Origin: Fibrobacteria bacterium
Lineage (GTDB): Bacteria > Fibrobacterota > Chitinivibrionia > Chitinivibrionales > FEN-1185
Assembly: GCA_037447435.1 (NCBI GenBank)
Contig: JBBIGR010000011.1
Coordinates: 45,002 to 109,001 of the forward strand
Direction: 5' to 3'
DNA: 64,000 nt
A program made the translations under genes and the position numbers. The notes below the pieces were generated by a model. That model worked only from the letters and a program-made list of their open reading frames with translations, was not told where the DNA came from and made no database searches. This document shows positions 1 through 64,000 of this stretch, in pieces; within the stretch, counting starts at the first letter, position 1; the number at the start of each line of letters is the position of its first letter.

Positions 1-427
1 TATCTGAATATTCCTGAGGCATTAAATCGGTATAAATTCGGGCAATATCGTCGAGGTATGATTCTGCTCCTGTAAAATTTTCATCCTGCTCCGATTTTTC
101 ATTAATTTCTTCAATGGCTTTATGGAGAAGTGCGTGAGCCTCCGCGAAGCTGTCCGATTGACAGAATTCTTCAGCACTTGCGATAAGAAAATCAATGTCT
201 GCGACATTAGAAGAATCCGGGGTGGATTTGTTGGTAAAATTTTCTCGGGCGTTCAATGAATCCTTGATCTTTTGAGCCGCAAGAATTGAATCGATAACAG
301 CCGTTTTAGGCTGTTTTGAATTTTTAGTAAAGGAATGTAACGTTTTTGATGAGGCGCAGCTTGCGCATAGCGAAAGGAATACTATCGCAAAACCGAATAA
401 AATGCCTTTGAAAAAGATTTTATACAT
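1..427 (-). CDS. Partial (runs off window) predicted lipoprotein/exported protein, N-terminal 142 aa only
   Basis: Not in ORF track. Manual translation from ATG at 427 gives MYKIFFKGILFGFAIVFLSLCASCASSK..., open to position 1, with a hydrophobic signal and lipobox-like Cys. Confidence 0.75.
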   Translation of the reverse strand, partial: MYKIFFKGILFGFAIVFLSLCASCASSKTLHSFTKNSKQPKTAVIDSILAAQKIKDSLNARENFTNKSTPDSSNVADIDFLIASAEEFCQSDSFAEAHALLHKAIEEINEKSEQDENFTGAESYLDDIARIYTDLMPQEYSD

Positions 428-511
428 GCCGTTTCAAATTAAAAGTGTTTTCATTAAAATAACACATTTTTAATTTGAAACGGCATAATAATGTCTAGCC
501 GTAGGAATTGT

Positions 512-748
512 TTAAGGTGCCGCATGAGAAATTGATAAGGTTTTTCGACTGCTTTTTTTTGGTGAGGTAGAAAAAATGACACTCGTAAGCATATATCCTC
601 GTTTGGAACGACACTCGGTGATTGCGGCACGAATGTTTTTTTCGATTATTGACGATTTCGAACCGCAATAATTGACAAACATACGTGTTTTCTGGGAACA
701 GGTGTCGTACTGTGGACATTGCGAACAGGTGATTTTAAATAGCTGCAT
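512..748 (-). CDS. Small Cys-rich hypothetical protein (78 aa)
   Basis: AGGAG RBS 7 nt before ATG; near-consensus sigma70 promoter at 814-842; CSQCPQYDTC...YCGS motif. Confidence 0.7.
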   Translation of the reverse strand: MQLFKITCSQCPQYDTCSQKTRMFVNYCGSKSSIIEKNIRAAITECRSKRGYMLTSVIFSTSPKKSSRKTLSISHAAP

Positions 749-813
749 TCTGTTCTCCTGGTTAAAGAAACTGAACTATTCAACCATGATGGACGTTGTG
801 CAGTTCTATTACA

Positions 814-842
814 AGTATAACCAACTACCCGTAGTATGTCAA
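814..842 (-). promoter_or_regulatory. sigma70-type promoter for 512..748
   Basis: TTGACA-17 nt-TATACT on the minus strand. Confidence 0.75.
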
Positions 843-1186
843 GAGTTAAATACGCACAATAGATAGCGTGATTGCTATCGGCTTAAAAGGCAAAGGGTTA
901 CTGCAATGATCTTTTTTATATAATTTATTAAACGAAGCAAATTGAATGCTATCAGTAGTTTGAATCAGGTGGACGACTTAACTGTATGGGGGGGAAAAGA
1001 AATTAAATTAGAACCTATTTAATTCATTAAAAATTAATAGGATAGGAATTTATTTATTGAATTTAAATACATTGAAATTCCAAACCCATTGAAAGGTTGG
1101 GCCACGATTACAAAAAGGGGAGTATACTCTATTCTGCAGCCTAAAATGGGTTTAGTTATGGATTCAAAAACAGCGTTTGTATTTTA

Positions 1187-1215
1187 TTGCACATACCAAT
1201 AACCTCTTTTATATT
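1187..1215 (+). promoter_or_regulatory. sigma70-type promoter for fusA2-mtnA
   Basis: TTGCAC-17 nt-TATATT about 75 nt upstream of the start codon. Confidence 0.5.
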
Positions 1216-1289
1216 TAAAACTCATACTATATTTCGTCAGCGGTATCATATTTCTTGCTAACACTCAATTGGTTTACATCGGAGGTTAC

Positions 1290-3380
1290 ATGAAGAAGTA
1301 CGAGGCGAATGCTATCCGCAATGTTTGCTTGCTTTCACACGGCGGTGTGGGCAAAACTTCCCTTCTTGAAGCTTTGTGTTATACGACAAAAGGTACCAAC
1401 AAATTAAATAAAGTTGCCAACGGAACCAGCATATTCGACACACGTCCCGATGAAAAAGAACGTAAAATGTCGGTTTCTATGAAGCTGGGCTTTTGTGAAT
1501 GGAATAACGTTAAGATAAATATTCTCGACACACCCGGTTTTCTTGATTTGCAAGGTGATGCAAAGGCTGCTTTACGCGTCGTTGAATCCGCCGTTGTTTT
1601 AATAAGCGCTCTTGATGGAGTGCAAGTCGGTACCGAACTCATATCTCGTTTTATAGATGAATCAAAAACGCCCAAACTGTTTTTTGTAAACGGTACGGAC
1701 AGGGATAATGTCGATTTCGAGAAAACAATCGCAAATTTAAAAGAAATGTACGGCACCCAAATAGCGCCATTATCAATACCGATCGGCGCGGGACAATCTT
1801 TTAAGGGTATCGTAGATCTTGTTACAAAAGAGGCTTTCATCTATGAACGAGAAGGCCTTGGAATCGGTAAAAAATCGGATATTCCTTCGGACATTTCCAA
1901 AATGGTAGATAGTATCCGGGCGACGCTCATGGAATCTGTTGCTGAAACGGATGAAAGTCTCATGAACAAATATTTCGAAAATGGTGAATTGACCATAGAA
2001 GAAATAAAACTCGGATTGGCAAAAGGATTTGAAGCCGGATCAATATTCCCTGTTCTTTGTGGGAGTGCAACTCTCAACATTGGAACCGATATTTTATTGA
2101 ACACAATTATTTCCCTATGCCCGTCACCATTATCGAGAAAAACCATTCCTGTGCTGCAGGATGACGAAATAAAAAATCTATCATTTACCGAATCCAGTCC
2201 GGCATCGGCATTTGTTTTTAAAACAATAGCTGAAGAACATATTGGCGATTTCAATTGTGTCCGGGTATTCGGCGGAAAAATTTCAACAGGTAAAGACATT
2301 ATTAATGTAACGAGAAACAGCACCGAGCGAATTGGAAATATGTATTTCATGCGGGGACACGAACGAATAGATACACAGGAAATCGGGTTCGGCGATATCG
2401 GTGCGCTTTTAAAAATGAAAGATACCCATACGAGTGATACTTTGGCTGAAAAAGGAGTGTTGTTCGCATTTCCAAAGATTAAATTCAATGAACCATTGGT
2501 TAATGTCGCAATTGTGTCCAAAAACAAGGGCGATGAAGATAAAATCGGTTTGGGAATAGCCAAACTTCATGAAGAAGATCCGACTTTTATTTATAAATAT
2601 CATGCCGATATTAAGCAATCGGTTTTGTCTGCAATGGGCGACATTCATATCGATTTAATACTCGAAAATTTAAAGCATCGCTTTAAAGTGGAAGTCGAAA
2701 AAAAACAAACGAGAATTTCTTACCGGGAAACAATCACCAAATCTGTCAAATATGTCGAATATACTCATAAAAAACAATCGGGCGGTGCCGGTCAATATGC
2801 AAAAGTGGCCATCGATTTGGAACCCCAACAACGAGGCAAGGGATACGAATTTGTCGATAAAATTGTGGGCGGCGTCATAGACCAGTCCTTGCGGCCAAGT
2901 GTCGACAAAGGGGTTCATTCGAAGCTTGAAGAGGGGATATTGGCAGGGTATCCGATTGTCGATTTAAAAGTGTACCTTGTCGATGGAAAAACCCATCCCG
3001 TGGATTCAAAAGACATTGCTTTTCAAATAGCCGGACGGGAAGTTTTTAAAATAGCCTTTGAGCAGGCGAGCCCAATACTATTGGAACCTATTTCCGACAT
3101 GCGAATTACGGTTCCCGATGAATATACAGGAGATGTTATGGGAGATCTATCTTCGCGTCGGGGAAAAATTGGCGGCATGGAACCGGAAGGAAAAGCACAA
3201 ACCATCGTAGCGAAAGTTCCCGAAGCGGAAATACAAAACTATTCCCAGGCATTGCGTGCATTATCGCAAGGACGAGGATATTTCTCCAAGTCCTTTTCCC
3301 ATTACGAACCTGTTCCAGGTGACGTTGCCAAGAAAATCATCGAATCATCTAAGCATTCGATGACAGAAGTTGATGAATGA
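1290..3380 (+). CDS. fusA2: Elongation factor G-like protein (EF-G2 type)
   Basis: HGGVGKTS P-loop, DTPG, EEDPT, YRETI, KKQSGGAGQYA, LLEPI, GDLSSRRG; not in a str operon; GGAGG RBS before ATG 1290. Confidence 0.93.
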   Translation: MKKYEANAIRNVCLLSHGGVGKTSLLEALCYTTKGTNKLNKVANGTSIFDTRPDEKERKMSVSMKLGFCEWNNVKINILDTPGFLDLQGDAKAALRVVESAVVLISALDGVQVGTELISRFIDESKTPKLFFVNGTDRDNVDFEKTIANLKEMYGTQIAPLSIPIGAGQSFKGIVDLVTKEAFIYEREGLGIGKKSDIPSDISKMVDSIRATLMESVAETDESLMNKYFENGELTIEEIKLGLAKGFEAGSIFPVLCGSATLNIGTDILLNTIISLCPSPLSRKTIPVLQDDEIKNLSFTESSPASAFVFKTIAEEHIGDFNCVRVFGGKISTGKDIINVTRNSTERIGNMYFMRGHERIDTQEIGFGDIGALLKMKDTHTSDTLAEKGVLFAFPKIKFNEPLVNVAIVSKNKGDEDKIGLGIAKLHEEDPTFIYKYHADIKQSVLSAMGDIHIDLILENLKHRFKVEVEKKQTRISYRETITKSVKYVEYTHKKQSGGAGQYAKVAIDLEPQQRGKGYEFVDKIVGGVIDQSLRPSVDKGVHSKLEEGILAGYPIVDLKVYLVDGKTHPVDSKDIAFQIAGREVFKIAFEQASPILLEPISDMRITVPDEYTGDVMGDLSSRRGKIGGMEPEGKAQTIVAKVPEAEIQNYSQALRALSQGRGYFSKSFSHYEPVPGDVAKKIIESSKHSMTEVDE

Positions 3381-3402
3381 CCTTTTGCAAATGGTTGAAT
3401 CT

Positions 3403-3447
3403 TTGTCCCCTGCCGCTCAAAGGACCAGGGACTCTTTTTTTCTTTTT
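3403..3447 (+). terminator. Possible intrinsic terminator after fusA2
   Basis: Imperfect GTCCCCTG...CAGGGAC stem followed by a long T tract. Confidence 0.4.
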
Positions 3448-3464
3448 AAGAGGTAGGTTTTAGC

Positions 3465-4508
3465 ATGTCAAGGCTTAAGACTATAGAATGGTTACACGAT
3501 AACGTTCGAATTATCGATCAAACATTGCTTCCCACAAAATTACAGTATACGGATATAAATACCATAGAAGAAATGTATGAGGCAATAAAAGTTTTGCGGG
3601 TCCGAGGTGCTCCCGCGATTGGCATAGCAGCGGCTTTTGGTTTGTTTCTTGGAATTCGAAACTGTTCCGATGATTTATCATGCCGGCAATTCGATGAATT
3701 ACTCTCTGTCAAAGCTTCATATTTAAACGAATCGCGTCCAACTGCCGTTAATTTATCTTGGGCATTAGCGAGAATGAAAGAAAAATCCGCAATTCTCGGA
3801 GATGTCTCAATTAAACTGAAAAAACAGGCACTATTGAATGAAGCGCAACTCATACTTGACGAAGACAGGAAAATGTGCAGGTCGATCGGTGAATTTGCCT
3901 ATGATCTTGTAAAGGATTGTAAGGCAATTCTAACGCATTGCAACGCAGGAGGCTTAGCGACATCAGAATATGGTACAGCTTTATCATGCGTTTATATTGC
4001 AGCGGAAAAAGGGAAAAAAATCCCGGTTTACTCCGACGAAACGAGGCCATTATTGCAAGGATCGCGAATTACTGCTTTTGAACTTTCTGCGGCAGATATT
4101 CCCGTTACCGTGATTTGCGATAATATGGCTGCAACGGTAATGGCGCGTGGTCTTGTCGATGCCGCAATTGTCGGTGCAGACAGGATAGCTGCAAATGGAG
4201 ATACTGCCAATAAAATTGGAACATACGGTGTGGCTTTGTTTGCAAAAGCTCATAATATACCGTTTTATGTTGCTGCGCCATCTTCCACTTTTGATACTTC
4301 AATATCCGATGGCATCAAAATTCCGATTGAAGAAAGGGATCGCGAGGAAATTGTATGTGGATTTGGGAAACAAACCGCTCCTAAAAATGTGGCTGTTTTT
4401 AATCCTGCTTTTGATGTTACTCCGAACAATTTAATTACCGCGATCATAACTGAAAAGGGCGTTTTATATCCGCCGTATACAAAATCTATTTCATCGTTGA
4501 TCGGATAG
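3465..4508 (+). CDS. mtnA: S-methyl-5-thioribose-1-phosphate isomerase
   Basis: VRGAPAIG, SRPTAVNL, THCNAGGLAT, ETRPLLQG, GADRIAANGDTANKIGTY, NPAFDVTP. Confidence 0.96.
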   Translation: MSRLKTIEWLHDNVRIIDQTLLPTKLQYTDINTIEEMYEAIKVLRVRGAPAIGIAAAFGLFLGIRNCSDDLSCRQFDELLSVKASYLNESRPTAVNLSWALARMKEKSAILGDVSIKLKKQALLNEAQLILDEDRKMCRSIGEFAYDLVKDCKAILTHCNAGGLATSEYGTALSCVYIAAEKGKKIPVYSDETRPLLQGSRITAFELSAADIPVTVICDNMAATVMARGLVDAAIVGADRIAANGDTANKIGTYGVALFAKAHNIPFYVAAPSSTFDTSISDGIKIPIEERDREEIVCGFGKQTAPKNVAVFNPAFDVTPNNLITAIITEKGVLYPPYTKSISSLIG

Positions 4509-4517
4509 AAAAACCAT

Positions 4518-4730
4518 ATGCCAAACGGTTCAGTAAAATGGTTTAGCGAGGGGCGCGGTCAGGGAATCATTTCAGCCGATTTAGACAAAAAAGAATTGTC
4601 GGTATCATTCAAGGATCTGATAGGACCCGGATTTAAAATGTTATTTCCAGGCCAGCGAGTTTCATTTGAGATAGTGGATACAGGCAAAGGGCTCAGCGCG
4701 ATTCAGGTCATGCCAACAGATGATATTTAA
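4518..4730 (+). CDS. Cold-shock domain protein with degenerate RNP motifs
   Basis: GSVKWF...GFKML.PGQRVSFEI..TGKG..A..V pattern, 70 aa. Confidence 0.8.
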   Translation: MPNGSVKWFSEGRGQGIISADLDKKELSVSFKDLIGPGFKMLFPGQRVSFEIVDTGKGLSAIQVMPTDDI

Positions 4731-4757
4731 CAGGAATGTAGTGTAAAGTCATAAAAA

Positions 4758-5621
4758 TCAGTTGCCAATTTTATAGGTTGTTCGGAATTTCCAAAGAGGA
4801 GAACCTTTTGCAAAATGAGGCATGAGCCTGCCTCGAGCAAGGGTATGCGAAAAATAGGGTTGGCGAACTGCGCGTGCAATAATATCCTGAACCGAGTCAT
4901 ATGAATATGCACCCCACAACGGTATGATATCGGCAAAATTTTTTCCTTTTAATACGTACGACGTTGCATGGGTATACCCAACTTTCTTCGCAGCATTCCA
5001 AACTCGTTCGTCAACCCGCCCGAACGGGAAAGATATGCTTGTCACTTCCTTTGCTATGATATCCTCAAGAATTCTTTTTGAATCACACAATTCTTTTAAT
5101 AATTCGGAATCCGAGAGTAACGTTAAATTTGCATGTGTCAATGTATGGCTTCCGATTTCATGCCCGAGCGAACTGATTTCAATAATTTGGCTTCTCGTTA
5201 AGTGGGTTTGCTTCGGCAATGCGTCCCATGATGATGTTTTGCCAAGAAAGCCGGCTACAGGGAATACAGTCGTTTTTATTCCATGACGCTCGCAGATGGG
5301 CAATGCTTTTGAATGAAACGTATCAAACCCGTCATCAAAAGTCATTACTATGGAATTTCGACGAGACAACGGAGGTAATGATGAAAAATGAGAAACCGTT
5401 ACAAATCGAAACCCTTCACCACGAAGTCGGCAGAGAAGCGAGTCGAATTTGAATGAAGAATAATATGAACAATGCATTGCCGGAATATCAGAAATGGAAT
5501 GAAAAAGTAAACCGATGGGCCCGCTTGATCTTTTCTTTTTACCGAAAAATAAAACAGCGAGTATGCCGCATAAAAATGGAAAGGCAATAATGGAAAATAG
5601 TAATAAAAAAAGTATGTTCAT
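4758..5621 (-). CDS. Membrane-anchored polysaccharide deacetylase (NodB/CE4)
   Basis: N-terminal TM helix; TFDDG, EIGSHTLTH, FPFG motifs. Confidence 0.9.
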   Translation of the reverse strand: MNILFLLLFSIIAFPFLCGILAVLFFGKKKRSSGPIGLLFHSISDIPAMHCSYYSSFKFDSLLCRLRGEGFRFVTVSHFSSLPPLSRRNSIVMTFDDGFDTFHSKALPICERHGIKTTVFPVAGFLGKTSSWDALPKQTHLTRSQIIEISSLGHEIGSHTLTHANLTLLSDSELLKELCDSKRILEDIIAKEVTSISFPFGRVDERVWNAAKKVGYTHATSYVLKGKNFADIIPLWGAYSYDSVQDIIARAVRQPYFSHTLARGRLMPHFAKGSPLWKFRTTYKIGN

Positions 5622-5642
5622 TCGATGAAAATGACGGAAGAC

Positions 5643-6509
5643 TTAATGGTTTTGTTGACGGTTAAAAATTTTCGACAATAGATTGGAATCGTTCTTTTTC
5701 TTTGCGCCGGTAGCGCCTTGTCTTGCTTTGTTTTTAAGAAAATTTACCGATGTGTAATACAGATATTCGGTATTGCTTGGCGGCGGAACACTGCCTGTTT
5801 TTATGGGTGAGCCGCTATTTGAAATGCTTTTTTCAAGCTCTGATGTCGTAGTTGGAACCTGTTCCGAAACCTTGGCTGGAGTTTCTTGAATCGTAAATTT
5901 TTGGGTCGCGGGAGGGTTCGGATGTCCGGCGGCAATTTCATCGGGATTAACCAGATTTTTTTTCCCGATATTTTCCGTTTGCTGTGTCTGAGATTGCAAA
6001 GATGATTGTTGCTCGGGGTTAAAAAAGGAATCAATTCCTTTTTCAACATCATCATCTGACATGGTTAAAGAAGGCATTGCCACAGGGCCAGAAAGCATTG
6101 TTTCTATATTTTGTTTAATTGCAAATAGTGCCGCTTTCAGTTCCTCTATATGGCGAGCAACGCTTGAAGAAACAGCCGATAAGGAAATTTGGCGGTCAAA
6201 TATAGCTGCACAAATCGTGTCGTCGTCGACAAGCGTGATAAGAAGATTTTTTGTTTTTCCGCAGTGAGACATCATGCTGAATTCCTTTTCGCCAATAAGG
6301 CCAGCAATTCCCTGCGTGGAAGCGAAGCTTCCAACAATGAGGGCAGCAAGTGCGGACATGTCGAAAAGGGCCAACGTTCCCTGGCTGGCAAGAAGCCTTG
6401 TATCTTTATTAACAAGGATCGCCGACAGGATCTTCGTCTCAAAAACAAGACTTTGCAGAATCGAATTCAACCTGTCGATGTCTTCCTTGTAAAGGATGAC
6501 GTCGCTCAT
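5643..6509 (-). CDS. mglB: MglB-like roadblock/LC7 protein with long C-terminal extension
   Basis: [22 protein letters not shown] core and [13 protein letters not shown] acidic helix resemble Myxococcus MglB; ATGA overlap with the mglA stop. Confidence 0.85.
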
Positions 6510-7852
6510 TGAGGTTTGTCTTTATTAAATATTTTGCCAAAGAAGCCGCTTTGCGGTTTTGTCTTCGGATTAACCGGCCTTTTTATTTTTTTTCTCTGAC
6601 GATCTGTGTTGACAGAGGTGAAATAGAGAGGCTGTTCCTCTTCGCCGGGCTGCAACGGCTCTTCGGAGTAATTCTGTTGCGGATATTGCGGAATTTGCTC
6701 CGCAGATTCCTCAGGCGGTTCATAGACGTTGTAACTCCCTTGTTGCGGAGGAGGATACGCTATTGGTTGTGTTTGTTGAGGGGAAGCCGGTTGTTGCAAC
6801 GGTTGGGGTTGCTGTGCCGATTGAAGGTTTCGTAATTTACGTTGTTTTTCTTCAATTTCTCTTTGATATTTTTCAATTTCCAAATCAAGTTCTGTTTTTT
6901 CGGCGGACGACGGTTTGAGTTCTTGACTGGAGTAACCAGATGTTTCAGGTTTTTGAAATGGTGATGATGCTTGAGCCGACATTGGTTCAAGGTTAATGGC
7001 GCCATAATCATAATAATCTGATGCCGGCGGTTGTTGCATAGGCGCTTTAGTAGGAGCCGGTTGAATCGGAGTAGGTTGCGGTACCGAAAAAATGTCTTGT
7101 TGCGGCATTGGTTGCGCAGCAAAAGGGCTCTGTTGGGCAATAGGTCGTTGCTGTTGTTGAACAAAAAACGGATCCTGAGCTGGAACAGGCTTGGGTTGTA
7201 TGCGTTGAGGAGCAGGCGAAGCTATTGGGGCGGCTTGAGGTGTCGGAGCCCCATAGGTTGGTCTGGCATATTTTTTATTCAAACTGTCGATAACAATTTT
7301 TCCAATTATTTTAAGCGATTCGAAAACGCCTTTGCCCTGGCTGGCAACGGCTTCATTCCATTGGTATCCTAATTTATTAACGGTTTTATCAATCGCTTCT
7401 ACAGGGAGTGCATTCGGAAGATCTCTTTTATTGTATTGCAAAACAATCGGGACGCTTCCTGGTTGATAACCATATTCAGCAAGATTGTCATGAAGGTTTT
7501 GAAGGCTTTCAAGGTTTTCCTGCATTTTGTCTTGAGCAGAATCAACGACAAACACAACGCCATCAACGCCGCGCAAAACAAGTTTGCGGGTTGCATTATA
7601 ATAGACTTGCCCCGGAACCGTGTACAATTGAAACTTTGTCGAAAAACCTTTGATCTTGCCTAAGTCAAGCGGCAGAAAATCAAAAAACAAAGTTCTGTCG
7701 GTTTCAGTGGCCAACGAAACCATATCACTTCTATAATCAATGGGGATTTTCCGGTGAATAACCTGTAAATTTGTTGTTTTTCCGCTTAGCCCAGGACCAT
7801 AATAAACAATTTTTACACTAATTTCCCTTATTGCGTAATTAATGGAAGCCAT
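6506..7852 (-). CDS. mglA: MglA family small GTPase with about 250-aa Pro/Gln-rich tail
   Basis: [45 protein letters not shown]. Confidence 0.95.
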
Positions 7853-8017
7853 TGATTAATCCCTCTGTTAAAGCAGATGGCAAAATGTAAAATCGCGGTG
7901 AATGGTTAAAACACCAAATTTTAATATATATAATTGAAATATAGTTCTGTATGAAGGAATACGCAAGCAAAGACACCCAACAATAATTATTAACTAAAAA
8001 AAATAAAATTAGCGCGT

Positions 8018-9070
8018 TTAATCCTTTTTACTTATATCGCATTGGGATAATAATCCTTCTTTAACGAGCGCTGTAACATCGGGAGCGTGGAAACCTTTCT
8101 CAAAATGAAACTGTATTAATGCAATTCGCCGTTTTTGGTCGAATCTGTCCTGGGAATATTTTTCTTTAATGGTCAAACATTGATCGACTCGATTTCTGAG
8201 AACCGTCTTTTGCAAAAAGAAAGAAGCCGCTGAAATGCCTGCAATTGCTGCAATGATCATAATAACGGTTGAAAGCGCATAAATTGAATTTTCCCATGAG
8301 GAGGTTTGTTCGCGAGCGGCAGGTTTTGCAAGTGGAGATTGCTTAACAGATGAAGGAGCGATTTCAGACTCCATCCATAGCCCGAAGATTATTTCATACA
8401 TCCTGTAAGTAAAAAATACCGATTTTTCGCAAATCGAGCCGACGGAAGATGTCCCGTCTATCAATGAATGAACATAGCCGACGGGATCGTACAACGGTGA
8501 TCCAAGCGGAGATGTAGTCTTTTTTCTCGAACCGTTTGGAGAAATTGAAAAAACGGTTTCGTCGGAAATGTTACGATGCATTCTTTTCCACTCATCCGAT
8601 CTGCGCATAGCTTCCATGGTGATAGCATCGGCAGGAAACATGACGCCCGCAATAATGTATTCATCCATACTTTCTAATGAATCAAATCTGTATTGGCCGT
8701 CGTCCCATAAAAAAAGGCTGCACGCTAAGTCTTCAATGCTCATTTTTAAAAGCGAAATCAACTCCTCGCTTGTAAGGTAGTTTCTGCTCGTCAATTCCTG
8801 CGAAAACAATCGCATTTCACCTTGACATAAAATAAGAAGTTCGTTGAGTTCGGCTTCCGAATATCGTTTGGCGAGTATTAAATAGTTGAATAAGAATGTT
8901 TGTAAATTGCTGTCGGCGTTTCCTGCGGCAACAATTTTCCCCTGTGAAAAAATCACAAAACCTTCCTCTTGGCCGTACGAAAGTACCAGTTGTCCGGTTT
9001 TCCCGTCATGAGAAATCAATTGGAAAATATCCGCCAATTGAAATTCACGCAAGCTGCCCCTTAAAGCCAT
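8018..9070 (-). CDS. DUF4388 (PatA-N-like) domain membrane protein
   Basis: MALRGSLREFQLADIFQLI..DGKTGQL N-terminus, LFLWDDGQYRF, MEAMRRSDEW; one C-terminal TM helix. Confidence 0.85.
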   Translation of the reverse strand: MALRGSLREFQLADIFQLISHDGKTGQLVLSYGQEEGFVIFSQGKIVAAGNADSNLQTFLFNYLILAKRYSEAELNELLILCQGEMRLFSQELTSRNYLTSEELISLLKMSIEDLACSLFLWDDGQYRFDSLESMDEYIIAGVMFPADAITMEAMRRSDEWKRMHRNISDETVFSISPNGSRKKTTSPLGSPLYDPVGYVHSLIDGTSSVGSICEKSVFFTYRMYEIIFGLWMESEIAPSSVKQSPLAKPAAREQTSSWENSIYALSTVIMIIAAIAGISAASFFLQKTVLRNRVDQCLTIKEKYSQDRFDQKRRIALIQFHFEKGFHAPDVTALVKEGLLSQCDISKKD

Positions 9071-9071
9071 A

Positions 9072-11177
9072 TTATTCTCCCCGAATTTTCATTTCTTTAA
9101 CAAGCAAAGATGCTGCGCGCCCGATAAAAAACGCGTTATACAAAACGCACAAGACAAAAAACGGCAAAATAACTCCATGTAAAAGCCACGATGGAAAAAC
9201 AATGGCTGGGAAGAGAATGAATGAGTAAATTCCATAAACGATGCTTGTTAAAAGTAGGATGGGAATCGACAGCCACATCGTCGAATTTCTTTGGACCATT
9301 CCTGCACCGGGAAAAACAACATCGAGGATCAGGGCCCGCAGAGAAGAAAGACGTACGCTTTTAAATTGGATCTTCGACATTATTCTTTGCCGGATGCTTT
9401 CGTTGCGGATATGTTGGGTCGAGTTAAAGCAATCCTGGCAAATTCCTCCTCGTTTGCATTTACGGCAAATAGGTGTCTGGCACAGCTTGCAAGAATAAAT
9501 TTTCTTGACAACATCGCGGGACCAAACGGTCATATCCGATACTATCAGGATGCAAAAAAGAATAAGTGAAAGTATTGCATAAATAAAGAAGGAAAAACCA
9601 AAAAAAGTGACGCCGAACCTTTTGTCAACGCCTTGCGAATGGTTTGCGGAATACGTGAAAATATGTTTCCAAAAGTAGCCCGGAGTATAATCGGGTGATA
9701 TTAACTGCCTGGCGATGGGCCAATCTTTGGAAAAAAAATCATCGCTTATTTTAATATGGGAATTTATCAGGAGTGGATTTATCCTTGCTGCTTTGGAAAT
9801 ATACTCCATACCTTTTGCTGTTTCCATTGCATTAAAAAAATATTGGCCGCAATTAAAATAGGCTGGCGCAAAATTAAAATTTGATTCGATGCATTCGAGA
9901 TAGGTGTTTTTCGCTTCATTCAGCTGGCCGGATTGGTACAAAACATTTCCGAGAACGGTGAGTACGACCGGGTCTGTTGGAGCCAATTGCTGCGCTTGTC
10001 TTATGTGAGATAACGCATTTTGGGTATCTTGCTTCCTTAAATATGAAACTGCCATGCCCGTATGAATCAAAAAATTCGACGAATTTGTTTGTGTTGACTT
10101 TTGTAAATATTCCTCAAATTCAGGATAATATCCTTCGTCGAGCGATTTTTTTAATAACATCGGTGCGCTTGCAGGGTCATTGCACATGTAAAACATATCG
10201 TCGACCTTTAAATTTAAAGGATATAGCATGAAAATTCCCAAGACTATACCTCCAAGGACCTTGTCGCGACCGTGCAAATGGCGCCAAAGGAGGAAAAAAG
10301 TGATCCAAATCCATGCGGTAAATCCAATAAATATCAAAGCGAAGAACAGTGCGCTCGATAATAAAACCCTGGTTTTAATGCTATATTTTTTGGGAAGCAA
10401 CTCCGAAACCGAATGCAATGATTGGGGGAGGTATTTTGCCAGCAAAGTACCAATAATTCCTACGACAAAAAATTCGAATACAATGGTAAGCCAGGTGTGT
10501 AATTGGTAAACAAGTTCCAATTGAATTTCCCATGAATTCAATACCTTTTCGTACAGATCCTTAATTTTTAAAAAAGCATTTTGGGGGTTTGGGTAGAGGT
10601 TCGATTTAATATCTAATATCAATGGCCATATGCAATTCCTGTCGAATATGCCTGCCCAAGATCTCTGGGAACCGTTTAATGAGCTTGTCGAGGAATAAAC
10701 ATCGTTATACAAAAGGATTTGGCTAACTAATGGCGCCGATTGGATACCGCGCATCAAGGACAATAGCCTCAATTTTGTAAGACATTTTTCCTGCCACAAA
10801 GGTAAACCGCAGCGTTCAAATTCCAAAGATAATGCAAAAATCGATCCGGGATCCGATTTGGTTGCGGAAATGGCTTTCGAAAACCAAATAGAAGAAACAG
10901 ATGCGGTATCATTGCTGTTTGCTAATCCGATGCAAAAACAATACCATACCGACATTGTGTCAAAAGTTAATGTATTTACGTTGATGGAAAACCCTGAAGC
11001 CGGATACAGGGATAATCGTGTTGAGTCTAAGCCGGTCAATTTAAATACGCTATCCCGGGTGGTAAGAGCGGAAATGAATTCGGATTCCCAAAGAATAGGC
11101 AATTCACGGGCTGTCGATCGAATGACCGACAACGAAATAATTATGAGAAGCGCACAGGAAATAAAACGATTTTTCAT
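9072..11177 (-). CDS. Polytopic membrane protein with TPR repeats and Cys zinc finger
   Basis: Signal peptide, several TM segments, TPR helices (LGNVLYQSG, AYFNCGQYF), CKLC-x4-CRKC-x5-CQDC, FPGAG. Confidence 0.75.
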   Translation of the reverse strand: MKNRFISCALLIIISLSVIRSTARELPILWESEFISALTTRDSVFKLTGLDSTRLSLYPASGFSINVNTLTFDTMSVWYCFCIGLANSNDTASVSSIWFSKAISATKSDPGSIFALSLEFERCGLPLWQEKCLTKLRLLSLMRGIQSAPLVSQILLYNDVYSSTSSLNGSQRSWAGIFDRNCIWPLILDIKSNLYPNPQNAFLKIKDLYEKVLNSWEIQLELVYQLHTWLTIVFEFFVVGIIGTLLAKYLPQSLHSVSELLPKKYSIKTRVLLSSALFFALIFIGFTAWIWITFFLLWRHLHGRDKVLGGIVLGIFMLYPLNLKVDDMFYMCNDPASAPMLLKKSLDEGYYPEFEEYLQKSTQTNSSNFLIHTGMAVSYLRKQDTQNALSHIRQAQQLAPTDPVVLTVLGNVLYQSGQLNEAKNTYLECIESNFNFAPAYFNCGQYFFNAMETAKGMEYISKAARINPLLINSHIKISDDFFSKDWPIARQLISPDYTPGYFWKHIFTYSANHSQGVDKRFGVTFFGFSFFIYAILSLILFCILIVSDMTVWSRDVVKKIYSCKLCQTPICRKCKRGGICQDCFNSTQHIRNESIRQRIMSKIQFKSVRLSSLRALILDVVFPGAGMVQRNSTMWLSIPILLLTSIVYGIYSFILFPAIVFPSWLLHGVILPFFVLCVLYNAFFIGRAASLLVKEMKIRGE

Positions 11178-11446
11178 AAGGCTAAAAATGTATGTATTAA
11201 AATTTAAATATTCGGTTTCTTCACTTACAATTACGCTTTTTCCTTCAATGGTATTAAAGGAAAAGCGGTAATGATTTTGTTTAATTGTACAAACAAAACA
11301 TAAAAAAAGGCAAAGTAAATTTAAAAAATATGAGGAGGATAATGAAAGCTAACCCGAAATGAATCGACGGAAATAATAATAGAAAAAAAACAAAAAAAAG
11401 TATGACGGATATTGAATGATTCGATAGTTTTTATCGGTATCGGAAA

Positions 11447-12688
11447 TTATTCCTCGCCTCGAATGAGATCCTCATACGTTTCGCGTTTTCTTATGACCGA
11501 ATAAGTCTTGCCGTCAACTAAAACTTCGCATGGCTTAACGCGTGAGTTGTAATTGGATGACATCGTAAAACCATATGCCCCGGCGCTTTTCACCGCAATG
11601 ACCGATTTTTGAGGTAATAGCTCCATAGACCGGTCTTTTGCAAGAAAATCCGATGATTCGCAAATGGGGCCAACGACGTCGACGATAACGGTTTCAGAGT
11701 TTTCGGGTTTTACGACAGGAACTATTCCGTGATAAGAACCGTAAAGTGGCGGTCGAATAAGATCGTTCATCCCTGCATCGCAAATATAGAATAATTTTGT
11801 GTCGGTTTTCTTGATATAGGTAATGGATGTCAACAATACTGCTGAATTTCCGACGACAAATCGCCCCGGTTCTATGATGAGATTACATTTTAAAGAGTCC
11901 ATAAACGGAGACATTATTCCCGCGAATTGAATCGGCGTAAACGGTGTCTCCGTATTGTAAACGATGCCGAGGCCTCCGCCGATATCGACGGTGTGAATTT
12001 TAATGCCGATAGAATTTAGCGCCGTAAAAAGGTCCGACAACATTCCTAATGCCTGACGATACGGGTCTAGCGTCAAAATTGGAGACCCTAAGTGCACATC
12101 GATACCTATCGGGTTGATATTTGGCAAACCGTACGCTTTTTTATAAAAATCAACTGCGGCGGAAATGGGGACTCCGAATTTGTTTTCTTTTTTCGCTGTT
12201 GTGGTATACTGGTGAGTTTTACCGTCGATATCCGGATTAACCCGTAACGAAATAGGGGCGATCACATCCATCGATCTTGCGATTTCAGAAAGAGCAAATA
12301 ATTCCGACTCGGATTCAATATTGAACATTCCGATACCGCTTTTAAGAGCATAGCGAAGCTCAGTCTCTGTTTTTCCAACTCCGGAATAGACGATTTTTTT
12401 GGGATGTATTCCTGCTTTTAATGCTCGAAACAGTTCTCCGCCGGAAACGATATCGGCGCCGATATTTTTCGCAGCCATGAGTCGAAGTATAGATAAATTA
12501 GAATTTGACTTTACTGAAAAACAAATCTGTACATTTCGGGAACCGAAAGCTCCGGAAAGTAAATCTAAGTTATTGATTATGCTGGATTTTGAATAAACGT
12601 ATGCCGGAGTGCCGACTTCGCGTGCAATTGAAGCGAGGGAGACGTTTTCACAGAACAATTCGTCTCCCACGTATTGAAAATTTACCAT
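11447..12688 (-). CDS. lysA: Diaminopimelate decarboxylase
   Basis: GTPAYVYS, SVKSNSN, DIVSGGEL, HLGS, DIGGG, EPGR, GPICESSD, SSNYNSR. Confidence 0.96.
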   Translation of the reverse strand: MVNFQYVGDELFCENVSLASIAREVGTPAYVYSKSSIINNLDLLSGAFGSRNVQICFSVKSNSNLSILRLMAAKNIGADIVSGGELFRALKAGIHPKKIVYSGVGKTETELRYALKSGIGMFNIESESELFALSEIARSMDVIAPISLRVNPDIDGKTHQYTTTAKKENKFGVPISAAVDFYKKAYGLPNINPIGIDVHLGSPILTLDPYRQALGMLSDLFTALNSIGIKIHTVDIGGGLGIVYNTETPFTPIQFAGIMSPFMDSLKCNLIIEPGRFVVGNSAVLLTSITYIKKTDTKLFYICDAGMNDLIRPPLYGSYHGIVPVVKPENSETVIVDVVGPICESSDFLAKDRSMELLPQKSVIAVKSAGAYGFTMSSNYNSRVKPCEVLVDGKTYSVIRKRETYEDLIRGEE

Positions 12689-12738
12689 CAATACCCTTTA
12701 AATCAAAATGGGGTTAAGGCTTGTTTAGAAAAAAAACA

Positions 12739-12996
12739 TTAGCCCTGAAGTTTATTTACATGAGCATAAAGACGAGATTTTTTATTCGATGCGTTGTTTT
12801 TATGGATAAGACCGCTACCAGCGCATTTGTCGATAAAAGAAACTGCTTGAGAAAGATGCGCTGATGCATTTTTTTTATCTTTAGCATCTAAAACGTGGCG
12901 GATTACAGTTCTCAATGTGGACTGATCGCTTCTGTTTTTAAGATTGGCTTTTTTGCTTTTACGAACATGTTTTTCACATGCTTTATGTTGCGGCAT
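12739..12996 (-). CDS. rpsT: 30S ribosomal protein S20
   Basis: MPQHK..K..R...K..L.NR...S.LRT, IDK...G.IHKNNA..KKSRL; AAGGAG RBS before ATG 12996. Confidence 0.93.
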   Translation of the reverse strand: MPQHKACEKHVRKSKKANLKNRSDQSTLRTVIRHVLDAKDKKNASAHLSQAVSFIDKCAGSGLIHKNNASNKKSRLYAHVNKLQG

Positions 12997-13336
12997 TGAC
13001 TGCACTCCTTAATTCATTCAGGTAAGACGGTAAATTATGAATAACGTAATACGCTAAAATATATTTAATCTTAAAGATAAGTCAAATATTGGGAACTTAA
13101 AAATTTCAAATATTTTTTACTCCGATAATCCGGAGCTTCGCAAGCGGATCGTTTTTGATGAGATTATATCTAAGCGAAGAGTCCCCTGTAAGTAACGGCC
13201 ATGGTACCGAGTGGATAAAATTAATATAGATTCCAATCTTCAATAGCATATCGATTAAAAAATTAAGGTATTTTAAATTCCGCAATGATACATTCAAAAA
13301 AATGAATCGCTTAAAAGTGAAATTTCCGATACCAAA

Positions 13337-14416
13337 ATGAAAAACGGACCCGAAAAAGAATTTCCTTATACGGAGTTGTGCGGCGCGCTACATCTTCATA
13401 CGACCTTTTCGGATGGAGGCGTGACGTTTCCGGAATTAATTGAAACCGCAAATGAAGTCGGATTACGTTACATTGTTGTTACCGACCATATGTCTCTTGC
13501 GGGAAAAGAAAAAGGATACGAGGGATTTCATGGGAATCTTTTCGTTTGTGTCGGCTATGAACACAACGATAAAAATAATAAAAACCATTATTTGGCTTTG
13601 GGAACCCAATCGGTAATTGCGCAGCAAAATTCCGTTCAGGACTATATAAACGAAATAAAAATTGACGGAGGAATTGGTTTTTGCGCTCACCCGGTTGAAA
13701 AAAGAAATTATTTGGAATCATACCCTCCTTATCCATGGACGCAATGGAATGCGACGGGGTATGATGGCTTTGAGCTCTGGAACCAAATGTCGGATTGGCT
13801 TGAAAATTTAAAAAGTAAATTCCATTTTTTTAAGCTATTGTATCCTCGCAGATTCCTTGTTGAAATCAGAAAAGAAATGCTTGCTATATGGGATGAATCG
13901 AACCGAACACGATTCGTGAGCGGGATCGGAGGGGTTGATGCGCACACGATGAAAATAAAAATCGGAATTTTCCCCCGTACCGTTTTCCCGATAAAAGTCG
14001 AATTAAAAGGGATACGAACCCATATATATTTGAAAGAACCGTTGCCCAAAAATGATCCCGGCTTGGCAAAAAAAAGAATTTTGGATTCATTAAAAAACGG
14101 ACATGGATTCATCAGTAATTTTAGACGTCGGGACGCCGCAGGAACTTGCATATGTATGGAAACCGCAAACGGCTCGATTCTTTGCCCCGGTAATCACGAT
14201 GTGTCAATTGACTTGCCAGTAAAACTTCAAGTGAGTTTGCCAACCAGCGCCGATGTAAGGCTCGTAAAAAACGGCAAAGTGATCCAAACGATAAATGGGA
14301 AAAAGTTATCTTTCGACATTAAGGAAAAAGGTCTGTATAGGGTGGAAGCCTGGCTTCAAAACCATGCGTGGATATATTCAAATCCGTTTTGCGTTGGCGA
14401 ATATCCTTTATGGTGA
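13337..14416 (+). CDS. PHP-domain (CehA/McbA-like) metallohydrolase
   Basis: HLHTTFSDG, TDH, AHP, GGVDAH, C-terminal YRVEA..WIYSNP. Confidence 0.85.
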   Translation: MKNGPEKEFPYTELCGALHLHTTFSDGGVTFPELIETANEVGLRYIVVTDHMSLAGKEKGYEGFHGNLFVCVGYEHNDKNNKNHYLALGTQSVIAQQNSVQDYINEIKIDGGIGFCAHPVEKRNYLESYPPYPWTQWNATGYDGFELWNQMSDWLENLKSKFHFFKLLYPRRFLVEIRKEMLAIWDESNRTRFVSGIGGVDAHTMKIKIGIFPRTVFPIKVELKGIRTHIYLKEPLPKNDPGLAKKRILDSLKNGHGFISNFRRRDAAGTCICMETANGSILCPGNHDVSIDLPVKLQVSLPTSADVRLVKNGKVIQTINGKKLSFDIKEKGLYRVEAWLQNHAWIYSNPFCVGEYPLW

Positions 14417-15378
14417 AAATAAACCGGTTTTCAATTTTATTTGATGCGATTTTTCTATGTAGACCCGTTTTATTAGTCCCGGTGTGGGTTTTTTGTCTGT
14501 TTGGATATTTTTCAGGGATAAATTCCCCGAAAGAATTTTCTATTTCGGCAATATGGCACATGTCAATTCGCGAGTGTTTTTGGATCTTTATATTTTCTTT
14601 ATCCGTAGGCTCCGTTTATGTGTTAAACCAAATTAATGACAGAAAAGTAGATGCGCTCAATGGAGGCTTCGCGTTGCTTATTAAAGGAAAAATTCCCTTA
14701 TGGGTAGCATGGGCGACCACCTTTCTTCTTGCAGGAATTTCAATCGTTCTTCCCATGCTGTGGTGTCCGAGACTGGTTCTTTGGTCCTTATATTCCCTAA
14801 TTCTTGGCATTATTTATTGTATAAAGCCAATGTATTTTACCGGTAGGCCGATTTTGGATTTCACAACAAATGCTTTAGGCTACGGTGTAGTTTCGTTTGG
14901 CGTAGGCTGGTTGTTAGCTGGTCAAACTTTCGATATGAATTTTATTAAAGCGTGTTGCCCCTATTTTTTTATGATGTGTGCCGGCTCCATAAGTTCTACT
15001 TTGCCGGATTGTAACGGAGATAAGCTGGCAGGCAAAAATACAACCGCCGCAAAAATTGGCCTTATGCCGGCGCATTTGTTGTCTATGGGGTTTCTTCTAA
15101 TTGCATCAATTGAAGCTTATTTATTTCACGATTGGATTGCCCAGGCTTGTATTCTGGGGAGTTTTCCATTTTATACATTTTTAGTTTTTCGTAAAAAATC
15201 CCAAATAGCCATTGAGGCAACTTATAAAGGCGGATATATCGTTTGTATGCTGGTCTCATGCATAATTTTCCCTGCGATTGCTTTGGCAACCGGATTGGTT
15301 TTTGTATTAACCGTGTTGTATTTCAGGATCCGATATAATGTGTTATACCCTTCACTCGTTCCAATTAAACATGAATAA
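14410..15378 (+). CDS. UbiA family prenyltransferase
   Basis: Multi-TM; NQINDRKVDALN and LPDCNGDKLAGKNT Asp-rich motifs; overlaps both neighbours. Confidence 0.88.
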   Translation: MVKINRFSILFDAIFLCRPVLLVPVWVFCLFGYFSGINSPKEFSISAIWHMSIRECFWIFIFSLSVGSVYVLNQINDRKVDALNGGFALLIKGKIPLWVAWATTFLLAGISIVLPMLWCPRLVLWSLYSLILGIIYCIKPMYFTGRPILDFTTNALGYGVVSFGVGWLLAGQTFDMNFIKACCPYFFMMCAGSISSTLPDCNGDKLAGKNTTAAKIGLMPAHLLSMGFLLIASIEAYLFHDWIAQACILGSFPFYTFLVFRKKSQIAIEATYKGGYIVCMLVSCIIFPAIALATGLVFVLTVLYFRIRYNVLYPSLVPIKHE

Positions 15379-16390
15379 ATTGCATTTATTTTCCCTGGCA
15401 ATACTTTGCATGTTTGTTGGGCACGCTCTGTGTTTTGTACTTCAAAACACTCAAAAAGAGTACGTCGATTCTATTATGACAAATATAATGAATTGCAGAT
15501 TCGATTCGGCCGATAGCCAATGCGACCGATTAATTAGCAACGATACACAGGATCCTTTAGGATTAGTGATGCGAATGTCCTCATTTGCATTTTGGGATCT
15601 TGATTGTGATCATCCTGCCGATACAACACAATTTTTAGATTTGTATAAAAAAACCTCTTCTAAAATTATTGCATATGAATCCCGATATGGTGCGTCTTCC
15701 TATTCTAAAACGTTAAAAGGATTTTCAAAAGCCGTTCTTGCCTGCTATGATCTTTGGCATAAAAGCTATTTGTCGGGCCTTAATATCGGTTTTGGAGCTC
15801 TTGATGATTTAAAGGAAGCAAAAAGAATTGATGTGGAAAATACAGATGCCGACTTCTTTATCGGACTTTACAATTACACTCGTGCAGATATGAAAAAAAT
15901 GTTTTGGTGGGCTCTTTTCTGGTATTCCGGAGACAAAGAATCCGGAATTAAAAGTATACTGATGTGCAAAAAAAACGGGCAAATTATTAAACCGGTCGCT
16001 GCCTTGGTTCTTGCCGAGCTATGGATACGGGAAAAAAAATATTCTGAGGCGAAACACCTGATCAAAGAATTGGAAACAGCCTTTCCTAAAAGCAGGTTCG
16101 TAAAATGGACACATGCGAAGTATTTCGAGTCTCAAAACGATTTATCGTCAGCGGCGTCTTTATACGGCGAACTTGCGGATGAATATTCTAATTTGCCAAA
16201 AGCAATTAAAAATGAGCTTGCAGCCCGATTAAAAGAATCGGCACTGTTTTTTGAAGCAAATAATTTTGCTGGTTCGAAAGCTGCTGCAAGTAAAATTATT
16301 TCTTATAAAAACAACGTTTCTGATCCGCTTATTAAACAAGCTGTTAGAGATGCAGAAAAAATAATAAGAAAAATTAATGCCAAATCCTAA
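15371..16390 (+). CDS. Exported alpha-helical/TPR-like protein
   Basis: Signal peptide; DADFFIGLYNY and GDKESGI helical repeat-like segments. Confidence 0.7.
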   Translation: MNKLHLFSLAILCMFVGHALCFVLQNTQKEYVDSIMTNIMNCRFDSADSQCDRLISNDTQDPLGLVMRMSSFAFWDLDCDHPADTTQFLDLYKKTSSKIIAYESRYGASSYSKTLKGFSKAVLACYDLWHKSYLSGLNIGFGALDDLKEAKRIDVENTDADFFIGLYNYTRADMKKMFWWALFWYSGDKESGIKSILMCKKNGQIIKPVAALVLAELWIREKKYSEAKHLIKELETAFPKSRFVKWTHAKYFESQNDLSSAASLYGELADEYSNLPKAIKNELAARLKESALFFEANNFAGSKAAASKIISYKNNVSDPLIKQAVRDAEKIIRKINAKS

Positions 16391-16406
16391 AAAAAGGTGT
16401 TTTTTT

Positions 16407-16574
16407 ATGGTAAGCGTTTCTCAAAACAAGTGCGATGAGTGCGGTACGTGTATTGGCGTTTGCCCAAGTGATGCGCTTCTGTTGGATGATCGGTTACGTG
16501 TCAATGAACATCGATGTACCGGTTGCGGTGTTTGTGTGGAAATTTGCCCGTTTGGCGCCTTACAGCTTCAATAA
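16407..16574 (+). CDS. 2x[4Fe-4S] ferredoxin
   Basis: CDECGTCIGVCP and CTGCGVCVEICP motifs, 55 aa. Confidence 0.93.
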   Translation: MVSVSQNKCDECGTCIGVCPSDALLLDDRLRVNEHRCTGCGVCVEICPFGALQLQ

Positions 16575-16607
16575 AACGATTTATTCTAAGACGAAAGAAC
16601 TTGTTTT

Positions 16608-17768
16608 ATGATGAAAAATAATAGCTTTGATATTGCGGTTATTGGTGGTGGCCCTGCAGGAATCATGGCTGCAACATATGCGGCAAAAAATGGCAGATCT
16701 GTATGCCTTATCGACAGAAAAAGCAAACCCGGGTTCCCAGTTAGATGCGGCGAGGCGACGAGTTTGGATGGTTTTTTAAATATTGCCGAGTTCCAAAAAG
16801 ATTGGATCCTTTCAACCGTAACGTCGATGCAATTAATCGCTCCGTCGGGGACAGTAGTGACAGTTCCAAACGACTATGGCGCCTATATTATCGATCGCCA
16901 TAAAATGGAAACGGATTTAACGCAAGAAGCGATAAAATCAGGGGTTGCCTTTCTTCCGCATACGACCATCACTACTGTGGAAAAAGATAAAAATGAATAT
17001 ATCTGTTCCTCGAAGAATGTACGTATTATTGCACAATGTCTGATTCTTGCCGAAGGCATAGAATCACGTCTTGCTCGTCAATTGGGATGGACGACTTTTC
17101 TTGAGCCTCACGATGTGCATTCATGTGCATTTGCAAGGGTGGAACATCCCGACGTTATTCAAAACACATGTGTATTTTATCTGGGAAAACAATATGCTCC
17201 TGCAGGATATGTTTGGGTTTTTCACAGGGGTGGATCAACTGCGAATGTTGGATTAGGGACTTTAGGTTCTTTTTGTAAACCCGGACTTTCAAAAGAATTG
17301 TTGTTAAATTTTATAGACTCAAAATTTCACGGAGCAAAGGTATCACAGTTGCATTGCGGAGGCGTTCCAATGGGGAAGTATATTTCCCCGTTGGTAAAAG
17401 AGGGTGTACTTCTTTGCGGCGATTCGGCTCGAATGGTGAATTGCATAAACGGCGCAGGAATTTCCTATTCATTGTTCGCAGGAAAAAACGCCGGTATCGT
17501 ATCCGCTTTGGCATTCAAAGAGGGGAAATGCGATTATTCCTTACTTAAAAAATATGATAAAATATGGGGAAAGTCTTTCGGAAAACAACAATTGCGATCC
17601 TATTCGGTGAAAGAAATTATGGTTGGATTTTCCGACAAATTTATCGATGATATGGCTGCTATTGTTACAAAAAATAAAAACAGCAAACCGAGTATACTGA
17701 AAATATTTATCAGAGTATTCATCAGGTATCCGTTTCACCTATTTAAAGTGATCAAGCTGCTTAAATAA
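16608..17768 (+). CDS. Geranylgeranyl reductase family flavoprotein (DGGR-like)
   Basis: GGGPAG, PVRCGE, PAGYVWVF, ANVGLG, GDSA..VN..NGAGI. Confidence 0.88.
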   Translation: MMKNNSFDIAVIGGGPAGIMAATYAAKNGRSVCLIDRKSKPGFPVRCGEATSLDGFLNIAEFQKDWILSTVTSMQLIAPSGTVVTVPNDYGAYIIDRHKMETDLTQEAIKSGVAFLPHTTITTVEKDKNEYICSSKNVRIIAQCLILAEGIESRLARQLGWTTFLEPHDVHSCAFARVEHPDVIQNTCVFYLGKQYAPAGYVWVFHRGGSTANVGLGTLGSFCKPGLSKELLLNFIDSKFHGAKVSQLHCGGVPMGKYISPLVKEGVLLCGDSARMVNCINGAGISYSLFAGKNAGIVSALAFKEGKCDYSLLKKYDKIWGKSFGKQQLRSYSVKEIMVGFSDKFIDDMAAIVTKNKNSKPSILKIFIRVFIRYPFHLFKVIKLLK

Positions 17769-17781
17769 ATAGCCCATTTCG

Positions 17782-17810
17782 TTGACTGGGTTTGCCATTG
17801 ATGGTATAAT
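17782..17810 (+). promoter_or_regulatory. sigma70-type promoter for the HDOD-cheX cluster
   Basis: TTGACT-17 nt-TATAAT with extended TG. Confidence 0.7.
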
Positions 17811-17849
17811 AATTAGCATTATGACTACCATTTTTGAGAAAGCAACCCC

Positions 17850-18743
17850 ATGAATATCATTCAACGAATGTATGAAATTCATGAATTGCCTACTCTGCCC
17901 GAGGTAATTCTTAAAATTCAAGCCCTCATTAATTCCGATGAAGGAAGCGCAGGTTCACTTTCTCGAATTATTGCTCAGGATCCGTCTCTTACAACGAAAA
18001 TCCTGAAGGTTGCGAATTCATCCTATTTCGGCCAAACATATCAGCGGATTTCTTCGCTATCCCTTGCAATTGCACGAATTGGTTTCAATGAAGTGCGAAA
18101 CATAGTGACTGCAATTTCCTGTATAAAACAATTTTCAAAGCGCTCTTCGATCCTTGATTACAAATTATTCTGGCGCCACTCATTGACAGCTGCATATCTC
18201 ACCAAAATAATTACAGATTCTTATCCGGACAAATTTTCCTCCGAAGATAAGCAATATTTGTTTTTGACGGGATTGTTGCATGATATCGGGATTTTGATTT
18301 TCGATCAATTTTTCCATGAAGATTTTGAAATCATATTGGATTATGCAATTAAAAATGAGGTTTCATATCTAGCTGCCGAACAAGCCGTGTTTGGAAAGGA
18401 GTCGCATCAAGTTGTTGGCAGTGCATTATTGGAATTCTGGAAATTGGATGCTGCGGTAATATCGGGTGTGAGGTTTCATCATTTCGGATTCGAAAAATCG
18501 TCGAGTCATCACAGATTGATTTCTATGGTAAGCTGTCTGGTAGAATATATCCTTTGCAATTGCAGTTTGGGTTCTTTTGAAGGATCCATTGCAGAACTTG
18601 ACAAATCAATCGCCGATACCTTTAAAATAACTTCGGAAGGCATGGCCTTTTTATTCGCTGCCGCAGAAGCATATGTCGAAAAGTCGGATCTTGTTATTGC
18701 CATGGGGATGTCTGGGTCTTCAAATGAATTTAAAATGATTTAA
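17850..18743 (+). CDS. HDOD domain protein
   Basis: LPTLPEV, QDPSLTTKILKVANS, FWRHS, GLLHDIG. Confidence 0.92.
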   Translation: MNIIQRMYEIHELPTLPEVILKIQALINSDEGSAGSLSRIIAQDPSLTTKILKVANSSYFGQTYQRISSLSLAIARIGFNEVRNIVTAISCIKQFSKRSSILDYKLFWRHSLTAAYLTKIITDSYPDKFSSEDKQYLFLTGLLHDIGILIFDQFFHEDFEIILDYAIKNEVSYLAAEQAVFGKESHQVVGSALLEFWKLDAAVISGVRFHHFGFEKSSSHHRLISMVSCLVEYILCNCSLGSFEGSIAELDKSIADTFKITSEGMAFLFAAAEAYVEKSDLVIAMGMSGSSNEFKMI

Positions 18744-18769
18744 CAATTTTAAAAAAGAGGCTATAAATC

Positions 18770-19228
18770 ATGAATGTTGCTTATATTAACCCTTTTATTT
18801 CTGCAACTATGAATTTTTTTAAAACAATGTTGCGTGTTGATGCAGCTCCTGGAAAACCCGGCTTGAAACAGGAACCGTTTCCTTCTCACGATATTTCGGC
18901 GGTAATTGGCTTATCGGGGGATGCACAAGGTTCTGTTGCATTGAGCTTTCCTAAAGTCGCTGCATTAAAAATCGTTTCCGCAATGTTGGGGGCCGAAATC
19001 AAAATAGTCGGGCCAGAATTAACTGACGGAATTGGTGAAGTTGTGAATATAATCGCAGGAAATGCCAAAGGAGATTTAACTGCCTTTAAGCTTTCTATTT
19101 CATTGCCAAATATAATTATCGGTAAAGACCATGTCGTGGTTTCTCCAACGGGTGCGCCAACGATCGTTGTTCCATTTACTACCGTTTATGGAAGCTTTTC
19201 GATGGAAGTATCCTTGAAAACAAATTAG
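18770..19228 (+). CDS. cheX: CheX family phosphatase
   Basis: YINPFI, IGLSGDAQG, DGIGEVVNIIAGNAK (ExxN), ISLP.II.G. Confidence 0.93.
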   Translation: MNVAYINPFISATMNFFKTMLRVDAAPGKPGLKQEPFPSHDISAVIGLSGDAQGSVALSFPKVAALKIVSAMLGAEIKIVGPELTDGIGEVVNIIAGNAKGDLTAFKLSISLPNIIIGKDHVVVSPTGAPTIVVPFTTVYGSFSMEVSLKTN

Positions 19229-19244
19229 GAGTGTAAATCCTGGT

Positions 19245-21911
19245 TTGCAATTTTGGTTGTTTCAACGGGAATTATACGCTGTGAATGTATTTGCACTCAT
19301 ATCGCTTTTTGCGTGTGCGGTTTCCATTATTCTGGCCGGAATTGTTTATTCGGAAGACAGAAAAAACCATGTAAGCAAAATATTCTTGCTTCTTTGCTGC
19401 TTTGAGATTTTCTTTTGCTTTACGGATTTTATGGTAAAACAATCTGAAAGCAAAGCAAGTCTCGTTTTCTGGGTACGGTGCGAATTTTTATGGCCTGTCA
19501 TATATGCGTCGATGCTTCACTTTGCTTTGGCCTTTACCAAAGTACCAACTGCAAATAATAAAAAGCACCTGTCGATTTTATACGGATTTTCGATTGTGAT
19601 AAGTTTTGTTTTTTTATTTGCAATAAAGGATATTGCCGTCGAAAAAGATTTTTGGGGTTTAGCCATCAAGCGAGACAGCGCATTGCCAATCCCAATGATT
19701 ATAGTTTCTGCCTATGCCGGCGGGATGGGAATTGCTGTTTCATTGATCGTGTTTATATACTATTTAAAAAACGAAGATTTACTAATAAAAAAACAGTCCT
19801 TGAATTTATGTTTGGCTTTTTTAATTCCCACGTTAACCGCTGTCGGTTCAGAAGTGGTTCCTGCAATCCTTCACTTTCATTCTCCAAGCCTTGAGACCCC
19901 TTCGTATTGTTTGGTCTCATTGATAGTCTTTTATTCGATCCGAAAACATAAATTGTTCTTTTTAAATCCCGCTTTTGCAGCGGAAAACATTATTTCAACC
20001 ATTGACGATCTGTTTGTTCTCATGAATCCCGAAAGAATTGTCGTTTCTGTCAATAAAGCCATTTGTGATCTTCTTTGCTATGAAAAGGAGGAATTAATTG
20101 GTAAACCCTTTAGCATGCTTTTCCCCGTTTCAATAAACGATAGTTCAATTGTAGGTATGGATAATCGAACTGAGAAAATAAAGGTGTTTCTCGCATACGA
20201 TATGAGGAAACGGGAAGCCCATTTCATCTCTAAAAACAACAAAATAGTTCCTGTCGCTGTTTCGTTCTCAACGCTTAAAGACAAGTATAACTCGGTTGCC
20301 GGGTATGTCTGCTTTGCAAACGACAATACCGAACGAATAAAATATGAAGAAGACCTCCGAGTTGCGAAAGAACATGCCGAAATTGCCAATAAAGCGAAAA
20401 GTGAATTTTTATCAAATATGTCGCATGAAATACGGACGCCGATGAATGCGGTTATTGGGTTTGCGGAATTATTAAATGATACCGAGTTGAATGAACGTCA
20501 AAAGGAATATCTCGACATTATCTGTAATAGTGGGGAATTGCTTGTTGCGCTTATTAACGACATTTTAGACATATCAAAAATCGAAGCCCGGCATTTAACC
20601 TTGGAAAATATTGATTTCGATTTCGAATATTTATTGGTAAGCTTAGTGAAAATCGTCAAACAAAAAGCCTCGATGACTGCTGTTGAAATAAAACTGAATT
20701 ATGGTGAAGGAGTTCCTAAAACTTTCAATGGCGATCCGACGCGAATACGCCAAGTTATTTTGAATTTGCTCAATAATGCTGTTAAATTTACGCATGCAGG
20801 AGAAATAAAAATCGACGTAGCAATATCTAATAACAATAAAAATACAACCATCGTCGAAAAAAATATACTAAACCTTGTCATATCAATCAAAGATACGGGG
20901 ATAGGAATTCCAAAAGAAAAGCAGGCTGAAATATTCGAAGCTTTTGTTCAAGCGGATGCATCAACTACTCGAAAGTATGGCGGTACTGGACTTGGACTCG
21001 GTATTGCTCGTGCGCTTATCGAATTGATGGGAGGAAACATTTCAGTACGTTCCGAAGAAGGAAAAGGCAGCGAGTTCATTGTTTTATTACCACTAACTAT
21101 CGGGCAAAATTCCACGGAAGATATAGTTCTGTCAACGGTTAATTCTTTGGCACAAAAAAATGTTGTTATTGTCGATGACAACGAAAATGCTCGACGCGTT
21201 ATTGCCGGATTTTGTGAAAAAATTAATATGCCGATAATTAAAACATTTTCTTCAGGGATCGAAGCGATTAAATGGTTCGAGGATGCAACAGAAAAAGTTG
21301 ATGTTATTTTATGCGATATTATGATGCCGAAAATGAACGGGTGGGAGTTTGCGATTCAAATCAGGAAATTGTCAGTTGGAGAAAACATCAAATTGGTAGC
21401 CTTGACATCGGACGCAATTCCGGGTGTTGCAAGCAAGTCCGAAATTTCCGGATTTGACGCGATGTTAACAAAACCGTTGCTAAGAAATAATTTTTATCAG
21501 GTATTGCAGGCTATGTTCGGCGATTTTAGAAAAGAGAAAAAACAAATTATTACAGGTCATTTAGTGCAGGAATTGATATCCCGGCACATACATGTCCTTG
21601 TTGCGGAAGATAATGAAGTTAATCAAAAACTCATGAAAATATTATTAACAGGAATGGGTTGTACTTTTGAAATGGTTTCTAACGGTCAAGAAGCGATAAA
21701 TAAAGTTAGAAAAAACGACAATTTTGATATAATACTCATGGATGTCCAAATGCCTATAATGGATGGGTTGGAAGCGACTTCAATTTTGCGAAATGCAATG
21801 CATGTAGAAATTCCTATCATTGCTTTAACAGCATATGCAATGAAAGAGGATCGTAATAAATGCATTTTATCCGGGATGAATGATTTCATCGATAAACCAA
21901 TTGATTCTTAA
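19245..21911 (+). CDS. Hybrid sensor histidine kinase (7TM-PAS-HisKA-HATPase-REC-REC), last helix apparently truncated by a stop
   Basis: NMSHEIRTPMN, NLLNNAVKFT, DTGIGI, GGTGLGL, two receivers (CDIMMP, MDVQMP). Start uncertain (TTG 19245 or GTG 19281). Confidence 0.92.
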   Translation: MQFWLFQRELYAVNVFALISLFACAVSIILAGIVYSEDRKNHVSKIFLLLCCFEIFFCFTDFMVKQSESKASLVFWVRCEFLWPVIYASMLHFALAFTKVPTANNKKHLSILYGFSIVISFVFLFAIKDIAVEKDFWGLAIKRDSALPIPMIIVSAYAGGMGIAVSLIVFIYYLKNEDLLIKKQSLNLCLAFLIPTLTAVGSEVVPAILHFHSPSLETPSYCLVSLIVFYSIRKHKLFFLNPAFAAENIISTIDDLFVLMNPERIVVSVNKAICDLLCYEKEELIGKPFSMLFPVSINDSSIVGMDNRTEKIKVFLAYDMRKREAHFISKNNKIVPVAVSFSTLKDKYNSVAGYVCFANDNTERIKYEEDLRVAKEHAEIANKAKSEFLSNMSHEIRTPMNAVIGFAELLNDTELNERQKEYLDIICNSGELLVALINDILDISKIEARHLTLENIDFDFEYLLVSLVKIVKQKASMTAVEIKLNYGEGVPKTFNGDPTRIRQVILNLLNNAVKFTHAGEIKIDVAISNNNKNTTIVEKNILNLVISIKDTGIGIPKEKQAEIFEAFVQADASTTRKYGGTGLGLGIARALIELMGGNISVRSEEGKGSEFIVLLPLTIGQNSTEDIVLSTVNSLAQKNVVIVDDNENARRVIAGFCEKINMPIIKTFSSGIEAIKWFEDATEKVDVILCDIMMPKMNGWEFAIQIRKLSVGENIKLVALTSDAIPGVASKSEISGFDAMLTKPLLRNNFYQVLQAMFGDFRKEKKQIITGHLVQELISRHIHVLVAEDNEVNQKLMKILLTGMGCTFEMVSNGQEAINKVRKNDNFDIILMDVQMPIMDGLEATSILRNAMHVEIPIIALTAYAMKEDRNKCILSGMNDFIDKPIDS

Positions 21912-21964
21912 AAGTTGAAACGAAAATTGGTTTCCTGGTCACGTCATAATCAAAAAGGGGCAAC

Positions 21965-22288
21965 ATGACTTCAAATGTAAATGCAATATTACAGAGGTTG
22001 GGTATTTCAAAGGAAATTTATTATGAGCTTTTATCCGATTTTGTTGGCCTTGCACAAGAAAAATATTTGCAATTAGAAAAAGCGGCTGAGCAAAACTTGC
22101 TTGAGGAGATTAAAAAAATAGCTCATTCAATCAAGGGTAGTGCGGCTAATTTAGGTGTTGAATTAATTGCGGAAACAGCAAAAAAAATCGAAACTGATGC
22201 TGCTACAGGTGAATGTTCAGAACGGGTAAAAGAAAATATTTCCGTCTTAGGCAGACAAATAATTTTGTGTAAAAATGAAAAACAATAA
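21965..22288 (+). CDS. Hpt phosphotransfer protein
   Basis: AHSIKGSAANLG. Confidence 0.92.
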   Translation: MTSNVNAILQRLGISKEIYYELLSDFVGLAQEKYLQLEKAAEQNLLEEIKKIAHSIKGSAANLGVELIAETAKKIETDAATGECSERVKENISVLGRQIILCKNEKQ

Positions 22289-22303
22289 ATTAAAAACTTT
22301 CCC

Positions 22304-23164
22304 ATGGATAATAAAATGAACGAGTTGGAAAAAACGCTTGGTACCATAAAAGACCTCCCCACGTTGCCGGAAGTAATCAGACAAGTGGGTACGCTTATCG
22401 AAAATGATGAAACAGATATAAAAAAAATAGCCGACGTCATTATGACAGATGCAGCGTTGTCGATGCGAATCATCAGGTTGGTCAATTCTGCATTTTACGG
22501 GCTTAGAAATCGGGTAACTTCCTTGCACCAGGCCGTAGTTGCATTGGGATTACGTTCGGTGTATAATCTTATGCTTGGTCTTTCGGTAGTAAAAATGTTT
22601 AAGAATAATGAATCGGAGTTTTTTAATCCTGTTCTTTTGTGGCAACATTCGTTCGGTTGCGCATTGGCAAGTGAAAAGCTCGCTACAATTTTGAAATATC
22701 CTTATCCTGATGAAACATTTATTGGCGGTTTGCTTCATGATATGGGCAGATTGGCTTTAGATCAATTCGCTCATGATCAATTTGCCTTAGCCTGTCAGAA
22801 TAGTAACGACAATAAAATTTCACTCATTGCAGCCGAAAAAGAAATTTTTGGTTTTGATCATGCAGAGGCTGGAGCATGGCTTTCGGAGCGTATGAATATT
22901 CCCGATTCTTTTATCAGCGTGATTCGATATCACCACAATTCATCAAACCTGCCGAAAGAAGTTGAAACATACCGTGGATTAATATCTATTACGGCATTTG
23001 CAAATCGAATTTGCTTAATGGAAAAAATCGGCACAAGCGGCGAAACAATTATGGACAATGAATCTGTAGCTTTGCCGTTCGATATATCTGATTTTGACAT
23101 CCAAATTTTGGGTAAATCTGTGCGGGAAATTATTTCTGCTACTATGAAAAAGTGGGGATACTAA
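22304..23164 (+). CDS. HDOD domain protein
   Basis: LPTLPEV, LVNSAFYG, LWQHS, GLLHDMG, DHAEAG. Confidence 0.92.
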   Translation: MDNKMNELEKTLGTIKDLPTLPEVIRQVGTLIENDETDIKKIADVIMTDAALSMRIIRLVNSAFYGLRNRVTSLHQAVVALGLRSVYNLMLGLSVVKMFKNNESEFFNPVLLWQHSFGCALASEKLATILKYPYPDETFIGGLLHDMGRLALDQFAHDQFALACQNSNDNKISLIAAEKEIFGFDHAEAGAWLSERMNIPDSFISVIRYHHNSSNLPKEVETYRGLISITAFANRICLMEKIGTSGETIMDNESVALPFDISDFDIQILGKSVREIISATMKKWGY

Positions 23165-23174
23165 AGCGGTATTG

Positions 23175-24359
23175 CTACAATAACTCTATTGTAACCATTG
23201 TTATGTCGTCACTTTGGGGTAATCCTGTTGTATAGTTTTGAATTTTATTAATTATTTCCAAGTTAAAATCTTTGGCATTTAATGATGAAATTCCTAAAAC
23301 CGCATTTTCTAATTTGATCTTGCCGAATTGTTTTCCTTGATTATTGATACATTCAATCAATCCGTCCGTATACAAAACAATTTTGTCACCAGGACGTATT
23401 GGTGCCGATTTTTGTTCGAATGGCACGTCTGGAAATAAGCCGATAAAGGTACCCGTCGTCGTCAGGTAGTCGCACTTATTTGTTTCTTTATGAAAAAGCA
23501 AGGCTGGCGGATTAGCCGCACGTACATGGGTGAATTCCATGTTCTGAGTATCAACGATTCCTAAAATGGCAGTTACAAATCGTTCCGGAGGCATATAGTG
23601 AATAAGTTCATTATTGACCCTATGAAAAATTTCCTGCGGCGAAATACCTTTGTAGATATGCCGGGAAAAAGAAAGCTTTGCCATTGCGGAAATAAGTGCT
23701 GCCGGAACTCCGTGACCCGCAACATCAACGAGCAATACTGCCGTCCTATGATCGTCAAGCGGTACAATATCATATAAATCGCCCCCAACTCGTCCAGAAG
23801 GCAAATACTGGGAATTAATGTTTACACTTTTAATTTTAAAAGTATCTTGCGGTAAAAAGGATTTTTGAACCCGGCGGGCTGTTTCCAATTCAGCGTTTAT
23901 ATTAGAAAGCGCTTCCTCAAGTTCTTCTTTGGTTGCAGCAAGTGATTCACGGGATTTTTTTAACTCATCAAGAATTTTGTGACGTTCCAAAGCATAGCTT
24001 ATTGATCTTTCAATCTGGTTCCGGTTTAATTGTCCCTTTATTAGATAATCTTGCGCTCCCTTTTGCAATAATTCCAATGCGAGTGATTCATCATCGGTAC
24101 CGGTTAGAACAATAATTGGGGTCATTTGAGATTGATTTTGAATTTTCCAAAACGTATCTATGCCCTGAGAATCGCCAAGTGACAGGTCGGCTAAAATTGC
24201 ATCAAAGGAATCGAGTTCAAGTTGTTTCAAGGCTGCAGCTAGGGTATCAACACAGGTGAGTTCGAAGGTCAATATCCTGGCGTTTTTCACTATTTCGCGA
24301 ATCAAGCGGGCATCGAGAGGATTATCTTCAACAAGAAGAATTTTTGCTGTTGTTGCCAT
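23175..24359 (-). CDS. Response regulator with SpoIIE/PP2C phosphatase domain
   Basis: LLVEDN receiver, coiled coil, VGGDLYD, DVAGHGVPAAL, YTDG, DDIT. Confidence 0.92.
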   Translation of the reverse strand: MATTAKILLVEDNPLDARLIREIVKNARILTFELTCVDTLAAALKQLELDSFDAILADLSLGDSQGIDTFWKIQNQSQMTPIIVLTGTDDESLALELLQKGAQDYLIKGQLNRNQIERSISYALERHKILDELKKSRESLAATKEELEEALSNINAELETARRVQKSFLPQDTFKIKSVNINSQYLPSGRVGGDLYDIVPLDDHRTAVLLVDVAGHGVPAALISAMAKLSFSRHIYKGISPQEIFHRVNNELIHYMPPERFVTAILGIVDTQNMEFTHVRAANPPALLFHKETNKCDYLTTTGTFIGLFPDVPFEQKSAPIRPGDKIVLYTDGLIECINNQGKQFGKIKLENAVLGISSLNAKDFNLEIINKIQNYTTGLPQSDDITMVTIELL

Positions 24360-24506
24360 AATTGGAATTATATCATTAAAAATTATTTTATCAAACAGGA
24401 AATAATTTATGAATTTATTGATATTAGAATTAACATTCGCCCCATAAATTATTTTATTTAATTCAAAAATATGTATAATAAAGCTAATTATTGTAAAGGA
24501 GAAACA

Positions 24507-26585
24507 ATGGAGCAGGATGTTTTAAAACGTGCAGCAGATTCGGTACGAATACTTTCCGCCTCAATGGTCGATAAAGCAAACTCGGGGCATCCTGGCGGTG
24601 CAATGGGCGGGGCCGATTTTGTTTCAGTTTTATTTTCCGAATTTCTGTCGCATGATCCAACTGATATGAATTGGCATAATCGCGACCGTTTTTTTCTTGA
24701 TCCTGGCCATATGTCGCCAATGTTGTATTCGGTACTGGCTCTTATGGGACATTATTCAATGGAAGATTTGAAAAACTTCAGACAATGGCAAAGTGTCACT
24801 CCCGGTCATCCTGAACGTGATATAATGCGCGGTGTCGAAAATACTTCCGGGCCTTTGGGACAAGGCCATACGATGGCACTTGGCGCAGCAATTGCCGAAC
24901 GTTTTTTTGCAGCAAGGTTTGGTGAATGGCTTTCACATAAAACATTTGCTTACATTTCCGACGGAGGGATTCAGGAGGAAGTAGCGCAAGGTGTAGGAAG
25001 AATTGCCGGGCATTTGAAATTGTCTAATTTTATTATGTTTTACGATTCAAATAGCGTGCAATTGTCAACCGAAACCAGCGCAGTTACCAGTGAAGATACG
25101 GCTATGAAATATGAATCATGGGGATGGAATGTTGTAAAAATAGATGGTAACGATATTCTGCAAATACGAAATGCATTATCGGCTGCTCTTAAAGAAACAT
25201 CTAAACCTACATTGATAATTGGCAAAACAATAATGGGGCTCGGAGCAAGGACCGAATCCGGCGAAAGTTTTGAAGGTAAGGTCGAAACTCATGGCATGCC
25301 TCTTTCAAAAGCCGGGGCATCCCTCGAAAAGACTATTGTAAACCTTGGCGGAGACCCGAAAAATCCGTTTTGTATTTTCCCCGATGTTCAAACACATTTC
25401 GAAAAAGTTAAAGAAAACGCAATTAAAAATGCAAAAGCGAAAAAAGAAAAGCAAAAAAAATGGGAAATTGAAAATCCCGAACTTGCTGCAAAATATCATT
25501 CGTTTTGGAATGAGGACTTTAGCTCTATCGATTGGACGAGCATAGAACAAAAACCGGGAATTGCTACACGAGCAGCATCTGGAAAAGTATTGTCGGTTTT
25601 TGCAAAGAAAATAGAAAATATAATTGTTTCGTCCGCAGATTTAAGCAATAGCGACAACACCGACGGGTTTTTAAAGAATTCAAGAAGCATGCTTTGTTCA
25701 GATTTTGGCGGGTGTTTTTTGCAAGCCGGTGTCGCAGAATTGACCATGGCTGGCATAATGAACGGAATTGCCTTACACGGTGGAATAGTGCCGGTATGCG
25801 GAACCTTTTTTGTCTTTTCCGATTTCATGAAGCCTGCAGTAAGGTTGGCGGCACTTATGGAACTACCGGTTAAATATGTTTGGACTCATGACTCTTTTCG
25901 GGTCGGTGAAGATGGTCCTACTCATCAACCTATCGAGCATGAAGCTCAAATTAGACTTTTGGAAAAAATGAAAAATCTTGAGGGAAAAAGGAGTATGTTG
26001 GTTTTACGACCCGCAGATTCAGCCGAAACAACAATTGCATGGAAACTGGCTTTGGAAAATCGTAAAGCACCAACAGCATTAATTCTATCCCGCCAACCAA
26101 TAAACGATTTGCAATCGGTTAGCGGACAAACGCGATTCACCGAGGCGCAACAGTCATCAAAAGGCGCGTACACGGTATTCGGACTGCATAAAAACCCAGA
26201 CTGCGTGCTTGTGGGGAATGGATCAGAAGTGAGTACGCTAATCGGAGCCGCGCAAAAATTAAGTAAGGACCGAGGTCTTAAAATAAATGTTGTATCGGTA
26301 ATTTCAGAAGGATTGTTCTCAGAACAGCCAGTAGACAAGAGAGAAGAAGTCGTTCCCTTCGGTATTCCGGTTTTCGGACTCAGTGCCGGTTTGCCGCAAA
26401 CGTTACAGGGAGTAGTCGGAATATTCGGAAAAGTTTTCGGTATGCAGCGATTTGGCGCATCCGCTCCATTTAAGGTGTTGGATGAGAAATTCGGATATTC
26501 AATTGAGGCCGTTTGTGGTGAAATTGAAAAATATTTAGGTGAGTTTAAGGTTCTTATCAAAAGAATTGGATCTTTACAAAAATAA
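24507..26585 (+). CDS. tkt: Transketolase
   Basis: NSGHPGG, TPGHPE, SGPLGQG, THDS..GEDGPTHQP; AAAGGAG RBS before ATG 24507. Confidence 0.96.
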   Translation: MEQDVLKRAADSVRILSASMVDKANSGHPGGAMGGADFVSVLFSEFLSHDPTDMNWHNRDRFFLDPGHMSPMLYSVLALMGHYSMEDLKNFRQWQSVTPGHPERDIMRGVENTSGPLGQGHTMALGAAIAERFFAARFGEWLSHKTFAYISDGGIQEEVAQGVGRIAGHLKLSNFIMFYDSNSVQLSTETSAVTSEDTAMKYESWGWNVVKIDGNDILQIRNALSAALKETSKPTLIIGKTIMGLGARTESGESFEGKVETHGMPLSKAGASLEKTIVNLGGDPKNPFCIFPDVQTHFEKVKENAIKNAKAKKEKQKKWEIENPELAAKYHSFWNEDFSSIDWTSIEQKPGIATRAASGKVLSVFAKKIENIIVSSADLSNSDNTDGFLKNSRSMLCSDFGGCFLQAGVAELTMAGIMNGIALHGGIVPVCGTFFVFSDFMKPAVRLAALMELPVKYVWTHDSFRVGEDGPTHQPIEHEAQIRLLEKMKNLEGKRSMLVLRPADSAETTIAWKLALENRKAPTALILSRQPINDLQSVSGQTRFTEAQQSSKGAYTVFGLHKNPDCVLVGNGSEVSTLIGAAQKLSKDRGLKINVVSVISEGLFSEQPVDKREEVVPFGIPVFGLSAGLPQTLQGVVGIFGKVFGMQRFGASAPFKVLDEKFGYSIEAVCGEIEKYLGEFKVLIKRIGSLQK

Positions 26586-26728
26586 AACCTTGAATACTTA
26601 AAACACCATAAATTCGGAGATTTTAAACAGGGCAGTTCCCGATGTAACCTTGGGCGCTCCCTGTTTAATAGTAGAAATAACGATCCCTTATTTCTACCAA
26701 CGGTATTCATTCGCCTGGGAGGTTTATT

Positions 26729-27256
26729 GTGAAAATCGGAATTGTAAGCGATACGCATCGCAATGTCGAATATCTCTCAGATGTAGTAGATTGGCTGATA
26801 GAGCGTCATAAAATTGCCATGCTCTATCACTTGGGTGACGATTATGACGATGTAAAATGCCTTGCTGAAAAATATATAGACATAGTTCAAGTTCCCGGAA
26901 TTTACGACGAACGATATAGCAACGGATCTTTACCTAAAAAAATTGTAGAAAATGTGCTCGGCCTCCGTATTTTATTAGTGCATGCGATGGAAAAAGATGT
27001 TTCCAAGGAGGATAAATTAATTTCGGACGTGATCCTTCACGGCCATACGCATAAGGCTGAGATTTCCCTTGAAGATAGTTTGCTTTGTTTTAATCCCGGC
27101 CATTTAAAAGCTCCTAAAGATAAAAATTTTCCTCCGTCTTTCGGGGTTCTTGACATACAAGATAACGCATTGTTTGCAAAAGTTTTTAGCCTCGATTTTA
27201 AACCGGTTTTATCCATGGAATTGCTCCGTGCTGAAAACGGATTATATAAGGCTTAA
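26729..27256 (+). CDS. YfcE-type metallophosphoesterase
   Basis: SDTH, HLGD, HGHTH, NPG. Confidence 0.85.
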   Translation: MKIGIVSDTHRNVEYLSDVVDWLIERHKIAMLYHLGDDYDDVKCLAEKYIDIVQVPGIYDERYSNGSLPKKIVENVLGLRILLVHAMEKDVSKEDKLISDVILHGHTHKAEISLEDSLLCFNPGHLKAPKDKNFPPSFGVLDIQDNALFAKVFSLDFKPVLSMELLRAENGLYKA

Positions 27257-27271
27257 AGAGAAACAAATTGC

Positions 27272-29266
27272 ATGCATGCTTCCATTCTCACTACGACAGT
27301 CGTTATTTTTGGATTATCCATTCTTGTTTTGTTGATTTGCTATAGGCTTAAAATTCCAACCATTGTCGGTTTTCTTATAACCGGCGTATTATGCGGTCCC
27401 TCAGGTTTTGGCCTAGTTAATGCGACAAATGAAGTCCAAACTTTGGCCGAAATTGGCGTTATACTGCTATTGTTCAGCATCGGTCTCGAATTCTCGTTAA
27501 ATAATTTGCTTCAAATTAAGCGGATTGTCATGGTCGGAGGAACTTTACAAGTATTATACACCATCGGAGCCGTTACCGTATTGGGCCTCGGATTTGGATG
27601 GACCGTTCCGAGATCGGTTTTTATGGGCTTTCTACTTTCTCTTTCAAGTACCGCGATAGTACTGAAATGGTTGCAAGAAAAGGCCGAAGTGGAAAGCCCG
27701 CACGGCAAAACAAGTTTGGGTATTCTAATATATCAAGATATTGTCGTGGTTCCCATGATGCTCATCTTGCCGATTTTATCGGGTAATTCCGTCCATATCG
27801 GCATGTCGATTTTAATTTTAATTGCAAAAATCATCGGCATTATTGGTTTTATGGTACTACTCATAAAATGGGTCGTCCCATTTATCATGTACAGAGTCGC
27901 AAAAACGAGAAGTCGCGAATTGTTTTTGTTTACTATAATAGTGATTTGCTTTTCCGTAGCGACATTAACATCTCAGGCCGGACTGTCTTTAGCTTTAGGG
28001 GCATTTTTGGCGGGATTAGTACTTTCGGAGTCGGAATACAGCTATCAAGCGCTCGGCAGCATATTGCCTTTCAGGGATGTCTTTACTAGCGTGTTTTTTA
28101 TTTCGATCGGAATGTTGTTTAATGTCGATTATTTTCTTCATCACCCAATGCTCGTTGTATCATTGGCTTTATTGGTATTAATAATCAAGGTCGTTATTGC
28201 ATCAATGGTTCCTGCAGTGCTTGGTTTTCCTTTGCGAACAATGATTTTAACGGGAATATCGCTGGGGCAAGTTGGTGAATTTGCCTTTATTTTATCTACT
28301 GCCGGAATAACGTACGGATTATTGAATGAAAGCACATATCAGTTATTCTTGGGAGTGTCAATCATTACAATGGCAATGACACCGTTCATCATGAGCATTG
28401 GGCCATGGCTTTCAGATGCATTACTCAAGCTTCCGTTGCCCAAACGAATTCAATCTGGTTTGTTACCTGCCGAAGTGCCTCATATTCCCGAGCAAAAACA
28501 AAAACTGACCGACCATCTAGTTATTATCGGATTTGGAATTAACGGGCAAAATGTTGCTAAGGCCGCAAAAGCCATGAATATTCCGTATGTTGTCACTGAA
28601 ATGAACCCGGAAACCGTCAGAAGGGAAAAAGCATCTGGGCAGCCGATACTGTACGGTGACGCAACACAAGAAGCTGTATTGCTTCATGTTAATATTCGCA
28701 AAGCGAGAGTTGTTGTTGTTGGTATTCCCGACCCTGTGGCCACCCGCCGGGTTATTGAGGTTGCCCGGAAATTAAATCCATCGGTTCACATCATTGCAAG
28801 GACCCGTTTCTTTCCGGAAACCGAGCAGTTATACTCTTTAGGGGCAAACGAGGTCGTGCCGGAAGAATTTGAAACGTCCGTCGAAATCTTTACGAGAGTT
28901 CTAGTAAAATATTTGATTTCTCCCGAGGTAATTGAAATGTTCGTTGCAGAAATACGTTCGGACACCTATCAAATGTTTAGAAATATTTCTAAAGAAAATT
29001 CAACTTTTTCAGATTTGAAGTTTGCTTTGCCGGATGTTGAAATAAATATGGCTTGGGTAGGTGAGAACTCGGCTCTAATCGGCAAAACACTCGCCGAAGT
29101 AAAAATTCGATCGGAATTCGGAATCACATTACTTGCCGTAAGAAGAGGAAGCGAGGTTATTTCCAATCCGGATAGTGGAGTATCGCTTTTTGCAGGAGAC
29201 ATTCTCGTAATTCTTGGAAAGCCTCAAAATATTGTTTCGTTTACCGAAGCACTAAAGGCAGATTGA
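27272..29266 (+). CDS. CPA2 cation:proton antiporter with TrkA-N/TrkA-C domains (Kef-like)
   Basis: LFSIGLE, SSTAIV, QDI, GAFLAG, QVGEF, GFGING, YGDA, C-terminal RCK_C. Confidence 0.92.
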   Translation: MHASILTTTVVIFGLSILVLLICYRLKIPTIVGFLITGVLCGPSGFGLVNATNEVQTLAEIGVILLLFSIGLEFSLNNLLQIKRIVMVGGTLQVLYTIGAVTVLGLGFGWTVPRSVFMGFLLSLSSTAIVLKWLQEKAEVESPHGKTSLGILIYQDIVVVPMMLILPILSGNSVHIGMSILILIAKIIGIIGFMVLLIKWVVPFIMYRVAKTRSRELFLFTIIVICFSVATLTSQAGLSLALGAFLAGLVLSESEYSYQALGSILPFRDVFTSVFFISIGMLFNVDYFLHHPMLVVSLALLVLIIKVVIASMVPAVLGFPLRTMILTGISLGQVGEFAFILSTAGITYGLLNESTYQLFLGVSIITMAMTPFIMSIGPWLSDALLKLPLPKRIQSGLLPAEVPHIPEQKQKLTDHLVIIGFGINGQNVAKAAKAMNIPYVVTEMNPETVRREKASGQPILYGDATQEAVLLHVNIRKARVVVVGIPDPVATRRVIEVARKLNPSVHIIARTRFFPETEQLYSLGANEVVPEEFETSVEIFTRVLVKYLISPEVIEMFVAEIRSDTYQMFRNISKENSTFSDLKFALPDVEINMAWVGENSALIGKTLAEVKIRSEFGITLLAVRRGSEVISNPDSGVSLFAGDILVILGKPQNIVSFTEALKAD

Positions 29267-29269
29267 GCG

Positions 29270-30211
29270 CTATGAACAATCCTCAAAGATTTCATCGATA
29301 ATGCTTCTGTAGGTTTCCAACGTTTTTGCACGCTGAATTTTTAATAATGTTTCTTCGCCTTTTGGAATGGAATTTGATAAATACCACCATAATTGCTTCA
29401 TTCTGCCTAGCAAAGCAACATGTCCGTTAAAATTGTCACGGCAGGTTCTTAATATTTCTTCATGGAACCGATATAATCTCTTGAAAAAATCATCAGGTTT
29501 TTCTTTAAGATTATTTTTTATCATTTCAGCAAGACACGGATTCATCGCTAAACCGCGACCTATCATAAAGCTTTGAATTGTAGGAAATTGCGACCTGATT
29601 GAATTGAAAGAATCACAATCGACAATGTCGCCATTATAAATTATCGTATGTTTTGAAAATTCAAGGCATTTTCCAAATGCTACGAGATCCGGAGTACCGG
29701 AATACATTTGTTTTGCAGTTCGTGGATGAATAGTAATATTTTCGAGAGAATATGAATTAAACATATCTAAAATAGGGTAAATTTCATCAGTTTCAATTTT
29801 CCCCAGCCTCATTTTTATTGACAATTGTCCTTTTAATAATGGTAAAACACTATCCAGCAGGGCTTTAATCATTTCAGGATATTGTAATAAACCTGCTCCA
29901 CGTTTCTTGTTTACAACCATAGGATAAGGGCAGCCAAGATTCCAATTTACTGTTTTATACCCTAATTCAAATACTTGATTAGCCAACACTAAAAATTCCT
30001 GGGGATCTTTTCCGAGGATTTGAGGAATAACAACAGGAACTTTATTGAACTTAGGTAAAATATCCGTTAAATGGGAATTTTTCACATAAGAACCTTTAAC
30101 TGTTGTTAAAAAAGGAGTTACAAAATAATCGATACCCGGAAAATAACGTGACAATGCGTTTCGAAAAACGTAATCAGTATGTCCTAAGATTGGCGCCAAA
30201 TATATATACAT
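29270..30211 (-). CDS. dus: tRNA-dihydrouridine synthase family protein
   Basis: YLAP, PQILG, NLGCP, HPRT, YNGDI, MIGRG. Confidence 0.92.
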   Translation of the reverse strand: MYIYLAPILGHTDYVFRNALSRYFPGIDYFVTPFLTTVKGSYVKNSHLTDILPKFNKVPVVIPQILGKDPQEFLVLANQVFELGYKTVNWNLGCPYPMVVNKKRGAGLLQYPEMIKALLDSVLPLLKGQLSIKMRLGKIETDEIYPILDMFNSYSLENITIHPRTAKQMYSGTPDLVAFGKCLEFSKHTIIYNGDIVDCDSFNSIRSQFPTIQSFMIGRGLAMNPCLAEMIKNNLKEKPDDFFKRLYRFHEEILRTCRDNFNGHVALLGRMKQLWWYLSNSIPKGEETLLKIQRAKTLETYRSIIDEIFEDCS

Positions 30212-30223
30212 ATTATTAAAATA

Positions 30224-30667
30224 TTACTTTAATCTATCTTCTGTAATTCCTTTTAAACCAATGTAATAAGCTATAGCAATCGATAATGAACCTGTTAAAA
30301 AGTCAATAGGGCCGATAATTGCTTTTAATAAAATTATAATCATTGAAAAATTTGTTTTTAAAATAAGTGAAAGAATTGTAATTCCTTTCAGGTTTGAAAA
30401 TATAATGGCAGCGGTACAATAGTTTCCCAATAGCCATAGAAATAGTGCGCAACACCCTGCAAAATAACCAAATCTAACGGAATTACCTTTTCCGAAAATC
30501 CGCATGCTATACCCAATTGCAATTCCCGACGGTATTGCCATCCAGCCGATTTTCAATCCGGAAAGCCGGACGCATAACACCCATACTAATAGACAAATAG
30601 CTGAGGAGATCAATGTCGCAATCAATCCGCAAGTCAAGGATTCTTTCTTAGGGGCAATTTTATCCAT
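30224..30667 (-). CDS. Hypothetical membrane protein
   Basis: About four TM segments; start uncertain (30667 or 30718). Confidence 0.6.
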   Translation of the reverse strand: MDKIAPKKESLTCGLIATLISSAICLLVWVLCVRLSGLKIGWMAIPSGIAIGYSMRIFGKGNSVRFGYFAGCCALFLWLLGNYCTAAIIFSNLKGITILSLILKTNFSMIIILLKAIIGPIDFLTGSLSIAIAYYIGLKGITEDRLK

Positions 30668-30776
30668 TTGTATTTGCCTTTTAAATATTTCGTATTTTTC
30701 AAAATTTATTAATGCCAAAAGGAATGATCTTTACAAAATAAAATAGATGTTTGAGCTAAGAATGTCAATGGCAAAG

Positions 30777-30903
30777 GGCAATAAATTCCCTTCGGCTGGT
30801 AAAAAATTCAGCAATAAAGGGTGAGGCTCGGAAATACAATAAACTGTAACTATTACAATATCAATTACTTAAAACAAGTCAATAAATTGGGCACGAAAAA
30901 TGC
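30777..30903 (+). promoter_or_regulatory. sigma54 promoter with IHF site and tandem upstream activator boxes (flgF operon)
   Basis: GGGCACG-N4-ATGC at 30889-30903; TATCAA-N4-TTA at 30859-30871; GGYAAWAAATTC boxes at 30777 and 30798. Confidence 0.75.
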
Positions 30904-30939
30904 TTATAATATAGACGTAAAAATAAAAAGGGAGGAACA

Positions 30940-31674
30940 ATGATCCAGGGAATATACCTTGCATCAATGGGCATGACGCCGCTAATCGATAAACAAGATC
31001 AAATCGCTAATAATCTTGCCAATATTCAAACAACAGGTTTTAAACAAAGCGGTTCATTTTTAAAAGCCTACGAGAAATACCTTAACAACGACCAAAAACA
31101 ACCGTTTGCAAATGCTGAAATAAAGACCGATCAAACATATATCGATTATTCTCCCGGAACAATGCAAAAAACCGATTCTCCATTGGATGTTTATATTCAA
31201 GGAAACGGATTTCTCACCATGATGACCGCCAGCGGAATACGATATTCTCGAAACGGTAATTTATCGATCGATTCCGACGGCTTTATCGTATCTGGAGATG
31301 GTGCTAAAGTGATGGGCACCCAAGGCTATATAAAAATCGATAAAAAGCTCCCTATTCAAATTTCCGAAACAGGCGAAATCTTACAAAATGGAAGTAGTTT
31401 AGGAAAACTTCGAATTGCCGATTTTAAAAAGCCGTATCAAATGTTACGTGAAGGAAACGGATATATGAGACCATCTTCAATTGAAGGCACAGTGGGTGAG
31501 GCGTCAAATTATTCCATTAAGCAAGGATTCTTGGAAGCATCCAATGTAAATGTCGTGCAAAATATGGTTAACATGATAGCGACGTATAGAAATTACGAAG
31601 CCGATCAAAAAGCAGTGAACGCTCAAGACGAAACACTTGAAAAGGCTGTAGATCAAGTTGGAAAAGTAGGGTAG
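30940..31674 (+). CDS. flgF: Flagellar basal-body rod protein FlgF
   Basis: ANNLAN.QTTGFK, YSRNG, LEASNVN; precedes flgG. Confidence 0.88.
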   Translation: MIQGIYLASMGMTPLIDKQDQIANNLANIQTTGFKQSGSFLKAYEKYLNNDQKQPFANAEIKTDQTYIDYSPGTMQKTDSPLDVYIQGNGFLTMMTASGIRYSRNGNLSIDSDGFIVSGDGAKVMGTQGYIKIDKKLPIQISETGEILQNGSSLGKLRIADFKKPYQMLREGNGYMRPSSIEGTVGEASNYSIKQGFLEASNVNVVQNMVNMIATYRNYEADQKAVNAQDETLEKAVDQVGKVG

Positions 31675-31722
31675 CAAACGTTCTTTCGAATGTGATTTTG
31701 CATTAATAAAAGGGGAAAGATC

Positions 31723-32514
31723 ATGGTACGTAGTTTGTATACTGCAGCAACCGGAATGCAGGCGCAACAATTGTTCATGGATACGATTTCTCACAATCTG
31801 TCCAATGTCAACACTACCGGATTTAAAAGATCAAAAGTCGAATTTCAGGATCTTATGTATCAAACGCTCAAAGAACCCGGAGTAAAAAATCAAGAGGGTG
31901 AAATGGCGCCGGTAGGAATTGAAGTTGGACTAGGAGTAAAGTCCGGATCCACGCAGAAATTGTTTGAACAAGGTTCTTTGAATCAAACAGGAAATTCTCT
32001 CGATGTAGCTATACAAGGAAACGGATTCTTTCAAATAACAATGCCCGATGGAACAATTGCCTATTCGCGTGACGGTTCTTTTAAAAAGACGGCTGATGGC
32101 ACAATCGTTACGTCCGACGGTTATCCCGTTTCTCCTCAAATTAATATTCCTCAAGGTGCCGACCAGCTTGGAATCGATTCTGCAACAGGAAAAATAACGG
32201 TTATAATGCCGGGTCAAACAACTTCAACAGAACTCGGGCAAATGGAACTTGCAAGGTTTGTAAATCCTGCAGGATTAAAATCAATAGGCGATAATCTGTA
32301 TACCGAAACCGAAGCTTCCGGGCAACCAATTATTGGGGCACCTTCAGAAGAAGGTATGGGTACATTGTCTCAAGGATATTTGGAATCCTCAAACGTTCAA
32401 ATTGTTGACGAAATGGTAAATATGATTTCGGCTCAACGGGCATATGAAATTGTATCAAAGTCAATCCAAGTCTCGGACGAAATGATGCAAATAGCAAACA
32501 GCTTGAAGAGATAA
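31723..32514 (+). CDS. flgG: Flagellar distal rod protein FlgG
   Basis: SLYTAATGM.AQQ, NTTGFK, FQDLMYQ, YSRDGSF, AQRAYE. Confidence 0.96.
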   Translation: MVRSLYTAATGMQAQQLFMDTISHNLSNVNTTGFKRSKVEFQDLMYQTLKEPGVKNQEGEMAPVGIEVGLGVKSGSTQKLFEQGSLNQTGNSLDVAIQGNGFFQITMPDGTIAYSRDGSFKKTADGTIVTSDGYPVSPQINIPQGADQLGIDSATGKITVIMPGQTTSTELGQMELARFVNPAGLKSIGDNLYTETEASGQPIIGAPSEEGMGTLSQGYLESSNVQIVDEMVNMISAQRAYEIVSKSIQVSDEMMQIANSLKR

Positions 32515-32518
32515 CGAT

Positions 32519-33499
32519 ATGGCCCTGCGTAATCAAACACTTATAGGGATATGTCATTTTGTAGTTTTGTTGGGAATCAACGGCTACGCTCATTTTTCTA
32601 TTTCATTCAAAGATTCAGCCATTGTAAATGATACCTGCATCAGATTAAGCGATGTTGCCATTGTAACCTCGGACTGCAGTCCAAATGAAACACGGGATTT
32701 TATTTCAAAAATAGTCGGCGAATCAGCGCCGGCTGGATATTGCAGAAAGGTAAATAGTGACGACATTATTTCTTATGTTTTAAAAAAGGACTTTCCAAAT
32801 TATACTGTTGTTTCAAAACATAAATCCATAAAAGTTTCTACATTTTCGGTGGACAAAAAAGTCGGTGATTATAAAGAAAAGATTATTGGCTTTTTAACGG
32901 ATTCTATTTCATGGAATGCTCAAGATTATAAAGTGGAAATCCGCAATGAAAACGAAAAATGGAAATGTTTAAACACCCCGGTTTCCGTTCAAATTACCGG
33001 ATTGTCGAATCGGTATCCCAAAGGAAATTTGAACCTTAAACTCCTTGCAAAGCAAAACTCGAAAATTTATACAATTCCGGTAACCTGTTTTATTACCGTC
33101 AATGCATCGGTAGTAGTCGCGAAAAGACCCATTTTACGGGGTGAGGCGATAAATTCCGATAATTGCAGCATCGAACGACGAGATATAACTCGATTTGGAT
33201 ATGAACCTTTTTCAAATAATGCAATTTTAAAGGACATGATTGCTTCTCGAACAATTCCTAAGGATGCAATTCTTTACGATAAATATTTAACCAAATTACC
33301 GATTGTTGCAAAAGACGATCAGGTTTTTGTTATCGTTGATCGAGGTGTTGTAAAAGTGTCCATTATTATGCGTGCCCGCGAGCAGGGTGCAATGGGAGAC
33401 AGAATCTGGGTAGAAAACGAAAATACGCATAAACTTATAAAGACTAAAATAATCGGCAAAGGTACTGTCGAACTTCTTCAAGGAGGAAAAGTAATATGA
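32519..33499 (+). CDS. flgA: P-ring assembly chaperone FlgA
   Basis: Signal peptide, SAF-like VVAKRPI.RGE, G..GD.I.V.N..T.K; position between flgG and flgH. Confidence 0.85.
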   Translation: MALRNQTLIGICHFVVLLGINGYAHFSISFKDSAIVNDTCIRLSDVAIVTSDCSPNETRDFISKIVGESAPAGYCRKVNSDDIISYVLKKDFPNYTVVSKHKSIKVSTFSVDKKVGDYKEKIIGFLTDSISWNAQDYKVEIRNENEKWKCLNTPVSVQITGLSNRYPKGNLNLKLLAKQNSKIYTIPVTCFITVNASVVVAKRPILRGEAINSDNCSIERRDITRFGYEPFSNNAILKDMIASRTIPKDAILYDKYLTKLPIVAKDDQVFVIVDRGVVKVSIIMRAREQGAMGDRIWVENENTHKLIKTKIIGKGTVELLQGGKVI

Positions 33500-34068
33500 G
33501 AAAAATTACTATTTCAAAAATTATTATTACATTTTTGTCAATATTTTCCATTGGTCATGCAGCTTCCATTTTTAGCTTGTACAATGATAAAAAAGCTTTA
33601 AGTACTGATGATATCATGACCGTGGTGATAACCGAATCAGCCAAAGCGGGGAGTCAGAGCGGGACAAATACCAGCAAGCAGAATGATTTGGGGGTTCAAA
33701 GCGCCGGCGGGTCCGGATTGCTCAGATTTATTCCCAGTTTTGGTGCCTCAGCAGGTAATAAAATCGGGTATGATGGAAAAGCCGGTACATCGCGTGAAGG
33801 AAGTTTGGATGCAAAAATATCTGCCAGAGTTACAAAAGTTCTTGATAATGGAAATCTGGTTATTGAAGGAAGCAAAGTCGTTGAAATTAACGATGAGAAG
33901 GAAATTATTAAAGTAAGCGGAGTTGTCAGACCTCAAGATATCGAATCCAATAATGTGATTTACTCCTATAATATTGCGGATGCTCAAATAACGTATTCGG
34001 GAAAAGGGACGGTTCATACCGGCGAAAGGCCCGGTTTAATAGCAAGATTTTTTAATTGGATTTTTTAA
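33496..34068 (+). CDS. flgH: Flagellar L-ring protein FlgH
   Basis: ISARV..VL.NGNL.IEG, SGVVRPQDI, IADAQITY.G.G. Confidence 0.92.
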   Translation: MRKITISKIIITFLSIFSIGHAASIFSLYNDKKALSTDDIMTVVITESAKAGSQSGTNTSKQNDLGVQSAGGSGLLRFIPSFGASAGNKIGYDGKAGTSREGSLDAKISARVTKVLDNGNLVIEGSKVVEINDEKEIIKVSGVVRPQDIESNNVIYSYNIADAQITYSGKGTVHTGERPGLIARFFNWIF

Positions 34069-34117
34069 CTCCGTATCTCTTGTCAATTTGCTAAAAAAAT
34101 CTCACAAGGATGGCAAC

Positions 34118-35269
34118 ATGAATAAATGGATTAGTAGAATTAAAATTTTTTGCATTTTCATAGCTTTGATGCCGACATCATTTCTGGTTTTTGGGCAGGA
34201 TAGTGGTGTAAGAATTAAAGATGTTGCCGCCATAAGCGGTCTTGAAGATATACAAATTTACGGGTACGGACTTGTTGTAGGCTTAGACGGCACCGGAGAT
34301 AGATATCAGACGTTGTTTACCAATCAGACTATTCGAAACATGTTGAAAAATCTCGGAATCGAATTGCCCAACCAGCAAATGTGGGTTCGAAATGTCGCAG
34401 CAGTTATGGTTACCTCGAATTTAAAACCCTTTAAACGAAAAGGGACTCGTTTCGACGCGACAGTTTCATCGATTGGTGATGCCACAAGTTTAGAAGGCGG
34501 AACATTGCTTTTAACGCCGTTACAGGGCAACGATGGTCACGTATATGCGTCAGTGCAAGGACCTTTGGCGACCGGCGGATACGATGCAAAATATAAAGGT
34601 GCTTCTTATATTAAAAAGAATCATGTTCTTGTCGGAAGGATTCCAGACGGTGCTATTGTTCAAAAGGAATATGTGTTTAATGTTCTCGACGGGCGAGATA
34701 TTTCGCTATCTTTGACATCCCCGGATTTTACTTCTTCAGTTTCAATGGCAAATGCAATAAACTATGCATTTAAAAACTCAACTGTGCCGGTTGCAAAAGC
34801 TATTGATGCCGCAACAGTAAAATTAAACTTTGATGCAGTTGCGAGAGATTCAATTCGAAATTATCTAGGCCTTATGGAATTTATTTCAAAAATAGAAAAT
34901 GTAACTTTTGCCGTATCAAGTCAGGCTAGAGTGGTTGTAAATGAACGAACAGGGACTATTGTGGCTGGTGGAGATGTGAGAATTTCAGAAGTTGCAGTAA
35001 CTCATGGCGGAGTTAAAGTCGAAGTGATAAATTCTCCGGAAGTTGTTCAACCTTTACCATTGACTCAAGGTCAAACAACGGTTATTCCCAATCCAGCGGT
35101 CACTGTAGAAGAAAAAAATCCGGAAATGGTTGTATTAAAAGGAACTACGACAGTTTCAGACTTGGCGCAAACATTGAATTCCTTAGGCGTAAGCCCTCGT
35201 GACGTGATTTCAATTTTTCAAGCAATTAAAGAAGCAGGGGCGTTACAGGGACAACTTGTTATAATGTAA
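34118..35269 (+). CDS. flgI: Flagellar P-ring protein FlgI
   Basis: RIKD, GYGLVVGL.GTGD, NVAAVMVT, SIGDATSLEGG.L, NERTGTIV. Confidence 0.96.
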   Translation: MNKWISRIKIFCIFIALMPTSFLVFGQDSGVRIKDVAAISGLEDIQIYGYGLVVGLDGTGDRYQTLFTNQTIRNMLKNLGIELPNQQMWVRNVAAVMVTSNLKPFKRKGTRFDATVSSIGDATSLEGGTLLLTPLQGNDGHVYASVQGPLATGGYDAKYKGASYIKKNHVLVGRIPDGAIVQKEYVFNVLDGRDISLSLTSPDFTSSVSMANAINYAFKNSTVPVAKAIDAATVKLNFDAVARDSIRNYLGLMEFISKIENVTFAVSSQARVVVNERTGTIVAGGDVRISEVAVTHGGVKVEVINSPEVVQPLPLTQGQTTVIPNPAVTVEEKNPEMVVLKGTTTVSDLAQTLNSLGVSPRDVISIFQAIKEAGALQGQLVIM

Positions 35270-35312
35270 CGTGTTGCAATAATAGTTTAATGTTGCTAAT
35301 CAATATGATTTG

Positions 35313-36920
35313 TCATGATAAATAAATTGGACTTGTTGCTGCAAATGAAGATGATCCGTCATTTTTTCGGCAGGTCAATTCTGCTCGCAGGTACCCTTTC
35401 TCCAGGATGTTAGTAATAGGAATGGTTTCATTTTTTTCGAATTCATTATTTGAATAATTGGTATTATAAAACAGTACTTCTTTTTTTTCTGAATATTTTC
35501 CCAAAAAGAGTTTTAAATTATCTAGGCCCCCAAATTCATAATTGCTTTTAATAATAGCAGTTATTGAATTTGTACCTAAACGTATTGAGTTGCAATAGGT
35601 TCCTGTATTGCTCAAAGTGTCGAATTGGCTTAATTGCAAGTAAGGTCCTGAAGTTACAAACGTTGCGCCGTCTTTTATAGCTTTTGCTATATCATTTACA
35701 GATAAATTTTTACCATAAATACCGGTTTTGGCAAAACCTAAAAACCTCTCAAAATCCTCGGCAATTGAAATAAATGGCATGGAAATATACCTGTATCTAT
35801 TAAAATCGCCATGAGAATCATTTCCTGCAACCAAAGATATTTTTCTTCCTTTTAGTAATTCATTGATCCACAAAGCTTTAGAAATATTCCATGATTTTTT
35901 AAAACCATTATTTACCGCTTGAACCGCATCAATGTCCTGCATCATATCGGGCAGTTGCCAACTTCCGCGTTTAAGTAAAAGCCTTTGTAGAACTCCGAAT
36001 CTTGATCCTGGATGCGCTGCGATTGCCACACCGCCTTGACTATGAATGTTTTGAATTGCGTCTTTCAAATTAAACGTACCAAGCTTATTCTTTCTTGCCC
36101 CATCGATGCATCCGGCAATATAATTGCGGATATTTAATGCACATAAGTGGATAGAACGATTCTCAGAATTAATGCATGAGATTTCTTCTCCAAGAATTAA
36201 AATCTTTTTTAATTCTTGTTTAGAATCATTTAGAAAAGCAATCCATCTGCTTAAGGTAGCATCGGATTTTAAAAAATCATCAAGTCGACATGCTAAATCG
36301 TATGAATGATCGGTAATTGAGTAAAAATCCAGACCCGAACTATCGATCATAGTGTCTATAATGTTTATCGGCGGTCCAAATTCAATATGGCTTTCTGAAT
36401 ATTGAGAATGAATATGAATATCGCCAAATAAACAAGAATTGGATCCGGGCAATTTAAATTCGGAAAGCAAACAAGTGAAGGGCATTTTTGACGTTGCAAA
36501 CAAATTGTCATTTAAAACGTCCCAGCAACGATTGCGATTGCTGACCGTCGCTTTGCAATTAATGTAAGAAACACCGCTTTCCAATGATTTTCTATCAATT
36601 GAGAATAAATAAATATCCGATTTATTTTTCAATGAGTGTTCAACTTTATATTGTTCTGGATCGTTAAAAATAAACGGTACGGGCTTTTTTCCTTTTTGAG
36701 AGATCGCTATTGAAACGTTTTCAATTTTTATTGGAAAGCGGTTGATATCATTACAGATTAGCATAATTGGCAAATTCTTGTCAGGATCGATCCGGCGAGG
36801 CAAATCAAATAAAATTTCAGGTTCTTTTCGAAATAATAAACTTGGAAGTAGTTTGAAAAACTTAAAATGAGTTTCTGCATAAAGCAGTACAGCAGGAATT
36901 TGAAGCGAAGGAAATAGCAT
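35313..36920 (-). CDS. PHP-domain (CehA/McbA-like) metallohydrolase
   Basis: GDIHIHS, TDHSYD, GEEIS, AAHP, AGNDSHG, TSGP. Confidence 0.8.
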   Translation of the reverse strand: MLFPSLQIPAVLLYAETHFKFFKLLPSLLFRKEPEILFDLPRRIDPDKNLPIMLICNDINRFPIKIENVSIAISQKGKKPVPFIFNDPEQYKVEHSLKNKSDIYLFSIDRKSLESGVSYINCKATVSNRNRCWDVLNDNLFATSKMPFTCLLSEFKLPGSNSCLFGDIHIHSQYSESHIEFGPPINIIDTMIDSSGLDFYSITDHSYDLACRLDDFLKSDATLSRWIAFLNDSKQELKKILILGEEISCINSENRSIHLCALNIRNYIAGCIDGARKNKLGTFNLKDAIQNIHSQGGVAIAAHPGSRFGVLQRLLLKRGSWQLPDMMQDIDAVQAVNNGFKKSWNISKALWINELLKGRKISLVAGNDSHGDFNRYRYISMPFISIAEDFERFLGFAKTGIYGKNLSVNDIAKAIKDGATFVTSGPYLQLSQFDTLSNTGTYCNSIRLGTNSITAIIKSNYEFGGLDNLKLFLGKYSEKKEVLFYNTNYSNNEFEKNETIPITNILEKGYLRAELTCRKNDGSSSFAATSPIYLS

Positions 36921-36966
36921 ATGGTATTTTAATATAGCATTTTATTTTTACGCAGAATGTGATATT

Positions 36967-38007
36967 ATGAAAACCGATGATTTTGATTATTTTCTTCCAG
37001 CCGAATTAATTGCACAATATCCAATTGCAAACAGGGCAGACTGCAGGCTATTGAATCTCGATAAGACGAATGGCAATATAACCGATTGTTTATTCAGCGA
37101 ATTAGAACGATTACTTAAACCAGGGGATTGCTTGGTTTTCAATGATACGAAGGTAATGCCCTATAGACTATTCTGTAAAAAGGAATCCGGAGGAGTAGTT
37201 GAACTTTTGCTCACCGAAGAAATGGAAGACGGCTCATTTAAAGCCTTGGTAAAGTCTTCAAAAAAAATAAACATAGGGAGCCGGCTTGAACTTACCGCTG
37301 ATTCCACATTAAAGTTTGAGATTACCGGAATTTTAAGCGATGGTGCACGGCAAGTTATATTGTGTAAAAACCCCTTATTTATTTCACTTATCGAAGTCGC
37401 AAGAAAATATGGCTCAGTAGCATTACCTCATTATATTAAACGGCCGGTTCTTGATTCGGACAACGAAACGTATCAAACAATCTATGCTAAGAACGAAGGA
37501 GCAATTGCCGCGCCGACCGCTGGATTACATTTCACTGAAGAAGTGTTCAATCGCCTTTCAAATGCGGGAGTAAGATTTGCGTTTATTACTTTGCATGTCG
37601 GTATTGGAACCTTTCGACCTGTCAAAGTTGCTGATCCGCGAATGCATCATATGCATGAAGAACGGTTCATAATTAACAATGAAGCTGCAAAGGTGATTAA
37701 CGATGCAATCTTCAATAAAGGAAGAATTATCGCCGTTGGGACTACGGTTATCCGTACTTTGGAACACTGTGTCCAAGAATACGGCAAAATCATTGCCGCA
37801 ACCGGAAAAACCGATATGATGATTTTACCCGGGCACAAATTCGGTATTGTAAACGGAATAATAACGAATTTTCACGTTCCGCGCTCAACTTTACTTATGC
37901 TTATATCGGCATTCGCAGGGCGAGAAAATGTTTTAAAAGCGTATTCGCATGCGGTTGAAAAAAAATACCGGTTTTTCAGTTACGGAGATGCAATGGCTAT
38001 TTTATAA
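36967..38007 (+). CDS. queA: S-adenosylmethionine:tRNA ribosyltransferase-isomerase
   Basis: LIAQYP, NDTKV, YQTIYA, AAPTAGLHF, LHVGIGTF, TNFH, YRFFSYGDAM. Confidence 0.97.
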   Translation: MKTDDFDYFLPAELIAQYPIANRADCRLLNLDKTNGNITDCLFSELERLLKPGDCLVFNDTKVMPYRLFCKKESGGVVELLLTEEMEDGSFKALVKSSKKINIGSRLELTADSTLKFEITGILSDGARQVILCKNPLFISLIEVARKYGSVALPHYIKRPVLDSDNETYQTIYAKNEGAIAAPTAGLHFTEEVFNRLSNAGVRFAFITLHVGIGTFRPVKVADPRMHHMHEERFIINNEAAKVINDAIFNKGRIIAVGTTVIRTLEHCVQEYGKIIAATGKTDMMILPGHKFGIVNGIITNFHVPRSTLLMLISAFAGRENVLKAYSHAVEKKYRFFSYGDAMAIL

Positions 38008-38027
38008 TAAAAAAAGTGTTCTTGGTG

Positions 38028-38056
38028 TTGACAAGGATTTTGCCGCTACTTATCTT
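38028..38056 (+). promoter_or_regulatory. sigma70-type promoter
   Basis: TTGACA-17 nt-TATCTT. Confidence 0.65.
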
Positions 38057-38075
38057 ATTATAAATTCATGTAGAA

Positions 38076-38115
38076 AAGCCCGTATGTTTTTTCAATCATA
38101 CGGGCTTCATTTTTT
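38076..38115 (+). terminator. Terminator-like hairpin
   Basis: AAGCCCGTATG/CATACGGGCTT 11-bp stem followed by CATTTTTT. Confidence 0.6.
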
Positions 38116-38140
38116 AGTCCACTGAAACAAGGAAAAAATC

Positions 38141-38788
38141 ATGAGCACGGGAATTATGAAAAAGTCCCCAGACAGCATAACATGGCAGGATTATCGCGCA
38201 ACAACAATCGGCATGGTTGTTGTTTATTCTTCCGACCCTGTTTCTGAAATGGCCATACGCGAAATCCCGGAGGAATTAGAATCGTCCGTAACTCCGGAAC
38301 CCAATTATGAAACAGGAACCTATGGGTTTTACGGTTGCGAGAAAACCAAAATCAGGGCGGCATTTGCAAAAAGCAAAGTCCGCTATCTGTTTTTCCTCAC
38401 AAAATATGCCGGAACGAAAGAAGAATTTAAAGATAAAGTCTTATTAACCGGATATTACCGTATTGCAAAGACCGCCGATGTGCAAAAGCTTCATTTAAGA
38501 TATCTTGATGATTGCTCCTGTATTGATGCAACATCGTGCATTGCTTTTAAAGCCGATGAAGTTTGTTTCGTTTCTTTGGCAGATGCCTTTGTCGTTGATG
38601 AAGCCCAATTAAAAGCTTGGGGATATAATGCAAAAGTTTCAAAACAACTTCGCATTATTTTGACTCCCGAACAAACAGCGCAGATATTAGACCATTTGAA
38701 ATCAAAGAAAAATGAAGTTGAAGCCTATATTGCTGAAACGAAACGTCTTTCTCCGGATGAAGATGAAAATGAAGAAGAAGCTGAATAA
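38141..38788 (+). CDS. Hypothetical protein (215 aa)
   Basis: Clean ORF with AAGGA RBS, own promoter and terminator; EPNYETGTYG...C motif; acidic tail. Confidence 0.8.
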   Translation: MSTGIMKKSPDSITWQDYRATTIGMVVVYSSDPVSEMAIREIPEELESSVTPEPNYETGTYGFYGCEKTKIRAAFAKSKVRYLFFLTKYAGTKEEFKDKVLLTGYYRIAKTADVQKLHLRYLDDCSCIDATSCIAFKADEVCFVSLADAFVVDEAQLKAWGYNAKVSKQLRIILTPEQTAQILDHLKSKKNEVEAYIAETKRLSPDEDENEEEAE

Positions 38789-38828
38789 ATCGATATAAAG
38801 CTTGCATTTAAATTAAATTTGCTATTTC

Positions 38829-38857
38829 AAAACGGGCACCATGCCCGTTTTTATTTT
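38829..38857 (+). terminator. Intrinsic terminator
   Basis: AAAACGGGCA-cca-TGCCCGTTTT followed by T-rich sequence. Confidence 0.7.
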
Positions 38858-38921
38858 AATCAAAGCTAAAACTAGTAGTTGCAAGCATCGGATTACTTTG
38901 AATACCTTGGATTTGTGCAAT

Positions 38922-39989
38922 ATGGATTTAATAAAGCGACTCATAACCAATAGAATCAATAAAGCTATCCACGATCAGATTTTTCCCGGATGTGTTCTGG
39001 GATATATTATTCCCGATCGGGATCCGGTGTATATTTCTTTTGGCCGTCATACCTATGATTGTGATTCAAATAAAATTCATAATGATTCGGTGTTTGATGT
39101 TGCCTCAATTACTAAAACTATTCCGACATCCTCTTTAGCGATTATGTTGATTGAGAGGGGATTGCTCAATCTTGAAAAAAAAGTTGTGGATATTATACCG
39201 GAATTAAAAAATCCGCAAAAAGAAAAATTGCTTATTAAACATTTGCTCACGCAAACGCTGGATTTCAATTTCAGACTTTCTGCATTCAAAGAGAGTGGGG
39301 CGGATGGAATTTTAAATGCAATTTTTGCAGCGGATTTTTCCAAAGATCCCGGTACATCTTATTTTTATTCAAATGCGACAAGTATTTTGCTCGGCATTGT
39401 AATAGAAAGAATTTCAAATAAAAAATTAAATGATTTTGCTCAAAAAGAATTGTTTGGACCATTAAAAATGGATAAAACCTCTTTTTTTCCCGAATCATTG
39501 AATAAATACGACATTGTTCCAACAGAATTTGACCCTTGGCGAAACAGACTGATTCAGGGAGAAATTCATGATGAAAGTGCCTGGGTTTTGAGAAAAAAAA
39601 TGATTGCCGGATCAGCCGGGCTTTTTTCTACAGCACCGGACATTATGAAATTTTTACAGATGATTCTAAATGATGGCTTTTTTATGGGCAAAAGATATTT
39701 TTCAAAAAATACAATTCAACAAATGCATACGAATCAAATTGAGCATTTAGGGTTATCGGCCGGACTTGGATGGGAATTGAATCAAAATAAATATATGGGA
39801 AAAATGGGAACCGTTCATACCATAGGAAAAACGGGTTTTACCGGCTGCGTGTGCGTTTGTGATATCGTTTTGCAAAAAGCATTTGTGCTATTGTCGAATT
39901 TTACCTATCCGTCTCGAAAAGATGTATCATTAATCAATTGCGTTCGCTCCGACATTGCAGATATAATTTTGGGAACTGAAACTGAATAA
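38922..39989 (+). CDS. Serine hydrolase, beta-lactamase class C/AmpC-like family
   Basis: FDVASITK (SxxK), YSN, GEIHDE.A, AGLFS, GKTGFTG. Confidence 0.9.
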   Translation: MDLIKRLITNRINKAIHDQIFPGCVLGYIIPDRDPVYISFGRHTYDCDSNKIHNDSVFDVASITKTIPTSSLAIMLIERGLLNLEKKVVDIIPELKNPQKEKLLIKHLLTQTLDFNFRLSAFKESGADGILNAIFAADFSKDPGTSYFYSNATSILLGIVIERISNKKLNDFAQKELFGPLKMDKTSFFPESLNKYDIVPTEFDPWRNRLIQGEIHDESAWVLRKKMIAGSAGLFSTAPDIMKFLQMILNDGFFMGKRYFSKNTIQQMHTNQIEHLGLSAGLGWELNQNKYMGKMGTVHTIGKTGFTGCVCVCDIVLQKAFVLLSNFTYPSRKDVSLINCVRSDIADIILGTETE

Positions 39990-40032
39990 TCCTTATAAAA
40001 ATATTATCCGGATTTAAAGGAGAATTAATCTC

Positions 40033-41412
40033 ATGGCAGGGTTTAAAAAAAATATTCTTTGTATCGGTGCTGGATATGTCGGCGGGCCGACAATGGCTGT
40101 TATAGCAGCCAAATGCCCGGATTACAAAGTTACTGTTGTCGATATTAACGCTGAACGTATCGAGGCATGGAAAAGTGACAACCTGCCGATTTATGAACCC
40201 GGGCTTCTTGATGTTGTTAAAACCGCAAGGGAAAGAAATTTGTTTTTTTCCACAGATGTCGATTCGGAAATAAAATCTGCGGATATAATATTCGTATCGG
40301 TAAATACCCCGACCAAAACGTTTGGCGAAGGCTATGGCAAGGCCGCGGATTTGCAATATTGGGAAAAAACAGCGAGAAACATTGTAAAAAACTCAACATC
40401 AAATAAATTAATTGTTGAAAAAAGTACTTTGCCCGTTAGAACCGCGGACGCGATGGAACGCATTTTAAATGCAAATGATAAAGGAATTCATTTCGAAGTC
40501 GCATCTAATCCCGAGTTTCTAGCAGAAGGGACCGCTGTTTGTGACCTGCTAAATCCTGATAGAGTTCTCATCGGAACTCATGAAACGGAAACAGGACTTT
40601 TAGCAAGAAAAGAACTCGTTGAATTATATGCCCATTGGGTTGATCGTTCAAAAATCCTTACAAGCAATGTTTGGAGTGCGGAATTATCAAAATTAACTGC
40701 GAATGCATTTTTAGCTCAGAGAATATCTTCTATCAACAGTATTGCGGCCTTATGCGAAAAAACCGAAGCAAATGTTTCCGAAGTGGCTTTTGCCATAGGA
40801 AAAGACACGAGGATCGGATCGAGGTTTTTAAGCGCCAGTGTCGGATTCGGCGGCTCTTGTTTTAAAAAAGATATTCTCAATTTAGTTTATCTGTGCGAGC
40901 ATTATGGCCTCACCGAAGTAGCCCTTTATTGGGAAAATGTTGTGAAAATTAACGATTATCAAATGAAACGATTTGTCCGGACAATGTTGCATTCAATGTT
41001 CAACACCATTGCGAAAAAAAGAATCGCTTTATTCGGATTTGCGTTTAAAGCCGATACCGGAGATACACGAGAATCGCCGGCAATTTATGTCGCAAAACAG
41101 CTATTGGATGAACAAGCGCATTTGGTAATCACCGATCCAAAGGCAATTGAAAATGCCAAACATGATTTGCATGGAGTAAAAGGAACCATCGAATATGATT
41201 TAAATCCGTATGCTGCTGCAAAAGGCGCTCATGCCATAGCTGTTCTTACCGAATGGAAAGAATTTACCGAGCTTGATTTTGAAAAAATCTATGCAAGTAT
41301 GGAAAAACCCGCATTTATTTTTGATGGAAGGAATATACTGGATCATCAAAGGTTGTTCGATATAGGATTTAACGTTTTCCCTATTGGTAAAAAAGCATTA
41401 ACGCATTTTTAA
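40033..41412 (+). CDS. ugd: UDP-glucose 6-dehydrogenase
   Basis: [36 protein letters not shown]. Confidence 0.96.
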
Positions 41413-41426
41413 TTTTAAAATGAATA

Positions 41427-41468
41427 AAAAAAGAAAAAGGGCAACGATTCTTGCCCTTTTTCTTTTTT
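41427..41468. terminator. Bidirectional terminator between ugd and trpB2
   Basis: AAAAAAGAAAAAGGGCAA-loop-TTGCCCTTTTTCTTTTTT inverted repeat between convergent genes. Confidence 0.85.
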
Positions 41469-41482
41469 CTAGTGGCTGCAAA

Positions 41483-42883
41483 TTACCATTTGCCTGTTTT
41501 ATTCGCAGGTGCTTTGGGGAATACTTTTAATTCCGCCTCAGCTTTATCGATTTGCGATTGAGGCAAATCGTAATCGGACAATTGTCCGTCAAAATATTTT
41601 TGATATCCTGCTAAATCAAGCAATCCGTGACCTGAAAGAGATACTAAAAGGATTTTTTCTTTTCCTTCTTCTTTGGCCTTTTTTGCCTCCTGAATAGTGG
41701 CGGCGATAGCGTGGGATGTCTCGGGTGCAACAACATACCCTTCGGTCTGGGCCCAAAGAACTGCAGCCTTGAAACATTCTGTTTGCGGAATTGCGCGGGG
41801 CTTTAGCAACCCTTCAACGCAAGCCTGACTGACAAGCGGCGACATGCCGTGATATCGTAATCCACCGGCATGTATTGCTTCAGGTATGAAATTATGGCCA
41901 AGCGTATACATTGCCGCAAGCGGCGTCATTCCTGCAGTATCACCGGAATCATATGAAAATATACCCTTTGTCATAGAGGGGCAAGAAGTGGGTTCAACGG
42001 GAATAATTTCTATTTGCGAACCGTTTATTTTATCTGCAACAAATGGAAACGCCAAGCCGCCGAAATTGCTTCCGCCGCCGGCACACCCGATGACAACATC
42101 CGGTTTTTTTATCCCGACTTTTGCCAACTGTTTTTTTGCTTCAAGCCCCATAATTGTTTGATGAAGCAAAACAAAATTCAAACAACTTCCGATTGAATAC
42201 CTGGTTTTTCCCGTTGGATCTGAAACCGCTGCTTCAATCGCTTCGCTGATAGCCATTCCTAGACTACCGGGAGTATTGGGATCTTTGGCTAAAAATGATC
42301 GACCGGCCTGGGTCTCATTGCTCGGAGAAGCAATACATTTGCCACCCCAGGTATGCATTAAACTTTTTCTGAAAGGCTTTTGGTCGAAACTGATTCGTAC
42401 CATAAATACCTTACATTCAAGGCCGACCAGTTTGCAGGCGAAACTGAGAGCAGATCCCCATTGTCCGGCACCGGTTTCAGTTGTCAGGCGTTCCAGTCCG
42501 AATTGTTTTGAATACCATGCTTGCGGAATCGCGGTGTTTGGTTTATGGCTTCCTGCAGGTGAAACGCTTTCATCTTTATAAAATATTTTTGCCGGTGTGC
42601 CAAGGGCTTTTTCCAAAAACACTGCACGGCGTAGCGGAGTGGGCCTCCAACGATACAACATATCAATGACTTCATCCGGAATATCTATCCAGCGTTTTGT
42701 ACTATATTCCTGTTCAACAAGATTCATCGGAAAAACGGGTGCCCAACCTTCGGGAGGAACAGGCTTGCCGTCAGGCCCTAAATAGGGAAGCATCGGTGTC
42801 GGCAAATCGGCGGCAAGATTGTACCATTGCCTCGGAATATCACATTCGTCAAGATTGATTTTAACCGGTAACTCAAAACCCAT
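41483..42883 (-). CDS. trpB2: Tryptophan synthase beta chain type 2 (TrpB-like)
   Basis: WRPTPL, GSHKPNT, TETGAGQWG, GGGSNF, IHAGGLRYHG, SGHG. Confidence 0.94.
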   Translation of the reverse strand: MGFELPVKINLDECDIPRQWYNLAADLPTPMLPYLGPDGKPVPPEGWAPVFPMNLVEQEYSTKRWIDIPDEVIDMLYRWRPTPLRRAVFLEKALGTPAKIFYKDESVSPAGSHKPNTAIPQAWYSKQFGLERLTTETGAGQWGSALSFACKLVGLECKVFMVRISFDQKPFRKSLMHTWGGKCIASPSNETQAGRSFLAKDPNTPGSLGMAISEAIEAAVSDPTGKTRYSIGSCLNFVLLHQTIMGLEAKKQLAKVGIKKPDVVIGCAGGGSNFGGLAFPFVADKINGSQIEIIPVEPTSCPSMTKGIFSYDSGDTAGMTPLAAMYTLGHNFIPEAIHAGGLRYHGMSPLVSQACVEGLLKPRAIPQTECFKAAVLWAQTEGYVVAPETSHAIAATIQEAKKAKEEGKEKILLVSLSGHGLLDLAGYQKYFDGQLSDYDLPQSQIDKAEAELKVFPKAPANKTGKW

Positions 42884-43114
42884 ACCCACTCCTTGAAAAG
42901 TTTATTTGAAAATCAAATGAGTTGCCATACGGAAAAAACGTATATGGATCTTCAAGCTCTTTAAATTAATACCAGCCCAATTTCGGCTACAATAATTCGA
43001 TGAAATAAATTATCCTTTTAATACTGTTTTAATAACATATCGAGGTAAAAAACGCGTATTTTGATTTTATGCATAAGGGTTTGAATTTGGAATTCAGCAT
43101 AAGGAACAAAATTA

Positions 43115-45391
43115 ATGAAATTTGTCAGTATAATTTTAATCTTTGCCGCCCTGGTTTTTTCAAAAGAAGCTTTAAAACCCGTTCGAGTCGTCGCATCCGG
43201 TGAATCGCATGCGATGCTTTCCGCATGCGATTGTCCCGTAGAACCGGGAGGCGGATTTTCCAAACGATCGTTTCTTCTCGGCCGGGTTCGGGATACGTTT
43301 GATTTGCTGCTCGTCGATGCGGGCGGTTTTGCCGGCGGCGGCATATACGATCCGTATACTGAAGGAAGAAAAATCGATTCTTTAAGGACCATGGCAGCCA
43401 TTGTGGCAATGGGAAAAATGAAATATGATATAGCCTGCATCGGCGATGATGATTTGCAATACGGATTAGCGTGGCTGCTTTCACAGGCGAAAACGAATTC
43501 GCTAAATCTTGTTTCCGCCAATTGCTATACGTTTGATAATAAACGGGCGACCCAACCTTACTCCATTGTGAAAAAAGGTACCTATTCGATTGGAATAACC
43601 GGTGTGACAACGCAGGAATCCTTGCTGGCGCAATCCGATTCATTTGTGATTAAAGAGCCGATTAGTTCGCTTAAATCAATTTGGAATGATCTTAAAAAAC
43701 AGTCCGATTTTCAAATAATTTTGGCCCATGTCGGAGAAGCGTTAAGCAAACAAATACTGGACTCTTTTCCCGAATGCAAATTAATCGTCAATGGTCATCG
43801 AAAAAATACGACGCAGGAATATAATACGAAAAATGGCCAGGTCATGCTGCAATTCGGTTTTCAGGGAAAGTCATTGTCGTTTGCGGATATCGTTGCCGAC
43901 GGTAAAGTTCCTGCTGTCGGAAAAACAGGCTGGTATGCAATAACCCCGAATATCCCCGATGACCCGCAAATAGCAAAACTTACTCAAATTAATAAAGACA
44001 ATAAAACCGCAGACGGGAAACAGGTTTTGGATCTTTATATAATGTCCCAATGTCCGTATGGGTTGCCGGCATTAAAAGAAATGATGGGGCTTATTGATGC
44101 CTATCCATCGCTTCAGTGGAGCGTTTGGTTTATTGGATCCGTCGATTCTGCCGGGAATTTTTCCTCGCTCCATGGGCCTAAAGAAGTGAATGATGAACTT
44201 TTATGGCTGTCGGTTCAATCCTTATACCCGGATAAATGGCTTTCGTTTCTTAAAAAACGGTCCGCTACTTTGCAGATATCAACGGAATCGATACTCCGGG
44301 AAATGGGTTTGGATTTGACTAAAATCAATGATTGGAAAGCCAAAAAAGGAAATGCGGAATTACGAAAACATTACGAACGATCGATTCGTATGGCGATTTA
44401 TTCTTCACCGACGTTACTGATCAATAATACGCCGTACCAGCTGGAAATTAAAAAATTCAGATTATCTAAAACGATTTGCGAAACCATGTCGGGGCAAAAC
44501 GCCTTTTGCGATTCATTGCCCGAATGTGAAACAAATGAGGACTGTAAAATGCCGGGGAAAACCGGATACTGCAAAAGCGTCAAAGGCAAAAAAGCTTCTT
44601 GCGAATTTCACGAGGCCCCTCGGTTTGCCGTGAAAGTATTAATTCCCGATACTTCGCGTTTCCACCCCGAGATTCCGATAATGTCAAGTATTGCCGACGA
44701 ATTTCCCGGCGCACTATTCGATACGGTTCGAATCGGATCGACGGCTGGCAAATCTATGGAGAAGAAATTCGGCCCTCGTTTTTTGCCTTTTTTTGTATTT
44801 GACAAAAAAATCGAAAATACCGTGGGCTTTTCCGCTTTTTCATCGCAAATCTCATTGCTTAAATCCGGCTATATTTTTAAAGACGGTATGGTGAAGCCGT
44901 CGTATTTTTACAACAGGCAAAAAAAGCCCAATTCGTTGACGATTTTCACGGACCCATTATTTAAAGGTTCTCGCGATGCTCTGCGAATGGTCTTGGATAA
45001 AAAAGAAATCCGATCTAAAATCAATATTCAACCCATTATTTTTGAGAAACCGGACACATCGATTTCTGCCGAAGAATCGATAAGGCATGAAGAAGCATTG
45101 AGATGGCTGATGATCCAAAAAGAATTTCCGGAGAAATATTTGGAGTATCTGGTTCTGTATTGCAATAGAAAAAACATGAGCTATTGGTTCACCGATTGCC
45201 AAAAAATCGGTATTCCAGTTGACTTGTTAGTACAAAAAATTCAGCAAAATCCGAAGGAACTATTATCCTATTGGGAAGAGACAAAAAACTTTGGAATGCT
45301 TGAGCCGGTGGAAATACTTTGGGAGAACAGGGAAGTGATTGCGGTAAAAAATCCAAAGGAATTCATGGATGATTTAAAAATGATACGCTGA
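43115..45391 (+). CDS. Exported multidomain protein: UshA/5'-nucleotidase-like domain plus thioredoxin-like domains
   Basis: Signal peptide; ACDC...GGG..KR, DAGG, GDDD, AH, NGH; YIMSQCPYG and SLHG..EV; Cys-rich linker. Confidence 0.7.
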   Translation: MKFVSIILIFAALVFSKEALKPVRVVASGESHAMLSACDCPVEPGGGFSKRSFLLGRVRDTFDLLLVDAGGFAGGGIYDPYTEGRKIDSLRTMAAIVAMGKMKYDIACIGDDDLQYGLAWLLSQAKTNSLNLVSANCYTFDNKRATQPYSIVKKGTYSIGITGVTTQESLLAQSDSFVIKEPISSLKSIWNDLKKQSDFQIILAHVGEALSKQILDSFPECKLIVNGHRKNTTQEYNTKNGQVMLQFGFQGKSLSFADIVADGKVPAVGKTGWYAITPNIPDDPQIAKLTQINKDNKTADGKQVLDLYIMSQCPYGLPALKEMMGLIDAYPSLQWSVWFIGSVDSAGNFSSLHGPKEVNDELLWLSVQSLYPDKWLSFLKKRSATLQISTESILREMGLDLTKINDWKAKKGNAELRKHYERSIRMAIYSSPTLLINNTPYQLEIKKFRLSKTICETMSGQNAFCDSLPECETNEDCKMPGKTGYCKSVKGKKASCEFHEAPRFAVKVLIPDTSRFHPEIPIMSSIADEFPGALFDTVRIGSTAGKSMEKKFGPRFLPFFVFDKKIENTVGFSAFSSQISLLKSGYIFKDGMVKPSYFYNRQKKPNSLTIFTDPLFKGSRDALRMVLDKKEIRSKINIQPIIFEKPDTSISAEESIRHEEALRWLMIQKEFPEKYLEYLVLYCNRKNMSYWFTDCQKIGIPVDLLVQKIQQNPKELLSYWEETKNFGMLEPVEILWENREVIAVKNPKEFMDDLKMIR

Positions 45392-45413
45392 AAAGAGAAA
45401 AACAATGCGCCAT

Positions 45414-45444
45414 AAAGGGCTCAGTTTTTATCTCCGAGCCCTTT
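45414..45444. terminator. Hairpin between convergent genes
   Basis: AAAGGGCTC...GAGCCCTTT. Confidence 0.6.
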
Positions 45445-45454
45445 CATACATATT

Positions 45455-46699
45455 TTACGGCTGCAAATCCAAAGTCGGTGCGCATTGTTTGAATTGTTTC
45501 TCGGTAGGAAGTCCCATTCTGTCTAACAAATCAAGGAAGGGGTCCGGATCGAGTTCTTCGACATTCACCATCGTTTTAACGTCCCACACGCCTTTTGCAA
45601 TGAGGATCGCCGCCGCTGCCGGCGGGACTCCGGCCGTATAACTGATTGCCTGGGCCTCAACTTCCCGGTAACAATCCGCGTGGTCGCAAATGTTATATAT
45701 AAACATTTCGCAATCTTCGCCGTTATTTTTCCCTTTTATCCAATTGCCGATACAGGTTTTTCCCGTATAATTCGGAGCAAGCGACGAAGGATCGGGCAAC
45801 AAAGCTTTTAAAACCTTCAAGGGGACGACTTCAATGCCTTCCGCCGTTCTGATAGGTTCGTTAGAGGTGAGGCCGAGCTTGGTCAGTACGGTAAATACAT
45901 TGATATAATGGTTGCCGAAGCCCATCCAAAACCTGATACTGTTTGCATCAATATTTTTTGAAAGCGAATGCAATTCATCGTGACCGGTGAGGTAAACCGT
46001 TTGTTTCCCGACTACCGGAAAATCGTATTGTTGCTTAACGGAATGAATTTTATTCTCGACCCAGCTTCTTTCTATCCACGACCAAACCTTTTTAAACTCC
46101 CGGAAATTTATTTCGGGATCAAAATTTGTGGCAAAATATTTTCCATGGCTGCCGGCATTGACATCCATGATATCAATGGTGTCAATCATGTCGAAATGAT
46201 ATTTCGCGGCATACGCGCACCATGAGTTGACTACTCCGGGGTCGAATCCCACGCCGAGAATCGCTGTAATTCCTTTTTCCCTACAACGATCTTTTCTTTT
46301 CCATTCATAATTGCCGTACCAAGGCGGGTCTTCGCATACTTTATCGGGTTCTTCATGAATCGCAGTGTCCATATAAGCGACCCCGGCTTGAATGCAAGCC
46401 TCCAAAATAGACATATTCAAAAACGATTGCCCGAGGTTTATGACAATATCGGATTTTGTCTTTTTTATCAAATCGATAACCGCAGGAACATCCAACGCAT
46501 TGATCTGACGCGAATATATTCGTTTGTTTTGGACTTTTTTGCTTTTTTTACGCTTGATACTTTCGATGATTGCATCGCATTTTTTGATGGTTCTTGACGC
46601 AATGCAAATGTCGCCTAAAATATCATTGTTTTGAGCGCATTTGTGGGCTGCAACATGAGCCACACCTCCGGCACCAATAATAAGGACATTTTTTTTCAT
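45455..46699 (-). CDS. Carboxy(nor)spermidine dehydrogenase (saccharopine dehydrogenase family)
   Basis: IIGAGGVA, GFDPG, FATNFDPEIN, HDEL, ISYTAGVP; adjacent to nspC. Confidence 0.9.
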   Translation of the reverse strand: MKKNVLIIGAGGVAHVAAHKCAQNNDILGDICIASRTIKKCDAIIESIKRKKSKKVQNKRIYSRQINALDVPAVIDLIKKTKSDIVINLGQSFLNMSILEACIQAGVAYMDTAIHEEPDKVCEDPPWYGNYEWKRKDRCREKGITAILGVGFDPGVVNSWCAYAAKYHFDMIDTIDIMDVNAGSHGKYFATNFDPEINFREFKKVWSWIERSWVENKIHSVKQQYDFPVVGKQTVYLTGHDELHSLSKNIDANSIRFWMGFGNHYINVFTVLTKLGLTSNEPIRTAEGIEVVPLKVLKALLPDPSSLAPNYTGKTCIGNWIKGKNNGEDCEMFIYNICDHADCYREVEAQAISYTAGVPPAAAAILIAKGVWDVKTMVNVEELDPDPFLDLLDRMGLPTEKQFKQCAPTLDLQP

Positions 46700-46713
46700 A
46701 ACACCGCCTTATC

Positions 46714-47817
46714 CTATGAGAGGCTGTTTTTAAAATCAGCGTATCCGAATTTCTTTATGACTTCCACTTTTCCGTTCAATCGTTTTACCGCAATTGACGG
46801 CATTGAAACACCGTTGAACCAATTTTTTTTAACCATCGTGTATCCGCCTGCGTCGGAAAACCGTATCGTTGATCCGATTTTAAGACGATTCGGAAAAGAA
46901 TAGTTCCCAAAAATATCGCCGGCCAGACAGGATCTTCCGGCCACAAAATACTCGTATTTGCCTTTTGAGTCCGCGTCGATTTTTGCATTCAAACGATATA
47001 TCAATAAATCAAGCATATGCGCTTCGGTAGAAGCGTCGACAATGGCAATGTCTTTTTCATTATGCACAATGTCGAGGACCGTAGTCACCAATTCTGTCGA
47101 TTGGGTGATTGCAGACTCGCCGGGTTCAAGAAAAATCTGCAAATTGAACGTATTGCCGAAATCTTTTAATAATCGGCAAAAATCGTCGACCGGGAAACCA
47201 TCCTTGGTAAAGAATATCCCGCCCCCCAAGCTTATCCAATCGAGATTCTTTAAAATATGGCCGTATTTTTTAGAAATTATTGAAAGATTTTTCCTAAGGT
47301 TTCCGATTTCGTCGTTTTCGCAATTAAAATGGAACATGCAGCCATTGATTAAAGGCAATACTGATTCCAGGTCATTTAAATTTGTGACGCCAAGTCTGCT
47401 GAACCTGCGGGCAGGATCAGCCAGATCAAAATGCGAATAGCTGACATTGGGATTGATTCGAAGTCCGGTATTTTTATTTTTTAATAACGAGCGGTACCGT
47501 TTGAGTTGGGAAATCGAATTAAAAATAATCGTATCGGAATATTTTACCACTTCTTTTATTTCGGCATCCGAATATGCAACACAATAGGCATGCGTCTCTT
47601 TGCCGAATTTTTCATGACCCAGCCGTACTTCAAATAATGAACTTGATGTCGTACCGTCCATATACTTCCGCATTACATCGAAAACCGACCAGGTTGAAAA
47701 GCATTTGAGGGCCAATAATGATTTTGCGCCGGAATTATCGCGAACCTTTTTAATGATTTTAAGATTTTTTGCAAGCTTTTTTTCATCAAGAAGATAATAA
47801 GGAGTAGGTATTGTCAT
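46714..47817 (-). CDS. nspC: Carboxy(nor)spermidine decarboxylase
   Basis: LALKCFS, SRLG, HFNCE, LGGG, EPGE, SCLAGD, YTMVK..WFNG. Confidence 0.93.
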   Translation of the reverse strand: MTIPTPYYLLDEKKLAKNLKIIKKVRDNSGAKSLLALKCFSTWSVFDVMRKYMDGTTSSSLFEVRLGHEKFGKETHAYCVAYSDAEIKEVVKYSDTIIFNSISQLKRYRSLLKNKNTGLRINPNVSYSHFDLADPARRFSRLGVTNLNDLESVLPLINGCMFHFNCENDEIGNLRKNLSIISKKYGHILKNLDWISLGGGIFFTKDGFPVDDFCRLLKDFGNTFNLQIFLEPGESAITQSTELVTTVLDIVHNEKDIAIVDASTEAHMLDLLIYRLNAKIDADSKGKYEYFVAGRSCLAGDIFGNYSFPNRLKIGSTIRFSDAGGYTMVKKNWFNGVSMPSIAVKRLNGKVEVIKKFGYADFKNSLS

Positions 47818-47919
47818 TTTCAATTCTCGGCAAATAGTAATGGTACGCAAAATGAAACGCTATAAAATACATGGTCAATCCAAACAGAAGAACAGTAAAT
47901 CGTATTCTTTTTAAAAAAA

Positions 47920-49641
47920 TTAAAAAACGAAATCTGATGAAACCGGTAAATCGATTTTTTTATCTGTTTCAAAAGTAAAAGCCTTGTCGTTGTTTTTAAT
48001 GATAACCGTATTTCCCGATTTTGAGATTTCAGTATTTTTTAAACCTTCACGGTTTTTTATGACATTCATCAGGCAAATGGCTTTTTCCATTCCATCCCCT
48101 CGTTTGTAATTCCAAACTTCGTCCGGTTGGGCTAGCCGGGTACTGTCGTAAATGGAACTGTTTTCCATGTCGCCGAGCAGGGCATACACCGCATCAAATT
48201 CAAGAGCGCCGGTTCCCGCAAGACAAACGGGGTTTCGTTCAAAAGCCGCTTTTAAAAACGGTTTCCAGGGTGAATGCGACAAGTCCCTGAATGCTGAAAA
48301 AGCAAGAGCTGCCGTTTCGTTTTTATCTTTTATTGATAGGAGATATTCTATAATTTGCTCGCGGCCCAAGCTTGTGTCGATGGAAATGATTTGAGATGCA
48401 TCCCATTTTTTGCGTTCGTCGGGCAACGACGGATTTATTCTACAGAAGGCAATAAGGTCTTTTGTAACACAGTCAACATTATAACATCCGTGATGGAGAT
48501 GTTTTTGCAAGTCTTCCAAAGACGGGGGATGGTCTAAGGAGACTTTATTCGTTTTGAAGAATTCCTCGACTTCATCCAAAAGCAATCTGCTTTCCATGGG
48601 TTCCGTATAAAATTCATCTTCGTCGATTTCATGAAGCAACTGCGCTCTAGTCGTATCGCCGACTTTGAATTTGCTGTTATGCTCGTAGGAGTACACTTTT
48701 TCAGCTTCAATATATCGGGGCTTTCCGCAGCAGAGATGTGCAATTTGAAAGCATTTCTGGAGTTTGCTGTTTTGCCTGAGAAAATTTGCCAGAATTTCAA
48801 AGGTTATATCCGTGGTTAAAAACTTTGAAATTTTCATTTTGAACGTTTGATACGATTCCGGCGAAATGGTCGCATTCGGATACAAGGTATGAATAAAGCC
48901 CGTGTTATTGCTGACTATGGTTATCCGTTCATGCTGTATGGCCCGTCTTGCCTTTTCACTCAATTCAGTGCCGTTAAACCACATGTTTTTTGTGACAATG
49001 CGCCTATTATTCGTTATCACGCCGTCGTTGACATCGACAAAGTTCTGCGAATGCAAAGGAGTAGCCATTAAATAAATTTTATCCAAAGGAATCTTTGCAA
49101 TGACAAACAATGCCGCAGCATATAACGTTGCCAAAGAAACGCATTCACCCGCACCGGAGGAATAGTTGGGTTTAAATTTGAATGCCTGCATTGCTTCTAC
49201 GGTTTCTGTTTTCCAATAGGGAATCACATCGGAATTGTATTTGTCGAGACCGAAATGGCGGCGGATGTCTATGTCGAAATAATATTTGTCGCCCTCATAT
49301 CCGAACAAGGCATTGCTTTGAGATAATGCGTCTTGTGAAATGAAAGAAGAAAAGCGGGCCATTTCCTTGTCTTTGGTCGTAAGCCCCCACGTGTCCAAAT
49401 CCAAATTGAATGTAAAATGGTCCATGATGTATTGCTTTACACGCAATAGCCGGCGATAGGGGTTTTGTTTTTCCAACCCGTCGAACCAGGGATCTTCCCC
49501 CCATTTCCATAATAACGGGGACATCGCGTTGGCAAGAACCAGCGAATACAAAAGTTCCGGGAAAATAAAAACTTCCATATCCGACAAAGTAATTGCTGAG
49601 GAATATTTTTCCAATGATGCCGGATCGTCGAGATTATACAT
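47920..49641 (-). CDS. Hypothetical protein (573 aa), possible transglutaminase-like fold
   Basis: Long clean ORF with AAAGGA RBS; GECVSLA...PLHSQNF. Confidence 0.75.
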   Translation of the reverse strand: MYNLDDPASLEKYSSAITLSDMEVFIFPELLYSLVLANAMSPLLWKWGEDPWFDGLEKQNPYRRLLRVKQYIMDHFTFNLDLDTWGLTTKDKEMARFSSFISQDALSQSNALFGYEGDKYYFDIDIRRHFGLDKYNSDVIPYWKTETVEAMQAFKFKPNYSSGAGECVSLATLYAAALFVIAKIPLDKIYLMATPLHSQNFVDVNDGVITNNRRIVTKNMWFNGTELSEKARRAIQHERITIVSNNTGFIHTLYPNATISPESYQTFKMKISKFLTTDITFEILANFLRQNSKLQKCFQIAHLCCGKPRYIEAEKVYSYEHNSKFKVGDTTRAQLLHEIDEDEFYTEPMESRLLLDEVEEFFKTNKVSLDHPPSLEDLQKHLHHGCYNVDCVTKDLIAFCRINPSLPDERKKWDASQIISIDTSLGREQIIEYLLSIKDKNETAALAFSAFRDLSHSPWKPFLKAAFERNPVCLAGTGALEFDAVYALLGDMENSSIYDSTRLAQPDEVWNYKRGDGMEKAICLMNVIKNREGLKNTEISKSGNTVIIKNNDKAFTFETDKKIDLPVSSDFVF

Positions 49642-49734
49642 AGCTGTCCTTTTTTTCCGATTGTTTTGAATACTTGCAATAAAACTACTATTTTATACCG
49701 ATGCGATTGTTTAAAAAAAGGTAACAAGATAAAA

Positions 49735-50874
49735 ATGAAAATTCTTGCCGATTCGAATATCGTTTTTGCCCAGGAAGCGTTTGGCGGTTTTGGCGAAGTG
49801 ACACTGTCGAGCGGGCGTGAAATTACTAATGCGAAGCTGTCGGATACGGATATTCTTTTGGTGCGTTCGATCACAAAAGTTAACGAAGAACTGTTGCAAA
49901 ATACAAAGGTCAAATTCGTTGCAAGCGCAACCATAGGAACCGACCATATCGATCTTGCGTATTTGCGTCAAAACTGCATCGGGTTTGCCCATGCACCGGG
50001 ATCAAACGCGACCGCGGTGGCCGAATATATAGTTGCCGCGATATTGGAAATGAATCAAAGAAAAAAACTGGAAATTACCCCGGATTGCACCCTCGGCATC
50101 GTCGGTGTCGGGAATATCGGGACCAAGGTATTGTCGTACGCGCAATCGCTCGGTATGAAATGTTTATTATGCGACCCACCTAAAAAGGCGTTGACAGGAA
50201 GTGATTTTTACGTTTCGCTGGAAACGGTCTTATCGCAATCGGATATTGTCACTTTGCATGTTCCTTTGACCAAGACCGGGACCGATGCGACCTATCACAT
50301 GGTAAACAGCCATTTTCTTTGCGCAATGAAAAAAAATGCGATTCTCATCAATGCGAGCCGGGGAGACGTTATTGACGAAAGCAGTTTGATCAAAGAAAGA
50401 CCGCATTTGGGAGGGGTTGTTTTGGATGTTTTCAGCAACGAGCCGAAACCGCATTCGAATACCATTGCCGCCTGCGACCTCACGACGCCGCATATTGCCG
50501 GCTATTCATTCGACGGCAAAGTGTGCGGGACCGCAATGATTTACGAAGCGATTTGCTCGTTTTTTTTCAAAGCCAAAACCTGGAGACCGCCGAATTCGGG
50601 ATCGGCTAAAATCAATATAGTTCTTGATAACGAGGATATGTACGGAGCCTTGGCCGAGGCAGTATCCAAGGCCTATTCCATTAAAAACGACGATATGAAT
50701 TTACGGAAAATATTGGAAATAAAAACAGAGAACAGAGGTTCGTATTTCGATGAACTGAGAAAAAGTTATCCAAAACGATTGGAATTCAGCAACTATATAA
50801 TTTCCTCGCAAAAAAAGATTCAGCCGGAAATATTGCAAAAATTGATAAGCCTTGGGTTTATTATTGCAGAGTAG
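49735..50874 (+). CDS. pdxB: 4-phosphoerythronate dehydrogenase
   Basis: MKILAD.NI, LLVRSIT, SATIGTDH, GVGNIG, LHVPL, TPHIAGYS, FD.LRK.YP.R.E. Confidence 0.94.
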   Translation: MKILADSNIVFAQEAFGGFGEVTLSSGREITNAKLSDTDILLVRSITKVNEELLQNTKVKFVASATIGTDHIDLAYLRQNCIGFAHAPGSNATAVAEYIVAAILEMNQRKKLEITPDCTLGIVGVGNIGTKVLSYAQSLGMKCLLCDPPKKALTGSDFYVSLETVLSQSDIVTLHVPLTKTGTDATYHMVNSHFLCAMKKNAILINASRGDVIDESSLIKERPHLGGVVLDVFSNEPKPHSNTIAACDLTTPHIAGYSFDGKVCGTAMIYEAICSFFFKAKTWRPPNSGSAKINIVLDNEDMYGALAEAVSKAYSIKNDDMNLRKILEIKTENRGSYFDELRKSYPKRLEFSNYIISSQKKIQPEILQKLISLGFIIAE

Positions 50875-50905
50875 ATACCTTAGATCGAAGCGCCGCGGTC
50901 GGGTT

Positions 50906-51104
50906 GGTAAAAAATTCCCCATGCTAGGTAAATAAGTTCACAGTGTATCGGATTGATCTTTTTTAAACTTTAGATTTTTCTAAAGTTTTTTAATAAAATA
51001 TATTCATAGCTCATGTAATCACTTCAATATCAAGTATTTACCTCTAAAAATTAATTTTATTAAAATCCCTTCAGTAATAATAGAAGTATTGGCATTAAAC
51101 TTGC
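50906..51104 (+). promoter_or_regulatory. sigma54 promoter with IHF site and tandem upstream activator boxes (flgB operon)
   Basis: TGGCATT-N4-TTGC at 51090-51104; TATCAA-N4-TTA at 51028-51040; boxes at 50906 and 50927. Confidence 0.8.
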
Positions 51105-51151
51105 GTTCATCTTTGCCAGAGAAATACTATCAATGGCTTTATGGAGTTTTT

Positions 51152-51574
51152 ATGCTTGGCGAATCAATTTTTAACAGCAGCGATATTCCGCTTTTAACCA
51201 AAAGCCTGGATGCAGGAATGCTGCGGAACAAAGCGATTGCCAATAATATTGCGAATGTGAATACGCCGGGATACAAACGCCTTGAAGTCAGTTTTGAAGA
51301 TGAGCTTAAAAAAGCGCTTGATCGGGGCAAATTAAAAGGTATGCGGACCGATGATAAGCATCTTGATTTAGGCAAAATGGATATAGGTTCGCTTTCCCCG
51401 AAAATAAAACGGCCCGTCGATCCTACTTTACCAAGCGGCGTCAATAATGTCGATATCGATTCCGAAATGGCGAAGTTGGCGGAAAACCAGATTTTATATA
51501 ACTTTTCCGCAAAATTTTTAAGCGGAAAATTTAAGAAATTGAATGCGGCGATTCAAGCAAAAAGTTTGCAATAA
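51152..51574 (+). CDS. flgB: Flagellar rod protein FlgB
   Basis: ANNIANVNTPGYK, NNVDID.EM..LAENQ; GGAG RBS. Confidence 0.95.
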   Translation: MLGESIFNSSDIPLLTKSLDAGMLRNKAIANNIANVNTPGYKRLEVSFEDELKKALDRGKLKGMRTDDKHLDLGKMDIGSLSPKIKRPVDPTLPSGVNNVDIDSEMAKLAENQILYNFSAKFLSGKFKKLNAAIQAKSLQ

Positions 51575-51593
51575 TTTTTAAAAGGACCTCAAA

Positions 51594-52100
51594 ATGGCTC
51601 TTGTAGGACTTTTTACAGACTTGAATATAAGCGCTTCAGGGTTGCGGGCTCAACGCGTCCTGCAAAACACCATTTCCTCGAACTTGGCAAATGCGGAAAC
51701 GACGCGGACCGATAAAGGCGGGCCGTACAGAAGGCAATTTCCGGTGTTTGCAGCCGACAGCAAACAGAAGGATGTCCATATTGTAAATCAGGATATCAAA
51801 CTTGCCGGAGCCGTAACGCAAGAAAACCACATGGATATTCCTCCGCTCGAATTCCCGCGCGACAAACGGTTTTTCGGCAATGGCGTCAGGGTAGACGAAA
51901 TCAGGGAAGACACCCGGCCTCCCAAAATGGTTTATGATCCTGCACATCCTGATGCGGATGCGAACGGGTATGTCGCGATGCCGAATATCAATGTGGTTGA
52001 AGAAATGACGAATATGATCTCCGCAACACGTGCGTATGAGGCGAATGTGACCGCCTTTAATGCATCAAAAAGCATGTATATGCAGGCTATTCAAATATAA
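51594..52100 (+). CDS. flgC: Flagellar rod protein FlgC
   Basis: ISASGL.AQR, GGPYRRQ, YDP.HPDA...GYV.MPN, RAYEAN. Confidence 0.96.
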   Translation: MALVGLFTDLNISASGLRAQRVLQNTISSNLANAETTRTDKGGPYRRQFPVFAADSKQKDVHIVNQDIKLAGAVTQENHMDIPPLEFPRDKRFFGNGVRVDEIREDTRPPKMVYDPAHPDADANGYVAMPNINVVEEMTNMISATRAYEANVTAFNASKSMYMQAIQI

Positions 52101-52113
52101 ACGAGGTGTTCCT

Positions 52114-52374
52114 ATGCAGTCTGTAGCACAAGTAAATAATCTGGCGCAATTCATGAAAATCGTCGGCGCAGCACGGGAAAGAAATAATGCCCTGTCGTCG
52201 GGAATCGGGAAAAGCAATCAGGCATCTCGGCCTGTAAAACAGTTTTCATTGCCCAAGACAGGGTTTACGGCACAATATTCCAATGTGCAAAAAACTTTTA
52301 CAGATGCCTCGGAAACGGTAAATAAACCGGAACAGACTAAAAAACTGGGAACCAAGTTCGATGCGTATGCTTGA
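52114..52374 (+). CDS. Small hypothetical flagellar-operon protein (86 aa)
   Basis: GAGGTG RBS; sits directly after flgC; ends LGTKFDAYA. Confidence 0.7.
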   Translation: MQSVAQVNNLAQFMKIVGAARERNNALSSGIGKSNQASRPVKQFSLPKTGFTAQYSNVQKTFTDASETVNKPEQTKKLGTKFDAYA

Positions 52375-52476
52375 TTGTAAGTTCTTGCTTTATATATTAT
52401 TAAATAGTACAATGATTCGATACGGCAGCGGAAAAAAAGAAAAAATCAATATATCATGTTGTAAGAGGTTTTGAAA

Positions 52477-52782
52477 ATGAATCAAATAAACTCCATAGGC
52501 CCGATTCAAGACGGACAGGGCTTACAACAACCTGCCAAGATTCAAACAGGTAAAACGGACGGACCTTCTTTTAAAGATACGTTGAACGGATTTCTTAAAG
52601 ATGTCAATCAGATGCAATTAAAAGCCGACGAATCCATTACTAAAATGGTCGCGGGTGAAATTACCGATGTTCATCAGGTCATGGGTGCGGTTGAAGAAGC
52701 AAATACCGCTTTTAATATGATGATGGAAATCAGGAATAAAGTTATGGATGCGTATCAGGAAGTTTTACGTATGAGGTTATAA
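52477..52782 (+). CDS. fliE: Flagellar hook-basal body protein FliE
   Basis: SF.D.L...VN..Q, DVHQVM, EIRNKV.DAYQE..RM. Confidence 0.95.
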   Translation: MNQINSIGPIQDGQGLQQPAKIQTGKTDGPSFKDTLNGFLKDVNQMQLKADESITKMVAGEITDVHQVMGAVEEANTAFNMMMEIRNKVMDAYQEVLRMRL

Positions 52783-52917
52783 CCGGAATTAACGACGGAA
52801 TAAAAAAAAGAATTTGATTTTTATAATAGATTACAAGGGATAGAGGCGGAGGCGAGCATAAGACCGGGTAAGCAGTGAGGCGAATGCCCCGGTTATATTA
52901 CAGCAAAGGAGAGAGCA

Positions 52918-54453
52918 ATGTCCGAATTTTTCAAGCAATTAATTACACAATTGTCGGCAATTTGGCAGCGTTTAACGCTGCAGCAAAAAGTGATTACAAC
53001 CTCGCTCGTCGTGTTTACCTTCCTCGGCCTTTGTAGCCTCATGGTTTGGTCCAAAGCAACACCAGCCTCAAATGCGTATCAAACGTTATATTCCAATCTT
53101 GAATTGGACGATGCCGCTTCCGTTGGCGAACAGCTCAAAAAAGCGAATTTAAAATATAAAATCGAAAATGAGGGAAAAACCATACTTGTCGAGCGCTCGA
53201 AGATTTACGAAGCAAGAATGGCGCTTGCGAAAGCGGGGCTCCCGAAATCCCATGGTGTCGGGTACGAGTTGTTCGACAAAACGAATCTGGGAATGACCGA
53301 TTTCGTGCAAAAAGTAAATGCCCGCCGCGCTTTGGAAGGCGAATTGCAAAGAACGATCGAAGGGCTGGATGAGGTCAAATCGGCACGGGTTCACATCGTT
53401 GTTCCGGAACCCACCATCTTTCTTGATAATCAGAAAGATGCCAAAGCGTCGGTTGTGGTTAAAATGGCAACGGGTATGCAGTTGACAAAAGAACAAATAC
53501 GCGGAATAACGTTTTTGATTTCCTCCAGCGTCGACGGTCTTAAACCGCAAAACATTTCAATAATCGATTTTGAAGGAAAATTGTTGTCCAATCCTTTCGG
53601 CGGCGACGAATCCATCATGGCGAGTTCGCAAAACGTCGAACTGCAGCAAAACGTCGAGAAATACCTTGAAGCAAAGGCCGATCAATTACTCAACGACGTC
53701 CTCGGTCCTTCAAAGGCCAAAGTAAAAGTGTCCGTCGACATGGATTTTGACAAAGCCGAAAAAACAATGGAGAAATACGATCCCGAAAGTAAAGTTGTCC
53801 GCTCGGAAGAACGCGAAGATGAAAATGTCAAAAATGCCCCCGACGGCGATCAAACCAAAGAAAAATCGCTCACCAATTACGAAATAAACAAAACCATAGA
53901 ACATGTAGTCGGAGAAATCGGTAATATAAAGAGAATGACGATTTCAGTGGTGGTCGATGGGAAATACGAAACGGATAAAACAGGAAAACAAACTTTCGTC
54001 GCACGTACTGCCCAGGAAATTCAATCCATGGAAGATATGGTGAAAAACACTCTTGGCTACGATCTTACGCGCGGTGATCAAATCAGCGTTGTTTCCATGC
54101 AATTCGATAACGAATTTTTACGTAAAGAACAAAATGAAATGCAAAAGCATGATGAATGGGAACGTTGGATGACGATAGCCAAATACGCCGCAATTTTCTT
54201 TATTGCGATTTTATTCATATTCTTCCTCCGTTACTTGGCAAAAACAGTTGCCGAGGCAATGAATCCGCCATTGCCAAAACTTGAACAATTCGGTTTTGTC
54301 GAACAAGTTCCCGAAGAGGTTCCCGAAAACGTCAAACGCAGTTCCGAAATTCTTGAACGCGTCGAGATGCTTTCACGGGAGGAACCTGTCAATATTGCGC
54401 ATATCATACGTCAATGGCTCTCGGAGCCTGCGCCGGCGGCGCATAAAAAATGA
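52918..54453 (+). CDS. fliF: Flagellar M-ring protein FliF
   Basis: GYELFD, ALEGELQRTI, ARVHI, NYEI; two TM helices. Confidence 0.96.
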   Translation: MSEFFKQLITQLSAIWQRLTLQQKVITTSLVVFTFLGLCSLMVWSKATPASNAYQTLYSNLELDDAASVGEQLKKANLKYKIENEGKTILVERSKIYEARMALAKAGLPKSHGVGYELFDKTNLGMTDFVQKVNARRALEGELQRTIEGLDEVKSARVHIVVPEPTIFLDNQKDAKASVVVKMATGMQLTKEQIRGITFLISSSVDGLKPQNISIIDFEGKLLSNPFGGDESIMASSQNVELQQNVEKYLEAKADQLLNDVLGPSKAKVKVSVDMDFDKAEKTMEKYDPESKVVRSEEREDENVKNAPDGDQTKEKSLTNYEINKTIEHVVGEIGNIKRMTISVVVDGKYETDKTGKQTFVARTAQEIQSMEDMVKNTLGYDLTRGDQISVVSMQFDNEFLRKEQNEMQKHDEWERWMTIAKYAAIFFIAILFIFFLRYLAKTVAEAMNPPLPKLEQFGFVEQVPEEVPENVKRSSEILERVEMLSREEPVNIAHIIRQWLSEPAPAAHKK

Positions 54454-54464
54454 TGATATTTTTT

Positions 54465-54539
54465 ATCCCGGATTTTTTTATCACATACCAAAAAAATCCG
54501 GGATTTTTACTTGAAACATCATCGCATGAGTACTATACT
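54465..54539 (+). promoter_or_regulatory. Terminator-like hairpin followed by sigma70 promoter between fliF and fliG
   Basis: 14-bp stem ATCCCGGATTTTTT/AAAAAATCCGGGAT (54465-54504) plus T run; TTGAAA-17 nt-TATACT (54511-54539). Confidence 0.65.
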
Positions 54540-54593
54540 ATAATTAATTCATCCAATATTATTGATCCAAGGTAACTTGTTCGGAGTATTTAC

Positions 54594-55703
54594 ATGGCAG
54601 ATAAAAAAGAAGAAACCGCCGAAGGTGGCAAAAAAGACGGCTTTTATAAGGAAAAAGGCGGTGCGGACAAGGGACTTTCTTCCGCGCGGGCGGACATGGT
54701 TAAAAATATTCCCGGCCCCAAAAAAGCGGCAATCGTCATGGTTGCTTTGGGATCCGAAGCTTCGTCGCAAATCCTTAAAAATCTTGACGAACACGAAGTC
54801 GAGAGATTATCTACCGAAATTGCAAAGCTCGATAATGTGACGCCCGAATTCAGGGAAGCGGTTTTAGAAGAATTTCACAACATTGCCATCGCGCAGCAAT
54901 ACGTTTCTCAAGGCGGTATCGGCTATGCAAAAGAGATTCTCGAGCAGGCTTTAGGGCCTCGCAAAGCCAAAGAAATATTGGAAAAAGTCCAGCAAACCAT
55001 TCGAACCACCGGTTTTAACCTCCTTGAAAATGTTGATCCGAAACAACTCGTCAATTTTATCCAAAAAGAACATCCGCAAACCATTGCGCTTTTGTTGGCG
55101 CATATGGGGGCAAGCAATGCCGCAGGAATCGTTTCCGCCTTGCCGCAGGAATTGCAGGTCGATGTCGCAACTCGCATAGCAACCATGGAAAGCATTTCTC
55201 CCGACACGCTGGACCAAGTCGAAGAAGTGCTGGTAGGTCAGGTAAAATCCCTGTTCGGAGGCGATGTTTCGGAAATCGGCGGCGTCAAAGCGGTTGCTGA
55301 AATGCTCAACAGTGTCGATCGCGGAACGGAAAAAAACATTTTGGGCAATTTGGAACGGGAAAATCCCGAGCTTGCAACGGAAATCAAGAGCCTCATGTTT
55401 GTGTTCGAGGATGTTCTGCTTATCGACGACCGATCGATGCAGCGTGTTTTAAAAGAAGTGGACACCAAGGAATTGGCTATGGCGTTGAAAGGCGCATCCG
55501 AAGAATTGCAAGTAAAATTCTTCAGAAACATGTCGTCGAGGGCGGCGGAAATGATCAAGGAAGACATGGAATTTATGGGACCGGTACGCCTCAAAGACGT
55601 CGAAGAAGTTCAGCAACGTATTGTCGATGTCATACGAAGATTGGAAGAAGACGGTGAAATTGTCATAAGCGGTCGCGGCGGAGACGAAGAAATCGTTGTG
55701 TAA
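54594..55703 (+). CDS. fliG: Flagellar motor switch protein FliG
   Basis: KAAI, EHPQTIAL, MFVFED, NMSSRAA, GPVRL.DVE. Confidence 0.97.
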   Translation: MADKKEETAEGGKKDGFYKEKGGADKGLSSARADMVKNIPGPKKAAIVMVALGSEASSQILKNLDEHEVERLSTEIAKLDNVTPEFREAVLEEFHNIAIAQQYVSQGGIGYAKEILEQALGPRKAKEILEKVQQTIRTTGFNLLENVDPKQLVNFIQKEHPQTIALLLAHMGASNAAGIVSALPQELQVDVATRIATMESISPDTLDQVEEVLVGQVKSLFGGDVSEIGGVKAVAEMLNSVDRGTEKNILGNLERENPELATEIKSLMFVFEDVLLIDDRSMQRVLKEVDTKELAMALKGASEELQVKFFRNMSSRAAEMIKEDMEFMGPVRLKDVEEVQQRIVDVIRRLEEDGEIVISGRGGDEEIVV

Positions 55704-55717
55704 AGGAGAATCATTCT

Positions 55718-56551
55718 GTGGACAATAATCAATTATCTTCGAAAGACGTTTCAACGCTTATCGATCATTTGCTCAAATCAAAGGATCCCGCCACCGTCGG
55801 AGTGCGAAAAATTGTAAAAAGTAAACGCGATGCGGCCGATGAATTTCCGTTGCACCCGTTATCCTATGAAGAATTTCACGTTCCGGGACAAACAAAGGAT
55901 CCGTTTTCACACGATGAAAAACTGATTTTGGAACTTGAAAAAAAAGTTAAAGACATGGAATCGGCAATGGATGCCGAAAAAGAGAAATCGAAAGCGGCAA
56001 TCGCGGCTTCTTATCAAAAAGGATTGAGCGAAGGCCTTGCAAAAGGTGAAGAAGAAGGAAAGAAAAAAGCAAGGCATGTGTTTGACAACCAGGTAACGGA
56101 CTTGCAATCCAGAATCTCCAAATACCTTGAGGACCTTGAAGCCGCAAAAAATAAAATCTATACCGACGCCCATACGGTACTGCTTGCACTTTGTCTCGAA
56201 TTAACTAAAAAGATTATTCATACCGAATGCATGACGAATCCGGATATTGTCTGCGAAGTAATCAAAAAAAGCCTGCGGTATATTTCGGACCGCGAAAAAC
56301 TTGTTTTGCGCGTTTCAAAAAACGATTTGGAAACGGTTTCCCTTAAAAAAGACTTCTGGCTGCCAATTGGAGAAAAAATAGAAAAAATAGTCATCGAGGC
56401 GGACGACCGTGTGGAAAAAGGCGGCTGTATTATCGAATCGAATTCAGGTACCGCAGATGCCCGTCTCGGCATTCAATTGACGGAATTGTCATCGTATGTC
56501 GAATCGATTTGGGAAAGCGCTATTACCGGTCAACCTGCTCCGACAATGTAA
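55718..56551 (+). CDS. fliH: Flagellar export protein FliH
   Basis: GxxxG repeats (YQKGLSEGLAKG), GGCIIE...G..DAR; GTG start with AAAGGAG. Confidence 0.88.
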   Translation: MDNNQLSSKDVSTLIDHLLKSKDPATVGVRKIVKSKRDAADEFPLHPLSYEEFHVPGQTKDPFSHDEKLILELEKKVKDMESAMDAEKEKSKAAIAASYQKGLSEGLAKGEEEGKKKARHVFDNQVTDLQSRISKYLEDLEAAKNKIYTDAHTVLLALCLELTKKIIHTECMTNPDIVCEVIKKSLRYISDREKLVLRVSKNDLETVSLKKDFWLPIGEKIEKIVIEADDRVEKGGCIIESNSGTADARLGIQLTELSSYVESIWESAITGQPAPTM

Positions 56552-56556
56552 TTTCC

Positions 56557-57882
56557 ATGAACACCGATTATTTATTCCAGCCTTTGTTTTCCGCAATCGC
56601 AAATACCGAACCCATACGCGTTTACGGCAAAGTCGCCGAAGTCATCGGGCTTTTAATCGAATCCGTCGGTCCCGGCGCCTCGATCGGGGATGTTTGCATT
56701 ATAGAAAAAGCGGGGCAATGTCTCGGCCGTGCCGAAGTGGTGGGGTTTAAAAAAAACCGCACGCTGTTAATGCCTCTTGGTCCAATGGAAGGAATTCATC
56801 CGGGATTATTGGTTGTCGGAACCAAAGGGCCGCTTACCATAGGCGTGGGCGATCAATTGCTCGGAAGAGTACTGGATGGCTTAGGTAATCCGCTCGACGC
56901 AAAAGGGCCGGTTTCTTCGCAGGAACAGCGACCGATTTTCGCAAATGTCCCTAACCCGCTTACCCGGAGACGGATTTCAGAACCGTTCATTACCGGCGTA
57001 CGTGCCGTTGATTCCATGACAACGATCGGTAAAGGCCAACGAATGGGAATATTTGCAGGCAGCGGCGTTGGAAAAAGCGTCTTGTTGGGGATGATGGCAA
57101 AAAACTGCAAATCGGACATAAACGTTATTGCCTTGATAGGTGAACGAGGTCGCGAGGTACGGGAATTTATCGAACGCGATCTTGGTGAAGAAGGACTCAA
57201 GCGTTCCATTGTTGTTGTCGCAACATCCGATCAGCCCGCATTAATCCGTTTAAAAGGTGCAATGGTCGCGGCAACAATCGCAGAATATTTCAGGGACAAG
57301 GGCAAAGACGTTTTATTCATGGTCGATTCAATCACAAGACTGGCGGCCGCACAGCGTGAAATAGGACTTGCTATTGGTGAACCGCCGGCAACAAAAGGCT
57401 ACACGCCTTCTGTTTTTGCAATGCTGCCGCGTTTTCTGGAACGCGCGGGAAATTCCAATGCGGGAACCATTACCGGCTTGTTCACGGTCCTTGTTGACGG
57501 AGACGATATGGATGAACCGATTTCCGATGCCGCTCGCAGCATTTTGGACGGCCATATTGCACTGTCGCGCAAACTTGCTCATCGAAACCATTATCCGGCC
57601 ATCGACGTATTGGAAAGCATTTCGCGTTGCATGCCGGATGTGGTGACGCAAGATCATTTGGGAATAAGCGGAAGAATCAAAGACCTCATGGCCGCCTATA
57701 GGGAAAATGAAGACATCATTCAAATCGGCGCATACGCATCCGGCACCAGCGCACGGGTAGACAAAAGTATTCGGGTGCACGATATTCTCGATACGTTTTT
57801 ACGCCAGGGCCGAAACGATAAGAACGACCTGGCCGAAACCATGAAAAAACTTGCGGAAATAGATTCCATGACAAAAGGATAA
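56557..57882 (+). CDS. fliI: Flagellar export ATPase FliI
   Basis: GIFAGSGVGKS, LIGERGREV, GEPP.TKGY, LDGHI.LSR. Confidence 0.96.
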   Translation: MNTDYLFQPLFSAIANTEPIRVYGKVAEVIGLLIESVGPGASIGDVCIIEKAGQCLGRAEVVGFKKNRTLLMPLGPMEGIHPGLLVVGTKGPLTIGVGDQLLGRVLDGLGNPLDAKGPVSSQEQRPIFANVPNPLTRRRISEPFITGVRAVDSMTTIGKGQRMGIFAGSGVGKSVLLGMMAKNCKSDINVIALIGERGREVREFIERDLGEEGLKRSIVVVATSDQPALIRLKGAMVAATIAEYFRDKGKDVLFMVDSITRLAAAQREIGLAIGEPPATKGYTPSVFAMLPRFLERAGNSNAGTITGLFTVLVDGDDMDEPISDAARSILDGHIALSRKLAHRNHYPAIDVLESISRCMPDVVTQDHLGISGRIKDLMAAYRENEDIIQIGAYASGTSARVDKSIRVHDILDTFLRQGRNDKNDLAETMKKLAEIDSMTKG

Positions 57883-57886
57883 TGCA

Positions 57887-58363
57887 ATGAAACGGTTCCA
57901 ATTTAAATTACAAGCGTTGCTTGAAATAAAAAAAAGGGCCGAAGACGACATTAAAAAAAAACTGGGAGCTAAAAACAGGGAAATTTTATCTTCACGTCAA
58001 GAGCGTGTCGACCTTGGCAAGAAATTGGAATCGTTTTTTGTCGAAGAGAAACAGCAGCGCTTGCGGGTTTTGGACTTATTGTCGCTTCGATTTTCGATTT
58101 CATATCGAAGCCATTTGCAAAAAGAAATCATTAAAAAAGAACAAGACATCCGCGCGCTCATGCTGGAACAGGAACAATTGCGTGGAAAACTCGCGTTTGC
58201 CCGAAAACAGAGCAGGGTGCTGGAGCTATTGAAAGAAAAGAAACTATTGGAATGGAAAAAAGAATACCAATTGGAAGAGCGGGAATTTGCGGACGATATA
58301 TCGCAAAAAGGATTTATCAGGCGAATGCATGCGGCGGAAAAAGAAGCCCGAGCAATCGATTGA
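57887..58363 (+). CDS. fliJ: Flagellar export protein FliJ
   Basis: MKRFQFKLQ.LL; coiled coil; follows fliI. Confidence 0.88.
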   Translation: MKRFQFKLQALLEIKKRAEDDIKKKLGAKNREILSSRQERVDLGKKLESFFVEEKQQRLRVLDLLSLRFSISYRSHLQKEIIKKEQDIRALMLEQEQLRGKLAFARKQSRVLELLKEKKLLEWKKEYQLEEREFADDISQKGFIRRMHAAEKEARAID

Positions 58364-58402
58364 CAACCCGACAGTACACCGAAAGAAAGAATATATAAAA
58401 AC

Positions 58403-61400
58403 ATGCGCCCGGCTTTTCTGCTTTTTTTTTATATGATCTTTTTATCGGCCGCCGTTGCTCTCGGCGGTTCATATACGGACAATAATTTCCGCAATTTTTC
58501 GACCGCAACGAACCTTAAAAACCAGGACAGCCTCCAGCTTTCAATCAGCAATTTCATTCTAGCCAAACTGGAAACAATTACGAGGCCGGGAAATACCAAT
58601 TCCCGCATGCGCGCGCCCGACGTTACAGGCAGCGGAATCGGTAAATTTTCTTTTTTCTGGGCCGATTCAATAAAAACGAATCATCCTTTCGATAATATTT
58701 ATAAAAGGGATTATGTGGTGACCGCAACCGGCGTCGATTCGTCGGCCGGCCCGGTCAATTATTGTAATTATGCAAAACCGCAGGTCAACTATCTGCATGT
58801 AGACAAAGGAACAAACGGGTATTTTCTTTCTTTCATAACGCCCAATACCGATTCCCTCAGAGTGTTTTCGGAACCGGGTACGATTGCAATTGCAAGGGTG
58901 GGAGGCACCGGCGGATCCCGTTGGGGATCGCAATGCTATTGGCGTAAAGATACGTGTTTGGTCGTGTTCCCAAAAGTAAGCGACCAAAAATTGTTGATGA
59001 GGCGCATTTATCTAGTCGGCAATACCGTGACGCAGTCTGCCAAAGAAGACACTGTTTATTCCACTGCCGATGTCGGAAATCATCCAATTTCCAATCCCAG
59101 CCTTGCATCCGACAATCTCGGAAATGTGTTGATTATGTGGTTAGACGGCCCGCCCAATCCGTTGCCCGGCTTTACAAAGTCGTTGAAATGCATGGTTTAT
59201 AACCCAAACAGGGCCAAGTCCGATAGCGCAAGCTTTACAACCACCGTAGACAGCCTCGGACTATCCAATTTTTATGACGAATCGCCGGTTGTGTCGTACG
59301 CACCAAATTCCTTCGGCAGTGTTTGTTGGGACTCGAAAGGAATTCTATTCAGGTCGATTCGTCTTGGGCCGCCTATGATTGTCGACACAGTCAGACTCGA
59401 AGCAATAAGCACTTCGCGGTATCCTGCCATTACAAGCAATGGAAACAATATTGCGGTGGTATGGATGACCGATTCTGCAAACAGCAGTTATTTAAAAATT
59501 CATGGAATAGTCGATACGATAAAACCAGGATATGTTCCTTTTACATCCAATCAGAACGTCACCACTTTTTCCGATATTTCATTGCCGACCGGAAAAATAC
59601 CGGGGAAAGGGCCTCCGGCACCGACCTCTTTTACTTTAAATTGCGCGATGGATTCCCTGGGAAGCATTGCCGCGACATGGCCGCTGGACAGTTTGGTCCA
59701 GATTCGGCTTTGGGCAAACAGGGGAGTAAAGACCGATAGCGGAATTTGGATTTCACAGGCAACTCGGTTTATGACCACGACAACCGATTCGTCGGTCATA
59801 TATCCGGGTTCCTTTTCTTTCTATGATCAAAAATTTCAATTAACCAATAACGATTCGGCGCGATTTTATATTCGTGTCGGACAAGATTCCGCCGACGAAT
59901 CCGCCTGGAGTCCCTGGACGTTGGCTTCGGATTCGGCCGCTTTGGCGGCAAATACCAAAGGCATTAACAGTTTTTTCAAATATAAACTGGTCTTATATCG
60001 CGGTCAAGACACTTTGGGTACTCCAATTGTTAAAAATTGCAACATAAAGTGGAATGCCAAGCCGCAATTTCAGCAAATCGATTCCGTTTATATAAACAAT
60101 AGTAAAGTCGCCACGCCGAATTTCGGCGATACTGTTTCGGTATTTTCCCGAAGCGATTCCGTTTCCGTGTTTTTTTCTTTGCGTGATGCGGACGCTACTG
60201 ATACGCTTTATACCCATGTCAACGGATATAACGCCATTATCGATTCTTTGGACACCTTATTTCCGGCAACCGGACGTTTTACCCGCATTAAATGTCTGCC
60301 AATGGTAAAATCAGACTCGGTTTACAATATTCTTTTTTCCGCGTGGGACAAAAAAGGATGGTCTGCATCATCAAAGAAAATTGTCATTAAGACGCGAAAC
60401 GCCAGACCGCAACTGCACGCGTTTACCATTCTCGATACGAATCATACCGGCAAATTCGATACGTCGGAAATCGTTTCCAGCAAATCGTTTGTGTTACCGC
60501 AAACCGATTCCATACGTTTTTTATTTAACTGCCAAGACAGCAATGACGCGGCTGCCAAAGCATACGCTGCCGTCAATTTACAAAAAACCGATTCCGGTTC
60601 GCAAGGAACGAATAAACTGATTACCTTTAAAGGCAGCGCCGGTAGAGCGGCAGGCGATACGGTTTCATTTACCTTTGCAGACCCGGAAACGTCGCTTATC
60701 CGATCGAGCATTTTGCGTATCAATCATTTTCCATCTATTCTTTCATTGCAAAGCAACGGCAAAACGCTCCATAACAGGGACACGGTATCGGTCGGCATCG
60801 GCTCGCCAATATCGGTGCAGGTATCGGCCAAAGATACGGATGTTTCCTATTGGGACACATTGCGATATCGCTTCACCATAGGAACCCATGATACGACCGT
60901 AAAAACGTCCACATTTTCATTTGTCGCATCACTGGCGGATACGAATATGCTGGTACGAATTTACGACATATACAATAAAATCGATTCGGCAAGGATTTTC
61001 CTGAAAAGCCCGTGGCTGGCGACAGATACCGTGGCAAATAAAGGGTATACCCTGGCAAAGAAAATATTAAAAGACAGTTGTCAAATAATTATCGGCAGTA
61101 AAAACATCGATTCGGTTTTCATTCCGTTTTTAAATAACGGTAACGATACGCTTAAGATAACTTCAGTAAAGTTTGCCGGTTCTCAGGCTGCATGGTTGAC
61201 CGCAAGACTTCCGTTACGTACAAAGGATTCCGTTTTTAATTCATTGAGCTCGGGAACAATAGACACGATTGCGATTGCTCCCGGTCAATTAAAAAACATC
61301 GTTGTTTTTCTCGATGCCTCGCATTTGACCGGAGACGGAATGGCCGGCGATACCATCATCATCGGCACCAATGATTTTGGCCATCAATTCGATACGATTC

Positions 61401-63367
61401 CGGTTACGTTGGAATACAATGATTTACCAAGAATAATGGCCCTGTCGCTCAGCTTTGTCGCCGATAAACCGTATTGGCTGTCAAAAAAAGCCGCAACATC
61501 TTCGCTCAAATACGTTTTCCCGCCGCACGCGAAGATTTCAATCAAATTTTCCGAGCCGATGGATACGAGTACCGGATCAAAAGCGTTTAAAGCGTACAGC
61601 GTATTCGACGCCAGGGTTTCACCCAATCCGCCGCCGATTGTTTTTACACGAACATGGACCAATAACGACAGTGTCTTGACATTAAGTCCTACCTATACGG
61701 GGCCAAGCCCGTATTTTAACGGTTTCCAACCGCCGCCCAACTTTTTTACTCCCGGCGATTCGGTGCGGATTTTCATTTCGTCAAACTTGACCGATAAAGC
61801 CAAAACTCCTCATGGGCCAAACGGTTTGGATGTGTACGAGAATTCGATACGTGCGGTAAACGCAGACACGATGTTCCCTTTACGGGTAGATAGTATCAAA
61901 TACGACATTGTTTCGGTATATCCGAACAATAAGGACACGGGCATTTCTCCATCTCCTAAGATTCGAATACGATTTTCCAGCCCGCCGCTGCCGGGAACCA
62001 TCGATACGACAAAGCATAATAATCGCTGTCTTATTGTCAGATCGAAGTTTTATAAAAATGCGCAGGTTGATTTCGACTCCGTTAAATTATCCGGAGATTC
62101 CGCCGTTTTCACTCTTGCAAAGCAGTTCTTTTACGGCGATACGGTTTCATGTTATTATCGGGCACAATGGGCGAGAGACAGTTTGGGATATGCGGTAGAT
62201 CTTAATAAAAACGGCATACCGATGGCGATGTTCGATACTACCGCAACCGAAGACGATAAACAATGGGGCTTTATCGTGAAAGACATCCCGTATTCGGGCG
62301 TATCTCCGGCTTTTAACGCGACATCCGTTCTGCCGACGGTACCCATTGTTATCCGGTTTTCCGAGAATATTCCTTTAGCAAGTGTCGATACGGCAAAAAC
62401 AGGTAATCAGCAATTAATCGTAAAATCGGTTTTGAACAAAGGCAAAATGTTCGATTACGACTCGGTACGTTTAAAAAACAGCGCGATCTTTTATTATCCG
62501 CATAAAAAGTTTTATTACGGCGATACTGTTTTTTGTTCGTATCAGGGCCTCATGACAAAAGACAGTTCGAAATTCTCGGTTGCGTTAAACGGAAGCAAGC
62601 TTTTAGGAACAAACGACAAGGCCGATTGGTCTTTTATTGTAAAGGATATAAAGCTTGTCTCTTCGAAACCCGATAGCGCCACGGTATCTACAATAAAGCC
62701 GGTAATGATCCTGACTTTTTCGGATCCGGTTTTTTCGGGCACATTCGATACCGATACTTCGGCAAAAAACCGTAGTTTTCGAATTACCTCATCGTTTATT
62801 CACGACACTTCGTTTTCGTTTCAAACCATAACCTTTTCAAGTGATAGTACTCAAATATCGCTTCGTCCCAAGGCGGTGTTTTTTTCATCGGACAGCATTC
62901 ACTGTTTTTTCAAAGGCTTGCTCAAACAATTCAGATACGATACCAGCGTCAATTTGCCGGCCGACAGCTCATTGGTTTTTGTTAAGCACGATTGGTTCTT
63001 TTATACTGAAAATACGGGCTTCTACACGTATCCTAATCCGTACAAACCGGGTATCGATCCCAGGCATTGTTCAAATGCCGCTACGGATCCCTGCGGAATC
63101 TGGTTTACAAACCTTCATGCCTTGCGCAAGGACGTCAATGAAGTCGTCATAAAGATATTCGGCATGAATGCCAATCCGGTTTTCAACACGAAAACAGCAG
63201 GGGTTTTAATCCACTTTTCCCAAACCGAAAAAGACCAAAAGCCGCAATGGAAATGGGACACCCGAAACCAGCGCGGGGAATTGGTCGCATCCGGCCTTTA
63301 TTTTTACGTTATTACGGACAATAACGGCAAAATCCTGATCAAAGGGAAATTGATGATCGTGAGATAG
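58403..63367 (+). CDS. Large exported beta-rich protein with Ig-like repeats and C-terminal FlgD-Ig/Por-CTD-like domain
   Basis: Signal peptide; repeats with xxFSxxxxxxxxDT (IKFSEPMD, IRFSSP, IRFSEN, LTFSDP); YTYPNP...WDTRN..G..VASGLYFY...KLMIVR. Confidence 0.85.
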   Translation: MRPAFLLFFYMIFLSAAVALGGSYTDNNFRNFSTATNLKNQDSLQLSISNFILAKLETITRPGNTNSRMRAPDVTGSGIGKFSFFWADSIKTNHPFDNIYKRDYVVTATGVDSSAGPVNYCNYAKPQVNYLHVDKGTNGYFLSFITPNTDSLRVFSEPGTIAIARVGGTGGSRWGSQCYWRKDTCLVVFPKVSDQKLLMRRIYLVGNTVTQSAKEDTVYSTADVGNHPISNPSLASDNLGNVLIMWLDGPPNPLPGFTKSLKCMVYNPNRAKSDSASFTTTVDSLGLSNFYDESPVVSYAPNSFGSVCWDSKGILFRSIRLGPPMIVDTVRLEAISTSRYPAITSNGNNIAVVWMTDSANSSYLKIHGIVDTIKPGYVPFTSNQNVTTFSDISLPTGKIPGKGPPAPTSFTLNCAMDSLGSIAATWPLDSLVQIRLWANRGVKTDSGIWISQATRFMTTTTDSSVIYPGSFSFYDQKFQLTNNDSARFYIRVGQDSADESAWSPWTLASDSAALAANTKGINSFFKYKLVLYRGQDTLGTPIVKNCNIKWNAKPQFQQIDSVYINNSKVATPNFGDTVSVFSRSDSVSVFFSLRDADATDTLYTHVNGYNAIIDSLDTLFPATGRFTRIKCLPMVKSDSVYNILFSAWDKKGWSASSKKIVIKTRNARPQLHAFTILDTNHTGKFDTSEIVSSKSFVLPQTDSIRFLFNCQDSNDAAAKAYAAVNLQKTDSGSQGTNKLITFKGSAGRAAGDTVSFTFADPETSLIRSSILRINHFPSILSLQSNGKTLHNRDTVSVGIGSPISVQVSAKDTDVSYWDTLRYRFTIGTHDTTVKTSTFSFVASLADTNMLVRIYDIYNKIDSARIFLKSPWLATDTVANKGYTLAKKILKDSCQIIIGSKNIDSVFIPFLNNGNDTLKITSVKFAGSQAAWLTARLPLRTKDSVFNSLSSGTIDTIAIAPGQLKNIVVFLDASHLTGDGMAGDTIIIGTNDFGHQFDTIPVTLEYNDLPRIMALSLSFVADKPYWLSKKAATSSLKYVFPPHAKISIKFSEPMDTSTGSKAFKAYSVFDARVSPNPPPIVFTRTWTNNDSVLTLSPTYTGPSPYFNGFQPPPNFFTPGDSVRIFISSNLTDKAKTPHGPNGLDVYENSIRAVNADTMFPLRVDSIKYDIVSVYPNNKDTGISPSPKIRIRFSSPPLPGTIDTTKHNNRCLIVRSKFYKNAQVDFDSVKLSGDSAVFTLAKQFFYGDTVSCYYRAQWARDSLGYAVDLNKNGIPMAMFDTTATEDDKQWGFIVKDIPYSGVSPAFNATSVLPTVPIVIRFSENIPLASVDTAKTGNQQLIVKSVLNKGKMFDYDSVRLKNSAIFYYPHKKFYYGDTVFCSYQGLMTKDSSKFSVALNGSKLLGTNDKADWSFIVKDIKLVSSKPDSATVSTIKPVMILTFSDPVFSGTFDTDTSAKNRSFRITSSFIHDTSFSFQTITFSSDSTQISLRPKAVFFSSDSIHCFFKGLLKQFRYDTSVNLPADSSLVFVKHDWFFYTENTGFYTYPNPYKPGIDPRHCSNAATDPCGIWFTNLHALRKDVNEVVIKIFGMNANPVFNTKTAGVLIHFSQTEKDQKPQWKWDTRNQRGELVASGLYFYVITDNNGKILIKGKLMIVR

Positions 63368-63370
63368 GGG

Positions 63371-63508
63371 ATATATCAATACCATCAAGTTTTGAGACAT
63401 TCCTAATAATAAAAATCTATCTTCGTCTTCAGAATGTTCCGGATCAAAATATTCCCTTGCATTTTCATCATAAAAAGCCGTTGAAGCCTCAGAAAAATGC
63501 ACACTATG
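63371..63508 (-). pseudogene. brnT: BrnT family toxin fragment
   Basis: HSVHFSEASTAFYDENAREYFDPEHSEDEDRFLLLGMS resembles the BrnT core; typical N- and C-terminal parts and brnA are absent. Confidence 0.65.
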
Positions 63509-64000
63509 CGATAAGTTCGTTGCGGCATGAAAATAAGGAGCGGCAAACCCATGTGCACTAACTGGCACGGAAGCCGGCATAACCAAGCCAATGCACCTTG
63601 ATTGGGAGGCTGCTCCACTTTTATATATTTTGACAAATTGTTCATCTGCCCCTGCGGAGAATGCGTACCCTAACTGGACCAATGAGTCATTCCATTGGAG
63701 CCGTACTTTTCTCTTGAATGCGACCCGCAGGGAACCGACTAATTTCTGATGACTTGCTTAATGCAAGCCACGGCAGCTGCAAATTATCGCAGGTATGCCT
63801 GATATCCATTATATGTTTGGTACGGATGGCTTTCAGCCAATCTAAGCCATATTCGGAAATGCGAGACGGGGAATAAGTTTGTCAAAGAGCAAGCCAGAAT
63901 TCCTGAGTATGCAGCGGCGGTGCCTTAAAGCGGCAGCGCGTCAATTCATCAGTTTTGGTATTAGGATATATTTTTCTCTTGACACGGGACTTTATCTATA

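What the first reader, a model, noticed from the sequence alone, without database searches (positions are those of the whole stretch)
5643..7852. MglA and MglB both end in the same appended tail module (LY[FY]TSVN - basic linker - KIFN)
Seen: MglA is 448 aa and MglB 288 aa, each with an intact core plus a long low-complexity tail. MglA ends LYFTSVN-24 aa-KIFN-5 aa (motif at 6608-6628). MglB ends LYYTSVN-23 aa-KIFN-5 aa (motif at 5742-5762). The linkers are Lys/Arg-rich. Five of the six identical motif residues use different codons (CTC TAT TTC ACC TCT GTC AAC vs CTG TAT TAC ACA TCG GTA AAT), so this is not a recent DNA duplication. Known: Myxococcus MglA (about 195 aa) and MglB (about 160 aa) have no such tails and are localised by partners such as RomR/RomX/MglC; GFFGKIF resembles the MinD membrane-targeting helix. 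Inference: a self-anchoring polarity switch in which the GTPase and its GAP dock on the membrane, or compete for one receptor, through a shared peptide.
Basis: partly seen in the sequence, partly recalled or inferred. Interest (0 to 1): 0.85.

Follow-up and report, generated by a model that had tools for sequence, protein, structure and literature searches.

The report
GTPase and its GAP share tails
In one genus of uncultured Fibrobacterota, the polarity GTPase MglA and its off-switch MglB both end in a conserved short motif followed by a basic stretch and a predicted membrane-binding helix, which likely lets the off-switch reach and compete for the same membrane site as the GTPase.

Summary
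A profile built only from MglA tails of other families ranks this MglB second of 7082 ORFs (E 0.005); profile against profile gives 96%. The tails are not the same module, though. The MglA end (acidic-[ML][YF]FTS[VI][ND], basic run, PxNP, amphipathic helix) is conserved across the order Chitinivibrionales (62 of 81 genomes, strong match). MglB carries a near-full match only in this genus (6 of 6 genomes; motif in 35 of 41 related proteins), a decayed form in the sister genus, and never PxNP. The shared 'KIFN' is peculiar to this genome. The MglB motif looks inserted into an older MglB helix and is more conserved than the MglB core; synonymous sites show no recent copying. Best reading: both tails are MinD/FlhG-type membrane anchors, and the motif is a docking site for a shared, unidentified partner. 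No receptor was identified. Long MglA and MglB extensions are in print, and this scan reported tailed MglA with a membrane helix before, on other DNA. The GAP copying its GTPase's tail was not found in the papers searched. New variant of a known switch.

The parts
6506..7852 (-). mglA, 448 aa: Group 1 MglA GTPase with a 250-aa Pro/Gln-rich tail
   Evidence: (PDB MglA, E 1e-73)
7268..7852 (-). MglA G domain (aa 1-195): G1 [10 protein letters not shown]53, T54, TVPGQ with Q82, NKRD; F57 and F59 (MglB face; F56 also invariant); L64, I67, K181, K185 (Ct-helix pocket)
   Evidence: (all invariant in 43 sequences except S23, nearly invariant)
6824..6892 (-). MglA internal helix aa 321-343 with a 4-3 heptad pattern (L322, I326, Y329, I333, K336, L340, L343); predicted short coiled coil
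   Evidence: (helix 321-344, pLDDT about 92); pattern in 21 of 44 and 96 of 120
6722..6733 (-). MglA YNVY (consensus Y[DE]VY) motif, about 36 aa before the FTS motif
   Evidence: (85 of 120)
6608..6628 (-). MglA LYFTSVN motif after an acidic run; order-wide consensus [ML][YF]FTS[VI][ND]
6566..6601 (-). MglA basic run RQRKKIKR and PVNP motif (PxNP is absent from MglB)
   Evidence: (37 of 44)
6521..6547 (-). MglA terminal amphipathic segment GFFGKIFNK, predicted membrane-targeting helix
   Evidence: (41 of 44)
5643..6509 (-). mglB, 288 aa: Roadblock/LC7 GAP with a 150-aa tail; the only Roadblock gene found in the genome
6021..6056 (-). MglB acidic helix [12 protein letters not shown], likely equivalent of the M. 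xanthus Ct-helix
   Evidence: helix 155-162; conservation 0.86
5715..5786 (-). Mgl[25 protein letters not shown] block; LYYTSVN (5742-5762) looks inserted into an older PSNTxYL-[KR]xK[AI] helix motif
   Evidence: (helix 246-271)
5658..5681 (-). MglB terminal amphipathic segment LLSKIFNR, predicted membrane-targeting helix
8018..9070 (-). DUF4388 protein, conserved upstream neighbour
9072..11177 (-). TPR protein with several hydrophobic segments and a CxxC cluster, conserved upstream neighbour
4758..5621 (-). polysaccharide deacetylase, conserved downstream neighbour

Best explanation
This is an intact MglA/MglB GTPase-GAP pair in which both proteins end in a conserved aromatic-T-S motif, a basic stretch and an amphipathic segment that is predicted to bind the inner membrane, and the MglB copy of the motif likely brings the GAP to the same docking site that MglA uses, where it would displace or switch off MglA. 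Shown: catalytic cores intact; the MglA end is conserved across the order; MglB of this family acquired a partial match that is strongly conserved in this genus; no recent DNA copying. Inferred: (1) basic run plus helix gives weak, valency-dependent membrane binding as in MinD/FlhG, made stronger by the MglB dimer and perhaps by the MglA coiled coil; (2) the YFTS motif is a short linear motif read by a protein partner, because F and S are nearly invariant, more than membrane contact alone would need; (3) the tails replace separate localisers such as RomR, which was not found; (4) the output is probably type IV pilus polarity. The partner is not identified.
For: Cores. Order-wide MglA end: of 44 complete long MglA, 34 have the FTS pattern, 37 PxNP and 41 the terminal helix pattern; 62 of 81 order genomes match the tail profile at E below 1e-9; F and S in 117 of 117 motif-bearing proteins among 120 (that set is ranked partly on the tail and so biased). 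MglB match: HMM rank 2 of 7082, E 0.0054; hhalign 95.8%, 42 columns, score 50 against at most 16.6 in 40 column shuffles and at most 15 for MglA tails of other orders; a second near-full match in 6 of 6 genomes of this genus, each at the MglB end, and in none of the other 75. Selection: MglB motif columns 0.93 conserved against 0.82 for the core and 0.46 for the linker (41 proteins), while synonymous codons vary. Sister genus: 9 of 15 MglB carry Y[DEK]VY 33-39 aa before the motif, the same order and spacing as in MglA (median 36, n=100). Membrane helix: the pattern ends only 15 of 3328 ORFs in the genome, among them MglA, MglB and the MinD/FlhG-like ATPase; weak, valency-dependent MTS binding from PMC6803595 (passages). 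Precedent for short motifs competing for one site in this system: PMC6785124 and PMC11135422 (passages). Pilus ATPases present; no RomR-like protein among 48 N-terminal receiver proteins by a crude composition screen.
Against: MglB lacks PxNP (0 of 41). AlphaFold2 puts the MglB motif inside a helix (246-271, pLDDT about 83 at 251-260) but leaves the MglA motif disordered (pLDDT under 50), so the two may not adopt one shape. Most of the order has no motif or helix on MglB, so the copy is dispensable elsewhere. The motifs do not decay together consistently: both are degraded in L146 and in the pair P0038/P0110, but MglB is degraded beside an intact MglA motif in L139 and L138. Hydrophobic moment alone is unremarkable: 24% and 12% of ORF ends reach the MglA and MglB values. 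AlphaFold2 did not build the terminal helix in either model. The whole module was found on no third protein among 70 hits in 1.84 billion.
Confidence: 0.5

Rival explanations
1. Look-alike with different jobs. Both tails bind membrane, but the MglB motif is now the start of MglB's own conserved helix and binds its own partner; the likeness is a relic of an old duplication of the mglA 3' end, or convergence on a helix cap.
For: The flanks PPPSNTEY (0.96) and FLKNKA (0.91) are as conserved as the motif (0.93) and have no counterpart in MglA. The helix motif is older than the insertion, being present in families f4 and f5. Predicted helix in MglB, coil in MglA. No PxNP. The sister genus keeps only SM[NS]YL.
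Against: Six of seven residues still match the MglA consensus although synonymous sites are at background (23 of 71 within loci, 36% across loci); drift from a relic would not hold the match. The terminal helices also track each other by family (FN[KR] in both proteins in f1, FG[KR] in MglA and in one of two helix-bearing MglB in f4).
Confidence: 0.25
2. Self-docking. The acidic-YFTS motif folds back on the MglA G domain, near the beta2-beta3 loop and alpha5 pocket that takes the MglB Ct-helix in Myxococcus, and the MglB copy displaces it.
For: K66, between pocket residues L64 and I67, is K in 150 of 153 motif-bearing MglA, is not K in any of the 17 long MglA from other orders, and changed in 3 of 4 independent in-order lineages that lost the motif but kept an intact end. 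The pocket is basic and the motif follows an acidic run.
Against: One loss lineage (G022) keeps K66, and motif-bearing proteins with T or Q exist (P0111, P0201, P0172; also the open-ended G013). Few independent events. The single-chain model shows no fold-back, though its switch regions are poorly predicted.
Confidence: 0.13
3. Membrane only. The aromatic motif, basic run and helix form one tripartite lipid-binding segment with no protein receptor, and both proteins converged on it.
For: Aromatic pair plus 6-8 basic residues plus amphipathic helix within 40 aa of the end. No receptor found. The neighbouring DUF4388 (350-aa type) and TPR genes were not found in two 97%-complete genomes that keep a motif variant.
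Against: Near-invariant T and S, and PxNP, are more specific than lipid contact needs. Several lineages lost motif and PxNP together but kept the helix, so they are separable modules.
Confidence: 0.12

Closest known systems
MglA/MglB polarity switch of Myxococcus xanthus and Thermus thermophilus (Group 1 MglA; PDB 3t12, 6h17, 5ymx, 6izw)
   Same: G domain with R53, T54, TVPGQ, NKRD at the same numbering; Roadblock GAP encoded next to it; acidic Ct-helix and the K181/K185 pocket kept.
   Different: MglA is 448 aa rather than about 195, MglB 288 rather than about 160; gene order mglA-mglB; both end in a predicted membrane helix; no second Roadblock protein (MglC) and no RomR-like protein found.
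Long 'Group II/MglA2' proteins, e.g. Fibrobacter succinogenes Fisuc_0226 (313 aa)
   Same: C-terminal extension of unknown function on a Group 1 core, coupled to MglB (PMC3000849 passages; PMC4316618 supplement row).
   Different: The 315-346-aa MglAs of family f10 (taken to be the Fibrobacter group from their length; inference) end in DEIELRPYVPKK, with no FTS motif or helix, and their MglB has no tail.
MglB C-terminal extensions (Baranwal et al. 2019, PMC6785124)
   Same: 66 coupled MglB with extensions over 15 aa, mostly an acidic Ct-helix, the rest Pro-rich (passages).
   Different: The passages read mention no membrane helix and no motif shared with MglA; 'amphipathic' and 'Fibrobacter' do not occur in the main text, nor 'Fibrobacter', 'Fisuc' or 'Chitini' in 7 supplements.
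MinD/MinE and FlhG membrane-targeting sequences
   Same: Works like: a nucleotide switch and its activator each carry a short amphipathic membrane helix, weak alone and strong when doubled (PMC6803595 passages). The genome's own MinD/FlhG-like ATPase ends in GFFSRLL.
   Different: Different enzyme folds (Ras-like GTPase and Roadblock GAP); helices sit at the end of long disordered tails; membrane binding untested; MinE not found in this genome.
Polybasic C-terminal anchors of eukaryotic small GTPases (K-Ras, Rit, RGK)
   Same: G domain, flexible tail, basic run and hydrophobic end (recalled; one search returned no paper that I read on it).
   Different: No homology; no lipidation signal; here the GAP carries the anchor too.

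Membership tests
Group 1 MglA | G3 motif TVPGQ | tested here: met
   aa 78-82, invariant in 43; definition from PMC4316618 passages
Group 1 MglA | Intrinsic arginine finger next to the G2 threonine | tested here: met
   R53, T54 invariant
Group 1 MglA | Coupled to an MglB gene | tested here: met
   Overlapping stop and start; Robl_LC7 over cut-off
Group 1 MglA | Small single-domain protein (under 240 aa in the survey's 'small' class) | tested here: not met
   448 aa; the survey still lists a 313-aa Fibrobacter protein as Group 1, so length does not exclude membership
Group 1 MglA | GTP hydrolysis stimulated by MglB; polar localisation | not testable with these tools
   No assay
MglB with Ct-helix | Roadblock fold related to M. 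xanthus MglB | tested here: met
   Profile hits 6izw_B at E 2e-37; model pLDDT over 90 for the core. Below the Thermus-type NCBIfam cut-off (50.7 of 200 bits)
MglB with Ct-helix | D/E-rich helix after the core plus basic alpha5 on MglA | tested here: met
   [12 protein letters not shown], helix 155-162; K181, K185 invariant
MinD/FlhG-type membrane-targeting sequence | Short basic amphipathic segment at the far C-terminus | tested here: met
   Moment 0.64 and 0.70, net +2; pattern in 15 of 3328 ORFs; conserved. Moment alone is not discriminating
MinD/FlhG-type membrane-targeting sequence | Folds as a helix on lipid and targets a fused protein to the membrane | not testable with these tools
   Not helical in the lipid-free models; needs experiment
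Myxococcus polarity module (RomR/RomX, MglC) | RomR (receiver, Pro-rich linker, Glu-rich end) and a second Roadblock protein | tested here: not met
   One Roadblock gene; no RomR-like architecture among 48 N-terminal receiver proteins by a crude composition screen; RomX and RomY not tested
One identical tail module on both proteins | All conserved elements of the MglA end present in MglB | tested here: not met
   PxNP absent in 41 of 41 MglB; motif and helix present

The most novel reading that the evidence does not exclude
A two-protein, membrane-bound pattern-forming switch: a Ras-like GTPase and its GAP each carry their own membrane helix, as MinD and MinE do, and the GAP has copied the GTPase's tail motifs to evict it from its docking site, giving self-organised polarity without RomR, RomX or MglC. 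The tail would have been gained by duplication of the mglA 3' end onto mglB, with different families keeping different motifs.
Probability: 0.2. Interest if true: 0.78.

Novelty: new variant of a known kind. Interest (0 to 1): 0.5.

Why it matters
In Myxococcus, MglA and MglB are soluble and need a set of scaffolds to reach the poles. A pair that carries its own membrane anchors and a shared docking motif would be a minimal polarity switch that can be rebuilt on supported bilayers from two proteins, which makes it directly testable whether a Ras-like GTPase and its GAP alone can form patterns. It is also a clean case of a regulator acquiring a mimic of its target's short linear motif, with natural gains and losses across one order to compare.

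Tried and rejected
Complex prediction of the MglA G domain (with GTP and Mg) and its own last 53 residues: no answer, score 0.00 in two runs, controls not folded; no evidence either way. It was the only job, so MglB core, DUF4388, the TPR proteins and the coiled-coil dimer were not tried. RNA runs: no RNA holder listed. ESM Atlas with the tail: no usable hit. GYF_2 (GltJ-type) search of the genome rang nowhere, controls included, so it is uninformative. Recent duplication or ongoing gene conversion: rejected, synonymous identity within loci 23 of 71 against 414 of 1138 across loci. A third carrier in the genome: the only ORF outscoring MglB on the 7-residue matrix besides MglA is threonyl-tRNA synthetase by its sequence, taken as chance. 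Other carriers elsewhere: of 70 hits, 29 have an MglA core, 40 look like tail fragments, 1 matches by the helix only. 'KIFN' as a conserved shared motif: rejected. DUF4388 or the neighbouring TPR protein as receptor: weakened, since DUF4388 lies near mglA in other orders without the motif and in genus g22, which lost it, and neither gene was found with these queries in G021 and G040, which keep a variant. A weak match of the tail profile to an MglB core strand (E 8-30) was not pursued. MglB tails of families f4 and f5 against the MglA tail: hhalign under 20%, not counted as support. Two scripts stopped on my own parsing error; the missing parts were rerun, except a listing of the genes around the tRNA synthetase.

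Full report
Observation. The two genes lie on the minus strand, mglA at 6506-7852 (448 aa) and mglB at 5643-6509 (288 aa), with overlapping stop and start. Both cores are intact: MglA matches solved MglA structures at E 1e-73 and keeps R53, T54, TVPGQ, NKRD and the residues L64, I67, K181, K185 that form the Ct-helix pocket in M. xanthus (PMC6785124, passages). An MglB alignment matches M. xanthus MglB at E 2e-37. Named relatives are Fibrobacterota, several labelled Chitinivibrionales.

Is the match more than chance? Three tests kept MglB out of the query. An HMM from 29 MglA tails of other families scored 7082 ORFs of this genome: MglA first, MglB 247-286 second (E 0.0054), next 0.096. Profile against profile, 27 non-family MglA tails and 41 MglB tails of this genus align over 42 columns at 95.8%, score 50, against at most 16.6 in 40 column shuffles and at most 15 for MglA tails of three other families outside the order. 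A 47-position tail profile run over 81 genomes of the order gave a second near-full match in 6 of 6 genomes of this genus, each at the MglB end, and in none of the other 75. The match is real.

The MglA tail is old and order-wide. Long MglA is the rule in the phylum (174 of 201 genomes have MglA, the best match mostly in frames of 300-850 aa). Of 46 long in-order MglA, 44 were complete: 34 have [YF]F[TS][ST][VIM], 37 PxNP, 41 a terminal amphipathic pattern, 21 the IEKYQxE helix by a strict pattern (one of the 44, G028, is probably truncated). The tail profile matches 65 of 81 genomes, 62 at E below 1e-9. Other orders have different ends: one family keeps a KKKGFFDGLF helix without the motif, others have neither. 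In 1.84 billion representatives the full module gave 70 hits: 29 MglA, 40 apparent tail fragments, 1 helix-only.

The MglB copy is partial and local. Among 41 MglB proteins close to this one (P0001-P0042 without the fragment P0040), 35 have LY[FY]TS[VM]N and none has PxNP; motif columns are 0.93 conserved, the flanks 0.96 and 0.91, the core 0.82, the linker 0.46. On a tree of concatenated cores of 58 genomes, the motif maps to one clade, this genus plus G007. The third genus of the family (G006) has a 131-aa MglB without a tail. Families f4 and f5 have an older helix motif (PSNTAYLRIKIRE, DTNYLYLKNKIRE); the genus profile aligns to f4 with an 8-residue gap at the motif, so the motif looks inserted. 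The sister genus keeps only xSM[NS]YL, but 9 of 15 of its MglB (P0043-P0057, one a fragment) have Y[DEK]VY 33-39 aa upstream, the order and spacing seen in MglA (median 36, n=100), although Y[DE]VY occurs only 9 times in 1.95 million residues of this genome's ORFs (a pattern noticed after the fact). That profile aligns collinearly with the MglA tail over 66 columns but weakly (9%, score 21.8, 0 of 40 shuffles). An old duplication of the mglA 3' end onto mglB explains this best; parallel adaptation to the same partners is not excluded. Synonymous codons in the motif agree no more within a locus (23 of 71) than across loci (414 of 1138), so copying is not recent. 'KIFN' itself is a local coincidence.

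Structure. AlphaFold2 with 43 sequences leaves the MglA tail disordered except helix 321-344, which has a three-heptad pattern; the motif has pLDDT under 50 and the switch regions are also poor. With 52 sequences MglB shows the Roadblock core, a helix at 155-162 and a helix at 246-271 that contains the motif. Neither terminal segment is built as a helix, as expected without lipid (own knowledge). The terminal pattern ends 15 of 3328 ORFs of 200 aa or more, including MglA, MglB and the MinD/FlhG-like ATPase at C31:43438-44253; hydrophobic moment alone does not single them out (24% and 12% of ends score as high).

Context. TPR gene, DUF4388 gene, mglA, mglB and a deacetylase are collinear in most in-order loci: DUF4388 and TPR lie upstream in 13 of 13 fetched non-f9 loci (L077-L079, L085-L094) and in 0 of 5 f9 loci within the stretch fetched. 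In f9, three of five genomes have the pair elsewhere; in G021 and G040 (97% complete) they were not found with these queries, yet MglA keeps a motif variant, PxNP and the helix. The genome has three PilB/GspE-like and two PilT/U-like ATPases, one Roadblock gene, no MinE match, and no RomR-like protein by a crude screen. Type IV pili are reported in all Fibrobacteres genomes examined (PMC4704652, passages).

A lead for self-docking. MglA K66, in the loop between L64 and I67, is K in 150 of 153 motif-bearing complete sequences, never K in 17 long MglA of other orders, and changed in 3 of 4 independent in-order losses with an intact end (genus g22, G010, P0110; kept in G022). Against it: motif-bearing proteins with T or Q exist, and the events are few. 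Sequences that end abruptly with K66 look like truncations and were not counted as losses.

Mechanism. Shown: intact switch, conserved ends, selection on the MglB copy. Inferred: basic run plus helix anchor each protein weakly to the inner membrane, with valency (MglB dimer, possible MglA coiled coil) setting residence as for MinD (PMC6803595, passages); the YFTS motif is read by a protein; the MglB copy targets the GAP to the same site. Competition of short motifs for one site is documented in this system: the RomR Glu-rich helix can replace the MglB Ct-helix (PMC6785124), and MglA-GTP and the GltJ zinc ribbon compete for one linker motif (PMC11135422, passages). Whether RomRX is a GEF is disputed (PMC13408092, abstract). 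I give this reading 0.5; look-alike with separate jobs 0.25; self-docking 0.13; lipid only 0.12. Motif decay in the two proteins is not consistently coupled, which counts against a strict shared receptor.

What is known. [quoted passage not shown] MglB extensions are in print (PMC6785124). RomR distribution: PMC3441718 (passages). Searches for MglA+MglB+C-terminal extension+GTPase, MglA+Fibrobacter (23), DUF4388 (35), MglA+amphipathic helix+membrane (69), MglB+polarity+Fibrobacterota (75; no listed paper held the third term) and MglA+MglB+Chitinispirill (98; 0 papers) showed, from listings and the passages read, no description of a membrane helix or shared motif on both partners; the library lacks most subscription papers. 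This scan's own notes already report tailed MglA with a MinD-like helix and the four-gene cluster on other DNA; look-ups by the MglB sequence and by words returned nothing.

Verdict. A real, selected, genus-level mimicry of the MglA tail by its GAP, on top of an order-wide MglA membrane-anchor module. New variant of a known kind; interest 0.5, limited by the narrow range of the MglB copy and the missing receptor.

Noticed in passing
G000:C2:208149-210740 (-); L162:5150-7741: 863-aa protein with N- and C-terminal TPRs and an acidic linker holding five copies of [ST]G[DSE]D[VI]xxR[LM]xx[LMI]F, two genes upstream of a pilT/pilU gene. The repeat (1-8 copies) was found in 24 of 30 relative loci and resembles the MglB Ct-helix: this MglB ranks 20 of 7082 on a repeat matrix, and some MglB of other orders rank 1-13. 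It also has a recurring acidic-FY[TS]xxG motif. Candidate polar hub for MglA.
   Followed up: partly
L041, L042, L044, L045, L077, L078, L087, L090 (MglB tails of family f5): These MglB tails carry acidic-[VI][FY]Y[ILM][DE], which resembles the Y[DE]VY motif of MglA tails; possibly a second, independent case of motif sharing. Profile support is weak (up to 18%).
   Followed up: partly
L093, L094, L013 (genus g22): MglA lost the FTS and PxNP motifs but kept the terminal helix, and K66 and G128 changed; a natural deletion control.
   Followed up: partly
L097-L100: Several family f5 genomes have a second, short MglA (213-230 aa) with no MglB detected in the fetched stretch.
   Followed up: no
L058:1501-3162 (G020): A 554-aa MglB-like protein on a different contig from mglA ends in RRGLFRRLRKDD, another Roadblock protein with a predicted membrane helix.
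   Followed up: no
L110 and L122: mglA is split into a 191-195-aa core frame and a separate tail frame; frameshift or assembly error not resolved.
   Followed up: no
L061-L076, L095, L096: Other orders of the phylum have their own conserved MglA ends (KLPxPxEKKKGFFDGLF; YPTRRMPLGP; DEIELRPYVPKK), suggesting repeated replacement of the terminal docking module.
   Followed up: no
window 1269-3380 (+): EF-G-like protein whose P-loop region reads GGVGKTS with DTPGFLD, a divergent EF-G paralogue.
   Followed up: no
G000:C17:22835-24694 and C2:230692-231147: Two further DUF4388 proteins (619 and 151 aa) in the genome.
   Followed up: no

Follow-up and report, generated by a model that had tools for sequence, protein, structure and literature searches.

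The locus lies in a window of 64,000 nucleotides, the whole stretch of Fibrobacteria bacterium DNA analysed, and its ORF list contains five co-directional genes at 13337..17768, all on the + strand, coding in order for a PHP hydrolase, a UbiA prenyltransferase (UbiA2), a TPR-like protein, a ferredoxin (Fd) and a geranylgeranyl reductase (GGR). The genes and flanking features are:

13006..13336, no strand: intergenic region of 331 nt shared with the divergent rpsT (12739-13005, - strand)
13337..14416, + strand: PHP-family metal-dependent hydrolase (359 aa), PF02811 match
14413..15378, + strand: UbiA2, membrane prenyltransferase of an orphan 'NQ-type' family (321 aa), PF01040 match
15371..16390, + strand: exported TPR-like protein (about 339 aa), with a signal peptide-like N-terminus and weak TPR matches
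16377..16574, + strand: small 2x[4Fe-4S] ferredoxin (65 aa), PF00037 match, two CxxCxxCxxxCP motifs
16608..17768, + strand: geranylgeranyl reductase family flavoenzyme of the archaeal lipid-GGR type (386 aa), supported by TIGR02032 and 3oz2
17782..17810, + strand: sigma-70-like promoter site (consensus match only), at which the next unit begins (HDOD gene at 17850)

The UbiA2 frame is open from 14368, with the database gene call beginning at 14413; that of the TPR-like protein is open from 15338, with the signal-peptide start likely at 15371; and an alternative ATG at 16407 would give a ferredoxin of 55 aa. With these starts the PHP and UbiA2 genes overlap by 4-7 nt and the UbiA2 and TPR genes by 8 nt, and gaps of 16 nt and 33 nt separate the TPR gene from that of the ferredoxin and the latter from that of the GGR. 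These junctions agree with a first-pass annotation of this DNA, which had described five tightly linked genes with two overlaps and the same two gaps. It had also bounded the cluster downstream by a promoter at 17782, and the site there (TTGACT-17-TATAAT, 11/12 matches, TG-extended) is the top-scoring one between 12600 and 18000, as a consensus match only. The region 13006..13336 between rpsT and the PHP gene is presumed to be the operon control region; a promoter scan of it recovered sites on the - strand only, and no promoter-like + strand site with at least 9/12 matches.

Searching genome contigs with a UbiA alignment, we recovered 59 related loci. Genes for the TPR protein (46/59), ferredoxin (44/59) and GGR (43/59) lie 3' of the UbiA gene, the PHP gene lies 5' of the UbiA gene(s) in 35 loci, and an HDOD gene follows 3' in 28. 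The linkage of these genes exceeds chance and their order is conserved. The loci also show that the cluster is modular, with the PHP gene, a UbiA1-UbiA2-TPR cassette and the Fd-GGR pair separable from one another. Fd-GGR occurs without the cassette in loci L086-L090 and L092, in one of which (L090) the PHP gene still adjoins it; conversely, L059, L155, L158 and L185 have the cassette but not Fd-GGR, and the last three retain PHP and HDOD. One genome (G029) has UbiA2, with GGR represented by a distant paralogue only. Given that the modules are separable in both directions, adjacency need not mean one pathway, and the PHP enzyme, cassette and Fd-GGR might serve unrelated processes, being neighbours by descent that merely share a direction downstream of rpsT. 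The residual associations in L090 and in L155, L158 and L185 fit such an account, as does the fact that the TPR-like protein is one of several paralogues. However, overlapping or near-abutting frames persist across genera sharing just 38-57% identity, and NQ-type UbiA genes have independently re-associated with Fd-GGR and DGGGP synthase (DGGGPS)-like genes in distant lineages (L136, L141, L152 and L157); we accordingly consider mere shared descent improbable.

The ferredoxin, which the first-pass annotation had correctly placed beside the GGR, matches Fer4 (PF00037) in two stretches at 62.3 bits (cut-off 21.1). Its gene is directly 5' of that of the GGR in 43 of the 59 loci, and also in genomes lacking the UbiA cassette, and it is likely the electron donor to the GGR. 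The latter is recovered by GGR_cat (61.5 bits; cut-off 27) and TIGR02032 (184.8 bits; cut-off 158.8), and aligns over residues 6-375 with the Thermoplasma digeranylgeranylglycerophospholipid (DGGGPL) reductase 3oz2 (159.7 bits, E 9.4e-46). NCBIfam models for DGGGPL reductase (174.8 and 121.5 bits) rank above those for BchP/ChlP (92.6) and MenJ (66.8), although the best score is far under its equivalog cut-off (174.8 vs 780), as is that of MenJ (cut-off 700). The protein bears the motifs GGGPAG, PVRCGE and PAGYVWVFH, of which the last two had been noticed in the first pass; the final P of PxxYxWxFP is H here and in 24 of the 75 closest homologues. Its nearest relatives outside Fibrobacterota come from KSB1 and Ignavibacteriae (33-34% identity for these two) and from Methanoculleus (32-33%); of the 80 other genomes in the order, 78 have operon-type orthologues (E 1.3e-76 or better). 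Together, these sequence comparisons support a reductase of the archaeal lipid-GGR type, the resemblance that had been proposed at the outset.

MenJ and ChlP also belong to the GGR family and the genome has a MenA. This raises the alternative of a tailoring role like that of MenA/MenJ or ChlG/ChlP, in which the cluster would act on a respiratory quinone or some other prenylated aromatic, UbiA prenylating the aromatic head and GGR reducing the side chain. The best NCBIfam matches of UbiA1 and distant NQ relatives are indeed (bacterio)chlorophyll synthase models, but these are weak (59-72 bits) and every ChlG/BchG score is far under the cut-offs (212-313); MenA models reach 16-17 bits on UbiA2, and MenJ reaches 66.8 on the GGR against its cut-off of 700. 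Quinone tailoring is also unlikely because only 6 of the order's 81 genomes have a MenA above the cut-off (17/81 match at E 1e-20 or better), as against 78 of 80 with the operon-type GGR. Moreover, one genome (G069, 91% complete) combines PHP-Fd-GGR with PcrB, its sole PF01040 match being a DGGGPS-like gene, and a search of it found no MenA-like gene. We hence give this alternative hardly any weight.

UbiA2 matches PF01040 at 50.4 bits (cut-off 34.2), and an NCBIfam scan returned no model near its cut-off (best PRK12875, 40.3 vs 205). The family alignment revealed two conserved motifs, NQIxDxxVDxxNxG and GSISSTLPDxxGDxxxxKxTTA, the first corresponding to the NQxxDxxxD found as first motif in an orphan UbiA family of about 358 clusters at 50% identity, with further signatures at the N-terminus (DxxFLxRP...PVW) and C-terminus (YFRxRxxxxYPS). 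The predicted structure (pLDDT 89.2) adopts the UbiA fold with AfUbiA (4tq3) as top structural match (TM 0.64/0.72), and AfUbiA is also the best sequence match of the NQ family profile in the PDB (56.8 bits, E 1.8e-14). The PDB lists 4tq3 only as 'UbiA homolog' and 'Prenyltransferase', and we know of no native substrate for AfUbiA. A phylogenetic tree nests UbiA2 within the NQ family and separates it from the paralogues of DGGGPS-like, MenA and CtaB (heme O synthase) type.

The first-pass annotation had cast the five genes as an archaeal-like isoprenoid lipid operon, noting that DGGGP synthase is a UbiA member. On such a reading UbiA2 would itself be DGGGP synthase, or a functional equivalent, adding the second ether chain to GGGP, and the five genes would be an archaeol-type core. 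In keeping with this, UbiA2 is a superfamily member with intact Mg2+/diphosphate motifs, adjoins Fd-GGR, and structurally matches MjDGGGPS 6m31 (TM 0.61/0.68); further, the genome encodes a GGGP synthase on contig C12 (TIGR01769, 228.7 bits; cut-off 161.55). However, UbiA2 reaches 20.1 bits on the DGGGPS model NF009521 (cut-off 296), and the NQ family profile reaches 28 bits on 6m31 compared with 102 for a separate DGGGPS-like paralogue (G000:C11:19252-20100), which scores 143-160 bits on DGGGPS-type NCBIfam models and has counterparts in 74 of the order's 81 genomes. A constrained tree joining the UbiA2 and DGGGPS-like clades costs 24.6 log-likelihood units and is rejected (p-AU 0.02). In addition, 16 of the order's 80 genomes lack UbiA2 and all 16 keep a GGR-family match, and in L152 and L157 the NQ-UbiA and DGGGPS-like genes lie side by side, so that the two are not alternatives. 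UbiA2 was thus rejected as DGGGP synthase on its score against 6m31, the better-matching paralogue and the tree, and we regard a functional equivalence as very improbable.

The GGGPS and DGGGPS-like genes lie away from the cluster, among housekeeping genes, and the genome additionally codes for two polyprenyl synthases; across the order PcrB/GGGPS is present in 74 of 80 genomes. A genome search that the first-pass annotation had suggested was successful for GGGPS, whereas neither G1PDH nor CarS was found in this 99.6% complete genome. A UbiA grouping with MenA or MqnP together with a GGR grouping with MenJ, or else a genome devoid of GGGP synthase, had been named as outcomes contrary to the ether-lipid reading; neither was found, as UbiA2 groups with neither MenA nor MqnP and the genome encodes a GGGP synthase. 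UbiA2 is set apart from the DGGGPS-like clade as well. What survives of that reading is the reductase module, with a GGGPS in the genome; a DGGGP synthase role for the operon UbiA does not.

Outside Fibrobacterota, four of 80 metagenome loci (the above-mentioned L136, L141, L152 and L157) combine NQ-UbiA with DGGGPS-like-Fd(-GGR, -GGGPS) genes, and NQ-UbiA is more often near lipid A/LPS genes (LpxD, LpxL-like acyltransferase, MsbA-like ABC transporter, GT9 heptosyltransferase) than near GGR. A hydrolase immediately 5' recurs across lineages with varying folds: a polysaccharide deacetylase in 17 of the 80 loci, and a metallophosphoesterase, HAD or PglZ in others. The mycobacterial decaprenyl-phosphate phosphoribosyltransferase pathway follows a synthase-plus-phosphatase logic, which is mirrored by UbiA and its upstream hydrolase. 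These contexts suggest that UbiA2 could instead be a lipid-phosphate glycosyl/pentosyl transferase that places a phosphosugar on a polyprenyl or ether-lipid phosphate, with the hydrolase trimming it and Fd-GGR saturating the carrier as in dolichol, the outcome being a lipid-linked donor used to modify the envelope or LPS. A periplasmic TPR partner would suit such a role, and DPPR synthase 8j8j is the second-best PDB sequence match of the NQ profile (41 bits, E 1.2e-9) as well as a structural match (TM 0.60/0.65). Nevertheless, that sequence match spans the first Asp-rich motif only (residues 52-138), NCBIfam DPPR-synthase models give just 17-24 bits on UbiA2 (cut-offs 207-474), the HAD gene found with GT9 could just be the heptose-synthesis gene GmhB, a polysaccharide deacetylase is no phosphatase, and the loci showed no GT-C glycosyltransferase. 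On balance, we hold a transferase of this kind to be unlikely.

The PHP protein matches PF02811 at 31.6 bits (cut-off 26.4) and the CehA/McbA model NF038032 at 64.8 bits, under its cut-off of 80. Its metal-ligand positions (HxH, DH, EH, H and DxH) are invariant in an alignment of 16 orthologues, and its structural model (pLDDT 88.1) combines a PHP barrel with a C-terminal beta-sandwich, the best matches being 3e38 (BVU_3505, a two-domain PHP phosphoesterase, E 1.3e-10) and 2anu. We predict it to be a phosphoesterase, and infer that it might act as a phosphatase. The TPR matches of the exported protein are sub-threshold. This protein is co-inherited with the UbiA cassette, and its entire length can be aligned with TPR proteins encoded 3' of NQ-UbiA genes in other phyla (L119 and L125), whose closest match in this genome is a paralogue on contig C39 rather than the operon protein.

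We favor, with somewhat better than even confidence, a modular isoprenoid-lipid operon in which Fd feeds the archaeal-type GGR and the NQ-type UbiA prenylates an acceptor, aided by the PHP and TPR proteins. Reduced ferredoxin would reduce the FAD of the GGR, as reported for Methanosarcina acetivorans, and the GGR would then hydrogenate C=C bonds of geranylgeranyl groups, its likeliest targets being the GGGP/DGGGP-type ethers that the GGGPS and DGGGPS-like enzymes encoded among housekeeping genes would supply, or the GGPP precursor. With its N-x3-D-x3-D and DxxxD motifs intact, UbiA2 could work at the cytoplasmic face, taking Mg2+-bound prenyl diphosphate as donor and alkylating an acceptor drawn from that lipid pool, and the PHP enzyme might strip phosphate or a similar ester from acceptor or product. 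The product of the cluster is likely to be a saturated isoprenoid lipid connected with the known archaeal-like ether-lipid genes of these bacteria, perhaps an ether-type envelope lipid that is probably a minor component. Against this, for the cultured relative Chitinispirillum alkaliphilum the excerpted description lists ornithine lipid, phosphoglycerol, phosphohexose and, with fatty acids, two unidentified lipids and reports no isoprenoid ether lipid, although the method was aimed at fatty acid methyl esters and branched GDGTs (PMC4814513).

Among known systems, the closest is the ether-lipid gene set of the FCB group. Ca. Cloacimonetes are described as possessing euryarchaeal-type GGRs alongside GGGPS and DGGGPS (Villanueva et al. 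2020, PMC7852524; Coleman et al. 2019, PMC6431249), and Fibrobacteres (Chitinispirillum, Chitinivibrio) appear among the holders of archaeal lipid genes in the portion of the latter work drawn on here. The present genome likewise belongs to an FCB-group host and encodes a euryarchaeal-type GGR as well as GGGPS and a DGGGPS-like UbiA; as there described for Cloacimonetes, no CarS was found. It differs in that GGGPS and the DGGGPS-like gene are distant from the cluster and no G1PDH was found, and, relative to the set as described in those excerpts (PMC7852524, PMC6431249), in the addition of the orphan UbiA family, PHP and TPR. In M. acetivorans, according to the excerpted accounts (Isobe et al. 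2014, as cited in PMC9385802 and PMC7852524), a small ferredoxin gene also adjoins that of the GGR; the encoded ferredoxin-like protein raises GGR activity in E. coli, the GGR is promiscuous towards GGPP, GGGP and DGGGP, and GGR-ferredoxin synteny is mostly retained across Euryarchaeota (PMC9385802). Unlike in that archaeon, the pair described here occurs in a bacterial host, with the ferredoxin upstream of the GGR. The operon GGR aligns at full length with the T. acidophilum enzyme 3oz2 (residues 6-375 vs 4-387) and shares with it GxGxxG, PVRCGE with the catalytic Cys, and PAGY(I/V)WVF, differing in the H that ends PxxYxWxFP. UbiA2 resembles MjDGGGPS of Methanocaldococcus jannaschii in fold and in a second motif of the same DxxGDxxxGxxT type, but is set apart from it by clade and profile score. 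Its best match, AfUbiA of Archaeoglobus fulgidus, shares about 20% identity, and the NQ family is distinguished from AfUbiA by its own terminal signatures and by a Q in position two of the first Asp-rich motif.

The source assembly comprises 5.05 Mb in 96 contigs and is 99.6% complete; the window covers positions 45002-109001 of contig C11. Examination of the ORFs and their family matches bears out the first-pass annotation in describing five tightly linked, co-directional genes followed by a promoter-like site:

13337-14416, + strand: PHP ORF; PF02811, 31.6 bits (cut-off 26.4)
14368-15378, + strand: UbiA2 ORF, with the database gene call starting at 14413; PF01040, 50.4 bits (gathering score 34.2)
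15338-16390, + strand: exported TPR-like ORF, with the signal-peptide start likely at 15371; TPR matches below threshold only
16377-16574, + strand: ferredoxin ORF, with an alternative ATG at 16407; PF00037 (Fer4), 62.3 bits (21.1)
16608-17768, + strand: GGR ORF; PF22578 (GGR_cat), 61.5 bits (27), and TIGR02032, 184.8 bits (158.8)
17782-17810, + strand: promoter-like site, 11 of 12 positions matched, the best-scoring in the region

With the starts thus adjusted, the junctions consist of two short overlaps and then gaps of 16 and 33 nt. A promoter scan of the 331-nt region 5' of the PHP gene recovered no + strand site with at least 9 of 12 matches. Further downstream lies a run of signalling genes (17850-23161) coding for an HDOD protein, CheX, a hybrid histidine kinase of 888 aa bearing two receiver domains, Hpt and another HDOD protein; the leading HDOD gene is found 3' of GGR in 28 of 59 related loci, yet has its own promoter-like site.

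The reductase passes the TIGR02032 subfamily cut-off (185.5 bits in the whole-genome search) and aligns over its full length with the Thermoplasma acidophilum digeranylgeranylglycerophospholipid reductase (PDB: 3oz2; 159.7 bits, E = 9.4e-46), the Sulfolobus GGR being matched with 56 bits. Every NCBIfam equivalog score is far under its cut-off, including those for the archaeal DGGGPL-reductase models NF041160 (Thermoplasmatales; 174.8 bits against 780), NF041080 (121.5 against 580) and NF041385 (57.9 against 700), as well as BchP/ChlP (92.6 against 343.3) and MenJ (66.8 against 700). The PVRCGE motif with the catalytic cysteine is present, and 66 of the 75 nearest homologues share it; the PxxYxWxFP motif, as defined in PMC10821996, reads PAGYVWVFH, with the final histidine shared by 24 of the 75. 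Beyond Fibrobacterota, the nearest relatives belong to KSB1 and Ignavibacteriae, at 33-34% identity, and to Methanoculleus, at 32-33%, which fits the closeness of FCB and euryarchaeal GGRs described in PMC7852524. The gene for the 2x[4Fe-4S] ferredoxin ends 33 nt 5' of GGR, an arrangement of the methanogen type, and the pair is kept in 43 of 59 loci. Sections of the review PMC9385802 describe GGR-ferredoxin synteny as common in Euryarchaeota, relate that a ferredoxin-like protein encoded next to the M. acetivorans GGR boosts the activity of that enzyme in E. coli, and give GGPP, GGGP and DGGGP as accepted substrates. A second GGR paralogue, on another contig of the same genome (G000:C53:13778-14941; L010:1489-2652), is 387 aa long, scores barely above the TIGR02032 cut-off (159.6 bits) and adjoins an HMGL-like and an AIR-synthase-related gene rather than a ferredoxin; the sole GGR matches in the families f10 and f15 are paralogues of about 30% identity resembling this gene.

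The GGGP synthase expected under the archaeal-like lipid reading is indeed encoded elsewhere in the genome (contig C12:89231-90004; PF01884, 155.3 bits; TIGR01769, 228.7 against 161.55), next to alaS and recA. Searches of the genome yielded neither CarS, for which there was no match, nor G1PDH, for which PF13685 gave four weak matches that NCBIfam models assign to AroB and Fe-alcohol dehydrogenases. There are two polyprenyl synthases and seven UbiA-family genes. One of the latter, between rpsA/cmk and lspA on the operon's own contig (C11:19252-20100), is a DGGGPS candidate, with 160.4 bits on PRK12884 and a full-length match of 102.3 bits to MjDGGGPS (PDB: 6m31), its scores on NF009521, NF009522 and NF009512 (143.3, 105.2 and 97.1 bits) also being below the cut-offs. 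Besides this gene and UbiA2 there are a MenA, a heme O synthase, a fusion of IspH with a UbiA domain and two genes left unclassified. The fusion, which lies outside the window (G000:C47:25295-27055; L007:1417-3177, - strand), is 586 aa long and joins IspH (HMBPP reductase; TIGR00216, 281 bits) to a UbiA-like membrane domain at its C-terminus (PRK12884, 40 bits). It has orthologues at 52-55% identity in genus g6, in four genomes of small size (L100, L101, L105, L106), and would tie the last step of the MEP pathway physically to a prenyltransferase.

Across the order, a GGR match was obtained in 80 of 80 genomes, being orthologue-grade (E = 1.3e-76 or better) in all except G121 (73% complete) and G029, and PcrB/GGGPS in 74 of 80, with one count in each of these tallies contributed by G194, one of the 201 genomes sampled, which is flagged as unpublished and on which none of the conclusions depends. 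A DGGGPS-like gene was found in 74 of 81 genomes, and MenA in 6 of 81 over its cut-off or 17 of 81 at E = 1e-20 or better. In one relative (G069, 91% complete) the order PHP-Fd-GGR is accompanied by PcrB, and the lone PF01040 match is the DGGGPS-like gene. These gene counts and the content of this genome make the products of GGGPS and DGGGPS, or GGPP, the most economical substrates of the Fd-GGR pair. They also bear on the possibility that the operon tailors quinones: given the rarity of MenA and the gene content of G069 this is unlikely as a general role, and we regard it as highly improbable for the operon itself, as UbiA2 reaches 16-17 bits on MenA models, GGR falls far short of the MenJ cut-off, and only 6 of 81 genomes have a MenA above threshold against 78 of 80 with an operon-type GGR. 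In G029 a DGGGPS-like gene (14895-15734) and PcrB/GGGPS (15806-16483) adjoin on the same strand (C20:14895-16483); a passage of PMC7852524 describes such bacterial co-localisation as restricted to Cloacimonetes.

The first-pass annotation had implied that the operon UbiA might itself be the DGGGP synthase (EC 2.5.1.42), the enzyme that moves geranylgeranyl from GGPP onto GGGP. UbiA2 has the nine-helix UbiA fold by its PF01040 match and by its AlphaFold model (pLDDT 89.2), for which the top 16 PDB matches all share this fold. The Asp-rich NDxxDxxxD and DxxxD motifs of the superfamily bind Mg2+-diphosphate. In UbiA2 the first reads NQxxDxxxD, with N72, Q73, D76 and D80 invariant, and the second, D199-x3-D203, is likewise invariant; the asparagine and the aspartates at positions 5 and 9 of the first motif are presumably its metal-binding positions. 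All NCBIfam scores of UbiA2 stay far from their cut-offs, the best being PRK12875 (40.3 bits against 205), and the DGGGPS model NF009521 gives 20.1 bits against 296. Searching PDB sequences with a profile of 28 UbiA2 orthologues recovered AfUbiA (4tq3) with 56.8 bits, DPPR synthase (8j8j) with 41 bits and MjDGGGPS (6m31) with 28 bits. A fold search gave the same ranking with little spread (AfUbiA, DGGGPS, ApUbiA and DPPR synthase at TM 0.55-0.72); for the predicted structures of both UbiA2 and PHP, such searches confirm the fold without discriminating substrates.

Inspection of the sequence conservation revealed three signatures common to UbiA2, to UbiA1 (the second UbiA gene found upstream of it in relatives), to WOR-3 proteins and to more distant matches, one of them labelled Eisenbacteria: NQIxDxESDRxN, whose second position is occupied by glutamine, DxxFLLRPxLxxPVW near the N-terminus and RxYYxxRFxxxYPS near the C-terminus. 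In contrast, the DGGGPS-like paralogue has the canonical NDIHDIETD and none of the three. In a 50-row tree, whose references are paralogues from the genomes analysed here, this NQ-type family (41 rows, SH-aLRT 91) is separated both from a DGGGPS-like clade of 4 rows (SH-aLRT 83) and from MenA, CtaB and other paralogues, with UbiA2 forming a long-branched subclade within it. The comparison of DGGGPS with MenA proposed at the outset thus placed UbiA2 with neither. Constraining UbiA2 and the DGGGPS-like rows together, a test of the earlier hypothesis run after the tree was seen, costs 24.6 lnL units and is rejected (p-AU 0.02). Taken with the NF009521 score, this leaves the assignment of the operon UbiA as DGGGPS very unlikely. 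We consider rather unlikely a further alternative, in which UbiA2 would act like DPPR synthase in lipid-phosphate glycosyl transfer on a saturated carrier: the profile match to 8j8j is restricted to residues 52-138, covering only the first motif, and the DPPR-synthase models NF008976-8 give 24.1, 19.5 and 17.4 bits against 234, 207 and 474. When 1.84 billion representatives were searched with the profile, 358 proteins passed E = 1e-30, 2029 passed 1e-10 and 9829 passed 0.001; the family comprises about 358 clusters at 50% identity. Matches in the ESM Atlas were to generic clusters of UbiA and of TPR proteins, from WOR-3, Fibrobacterota, Zixibacteria and Ignavibacteriota, bearing no functional name.

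UbiA2 homologues, where named, are labelled Chitinispirillaceae, Chitinispirillales or Chitinivibrionales, and the identities of 112 matches show a steep drop, from 38% to 27-29%. Of the sampled phylum genomes (n = 201), 71 have a UbiA2 match with an E-value no higher than 1e-20; they include 64 of the 80 further genomes in the order, but 0 of 78 in f10 and 0 of 22 in f15. A scan of genome contigs collected 59 UbiA loci, nearly all from Fibrobacterota MAGs and three from WOR-3, in which tblastn with the window proteins detected TPR as a neighbour of the UbiA gene in 46, ferredoxin in 44, GGR in 43, PHP in 35 and HDOD in 28. In 43 of the 59 loci UbiA1 (about 327 aa) lies directly 5' of the UbiA2-type gene, and six (L023, L025, L027, L030, L038, L060) have the order of the window without it; in the genome under study tblastn found no UbiA1 orthologue, the best match being UbiA2 itself at 26% identity. 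The genes are also found apart in both directions. Four loci keep Fd-GGR alone without UbiA2 (L086, L087, L088, L092), and L090, from G069, has PHP-Fd-GGR-HDOD; conversely, Fd-GGR is absent from L059, which keeps PHP-UbiA-TPR, and from L155, L158 and L185, which keep PHP-UbiA1-TPR-HDOD, while G029 has UbiA2 with GGR only as a distant paralogue. Accordingly, the units are [PHP], [UbiA1-UbiA2-TPR] and [Fd-GGR]. It is unlikely in our estimate that the operon genes are simply neighbours that share no pathway. In genus g6, three genomes (G021, G033, G129) have the UbiA1-UbiA2 cassette and no PcrB match, three (G069, G077, G133) show the reverse, G037 has both and G159 neither. This could reflect displacement, but we do not read it so: two of the three genomes with the cassette (G021 and G033) have a DGGGPS-like gene interrupted by contig ends, making assembly gaps likely.

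In the PHP protein the metal ligands H19, H21, D26, H51, E75, H76, H118, D201 and H203 are invariant among 16 orthologues, and the model (pLDDT 88.1) shows a PHP barrel joined to a beta-sandwich. The nearest structures, 3e38 and 2anu, are uncharacterised structural-genomics proteins, sequence searches of PDB gave weak N-terminal motif matches only (at most 23.8 bits), and the CehA/McbA model NF038032 scores 64.8 bits against 80, although its match spans residues 16-351. The phosphatase activity suggested for it earlier is plausible. The TPR protein carries a predicted signal peptide, and G069, which lacks the UbiA genes, has lost it as well. Its family has several paralogues in the same genome, and the TPR proteins of loci L125 and L119 match the one on contig C39 better than the operon protein, weakening the case for an orthologous partner across phyla. 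Complex prediction with the UbiA2 alignment and the exported TPR protein returned 'no answer' (score 0.00), which speaks neither for nor against binding.

To examine the NQ-type UbiA in other lineages we scanned metagenomes with the family alignment, obtaining 80 loci. In four of these (L136, L141, L152, L157) it lies beside ether-lipid genes: L152 and L157 have the order LpxD, polysaccharide deacetylase, NQ-UbiA, DGGGPS-like, two small ORFs, Fd, GGR; L136 has deacetylase, NQ-UbiA, a gene for a 576-aa product, three small ORFs, DGGGPS-like, Fd, GGR, GGGPS; and L141 has a similar order up to Fd. In L152 the GGR frame is split into three ORFs, so this contig may carry frameshifts. The small ORFs between the DGGGPS-like and Fd-GGR genes (L152:4625-5202, L157:2973-3622) include one with a YafQ-type toxin domain. 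Other neighbours are commoner across the 80 loci. The deacetylase adjoins NQ-UbiA in 17 of 80 according to tblastn, ORF clustering placing it there in 15 of the 52 loci that are single-copy, and further arrangements include: 1) a metallophosphoesterase, NQ-UbiA and a Memo/AMMECR1 fusion; 2) an MsbA-like ABC transporter, GT9 heptosyltransferase, HAD hydrolase and NQ-UbiA, followed on the opposite strand by DUF4388 and TM-TPR proteins; 3) an LpxL-like acyltransferase, deacetylase, NQ-UbiA and TPR; 4) PglZ, NQ-UbiA and Yip1; 5) in WOR-3, IspG, an SLBB protein, a deacetylase on the opposite strand, NQ-UbiA and AspRS. The Memo-AMMECR1 fusion (508 aa) lies directly 3' of NQ-UbiA in seven loci of one lineage (e.g. 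L123:6988-8511, L124:7014-8540, L126:6981-8507), with a purple-acid-phosphatase-like metallophosphoesterase sometimes upstream. Two themes recur: a metal-dependent hydrolase of varying fold directly 5' of NQ-UbiA, and surroundings concerned with envelope lipid or LPS synthesis. Comparable genes lie on the other strand of the window, 2-8 kb upstream of the operon:

4761-5621, - strand: polysaccharide deacetylase
8021-9070, - strand: DUF4388 protein
9075-11177, - strand: 701-aa TM-TPR protein with a Cys-rich segment

This deacetylase is the genome's best match to those of L152 and L125 (32-33% identity). Elsewhere too, in metagenomes of unrelated lineages (L133, L144, L160, L180 and the loci with a deacetylase), these three families flank NQ-UbiA, a recurrence that hints at an older, wider neighbourhood.

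Taken together, these observations make it on balance probable that this is a composite isoprenoid-lipid operon. The Fd-GGR pair would saturate geranylgeranyl chains from the resident GGGPS/DGGGPS pathway or its precursor, and the orphan UbiA, with PHP and TPR, may draw on the same pool to make an additional prenylated, probably phosphate-bearing envelope lipid. Chain saturation is plausible because a dedicated Fd-GGR pair is near-universal in one Fibrobacterota order in which GGGPS and DGGGPS-like genes are also common. More speculatively, and with a small if appreciable probability, the NQ-type family (UbiA1 and UbiA2 together with related proteins of WOR-3 and other uncultured lineages known from metagenomes) might be a third, hitherto unrecognised membrane transferase of a bacterial ether-lipid pathway, following GGGPS and DGGGPS and acting on a lipid phosphate, which with a partner hydrolase would install a head group or third alkyl substituent in place of the absent CarS route. 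Were this so, the product would be a saturated archaeal-like envelope lipid of so far undescribed structure. A cultured relative, Chitinispirillum alkaliphilum, is reported to have ordinary fatty acids along with ornithine lipid, phosphoglycerol, phosphohexose and two unidentified lipids (PMC4814513), which counts against any abundant archaeal-type lipid. The composite-operon reading is testable, as some relatives are in culture (Chitinispirillum, Chitinivibrio) and the cluster is also present in a MAG with the label Chitinispirillum sp.

These results touch on a question about the 'lipid divide', namely whether FCB-group bacteria truly produce lipids of archaeal type within their cells. Archaeal-type lipid genes in these bacteria, Fibrobacteres genera included, have already been described in PMC6431249 and PMC7852524, and the published work is based on GGGPS and DGGGPS. 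What is new is the orphan NQ-type UbiA family, on which, or on the operon, a search of literature titles and abstracts found nothing, together with its occurrence as a tandem pair in Fibrobacterota, its partnership with PHP and TPR and its insertion 5' of a near-universal Fd-GGR pair. The prenyltransferase travelling with the reductase belongs to an uncharacterised family that recurs beside ether-lipid and lipid A/LPS genes in other phyla. Should it turn out to be a new step, a new class of isoprenoid lipid in the bacterial envelope would be defined; otherwise the locus remains another example of the published idea.
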